DNA of 17,590 nt, from NCBI GenBank assembly GCA_964447495.1, contig CAYUTF010000070.1:1-17590 (forward strand). The letters are read 5' to 3'. The translations under genes and the position numbers were made by a program. The DNA comes from an uncultured archaeon (GTDB lineage Archaea; Asgardarchaeota; Lokiarchaeia; Sigyniarchaeales; SOKP01). Shown piece after piece: positions 1 to 17,590 of the stretch; positions within the stretch are counted from its first letter, which is position 1, and every line of letters starts with the position of its first letter. The notes under the pieces were generated by a model. The model did no database searches, was not told where the DNA came from, and saw only the letters and a list, made by a program, of their open reading frames with translations.

Positions 1-165
1 TTTAAAACTCTTGAATATTTAAAAGGTATTAGGTTATATTTTGGTAATGGAGATCAGTGATTGGTTTTCTAGTAACAGATCTTTCAATTCTTTTATTATA
101 GAATCAATATTATCCTTATTTTTAATTTTTATAATTAAATATTAAGAAATTTGAAAAATGTTGCA

Positions 166-408
166 CTATAACCAGTGATCTAATGTCATATTACCATTTG
201 GTATAACATATCCTTGCTTTTGCAAAGTAGCCTTTCCATTTAATAAAATTTTTTCGGGTATTGCGGTATGATGAATAAACAGGAAAGTATTACGCTTATT
301 TCCAAAGAACCGACGCTTTATTTCGAGAGGTTTAATCTGAGATCCACAGTTCATACAAATTACTTGATTCTCTGTGACAGGTTTATGGCAATATTGACAT
401 TTATTCAT
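166..408 (-). CDS. Small zinc-ribbon protein (CxxC...CxxC) with C-terminal PIP-box-like tail
   Basis: ATG-started 80-aa ORF. The N-terminal CQYC-x10-CMNCG is a typical zinc ribbon. Ends in NMTLDHWL. Confidence 0.7.
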   Translation of the reverse strand: MNKCQYCHKPVTENQVICMNCGSQIKPLEIKRRFFGNKRNTFLFIHHTAIPEKILLNGKATLQKQGYVIPNGNMTLDHWL

Positions 409-542
409 ATTAATTTAATAGAGTTGAACTAGTATTTAAGAATGAGTTTGATAACCGCTTAGATATTACTTATATTTAAATATGAACTTATTAAATTCTT
501 AATATCAATTTCATTGAATTACTTTAGATAAGGCATAGTTAG

Positions 543-968
543 TTGGTAGAATATCTGCAGGATTTTTTAATTATCAAAGATGGAGGGAAAGTGATCTTTA
601 GTACTTCCTCTGATATTATAACAGATGAAGTTCTCTTTGGTGGCTTTTTAGAGGCAATAAAAGGATTCTACAATCTCTCATTAGAAGATGAGTTACTTTC
701 AATTGAAGGAAGAAAATATCGTATTACTTTTATTCTAAAAGAAGGTCTTGAATTTATTGGCATCTCTCGATCATTTATTAATGAAAGTCGTGCTCATAAA
801 GAATTGGAATTTTTCACGGATATGTTTCTATCGAAGTATCATGATATTATGGTAAAATGCAATGGAACGGATGTACGGAAATATAAATCATTTGAAACCT
901 ATATTAAGAAAACTATTAACGAAATAGTTTTTGGACAATTAGAACGAAATCTCCTGCCCAATCTTTAA
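543..968 (+). CDS. Stand-alone longin-like domain protein (Asgard type)
   Basis: 141 aa, TTG start. Pattern LQDFLIIKDGGKVIF (beta hairpin), DEVLFGGFLEAIKGF (helix), three beta strands, then ELEFFTDMFLSKY (helix) fits the beta-beta-alpha-beta-beta-beta-alpha-alpha longin topology. Confidence 0.65.
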   Translation: MVEYLQDFLIIKDGGKVIFSTSSDIITDEVLFGGFLEAIKGFYNLSLEDELLSIEGRKYRITFILKEGLEFIGISRSFINESRAHKELEFFTDMFLSKYHDIMVKCNGTDVRKYKSFETYIKKTINEIVFGQLERNLLPNL

Positions 969-1006
969 ACAATTCTTAATATCTTTTCTAGTTATTCAAT
1001 AGGTTC

Positions 1007-1444
1007 TTAATATAAGGACTGTAAATCTTTTTCTAATTGAGGTTCATTGAGACATCCCCTTTTTATATTAGTTTCAAGTTCTTTTTTAAGAAGACTCTCC
1101 AGTGAACTCTGATTGTTGAGGTGTGCAGCTACTTGTAATACAAGTTTTTCATTTTCAATAATTTTAGTTAAAAACACAAAAATAATGATAATTATAGCCT
1201 CATTAACATTCCTTGAACCTAAGACTATAATTTTATTTTGATTAAATAATATTCCTTCATAACTAAAGATATTTGTATTCCCCCACTTCTGAATTTTAAA
1301 TTTGAGAAAATCTAATACACCAATTATATCAAGTGGATTTTTAGATTCATTTAAATTAAAGAAAATGCCACACTTTTCTTTTTGCTCATATTTTTCCAAT
1401 AATAACTTAATTTTAATACGGAACTCTTTACAAATATCTTTCAT
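1007..1444 (-). CDS. Hypothetical protein
   Basis: 145-aa ATG-started ORF filling the space between neighbours. No motif recognised. Confidence 0.65.
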   Translation of the reverse strand: MKDICKEFRIKIKLLLEKYEQKEKCGIFFNLNESKNPLDIIGVLDFLKFKIQKWGNTNIFSYEGILFNQNKIIVLGSRNVNEAIIIIIFVFLTKIIENEKLVLQVAAHLNNQSSLESLLKKELETNIKRGCLNEPQLEKDLQSLY

Positions 1445-1775
1445 TTTATTCTAAAGATAAAAAATTTCAAATGACTTTTTAAGTAACTGATTGAAATTTC
1501 GAATTTATATTGTATTAATAAATAAATCTTTAATTTAAGGTAATAAAGTCATCAAGGTTATCAGTTATTAACAATAGAATTTATAAAGATTGTTAAATTT
1601 TAAATTTTTTAATTTCTTGTAAGAAATGTTAAAATATTTAATAAAAAGATTATTCTCATTAACCGAAAAAATTATCAAATTAGTGACTCCTAATTATTTA
1701 TAAATAAATTTTCCTTTATAAAAATTAATTCAAAATAAAGCGATAATTTATAAGTTTCTGACACAATTTTTAAAA

Positions 1776-3203
1776 GTGGATTTAGATATGAGCTTAGAAA
1801 AGTTAAAATCCCAATTTCCTAAGAAAGGACTTGCGAAATATTTTCACCAAAAAGGTTTAAAATCGCAGAGAGAGCTATTCCCAAATGGAGGAGGTCCACA
1901 AGATGATTTTTTATATGGTTTTTTAGGTCTGATTTATGACGGAGTTAATAATCTGGGCGATATAAAACAGAAAATGCGTTATATATTTACAACAACCATG
2001 AGACAACTAGTAATAACTGATAAAAATGTTGATGAGTATCTTAAAATAGCTCAATTAAAAGAATTCGTTCAAATTAACAATAAAGATTATATTACTTTAA
2101 CGAAGGAGGGTCGAATCTATGTTGAAAGTTGCTATCTTGAAATACAACATGAATCCTATTGGTTAAAGAAATTTCTCAGCGAAAAGGCAGTAATGGGTAT
2201 TACCGCTTTATTTTTAGTAATTTTATCTACCTTGAAAATAATAACTGGATTACAAATATCCTCCCAGGGTATGATAACTGATGGATTTGAAAATCTAACG
2301 GACCTGATTAAAGTAGGTATTATTTTTATTGTTAGTCTTCAATTTAAAAAAGATAAACTTGCAAGCATAATTATTTTGCTTATGATGCTTTTTACGGGAG
2401 TAGGCTTAATCTGGTCAAGTATAGAAGCGTTAATATTTCCAATGATTATCGTTCCTACGGTACAAGGATTTTTTATAGTATTCTTGTCAATTACTCTTAA
2501 TCTGGGATTAATGTTTTTAAAAGGGCTTGTAGGAAAAACTTCAGGCAATCTTTCATTGATAAGTGATTCAAAGGATTCAAAGTTAAATATGTTAATATCT
2601 ACTGGTGTCATGATTGGATTAACCTTTGCCATTTTTAACCTCTACTTTGTTGATGCCCTTATAGCCATTATTATTGCTGTAATTGTTTCAAAGGAAGGTA
2701 TTGAAATTCTCATTGAAATCATAAGAAAACGTGAAGAATTCGATCTATCAACCCTAAAGATATTTGCGGATACACTTTATGATAATAGGCTCACAGGGTA
2801 TCTCTTGGCGAATATTGCAAGAGAATCGTTTGATCGAGAGACATTACTCCTAAAATTTGAGTATGGTTTAAATAGTGGACGAAAGTATTATAACGGGTTT
2901 GCCGACTTTTTTTATAAGGAATTAGAAGGAAAAGTGGCAGGAAAATATTTGGATACCTTGACTGAAGGAGGATATATTAAGTGTAATGATAATATATTAG
3001 AACTTACAAATAAAGGAAGAGAAAATTACTTAAAACTAAAACAACTTGAAAGATTCACTCATAAACAACACTTACGTGAAGGCTCATCAAAGAAAATGTA
3101 TGGTATACTCTCATCGATAATTTGTATTTCACTCATTGTGTTACTAATTCTTTTTGGGCCCTCAATCATTGAAAGTGTGAACTCGTGGTTAGCAAGCCTT
3201 TAG
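1776..3203 (+). CDS. Cation diffusion facilitator (CDF) family transporter core flanked by winged-helix-like domains
   Basis: Central ~6 hydrophobic segments with the CDF-like signatures SSQGMITDGFENLTD (TM2), GNLSLISDSKDSKLN (TM5) and FVDALIAIIIA (TM6). LTxxGR wing motifs occur on both sides. The true start may be the ATG at 1788 rather than the GTG at 1776. Confidence 0.8.
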   Translation: MDLDMSLEKLKSQFPKKGLAKYFHQKGLKSQRELFPNGGGPQDDFLYGFLGLIYDGVNNLGDIKQKMRYIFTTTMRQLVITDKNVDEYLKIAQLKEFVQINNKDYITLTKEGRIYVESCYLEIQHESYWLKKFLSEKAVMGITALFLVILSTLKIITGLQISSQGMITDGFENLTDLIKVGIIFIVSLQFKKDKLASIIILLMMLFTGVGLIWSSIEALIFPMIIVPTVQGFFIVFLSITLNLGLMFLKGLVGKTSGNLSLISDSKDSKLNMLISTGVMIGLTFAIFNLYFVDALIAIIIAVIVSKEGIEILIEIIRKREEFDLSTLKIFADTLYDNRLTGYLLANIARESFDRETLLLKFEYGLNSGRKYYNGFADFFYKELEGKVAGKYLDTLTEGGYIKCNDNILELTNKGRENYLKLKQLERFTHKQHLREGSSKKMYGILSSIICISLIVLLILFGPSIIESVNSWLASL

Positions 3204-3239
3204 TAAAAGTCGTGATTTTTCCTCATATCCTCTACATTT

Positions 3240-3247
3240 AAAAAAAA
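3240..3247 (-). terminator. Possible archaeal oligo-T terminator for the GH3 gene
   Basis: A8 on the + strand (T8 on the - strand) about 18 nt past the GH3 stop, in a convergent intergenic gap. The AT-rich background weakens this. Confidence 0.3.
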
Positions 3248-3264
3248 GCGCAAGTTTATTGAGA

Positions 3265-5304
3265 TTATATTTTTAGTTGAGTAGATACTAAATCTTCTTC
3301 TTTCGAAGAACTTCCCATGGATATTATATAAGGCATATCCTCAACTTCCCATCTCTTTGTTTCAGGGTTATACCATGCAAGGTTTTTTTTAGGAATTTCA
3401 ATTGTCACCTTCTGAGTTTGATTTGGACTTAGAAATACTTTTTTAAATCCTTTTAATAATTTTTTAGGTCTATCAACGTTGGAATTCTCAAAACCAACAT
3501 ATAATTGAATAACCTCCTCACCAGCGATTTTTCCTATATTGGAAACCTCTATAGAGGCAATTATTATATCACCAGAGCTTTTTACTTCTAAATTGTCATA
3601 TCGATATTGTGTGTAGCTTAAGCCGAAGCCAAAAGGAAATCTTGGATTAATTTCTTTCTTATCCATCAAAGTATACCCATGATAATATCCATATTCAATC
3701 TCATCTATATGAGCTTTAAAGTAGGGCAAATCAGACTCCTTTTTAGGTATTGTAAAAGGTAACTTTCCACTGGGATTAACTTTGCCAAATAATATGTCTG
3801 CAAGAGCATTTCCTCCTTGCATTCCGGAATACCAAGCCATTAATACCGCACTTACATTGTCTATCCATTGTTCCATCATAATAGCACTTCCCCCGATCAA
3901 AATTACAATAGTATTGGAGTTTAGGTCTGAAACTGTTTTAATAATATTAATATCATCTGCTTTTAACTCCAAAGATTCTCGATCTCCTACCCTTCGTATA
4001 AATTGGCGAATATATTCTCCTTCATCGCGAAAGGTATATCCCGCAATAATAACCACAGCATCAACATTTTGACTTAAATTTTTTACTTCTTCTAAATCCT
4101 TTCCCTCGGTATATACTACGTCTACTTTATTACCAACGAAATTTTTAATTCCTTGTAATGGAGTAACAATATTATCCTGGTGCACCTGGCTACTTCCATG
4201 ATCCCCTGTATTTTTTAAATCAGCTAATCTTCCAAAGACTGCTAATTTATTGATTGTGTTCATTTCTAATGGGAGTAAATCATTCGAATTTTTTAAAAGC
4301 ACCATACTTTTTTCTGCTACTTCACGCGAAAGTCTCACATGCTCTTCACAACCAACTAAATCTGAATGATATTGCTGAGGATCTTTTCGCGTGGTGTAGG
4401 AAAGCATGGTACTTATTATTCTACGTACGGAATCATCGATAAGATCGATCGATACTTCTCCCTTCTCTACTGCTTTTATTAATTTTGTTCCATAATGCTT
4501 CACTCGAGGCATCTCTACGTCCAAACCCCCATTTATACCTGCAATTGTATCATATAGCCCATCCATCCAATCAGAATGGACAAAACCTTTAAATTGCCAG
4601 TCTCCTTTAAGAATATCCCTTAGTAAATGTGTATTATGTCCACAATATTTTCCATTTAATTTATTGTATGCACTCATTACCGTTGCACATCCATTCTCAA
4701 TACATTTCTTAAAATGGGGTAGATATACTTCCCGAAGAGTGCGTTCATTCATCACTACGTTAACTTTAAACCGAGAATACTCGATACTATTTGCCGTAAA
4801 ATGTTTTATAGTTGCCATTACATTGTGTTTTTGTACTCCCCGAGATAGTGCCGATCCTAATTCACCGAGATGATAAGGGTCTTCTCCATATGTTTCTTGG
4901 GCTCGTCCCCATGCGGGATGGCGTAGGAGATTGATACATGGTGCTCCGTAAAGATTGCCTCCATGAGCTCGGACTTCCTTCCCTATTACTTCACCGACTT
5001 CTTCCTCAAGCTTTATATCCCAACTTGCCCCTCGTGCCATTGAAACGGGAAAACATGTAGACCCTGGAATTACAACCCCTCGTGGACCATCGATGAAACG
5101 AAAGGCAGGAATACCAAGTCTTTTAAGACCTCCTCCCGGTATTACACTCCTTCCTTTACCTCTATCTTTTAACATGATTTTAAAAAAATCATGGCCTGAC
5201 ATTAAATGTACTTTTTCCTTCAAAGTCATTTCTGATAATGCTTGAGATGCAAAATCTTCTATTTCTTGCGGAGTCAGTCCATCTTTAATCTTTAACACCA
5301 TCAA
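3265..5304 (-). CDS. Glycoside hydrolase family 3 beta-glucosidase with C-terminal fibronectin-III-like domain
   Basis: GH3 motifs DGPRGV, FPVSMARGASWD, GRAQETYGEDP, KHF, MSAYN, SDW (nucleophile Asp), SMVLLKN, NPSGKLPFT, FPFGFGLSYT and GEEVIQLY...LKGFKKV. No evident signal peptide. Likely start is the ATG at 5301. Confidence 0.95.
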   Translation of the reverse strand: MMVLKIKDGLTPQEIEDFASQALSEMTLKEKVHLMSGHDFFKIMLKDRGKGRSVIPGGGLKRLGIPAFRFIDGPRGVVIPGSTCFPVSMARGASWDIKLEEEVGEVIGKEVRAHGGNLYGAPCINLLRHPAWGRAQETYGEDPYHLGELGSALSRGVQKHNVMATIKHFTANSIEYSRFKVNVVMNERTLREVYLPHFKKCIENGCATVMSAYNKLNGKYCGHNTHLLRDILKGDWQFKGFVHSDWMDGLYDTIAGINGGLDVEMPRVKHYGTKLIKAVEKGEVSIDLIDDSVRRIISTMLSYTTRKDPQQYHSDLVGCEEHVRLSREVAEKSMVLLKNSNDLLPLEMNTINKLAVFGRLADLKNTGDHGSSQVHQDNIVTPLQGIKNFVGNKVDVVYTEGKDLEEVKNLSQNVDAVVIIAGYTFRDEGEYIRQFIRRVGDRESLELKADDINIIKTVSDLNSNTIVILIGGSAIMMEQWIDNVSAVLMAWYSGMQGGNALADILFGKVNPSGKLPFTIPKKESDLPYFKAHIDEIEYGYYHGYTLMDKKEINPRFPFGFGLSYTQYRYDNLEVKSSGDIIIASIEVSNIGKIAGEEVIQLYVGFENSNVDRPKKLLKGFKKVFLSPNQTQKVTIEIPKKNLAWYNPETKRWEVEDMPYIISMGSSSKEEDLVSTQLKI

Positions 5305-5428
5305 TTAATCACAGCTAATTTTGTTTTTAATTTATCCCCAGTGTTGATTAAAAATGTTTAATCAATTACTTAGGTTTAAAAATTAAAGATTCAATTAAAA
5401 TTTACTGTGTCAAATGGAAAATGCCAAA

Positions 5429-6307
5429 TTAACTCTCGTTTATAAAATTCTGAATGATCGGTATAATTTTTTGGGGAGCATCCTCTTGCAGAAAATGAGA
5501 GGCATTCTCGATTTCAAACTTTTCGATTCTTGGATAGATTTTGTCCCACCAGGCGATCATTTTCGTAGGGAAGATCGGATCTTTCATCCCCCAGATCAAT
5601 ATTTTTTCTTTTTCCTTTAAAATATCTAAATTTTGCCATATATAGTGCATAGTTTCAGCACTAGGATGGGAATCACCGACGGGAATGTCTTTTGGCCAAG
5701 CAAAAGCTCCAATAAGCGACTCCCTATTAGGGAATGGAGCACTATAGGCTTTTAACATCGAATCTGTAATCTGATTTTTGTTATATATACCCGATTTGAT
5801 AAGTCCTGCAATATCGGATATAAAGGACTCATAAATACCTTTTTCAATTAAAGGCTGATACCAAGGCTTAGATCCTTCCCTCATTACCCCAATACTAGTG
5901 TTCATAATAACCAATCGTTTTATCATATCTGGATTATGAACTCCAAATCCAATTCCTATAGGACCTCCCCAATCTTGCACTATTAAAGTGATATCATGTA
6001 AATTAAGTCCTAATAATAGTTTTGTACTATTTTCAAGATGCTGTTTGAGGATATAGGGTTTATCTTGAGGAACATCGCTCTTTCCAAACCCCATCTGATC
6101 TGGGACAATCACTCTATTACTTTTGGATAGCGTTTCAATAAAATTTCGATATAAGTAGCCCCAAGTAGGCATACCATGGAACAACACAATAGGTTCACCC
6201 TTTCCCTCATCAACATAGTGCATTTGGAACCCGTTGATCTTCTTATAATGGGGTTTATAGGGAAAAGTACCTTCAAAGGTTTCATCCCTTAGATATTCTC
6301 TCTTCAT
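5429..6307 (-). CDS. Alpha/beta-fold hydrolase, haloalkane dehalogenase / OleB-like
   Basis: MHYVDEG, HGMPTW, PDQMGFGKSD, nucleophile elbow VQDWGG (Asp-Trp), WGMKDP (catalytic acid) and ASHFLQED (catalytic His). Confidence 0.9.
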   Translation of the reverse strand: MKREYLRDETFEGTFPYKPHYKKINGFQMHYVDEGKGEPIVLFHGMPTWGYLYRNFIETLSKSNRVIVPDQMGFGKSDVPQDKPYILKQHLENSTKLLLGLNLHDITLIVQDWGGPIGIGFGVHNPDMIKRLVIMNTSIGVMREGSKPWYQPLIEKGIYESFISDIAGLIKSGIYNKNQITDSMLKAYSAPFPNRESLIGAFAWPKDIPVGDSHPSAETMHYIWQNLDILKEKEKILIWGMKDPIFPTKMIAWWDKIYPRIEKFEIENASHFLQEDAPQKIIPIIQNFINES

Positions 6308-6374
6308 GGAAAAAAACCAAAGTTTTTGAAAAATATAATTTTTCTCAATAATATATTTAAAATTAATAAATTAG

Positions 6375-7643
6375 TTGATTATTATGGTTGATGATAATTT
6401 AAATAGTTATATGTTAAAATTTATCGAAGACATCTGCAATGAAATCGGGCCACGAGAATCTGGAAAAGAACAAGAAATCCTTGCCGGCAATAAAATTGAA
6501 GAAGAACTAAAAAAATGTTGTGATGAAACTCATCAGGAGGAATATATTAGCAGTCCTCATGCGTTTTTAGGGGGAATCAGATATGGTGCGTTATTAGCTT
6601 TAGTTTCAATTGTTCTATATTGGCTTTCATTATTAATTGACCTCAATATTTTACCATTTCCCAACATATATAGTTTTATATTCACCTTAATCGCGGTGCT
6701 TTTAATAATTCTAACTATTAGCTATTTTATCACAGAAGTGATGAAATATCATGAGTTTTTTGATTTCTTATTTCCAAAAAGAACATCGAAAAATATAGTT
6801 GGAACTATAAATCCTACAAATGAGATAAAGCATACAATTATTTTTTCAGCTCACCACGATTCTCAATTTGAGTTTAATACTTTTTATTACTTTAAACGCT
6901 TTGGACAAATGATCATTAATTTTGGGTATTTAGGAGTCGCAATTATTTTTATTATCATTATCGTAAAAATTATCTTCCAAATAATTGCTTTTGAATTTGA
7001 TATTCTATTCTTTGCCTTTGGTATCTTCTTTCTTGCTTTTATTCCCATTGCATTGGCATATGTATTTTTTCATAGTTATAAACCCGTTCTTGGCGCTTTT
7101 GACAACTTATCTGGGGTTTCCATTGTATTAGGAATTGGAAAATATTTATACGATAATAAGGATAAAGATATTTTTCCCAAAAATACTAGAGTTTACTTAA
7201 TTTCATTTGCAGGAGAGGAAGCTGGGCTTCGAGGATCAAAACGGTATATTGAATCGCATTTAGAGGATCTAAAGAAAAATAAAACTCTCATTGTTAATAT
7301 GGATAGTATCGCTAAAAAAGGTTCACTGGTAGTTGTTGACAAAGAGCCAGGTATTGGTGCTACCCATGATCCCAAAATATATGAACCCTTGTATGACATA
7401 GCAAAAAAAGTTAATCCTATAGCGAAGATTGGAAAATTACCTTTTGGAGCAACGGATGCTGCGACGTTTAGTAAAAAAGGAATATCTGCCACAACGATCT
7501 CCGGATTAAATCTCTCGGACGAGTTAGTTCCTTACTATCACACGCGATTAGACACTCCCGAAGTTATTGAAAAAGAATCTTTAGGTCAAATAGTTGAGAT
7601 ATGTGTGAAATATCTTAATCTTATTGATAAGGGAGAAGCATGA
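6375..7643 (+). CDS. Membrane-embedded M28 family zinc metallopeptidase
   Basis: M28 ligand motifs SAHHDS, GAFDNLSG, GEEAGLRGS, NMDSI and YYHTRLDTPE, with about four hydrophobic helices inserted. Likely start is the ATG at 6384. Confidence 0.9.
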   Translation: MIIMVDDNLNSYMLKFIEDICNEIGPRESGKEQEILAGNKIEEELKKCCDETHQEEYISSPHAFLGGIRYGALLALVSIVLYWLSLLIDLNILPFPNIYSFIFTLIAVLLIILTISYFITEVMKYHEFFDFLFPKRTSKNIVGTINPTNEIKHTIIFSAHHDSQFEFNTFYYFKRFGQMIINFGYLGVAIIFIIIIVKIIFQIIAFEFDILFFAFGIFFLAFIPIALAYVFFHSYKPVLGAFDNLSGVSIVLGIGKYLYDNKDKDIFPKNTRVYLISFAGEEAGLRGSKRYIESHLEDLKKNKTLIVNMDSIAKKGSLVVVDKEPGIGATHDPKIYEPLYDIAKKVNPIAKIGKLPFGATDAATFSKKGISATTISGLNLSDELVPYYHTRLDTPEVIEKESLGQIVEICVKYLNLIDKGEA

Positions 7644-7660
7644 GTTTTGACCCTCTCTTA

Positions 7661-8065
7661 TTACGAGGATTCATATAAAAAAATAATTTTTTTAATATAG
7701 GTTTCAATAGAATTTAATGCATCGTTTACATGTGAGTTGTGATCAACAATGAATGTTAAAAATATATTCTCATCGCATTGAATGATAACAAGCATGTACA
7801 AATTTAACTCAGCAACAATTTTAATTAGCTTATTTTCACCTACTACTCTACTAAGACTGTTTGCACTCTCTAAAACTGATGCACACATCGAAGATAACTC
7901 ATGACCGTTTAAATTCTTAATATCGGTATTAAAAATATTATATATGAGCTCTCCATTCTTGTAAGATAGTAATATTCCTGGTAAATCTCCCTTTTGCTTT
8001 AACTCGTAAAGAATTTGTATTAACCGGCCAAATTTTTGGATAATACTACTATTTTCAGGATTCAT
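7661..8065 (-). CDS. Roadblock/LAMTOR-like domain protein (divergent)
   Basis: 134 aa with an alpha-beta-beta-alpha-beta-beta-beta-alpha pattern: GILLSYKNGELI, ELSSMCASVLESANSL (compare RIAAMTAALLSLSE in 15282..15662), IVAEL/MLVIIQC/IFLTFIV. Confidence 0.75.
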   Translation of the reverse strand: MNPENSSIIQKFGRLIQILYELKQKGDLPGILLSYKNGELIYNIFNTDIKNLNGHELSSMCASVLESANSLSRVVGENKLIKIVAELNLYMLVIIQCDENIFLTFIVDHNSHVNDALNSIETYIKKIIFLYESS

Positions 8066-8126
8066 GGTTTCTCTCAGATTGTATCTAATCTTAAATTATT
8101 TAATAAATTCACCTATAGAACAAACA

Positions 8127-9290
8127 TTAAAACTTATGAAATAATCCAAAAAATCCTCTCCTTTTCGCTTTAATAGCCTGTTGAGGACACATTTCCATAC
8201 AACACAAACACGATATACACACTTCTGTCTTGAATTTCGGATAATCTTTACTTCTAAATTCGATTGCTTCAGCAGGGCAAATTTCGGAGCATTGTCCGCA
8301 TTGGATACATTTCTTTTTTTGTAATTTAGGAACACGTTTAGTAACACGATATACTATTCCTCCAGTAATTGAAGCTGCTAATTTGGTCATTCGTTTTCCC
8401 GGTACTTTAAATTTAGGAGTTATTCTTTTTGCTTCTTCTAAACTCATACCGACAATTTCAATATCTTTTAAATCCCCTATTCCTAAACCCCTTTCATAAG
8501 CACTTTTTAGATGTGGTACGTAATCAAGCCCTTTAAACTTGCCAATTTCAAGAGCGATTGTGTCAAGCGCCAATTCATCAGTACCGACTAAAACTAAGTT
8601 CCAATTCTTCATTTTTCCAGAAACTGGTCCCATAGCCCCTTGCATTATTGTGTGGAGGTCATAAATAATTAATCGATTAGGTTTATTTTTCACAACCCAC
8701 GCATAATTATCTGCAAGCACTTCTCCAAATTGATCTGGAGTTTTCCCTAAGAGATGCGTTTTTGCTTTTAGTCCTCCTGGAATAATTCCCCAGTAATTTT
8801 TTATTGCCCCCGTTATTGTCGCTTCTCCGTGAGTTTTCAATTTAGGTAAATTTATTAGAAGATCGCAGTCCACTACAGGTTTTGATATATAACAATTTTT
8901 GAATCTTAATGCACCTTCTATTTGTACCTCAATAGGAATCTCTCTTTCAAAGTCAATGAAATTTATGCCTTCTCTCTCAACAATATCGTAAATTCCTACT
9001 TTTTGAGCAATTTTTGTGGCAAAAGTTTTAATCTGACCGGGAGAATCCCCAATATTGATGTTTTCTCTTGGAACCTTCTTCTCCTTGAGATAAGCCAGTG
9101 CGCCCTCTACAAATGCGGGTTGAGTACATGCATCCTTTGTAGCTCTAAGTAAATTTGGTTTTAAAAGAATATTTTTACATTCCGATAACTTAAATGAGAA
9201 TGAGTCTTCAACCATTTTAATAGCGGATACAATAGCTTCTTGGATTGAATTATAATCCTTCACGTTTACTATTGCGATCTTAGTTCCCAT
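8127..9290 (-). CDS. DUF362 domain protein with C-terminal 2x[4Fe-4S] ferredoxin domain
   Basis: DUF362-type motifs ILLKPNLL, IGDSPG, LINLPKLKTH and ITGAIKNYWG. Two CxxCxxCxxxCP motifs: CIQCGQCSEICP and CISCLCCMEMCP. Confidence 0.9.
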   Translation of the reverse strand: MGTKIAIVNVKDYNSIQEAIVSAIKMVEDSFSFKLSECKNILLKPNLLRATKDACTQPAFVEGALAYLKEKKVPRENINIGDSPGQIKTFATKIAQKVGIYDIVEREGINFIDFEREIPIEVQIEGALRFKNCYISKPVVDCDLLINLPKLKTHGEATITGAIKNYWGIIPGGLKAKTHLLGKTPDQFGEVLADNYAWVVKNKPNRLIIYDLHTIMQGAMGPVSGKMKNWNLVLVGTDELALDTIALEIGKFKGLDYVPHLKSAYERGLGIGDLKDIEIVGMSLEEAKRITPKFKVPGKRMTKLAASITGGIVYRVTKRVPKLQKKKCIQCGQCSEICPAEAIEFRSKDYPKFKTEVCISCLCCMEMCPQQAIKAKRRGFFGLFHKF

Positions 9291-9615
9291 ATTAACTCAA
9301 CTAGGAAAAGCAAAGAGGCTATTAAAATATGTCTCTTAATCAAAAAAAGGTAGAAAATAATAAATTTATTTATTCTTTTTATATTTGCTTTTTTTTTGTA
9401 GTCTATTAAGAATCTGATCTTGGCTAATAATTTTTCAATATAAATTTAATCCCAGAAATGTTACCTAATAAATTAAAATCAAAAAAAATATAACAAAAGA
9501 ACACTCAAAAGATTTAATATCTTGTAAAAGTAAATTATTTTTAATAAAAAAATAATATTAATAATGTAATTCGAATTTAGAATACTTAATTTTATGATTA
9601 GAAAATCGGATTAGT

Positions 9616-10155
9616 ATGTCAGAAATCGATATAATGTTCAAGGTTTGCCTTTTCGGAGATGGTGGGGTCGGAAAAACAACATTAATTAATCGCTATTTAA
9701 CTGGGGTCTTTAAATCAAACTCTACGATAACTATCGGTGTGGATTTCCATCTTAAAAAGCTTGAAGTCGAAGGAAAAACGGTAAGCCTTCAAATTTGGGA
9801 TTTTGCTGGAGAGGATCGGTTTCGATTTTTATTGCCTAGTTATGTGGTTGGCGCTTCTGGAGGCATCTTTATGTATGATATAACACGATATTCGAGTTTA
9901 AAGAATTTTCCTGATTGGATAACTATTTTTAAGAAAGGTTACATTGGAAACCATCAGCAGATTCCTGTCATCATGGTAGGAGGAAAATTGGACTTACAAT
10001 ATAAAAGAACCGTCTCTAGTAAAGAAGCTTATGAAATAGCGAAAAAACATAATCTTTATGGCTACGTTGAATGCTCTTCGAAGAATGGACAAAATGTGGA
10101 AGATATTTTTTATGAAATCGCTAAATTAATGATTTATAGAGCAAAACTTTCCTAA
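9616..10155 (+). CDS. Rab-like small GTPase (Ras superfamily)
   Basis: G1 GDGGVGKT, G2 TIGVDF, G3 WDFAGE, G4 GGKLD, G5 ECSSK. RabF-like segments IGVDF, SLQIW, RFRFLL, YVVGA and FMYDIT. No C-terminal Cys. Confidence 0.95.
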   Translation: MSEIDIMFKVCLFGDGGVGKTTLINRYLTGVFKSNSTITIGVDFHLKKLEVEGKTVSLQIWDFAGEDRFRFLLPSYVVGASGGIFMYDITRYSSLKNFPDWITIFKKGYIGNHQQIPVIMVGGKLDLQYKRTVSSKEAYEIAKKHNLYGYVECSSKNGQNVEDIFYEIAKLMIYRAKLS

Positions 10156-10181
10156 AAAGAAAAGGTTGCTGATTAAATTCC

Positions 10182-11024
10182 CTAAAATTTCGTAACAAAT
10201 ATTTCATCTAACGAATTAATAATCAAATTTGGGATAACATTATTATCATTATTATTAATATTCTTTTTAAGCTCAATTATTTGTTTTCTTGTGGTAACCC
10301 CTGTCAAGACTAACACTGTTTTAATTTTTGCTCGATTTCCAGCTAATATATCTGTATCTAAACGGTCTCCAAAAATAACAGCTTCTTTATTATGAGTATT
10401 ATTCTTTTCTAGAATTCTTTCAATTCCTATGGGGGATGGTTTACCAAAAATATAGATAGGTTCTTGGGCTGTACAGATCTTTAATGCTGCTACCATAGAT
10501 CCTGCTCCTGGCAACTCTCCATCCTTATCTGGTAAGGTTGCATCGGCATTAGTTGCATAAAATTGAGCATGACCTTGAGAGATGCAATTTTGAGCGATTG
10601 CTAATTTCTTATAGTTAAAATCTCGATCTAAACCAACAATTACATAGTCAATATTGCGGAAATTCCTAACTTGATCACATATTTGATGACCTTTTGCTTT
10701 TAATTCTTCTTTAAGCCCCTTTTCACCAATTACATAAATATTTGCCTTGGACTTCAATTTTGTTATCTCCTCAGCAGCAATAGACGCGCTCGTGTAAATG
10801 TCATCACTTACACAGTCAATATTGAGTTTTTTTAATTTCTCTACATACATTTGTCGTGTTAAGGTAGAGTTGTTTGAATTAAACACCACTTGGATTGAAA
10901 GTTTTTTCAAATGAGTAATGATATCATCTACTCCAGGGATTAAAGTATTACCGCGATAAATGACCCCATCTAAATCAAAGATAGCCAATTTAATATCCTT
11001 CAAATCATCAATTAATTCACGCAT
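10182..11024 (-). CDS. HAD-superfamily subfamily IIA (NagD-like) phosphatase
   Basis: Motif I FDLDGVIY, SNNS, cap motif ATNAD...PGAGS, GKPS, and GDRLDTDI...LVLTGVT. Confidence 0.92.
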   Translation of the reverse strand: MRELIDDLKDIKLAIFDLDGVIYRGNTLIPGVDDIITHLKKLSIQVVFNSNNSTLTRQMYVEKLKKLNIDCVSDDIYTSASIAAEEITKLKSKANIYVIGEKGLKEELKAKGHQICDQVRNFRNIDYVIVGLDRDFNYKKLAIAQNCISQGHAQFYATNADATLPDKDGELPGAGSMVAALKICTAQEPIYIFGKPSPIGIERILEKNNTHNKEAVIFGDRLDTDILAGNRAKIKTVLVLTGVTTRKQIIELKKNINNNDNNVIPNLIINSLDEIFVTKF

Positions 11025-11055
11025 GATAGAAAATTTATTAGCCTGTTAATGGTGG

Positions 11056-12240
11056 TTAAAATAATCCAACAGGTAATCCCAAAATTGCAATAAAGATTTG
11101 GATACCAATTGGGATAAAAATTGGATTTAATATATTGTCGGCGGTAAACACAGGGAAATAATCGGTTATGAAGAAAATTACTGCTCCGATGATGGCATAG
11201 ATCGGACCTACAAAGAATAATCCAACAATATAAGCAACTACGAATCCTGAAATAAAACCTTCTATAGATTTCGTTTCTTTACTTCTTACTCGAACTTTAT
11301 GTTTCCCATAATTTCGACCAATTAATGCCGCTGTCGCGTCAGAAAGACACGCAATTAAGATACCCGCAAAAAATGCTGAGATGTGAATGATCCCAGCCAT
11401 ATAGAGCATATAGCTAAAGATAAAACCGGTCATGATATATATCTGGGGACCAGCAGCATTTCTTTCCTTATTCCTTAGCATAGATTTTGTCAAGAAATTG
11501 AAAAATGAATATTCTGGACCCCACAATACTCTAATCAAATCGGATATTATCGCAAAAACTAAAGATGCAACTAAAGCAAACATTGTAATGTCAATGACCG
11601 CATTAAAATCGTCAACACTATACGGATAATCCGAAATTGGACCCCATAAGAGATTATATGAGGGTTCTACTTGATTTATAAATACAATAACCGTGTTGTT
11701 TACAATTTGGGTTATAGGGAGTATAAGAAATAATCCATAATACGCAACCAATATTAAGAGCCCTGTTAAATGAAAACTTTTCCGGAATACTTCCATTTTC
11801 ATTGTTATTTCGACTCGATAGGGATCCTCCCTCGTCATGCGCAAAATATATCTTCTGATAATCGATGGTCTTTTAATATCATCTCCTATTTTGCCTTCTG
11901 TATGCATCTCTTGTTGCAGTTTTTTAAAATCTCTTTTAATAATTGTAGTGAAAATAAAATTTATTAATATAATAAGACCGATCCACCAAATCATAAATCC
12001 ATTATACGGATATGGAAAAAATCTGAAGATTGAATTGTAAAAACCAAAAAGCAAAAAGCAAACGCCACAGATTATTGAAGATACCCCTCCATACTTGTTA
12101 TTTGACCGGCATCCCTTAACACCAATAAAAAACATCAAAAACATTAAGGTAAAAAAAAACAAGGAGAGCGATGTGTTATATATACCCGCAACTATCGTCC
12201 AATAGTCAGTCATGATTAACAATTTAACCAATAATAACAA
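11056..12240 (-). CDS. CTP-dependent isoprenoid/lipid kinase (phytol/dolichol kinase, Dgk1-like; cytidylyltransferase-family fold)
   Basis: Multi-pass membrane protein with EVFRKSFHLTG, SDATAALIGRNYGKHK, KSIEG and DNILNP motifs. Likely start is the ATG at 12213. Confidence 0.85.
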   Translation of the reverse strand: MLLLVKLLIMTDYWTIVAGIYNTSLSLFFFTLMFLMFFIGVKGCRSNNKYGGVSSIICGVCFLLFGFYNSIFRFFPYPYNGFMIWWIGLIILINFIFTTIIKRDFKKLQQEMHTEGKIGDDIKRPSIIRRYILRMTREDPYRVEITMKMEVFRKSFHLTGLLILVAYYGLFLILPITQIVNNTVIVFINQVEPSYNLLWGPISDYPYSVDDFNAVIDITMFALVASLVFAIISDLIRVLWGPEYSFFNFLTKSMLRNKERNAAGPQIYIMTGFIFSYMLYMAGIIHISAFFAGILIACLSDATAALIGRNYGKHKVRVRSKETKSIEGFISGFVVAYIVGLFFVGPIYAIIGAVIFFITDYFPVFTADNILNPIFIPIGIQIFIAILGLPVGLF

Positions 12241-12332
12241 TTATTTTAATAATTAATCATCAAATAATTATTCTTTCATTTATTGTTATTGAATATTAAC
12301 TTTATTAATATTTAGGCGATTATGGAAAAAGG

Positions 12333-13388
12333 ATGTTCGATCGTTCAAGAAACTTCATAAGGGTTTTATCTGGGGAGCTCACTAATAACATTCCCCTTTA
12401 TTGTACGGGATATCCCCGCTCAGAATTTATGAACAATTTCAAAACAAGGTATACACTCAATCACACAAACAAGAATCTTAATTTAAACAATAATGATTAT
12501 GAATTAATTTATAATATGGGTTTTGATGCAATTTCACTCTGGGATTTTCGCCGTGGTAAAGGAGGGTATAATATAAATGATCAAATGCGAGTTGATGGGT
12601 GGGGAAGGCTTATTAAGAATGATTGGTATTTCTGGGATGGAATGTTTAAAAATAAGGCAGTCATTGATTCGTGGAATCATTTAAATCTTCCCTCCAAAAA
12701 GAGCATAAGATCATTATCAACATTCATTCTAAGAGCTAAAGAAAATCTAATACCGGTGCTTTCTTTACCGGGATTATTTGAAAAAACATGGCAGTCAATG
12801 GGATTTGTTTATTTTGCAAAAATGCTTAAGAAAGATATTGAATTTGTCAAATATGTTATTGAATTCTTTGCAAAATACATAGAAAAACTTATCTCGCAAC
12901 TCTTAAATGCTGAAGCTTGTATCTTTCTTATAGCAGATGATTGTGGCTATAAAAATCGAACCTTTATTCCAACAGATATATGGGATAATTTATTTTTTAC
13001 ACCCTACTCTAAAATTGTTAATGATATTCATAGCAATAAAGGAATGGTGATCATTCATTCCGATGGATATATCACTGATTTAATACGTTCATTTATTGGT
13101 ATTGGATTTGATGCTATTCAAAGTTTAGAACCCAGTGCGGGTGTAAATATTTTTGAGTTGTTTAAACATTATTCAAATGAAGTGTGCTTTGTTGGAAATC
13201 TCGACATGAGCTTATTAGCATTTGGTTCACAAAGTGATGTAAAAACCTATGTGGAAAAATTAATTGAGGTTTCACGAAAATCTCACACTCCTTTAATAGT
13301 GAGTCCTACGCAGCAACTAGATAAAACTATTAGTCCTTTAAATATTAAAATGATGATTGATACAACTATAAATTTTAAATTAGAATAA
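12333..13388 (+). CDS. Uroporphyrinogen decarboxylase / MtaA-CmuA superfamily protein
   Basis: VDGWGR, GLFEKTWQSMG, IADDCGYK, IIHSDG, GFDAIQSLEP and CFVGNLD resemble URO-D-family TIM-barrel proteins. Substrate unknown. Confidence 0.8.
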   Translation: MFDRSRNFIRVLSGELTNNIPLYCTGYPRSEFMNNFKTRYTLNHTNKNLNLNNNDYELIYNMGFDAISLWDFRRGKGGYNINDQMRVDGWGRLIKNDWYFWDGMFKNKAVIDSWNHLNLPSKKSIRSLSTFILRAKENLIPVLSLPGLFEKTWQSMGFVYFAKMLKKDIEFVKYVIEFFAKYIEKLISQLLNAEACIFLIADDCGYKNRTFIPTDIWDNLFFTPYSKIVNDIHSNKGMVIIHSDGYITDLIRSFIGIGFDAIQSLEPSAGVNIFELFKHYSNEVCFVGNLDMSLLAFGSQSDVKTYVEKLIEVSRKSHTPLIVSPTQQLDKTISPLNIKMMIDTTINFKLE

Positions 13389-13461
13389 GCTCATCTTTAA
13401 TTATATTATTTCACTTTCTATTAATAACGAATCGCCCTAAATAATCCATAAAAATGATCTT

Positions 13462-15054
13462 ATGAATATAGATGAACTCTTGAAAATATATTCAAGAATC
13501 TTTAAATTTCGCAGACTATTTGTGCGAGATCTCTCCATAACACCACGTGGGTTCTTATATTTTCTCATTTCTTTTGTTTTTTGTACTATATCATTGAATT
13601 ATATTGTAGTTTATATTTTAAGATTTAGTGTGGAAGAATTATTATTTAACGGACTTGGATTGATTTCGATATTGAGTATTTTTCTTACGATTGTCATTGC
13701 TGGTTTTATTGTAGATAGGATAAAAGACCGGGTTCGATTATTGCTCATTTCATCTCCTGTGACCATTTTGGGTTTATTATTTGTGATCTTTGGAAATGTA
13801 TATGAAATTATTGGATTTTCTCTTATGATTTTCTCGACAGGCGTCTTTATAATTGATCTGCTCACAATTCATATTCATGAATCAAACATCCTCAACCGGG
13901 GAAGATTATTAGGATATCTCTTTTTCCTTTCTTTTATTATATCTCATTTGATTGTGCTATTTACATATGGAAACACAATTTCTGTTATCATAATTGAAGC
14001 TCTAATTCTCGTTGTCATTTTTTTAATTGCGAGGAATTATCACTATAAAGAAACTGAAGAAAGATTGACTTCCAACAAGAAATTTATAGAGATAATTACA
14101 GGTACTTATCATAATTTGGGGTATCTCCTCGTGTTTCTCATATTAGGGTATATCATAGGAAATGCTTTTTCGACCTATGGAGAATTGAATATAAATCCAG
14201 TGATCTTCATTTTCTTATTTATGATTCTTTTTGTTATTTTTGGAGTGGCTTTAGATAATTTTGGGAGAAAAACGACCTTTTCCGGAGGATTACTCTTGAT
14301 TTCATCGATAATAATTTTTTCTGGAGTGGTTAAAAATTTAATTATTTCTACTTCAATTTTTTTTGGAGTGGCTATTCCGGTAATTTTTATTATTTTATTT
14401 ACCCTTTCTGGCGATTTCGCTACTGAGAGAAACGCAATTAGATATCGAGCAAGAATGATATGCACCTTTCTCTTATTATTCATGATTGGTCTTATCACAG
14501 GAGTTCTCATCCATTATTTATTGAACCGAATATACTCCTCTAATCCTTTACTTTTTTATTGGATTACCCCTTATCTTCAAGGTCTAAGTCCTTTTCTGCT
14601 CATCGTAACGTTGGTCTGGATTATCCCCTTACCTGAAATCCTTTCATATAAGGAAGCAGATTGGGCAGATTCATTACGAAGTATATATGTATTCAATTCT
14701 GCTGCGGTGTGTTTATACACTAAAAATTTTAAACCAGAACAGAATAGTAATATCCCAAGTGAAGACTTAATCACAGGAGGTTTTACAGGGATTTTGGCTT
14801 TAATTTCAGAAATTACCAATGAAAAACGAAATTTGAACATTATCGATAAGGAAGGGGTGAAAATATATTTTTCCTACGGAAAATCAGTCATAGCCGCCCT
14901 AATATCAACAAAATATCTGCCTGTATTGTCTAAAAAATTAGATATTTTTACACGATCATTTGAAAAACGATTTGACTATGAATTAGCCCATTTTACAGGA
15001 AAGATTAATCCCTTTCACGATGCCAAAAAACTAATATATCGGTATTTCAAATAG
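13462..15054 (+). CDS. MFS-like multi-pass membrane protein fused to a C-terminal longin-like domain
   Basis: About 12 hydrophobic segments in two halves, each with an MFS motif-A-like loop (AGFIVDRIKDR and GVALDNFGRK), and an E...RGR/E...RYRA loop in each half. The soluble tail from about aa 405 (nt 14674) has a longin-like pattern: IYVFNSAAVCLY, EDLITGGFTGI, KLDIFTRSFEKRF. Confidence 0.8.
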   Translation: MNIDELLKIYSRIFKFRRLFVRDLSITPRGFLYFLISFVFCTISLNYIVVYILRFSVEELLFNGLGLISILSIFLTIVIAGFIVDRIKDRVRLLLISSPVTILGLLFVIFGNVYEIIGFSLMIFSTGVFIIDLLTIHIHESNILNRGRLLGYLFFLSFIISHLIVLFTYGNTISVIIIEALILVVIFLIARNYHYKETEERLTSNKKFIEIITGTYHNLGYLLVFLILGYIIGNAFSTYGELNINPVIFIFLFMILFVIFGVALDNFGRKTTFSGGLLLISSIIIFSGVVKNLIISTSIFFGVAIPVIFIILFTLSGDFATERNAIRYRARMICTFLLLFMIGLITGVLIHYLLNRIYSSNPLLFYWITPYLQGLSPFLLIVTLVWIIPLPEILSYKEADWADSLRSIYVFNSAAVCLYTKNFKPEQNSNIPSEDLITGGFTGILALISEITNEKRNLNIIDKEGVKIYFSYGKSVIAALISTKYLPVLSKKLDIFTRSFEKRFDYELAHFTGKINPFHDAKKLIYRYFK

Positions 15055-15085
15055 ATCGGTATGTTTTAAATAAGATATAAGTAAA

Positions 15086-15099
15086 ATGCCTATAGGCAT
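15086..15099. promoter_or_regulatory. Perfect 14-bp palindrome ATGCCTATAGGCAT
   Basis: Self-reverse-complementary sequence, read directly in the gap between the MFS-longin and Roadblock genes. Function is inferred only. Confidence 0.4.
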
Positions 15100-15139
15100 C
15101 CATGCTCTTACCTACATATTATACAACTTAATAAGCTAC

Positions 15140-15175
15140 AAATAAAAAAAAATAAATAAATAAAAAAAAATAAAT
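15140..15175. repeat. Exact 18-bp tandem duplication (AAATAAAAAAAAATAAAT x2), low complexity
   Basis: 15140-15157 and 15158-15175 are identical. The tract contains only A and T. Confidence 0.6.
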
Positions 15176-15281
15176 AATACCAATCTACTTTAAATATAAG
15201 TAATGGTTGAAGATAATTATTATCTAATAAAAAACCCTCTTATTATTATTCAATAACTAAATATTTTGGAAAAGAAGGAGA

Positions 15282-15662
15282 ATGTCAAAAGTGGAACAAA
15301 GCACCCCAGATTCACTCGATGATCTACTTAAAAAATTATTAGCCGCAATTCCAGAAGTAAAAGCTGCCGCTATCGTCTCTGCTGAAGGCTTGCCTATTGC
15401 CTCTGCACTTCCAAGGGAAGTAGATGAGACCCGGATTGCTGCAATGACTGCCGCTTTGCTCTCCTTATCCGAAAGAGCCATTATCGAGATGCAAAAAGGA
15501 GATTTTGATCAGTTGTACATCAAAGGGAGCGATGGTTACCTTTTAGTGCTCCAAGCTGGCCCGAATGCAGTGCTAACGGTGTCCGCAGATAAGGACGTAC
15601 GACTTGGGTTAATCTTGTTAGATTGCAGGCGGACATGCGAAAAAATTGCACAATTGATCTAA
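15282..15662 (+). CDS. Roadblock/LC7 (MglB/LAMTOR2-like) domain protein
   Basis: Canonical pattern AAAIVSAEGLPIASAL, RIAAMTAALLSLSER, QLYIKGSDGYLLVLQAG, AVLTV, LGLILLD. Confidence 0.92.
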   Translation: MSKVEQSTPDSLDDLLKKLLAAIPEVKAAAIVSAEGLPIASALPREVDETRIAAMTAALLSLSERAIIEMQKGDFDQLYIKGSDGYLLVLQAGPNAVLTVSADKDVRLGLILLDCRRTCEKIAQLI

Positions 15663-15873
15663 TTTTGTTCAAAAAAATGTTGAGAATAAATCTCAAAAGT
15701 TATCATCTTTGATTTTTTGAGAAAAATTATTTTCATCTATAAATTAGATATATAATTAATATTTTCGTTCTGATGAGACATAATCTTACGAGATGCCAAA
15801 TACTTAAAAATCTCTATTTGATTATTTTTTAAGGAGGAAGGTTATCAAATTGGTATAAGAAATATCGTAATTT

Positions 15874-17292
15874 TTGATTATTATGGTATATTTCCAAGTT
15901 AGTAGAATCGGATTTAATTGTGGTTATGAAAGAGAAAATTGTGATTCTTATCCAGATCGTTGTAGAGAATGTATAACCTCATATTTTGCAAAAGTTGGTA
16001 TTGACGCGAACCAAAATATGAAGTTATTTGAAATGGATTCAGAAGAAAAACGAGTTCAGATGCAGCAAACCTTAATCTGGTATAAATTTTTAGATGTTTT
16101 AAACATAAAGCATATTATTTTGATAACTAAAGACTCTGGGCTTCTTATAGTGGATTATCCTGTCTCAAGTGAAGAGTTAAATGTTGATGTATTAATAGGT
16201 TTCATACAAGCGAACATTTTTTTTTCTACTTCAAGAGCAAATTTCGAATCAAGAGCAGTAGATGGAAGCTCAGGAAAAACTGGAGCAAGTACTATGAAGA
16301 ATCATAAGCTTTATGAGTTTCAATATGAGACGTTTAATATCCTCTTAAAAAGCGGTAAAAATATTGAGGTATGCTTGGTATTAGATCAAAAAGCAGCACC
16401 TAGTTTGAAGGAACGTTTATCTGAATTCTTGGATGAGTATGAACAAACATATCAAAAAAAAATTGAAATCCTATTAAGAACTGGGATGCTCAATTTTGAA
16501 GATACTATCAATTTTATAATAGATTTTTTCAACATCAAACTTGTTTTTCCCATGGTCCTTACTCATACTTTATTACCAAGCGATTTAAATACAATTAATA
16601 AAAATCCCATCCAAAAAGCTATAATCGATTTTGCGAATGAACTATTAGTATCAAAGAAGTTCTTCTTCATCAATAATCTTTTTAATAAGGTTAAATCTGT
16701 ACTTAATTCTGACCCATATATCATAATGTATGAAATTTATCAATTTTTGGAGAAAAACATTATCATTCCTTCGAATCTTGAACTGGTAGAAAAGGAAGTA
16801 AGGAAATTTAATGAAGTTCGCGCAAAACGGATTGCTGAAAATGAATTAATATCACCCATAATTGCAAACGATGAGGCAATAATTGATATAAAAGAAAAAG
16901 CGCGTACTTTGGATGCTGAGGAAGCTAAGAAGTTGATGAATATGTATGTTAAAAAAGGGGAAACAGCGGAAAAAGCATTAGTTTATAAAGAAGCGCAAAA
17001 GGAATATGAAAAAGCTCTCTATTTAGCGACAGGATTTAACTTTGAGTTAGATATTGGCAGAATATCATTCATGGTTCTCGAACTTGACAAAAAGATTAAA
17101 ACACTCGAAATAGAGTATGCATTAGAAGCGGGAGAAAAAGCAGAAAAGAAAAAAGATTACTATAATGCAATTCAACACTTTCAGCAGGCTATTATTTTTT
17201 TGAACGATGATGGTATGATAAATGCAAATGGGAATGAAACAAAATTAATAAAATTAGAAAAACGAATTGTATATCTCCAAAAACAACACTAA
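15874..17292 (+). CDS. Multidomain protein: N-terminal Cys cluster, longin-like domain, helical middle region, C-terminal TPR-like repeats
   Basis: CX6CX6CX2C at the N-terminus. Longin-like IKHIILITKDSGLLI, DVLIGFIQA and RLSEFLDEYEQTY. Two repeats, GETAEKALVYKEAQKEYEKAL and GEKAEKKKDYYNAIQHFQQAI. Likely start is the ATG at 15883. Confidence 0.75.
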   Translation: MIIMVYFQVSRIGFNCGYERENCDSYPDRCRECITSYFAKVGIDANQNMKLFEMDSEEKRVQMQQTLIWYKFLDVLNIKHIILITKDSGLLIVDYPVSSEELNVDVLIGFIQANIFFSTSRANFESRAVDGSSGKTGASTMKNHKLYEFQYETFNILLKSGKNIEVCLVLDQKAAPSLKERLSEFLDEYEQTYQKKIEILLRTGMLNFEDTINFIIDFFNIKLVFPMVLTHTLLPSDLNTINKNPIQKAIIDFANELLVSKKFFFINNLFNKVKSVLNSDPYIIMYEIYQFLEKNIIIPSNLELVEKEVRKFNEVRAKRIAENELISPIIANDEAIIDIKEKARTLDAEEAKKLMNMYVKKGETAEKALVYKEAQKEYEKALYLATGFNFELDIGRISFMVLELDKKIKTLEIEYALEAGEKAEKKKDYYNAIQHFQQAIIFLNDDGMINANGNETKLIKLEKRIVYLQKQH

Positions 17293-17590
17293 AAATATGG
17301 GCTTCTAGAATATTCCTAAATTATATTCATGGTTATGGATATGGTGTTATAGACCTCTGTCTGTAAATATTTATGATGGGGATAAATCCTATAAAAAGGC
17401 AGATGAAGATATAAAAAATCGAATAATTCAATAGAAAATACTTTTTATTTTACCGTTTCATTCTCATAAAACCACAAAATATTAATTTTATACTACATGA
17501 ATATATTCACTATACTTCGTCTGTTAAACAGGTGTTAAATTATTTTTAAATTATATCATATTACAGCGAAAGTGGAAATTCCTCCATTCT

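Follow-up and report, generated by a model that had tools for sequence, protein, structure and literature searches.

The window, a stretch of 17,590 nucleotides from an uncultured archaeon of the Sigyniarchaeales, had been read in an earlier note as carrying three consecutive plus-strand genes that each encode a longin-like or Roadblock domain. This was borne out for all three by Pfam searches, AlphaFold2 (AF2) models, Foldseek and VIA: the genes encode an MFS transporter with a C-terminal longin fusion (13462-15054, 530 aa), the core Roadblock/LC7 protein Robl126 (15282-15662, 126 aa), and P3 (15883-17292), a Cys4/longin/TPR- or MIT-like helical protein. The transporter part of the first product occupies residues 1-394, with about 12 TM segments (a hydropathy scan in which 20 peaks were merged by eye), and over residues 220-403 it narrowly passes Pfam MFS_1 (35.4 bits, cut-off 33.4). 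The remainder, residues 395-530 (nt 14644-15051), is predicted to be cytosolic. Here the curated Pfam longin families were all sub-threshold, including Sybindin (15.9 bits, cut-off 25) and Fuz_longin_1 (15.2 bits, cut-off 26.1). DSSP analysis of the AF2 model (pLDDT 86.6) gave the order beta-beta-alpha-beta-beta-beta-alpha-alpha, a longin topology without an N-terminal helix. Foldseek returned 34 PDB matches at E<=0.001; the matches listed are Roadblock/longin folds (MglB, TRAPP Bet5, zeta-COP, AP sigma/mu, Mon1-Ccz1 and LAMTOR), with TM scores of 0.5-0.65 for Bet5, zeta-COP, AP sigma and MglB. The longin domains of SNAREs sit on tail-anchored proteins; the fusion differs from these in placing the domain on a 12-TM carrier. 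The architecture is preserved in 50 database homologues and at 20/20 more distant loci, and it extends widely through the phylum; 72 of 151 genomes have the domain family of the fusion. A literature search for it found no published description.

Robl126 belongs to Robl_LC7 (PF03259; 72.2 bits, cut-off 23) and is present in 41/41 related genomes; identity is 84-93% inside the genus, and the order's other families still give 59-64%. It is a clear sequence relative of the solved Asgard Roadblocks (7f8m, 9jue and 7yh1; PMC10933270), matching 7f8m at 1.3e-25 and 9jue at 2.1e-18. MglB is likewise among the top fold matches of the MFS longin domain. In contrast to MglA-MglB, however, no MglA-type GTPase adjoins Robl126, and its GAP role is putative.

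P3 probably starts at the ATG at 15883 rather than at the called TTG at 15874, because 29/29 homologues have a similar M-V/P/G-Y/F-F N-terminus at most two residues from the called start. No family was matched in a Pfam scan of the protein. In the AF2 model (pLDDT 87.5) an extra helix (residues 54-74) precedes a longin domain (residues 74-221, nt 16102-16545), which VIA aligned over 113-130 residues (Z 10-11.4, rmsd 2.7-3.3 Å) with AP sigma/mu, VAMP7, Sec22, synbindin (TRAPP) and the Lokiarchaeota Roadblock-Longin protein 8yqg; Foldseek likewise matched P3 to longin/Roadblock folds. P3 differs from 8yqg and the eukaryotic longins in having, in addition, an N-terminal Cys4 cluster in residues 13-30 (Cys 13, 20, 27 and 30; C-x6-C-x6-C-x2-C) and, after a small helical domain (residues about 208-296), a TPR/MIT-like helical tail (residues 299-469). 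The TPR and MIT matches of the tail are weak: it scores 17 bits with TPR_2 (cut-off 27), and the P3 family profile matches consensus TPR proteins at 1.4e-10 to 3.9e-4; its MIT-like matches (VIA Z 9.3-9.6) lie inside the range common for helical bundles.

The earlier note had also drawn attention to a Rab-like GTPase and a second Roadblock upstream of the trio. The former (9616-10155, plus strand, 179 aa) is indeed of Ras/Rab type (Pfam Ras, 153.6 bits), and its counterpart is present at most same-family loci as part of a family-wide syntenic block. It does not qualify as a Rag/Gtr GTPase: it scores 13.7 bits with Gtr1_RagA against a cut-off of 22, and with only 179 aa it has no room for a C-terminal Roadblock domain. 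For the latter, Robl2 (7661-8065, minus strand, 134 aa), the claim stood in weakened form. Robl2 falls below the Pfam Robl_LC7 cut-off (17.2 bits against 23) but is recruited by an iterated own-genome Roadblock profile, and since only that profile recruits it, Robl2 is regarded as a divergent relative. It adjoins M28/M20 peptidase genes in relatives too. Five enzyme genes, unrelated and alternating in strand, lie between these two genes and the trio. A stand-alone longin-like protein (543-968, plus strand, 141 aa), at 26.0 bits with Fuz_longin_1 (cut-off 26.1), forms one 33-member own-genome longin-like family with P3 and the MFS C-terminus. Lastly, a URO-D/MtaA-CmuA-like methyltransferase-family gene (12333-13388, plus strand) lies 73 bp upstream of the MFS gene. 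Its product matches Pfam URO-D at 7.8e-17, with the NCBIfam MtaA/CmuA models far under their cut-offs, and the order UROD then MFS recurs at three loci in relatives (L123, L127 and L128).

The caveat, raised from the start, that this is not a tight operon proved correct. The gaps within the trio are 227 bp (MFS-Roadblock) and 220 bp (Roadblock-P3). An alignment of 19 same-genus sequences showed that about 200 bp of the promoter-like region upstream of the Roadblock gene (15055-15281, plus strand) are conserved whatever the upstream gene, and that the conserved blocks move together with inverted copies of the gene; a TATA-like box lies about 95 nt before the start and a GGAG-type site immediately before it. 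In the Roadblock-P3 intergenic region (15663-15882, plus strand) the 3' half is P3's own conserved upstream block, common to 10 P3 orthologues at other genomic places. As a conserved upstream region belongs to each gene separately, the trio is not an operon, and on the sequence evidence MFS-longin, Roadblock and P3 are three separate transcription units.

Gene order in relatives, the first check that had been proposed, upheld one adjacency of the trio and broke the other. MFS-longin adjoins the Roadblock gene in 13 of the 20 MFS-orthologue loci, in seven genera, with no gene inserted between them at any of the 13 and with the adjacency persisting at four loci where the Roadblock gene is inverted. 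P3 is scattered, an outcome that the earlier note had named as counting against its reading: it is present at 0/53 other Roadblock-orthologue loci (20 same-genus, 20 same-family and 13 other-family), and neither MFS nor Roadblock was found within the fetched flanks of P3 orthologues (0/10 loci, 56-72% identity). The usual neighbours of P3 in relatives are mid-contig on other contigs of the present genome. At more distant MFS-longin loci an adjacent Roadblock was found in 0/20, and in other families a Ras gene or MFS-longin within about 8 kb of the Roadblock in 0/13.

The surroundings of the Roadblock gene put this adjacency in context. The block runs Roadblock-like, M20, DUF362, Ras GTPase, HAD, CTP-transferase-like, (UROD-like), (MFS-longin), Roadblock, and ends at a ribosomal/RNA-polymerase cluster with Rpo7, DUF359, S24e, S27a, Kae1 and Bud32. 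The whole of it, housekeeping genes included, retains its order throughout the genera examined; the HAD phosphatase, CTP-transferase-like, M20/M28 peptidase, Rpo7 and ribosomal protein genes keep their order as well as MFS and Roadblock do, and the gene order of the trio does not rise above this background synteny. Many relatives have inserted genes in the slot between Roadblock and Rpo7, and these differ from one another; in G023, a close relative, the position directly before Rpo7 is taken by another longin-domain protein (432 aa). In the present genome P3 ends 298 bp from the end of its contig (C70), and an exact 55-mer there (17536-17590, plus strand) occurs only at this end and at the start of contig C97. 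An Rpo7-like gene begins at about 17572, and C97 continues with Rpo7, DUF359, S24e, Kae1 and Bud32, so that the 55-bp overlap places P3 directly before Rpo7.

Clustering exceeded expectation in the present genome (P about 0.004-0.04), the null being uniform random placement, which ignores gene-poor or island structure. The genome has 62 Roadblock/longin ORFs, five of them on this contig. In 5000 trials, three such ORFs within 2.4 kb anywhere gave P=0.037, and five within 17.6 kb P=0.0044; with Ras genes added, the contig's 6 of 117 are the genome maximum (P=0.0092, uniform null). Genome-wide, 21 longin/Roadblock/GTPase pairs lie within 3 kb of each other against 9.3 expected, a count reached in 0/3000 shuffles, and 18 remain without the present contig (P=0.005). 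Given this roughly twofold excess, there is a fair prior expectation that a close pair is non-random. That a Ras gene should lie within 6 kb is unremarkable by itself, with 74 Ras matches in a genome of 3.81 Mb.

The explanation that we favour, with some confidence, is that the trio consists of real members of the Asgard longin/Roadblock toolkit in separate transcription units, and is not a conserved three-gene machine. As the units are separate and only the MFS-Roadblock pair is kept in relatives, a nutrient-sensing machine is not shown. The highly conserved core Roadblock would be the anchor, at a fixed place in the family-wide syntenic block. MFS-longin would be an old but dispensable block neighbour, lost in many lineages and moved in one genus. 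P3 would have arrived in the present species only, apparently relocated with its own upstream region, its landing site being the variable slot between Roadblock and Rpo7. Biochemical roles, and any contact among the three proteins, we can only infer: the MFS protein may be a secondary transporter, with its cytosolic longin domain a membrane platform for the docking or regulation of a small GTPase or of a different longin/Roadblock protein; the Roadblock, as a dimer, may regulate GTPases or provide a scaffold in the manner of MglB/LAMTOR; and P3 may be a soluble longin adaptor that binds zinc and, through its helical TPR/MIT-like tail, other proteins.

It is tempting to go further and suggest a two-part platform, in which the MFS longin domain and the Roadblock form a heterodimer that recruits or regulates a small GTPase at the membrane, P3 being an incidental newcomer. 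Longin and Roadblock folds dimerise via the same edge in solved complexes, and the fold matches found here include TRAPP, Ragulator and Mon1-Ccz1; the uninterrupted adjacency in seven genera, retained even with the Roadblock inverted, and the genome-wide neighbour excess are also consistent with such a pair. Even so, we regard it as rather unlikely. An MFS-longin orthologue is present in only 4/40 other related genomes as against the Roadblock in 41/41, so the Roadblock does not need MFS-longin. The two promoter regions are separate, and the adjacency is kept no better than that of unrelated block neighbours. It vanishes where the synteny of the block is broken, namely in other families of the order, where the linkage is absent, and in genus g15, where the MFS orthologue lies elsewhere in 4/4 genomes; in g14 three genes intervene between the two.

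The broader proposal of the earlier note, that MFS-longin, Roadblock, P3, GTPase and Robl2 form a prokaryotic counterpart of a transporter-Ragulator-Rag-GAP assembly, holds as far as the parts are real and the MFS-Roadblock pair is kept, but P3 is unlinked elsewhere, and we consider the full reading very improbable. SLC38A9 is the transporter component grouped with the lysosomal Rag-Ragulator machinery of eukaryotes. The longin GAPs of that machinery are FLCN-FNIP and GATOR1, according to PMC10933270. The likeness is that a polytopic transporter, Roadblocks, longin proteins and a small GTPase all occur at one locus here, every fold class of the machinery falling within 17.6 kb, on the contig that is the richest window in the genome for these gene classes, and that both longin domains match LAMTOR, Rag C-terminal domains and Mon1-Ccz1 folds. 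Furthermore, a P3 paralogue has a Ras-family gene next or next-but-one downstream in 12/19 loci and Ras-like matches within the fetched flanks in 17/19, and in several relatives it also lies near a Gtr1/RagA-type GTPase. Against this, the trio is found only in the present genome; the GTPase of the locus is of Ras/Rab and not Gtr1/Rag type, lacks the Roadblock C-terminal domain, and stands with Robl2 beyond the intervening enzyme genes; the transporter is an MFS protein and not an amino-acid/auxin-permease-type carrier; and in P3 neither Pfam nor VIA detected a GAP domain of the DENN or GATOR type. Another comparison is the putative Asgard operon in which a LAMTOR1-like Roadblock is joined by a Rab-like GTPase and a DENN-domain protein, proposed to be FLCN-like and, in 10.1101/2020.10.19.343400, described as a neighbourhood conserved in most Asgard archaea. 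It resembles the present locus in that a Roadblock-superfamily protein has a small GTPase and a longin-related regulator as neighbours, and differs in that the trio here occurs in a single genome, has no detected DENN domain, and has its GTPase 5 kb away behind five unrelated genes.

That P3 owes its position to faulty assembly, by a chimeric join close to a contig end in a metagenome-assembled genome, is hardly credible. The closeness of P3 to that end, a contig break that coincides exactly with the 55-bp overlap, as is typical of graph branches, and an arrangement common to no relative would fit it. However, the sequence runs without interruption from Roadblock via P3 into the first Rpo7 bases, the 55-mer found only at the two contig ends yields a path (Roadblock, P3, Rpo7) that is consistent, the slot accepts varied genes in many relatives, and composition is even throughout the window.

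Under the favoured explanation, of toolkit members in separate units, the locus is no ready-made 'archaeal Ragulator'. Roadblock, longin and small-GTPase families are already well known in Asgard archaea; the leads here are the widespread transporter-longin fusion and the MFS longin domain with the core Roadblock as a specific, testable candidate pair. A bolder, decidedly speculative idea, to which we give little credence, is that Asgard longin-bearing polytopic transporters serve as membrane docking sites for a Roadblock/longin/small-GTPase network, with real coupling behind the neighbourhoods. If so, the old MFS-longin/Roadblock neighbourhood, the arrival of P3 and the twofold neighbour excess would all reflect functional coupling, and the arrangement would foreshadow, in fused and prokaryotic form, the eukaryotic transporter-to-Ragulator-Rag logic. 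According to PMC10933270, gene order is uninformative as to which of these Asgard paralogues cooperate. The twofold excess of longin/Roadblock/GTPase neighbours, seen in one genome, suggests that gene order is more informative than has been assumed.

Three consecutive genes in the 3' part of the window, all on the forward strand, each encode a longin-like or Roadblock domain, as the earlier note had stated: an MFS carrier (13462–15054), at its C-terminus, and a third protein, P3 (15883–17292), are predicted to contain a longin fold, and between them lies a textbook Roadblock protein (15282–15662; Robl_LC7, 72.2 bits). The window is one entire contig, C70, of a 3.81-Mb genome that is 98% complete in 223 contigs, and has a G+C content of about 31%. 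It contains sixteen ORFs, the majority assigned by Pfam; database homologues carry the names Lokiarchaeota or Promethearchaeota. Upstream of the three genes are found a zinc ribbon protein (166–408), a 141-residue longin-like protein (543–968; Fuz_longin_1 at 26.0 bits, cut-off 26.1), a membrane domain of the cation-efflux (CDF) type with a C-terminal winged helix (HTH_45) (1776–3203), GH3 (3265–5304), an alpha/beta hydrolase (5429–6307), an M28 peptidase (6375–7643), the weak Roadblock protein Robl2 (7661–8065), a DUF362 protein with ferredoxin (8127–9290), a Ras-family GTPase (9616–10155), a HAD-IIA phosphatase (10182–11024), a CTP-transferase-like membrane protein (11056–12240; under the Pfam cut-off) and a URO-D/MtaA-like protein (12333–13388). 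The CDF/winged-helix protein is an unusual fusion of transporter and regulator. Scans of the window for tRNAs and Rfam families gave no match, and the MFS protein, P3, both Roadblock proteins and the 141-residue longin could not be assigned to any NCBIfam family.

The MFS assignment rests on MFS_1 (35.4 bits against 33.4) and some 12 hydrophobic segments, which are followed by a soluble C-terminal region of 136 residues where Pfam longin signals are faint. An AlphaFold2 model of this region from an alignment of 32 homologues (pLDDT 86.6, pTM 0.82) has the order beta-beta-alpha-beta-beta-beta-alpha-alpha of a longin domain, and Foldseek returned 34 matches in the PDB at E≤0.001, those listed including MglB, TRAPP Bet5/Trs23, zeta-COP, AP sigma/mu, Mon1-Ccz1, BLOC-3 and LAMTOR. 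The fusion is common, with 50 close homologues of 349–550 residues, and 72 of the 151 genomes from the phylum encode members of the C-terminal domain family, which appears in several architectures. Searches of the literature on Asgard longin domains with major facilitators, and on longin domains fused to transmembrane segments, met no description of the fusion; the supplementary tables of a 2020 preprint (10.1101/2020.10.19.343400), with asCOG lists and domain architectures, may already list it.

The Roadblock protein also matched solved Asgard Roadblocks, and its orthologue is present in 41 of 41 genomes (84–93% identity within the genus, 59–64% in other families). P3, whose start is most likely the ATG at 15883, was modelled from 46 aligned relatives (pLDDT 87.5). 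A short N-terminal hairpin and a helix bearing Cys 13, 20, 27 and 30 precede a longin domain (residues 74–221), matched by VIA at Z 10–11.4 to the longins of AP, VAMP7, Sec22, synbindin and TRAPP and to a solved Lokiarchaeota longin, while the best Foldseek match was MK-D1 Roadblock3; a small helical domain and a weakly TPR- and MIT-like helical tail follow. The P3 family is small: a search of 1.84 billion proteins gave 254 representatives at E≤0.001, and in a protein atlas P3 falls only in an unnamed Promethearchaeota cluster. The supplementary tables of the same preprint may already include the family. Judging by the folds, the MFS protein would be a carrier whose cytosolic longin domain serves for docking, the Roadblock protein a regulator or scaffold that acts as a dimer, and P3 a longin adaptor that binds zinc and has a helical, protein-binding tail. 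The longin-plus-helical core of P3 (residues ~60–310) also forms the C-terminal end of many proteins of 1000–1900 residues (P0082–P0202). Pfam found no family in six of seven of these and FG-GAP and Ig-like repeats in the other (P0098). This pattern suggests large proteins of the cell surface whose longin tail is cytosolic, a theme shared with the MFS-longin protein.

Gene order was compared at 53 loci with an orthologue of the Roadblock gene, 20 from the same genus, 13 from other families and a further 20 from nine more genera of the same family. A family-wide block emerged. Its 5' part consists of a Roadblock-like gene (reverse), M20 (forward), DUF362 where present (reverse), Ras (forward), a small ORF where present (reverse), and HAD and CTP-transferase-like genes (both reverse). 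In the middle part, optional UROD-like and MFS-longin genes precede Roadblock (all forward), and variable genes may separate the latter from Rpo7 (forward); DUF359, S24e, S27a, Kae1, Bud32, S28e and L7Ae make up the 3' part. Identities downstream of Roadblock were checked by Pfam, and in this genome the genes from Rpo7 onward open another contig, C97. In other families of the order (L081–L087), a tandem double-Roadblock protein of ~250 residues is encoded ~6 kb from the Roadblock orthologue at 6 of 13 loci. The idea that it corresponds to Robl2 was rejected, because contig C2 (40940–41707) of this genome carries the orthologue of the double-Roadblock gene.

An orthologue of the MFS-longin gene (42–56% identity) was found in 20 genomes, counting this one. 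The gene adjoins Roadblock on one contig in 12 of the 20 and across two end-overlapping contigs in one more; in two, both genes are at contig ends, which is compatible with adjacency but leaves it unproven. Three genes separate the pair in one genome, of genus g14, and the four g15 genomes have the MFS-longin gene elsewhere. The adjacent cases span seven genera, and therefore the pair is old; nine are co-directional and four convergent, the latter because Roadblock has been inverted together with its upstream region. That the MFS gene was inserted recently, as the 20 same-genus loci had first suggested, was overturned by the 20 same-family loci: it is an old neighbour that is often lost, and Roadblock never depends on it. 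Within the block, HAD and CTP-transferase-like, or Roadblock and Rpo7, retain their order at least as well as this pair does. Neither an MFS-longin nor a Ras gene was found within ~8 kb of the Roadblock orthologue at any of the 13 other-family loci. More distant MFS-longin homologues retain the C-terminal longin domain at 20 of 20 loci, none of which has an adjoining Roadblock gene; a divergent Ras gene is beside four, all from a single paralogue group of the genus.

The UROD-like gene, of MtaA/CmuA-like type, lies 73 bp 5' of the MFS gene on the same strand, an order that recurs in three other genera (L123, L127, L128). This may reflect a substrate link to methyl-group metabolism, and a connection of the carrier with this methyltransferase-family enzyme is as plausible as one with Roadblock. 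The idea that the slots flanking Roadblock collect longin genes (MFS, P3 and a 432-residue longin in G023) came to ~2 of ~45 inserted genes on a rough count, which is not significant; it was dropped because the MFS gene is ancestral and the 20 extra loci held no further longin, Roadblock or Ras genes in these slots. In one g15 genome (L134, G208:C28) the MFS-longin orthologue is four genes from two tandem 754-residue proteins with P3-like longins, but one such case among ~20 loci is expected by chance, by estimate. Two other g15 MFS-longin loci have a Roadblock protein, or a longin and Roadblock protein, within five genes.

The position of P3 is peculiar to this genome. C70 ends, and C97 begins, with the same 55 bases, a 55-mer found nowhere else, so that P3 lies between Roadblock and Rpo7. 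P3 was next to the Roadblock orthologue at none of the 53 other loci. Of 40 related genomes, 10 have a full-length P3 orthologue (56–72% identity); neither the MFS gene nor Roadblock was found up to 9 kb from any of the 10, two of them on short contigs. The genes that flank P3 in relatives are mid-contig on other contigs here: P3 has been relocated in this lineage. Exact 55-mers at both ends of C70 (1–55 and 17536–17590) are common to other contigs, its start matching that of C201 in reverse; such overlaps are typical of k=55 assembly graphs, and C70 is therefore extendable on both sides.

The earlier note's caveat that this is not a tight operon holds. The 227 bp before Roadblock fall within a block of ~200 bp conserved across 19 same-genus sequences, with a TATA-like box ~95 nt 5' of the start and a GGAG-type site immediately 5' of it. 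This block is unchanged whether a UROD-like, MFS, CTP-transferase-like or other gene precedes, and inverted Roadblock copies keep it, so that it travels with the gene. P3 likewise has a conserved block ~60–130 nt 5' of its ATG, common to orthologues at quite different places. The element at 15757–15830, with a T-rich TTTCGTT-type word, an ACA word ~8 nt on and then a TTAA(A/T)AAT box, also precedes the P3 orthologues L031–L040 at unrelated genomic places, and may be a shared regulator site with a TATA box.

Small GTPases abound in this genome, with 74 Ras-family matches, and Roadblock matches number 16. Profiles built from the MFS C-terminus and from the P3 domain, iterated on the ORFs of the genome, converged on the same 33, the 141-residue protein (543–968) included, and so define one longin-like family; an iterated Roadblock profile gave 30 ORFs, among them Robl2. 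When 62 Roadblock/longin ORFs were placed uniformly at random (5000 trials; a crude null), three fell within 2.4 kb somewhere in 3.7% of trials and within 4 kb in 9.7%, whereas a group of five within 17.6 kb arose in 0.44%, so that clustering here does exceed uniform placement. With 61 Ras-type ORFs added (117 in total), the six on C70 were the genome maximum (P=0.0092). The window had been picked from many by a first-stage scan. A single Ras gene within 6 kb of the three genes is unremarkable. Genome-wide, the 117 ORFs form 21 adjacent pairs within 3 kb (9.3 expected; 13 of the 21 of mixed type) and 30 within 5 kb (14.2 expected), counts reached in none of 3000 shuffles; without C70, 18 (P=0.005) and 26 (P=0.0007) remain. 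Clustering within this genome is thus moderately above chance.

It is probable that three genes of the Asgard longin/Roadblock toolkit, each expressed on its own, simply lie next to one another here, grouped about a core Roadblock gene beside a housekeeping cluster. A genuine pairing of MFS-longin with Roadblock is a possibility of a lower order, for which adjacency in seven genera and the genome-wide excess of longin, Roadblock and GTPase neighbours both speak; complex prediction for the MFS C-terminal domain with Roadblock (score 0.00 against a mark of 0.32) was counted neither for nor against it. Conserved gene order, for which the earlier note proposed a test, extends to this pair and not to P3. 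The proposal of a nutrient-sensing assembly is supported in part: its components are real, as is a modest excess in the statistics, but there is no conserved module, operon or Rag-type switch. A Ras-family gene is indeed nearby, while the second Roadblock, Robl2, is weak and was recruited by the own-genome profile. A full Rag-Ragulator-like assembly is very unlikely: the trio is unique to this genome, and the GTPase is of Ras/Rab type (Gtr1_RagA, 13.7 bits against 22) and is set apart from the other three by five unrelated genes, whose strands alternate. An artefact of sequence assembly is also very unlikely.

Published work (PMC10933270) covers the Roadblock, longin and GTPase families of Asgard archaea, with fusions of them and some of the structures; according to it, the GTPase genes of MK-D1 do not generally share operons with longin or Roadblock genes. 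The 2020 preprint gives 130 Roadblock-superfamily asCOGs, places ESP genes mostly outside conserved neighbourhoods, and reports a conserved putative operon of a LAMTOR1-like Roadblock, a Rab-like GTPase and DENN, along with fusions between longin domains of NPRL2-like type and two-component domains. The words 'MFS', 'transporter' and 'transmembrane' do not occur in its main text, as distinct from the supplements. What is new here is the transporter-longin architecture and the neighbour-excess statistic, and not a new machine. The roughly twofold excess in this genome contrasts with the published view of these families, in which gene order carries no information.

Other clusters in the genome deserve mention. 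On contig C3 (17457–21449; L093), a 71% Roadblock paralogue (235-residue frame) adjoins two multidomain Ras-type GTPases (449 and 621 residues), and one more Roadblock is a few genes distant; Roadblock and GTPase genes are more tightly clustered there than in the window. A P3 paralogue of 36–44% identity occurs at 19 places in the genus (L041–L059), in this genome at C15:54332–55702 (L045). A Ras-family GTPase gene is next or next but one downstream on the same strand at 12 of the 19 loci, and Ras-like matches occur in the flanks of 17. Neighbours include a class IV aminotransferase, PanB and a Ras and zinc-ribbon protein of 541–588 residues, and in many relatives a 318-residue GTPase of Gtr1/RagA type (Pfam, 5e-22) is nearby. 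This neighbourhood, seen within one genus only, is arguably more Rag-flavoured than the window.
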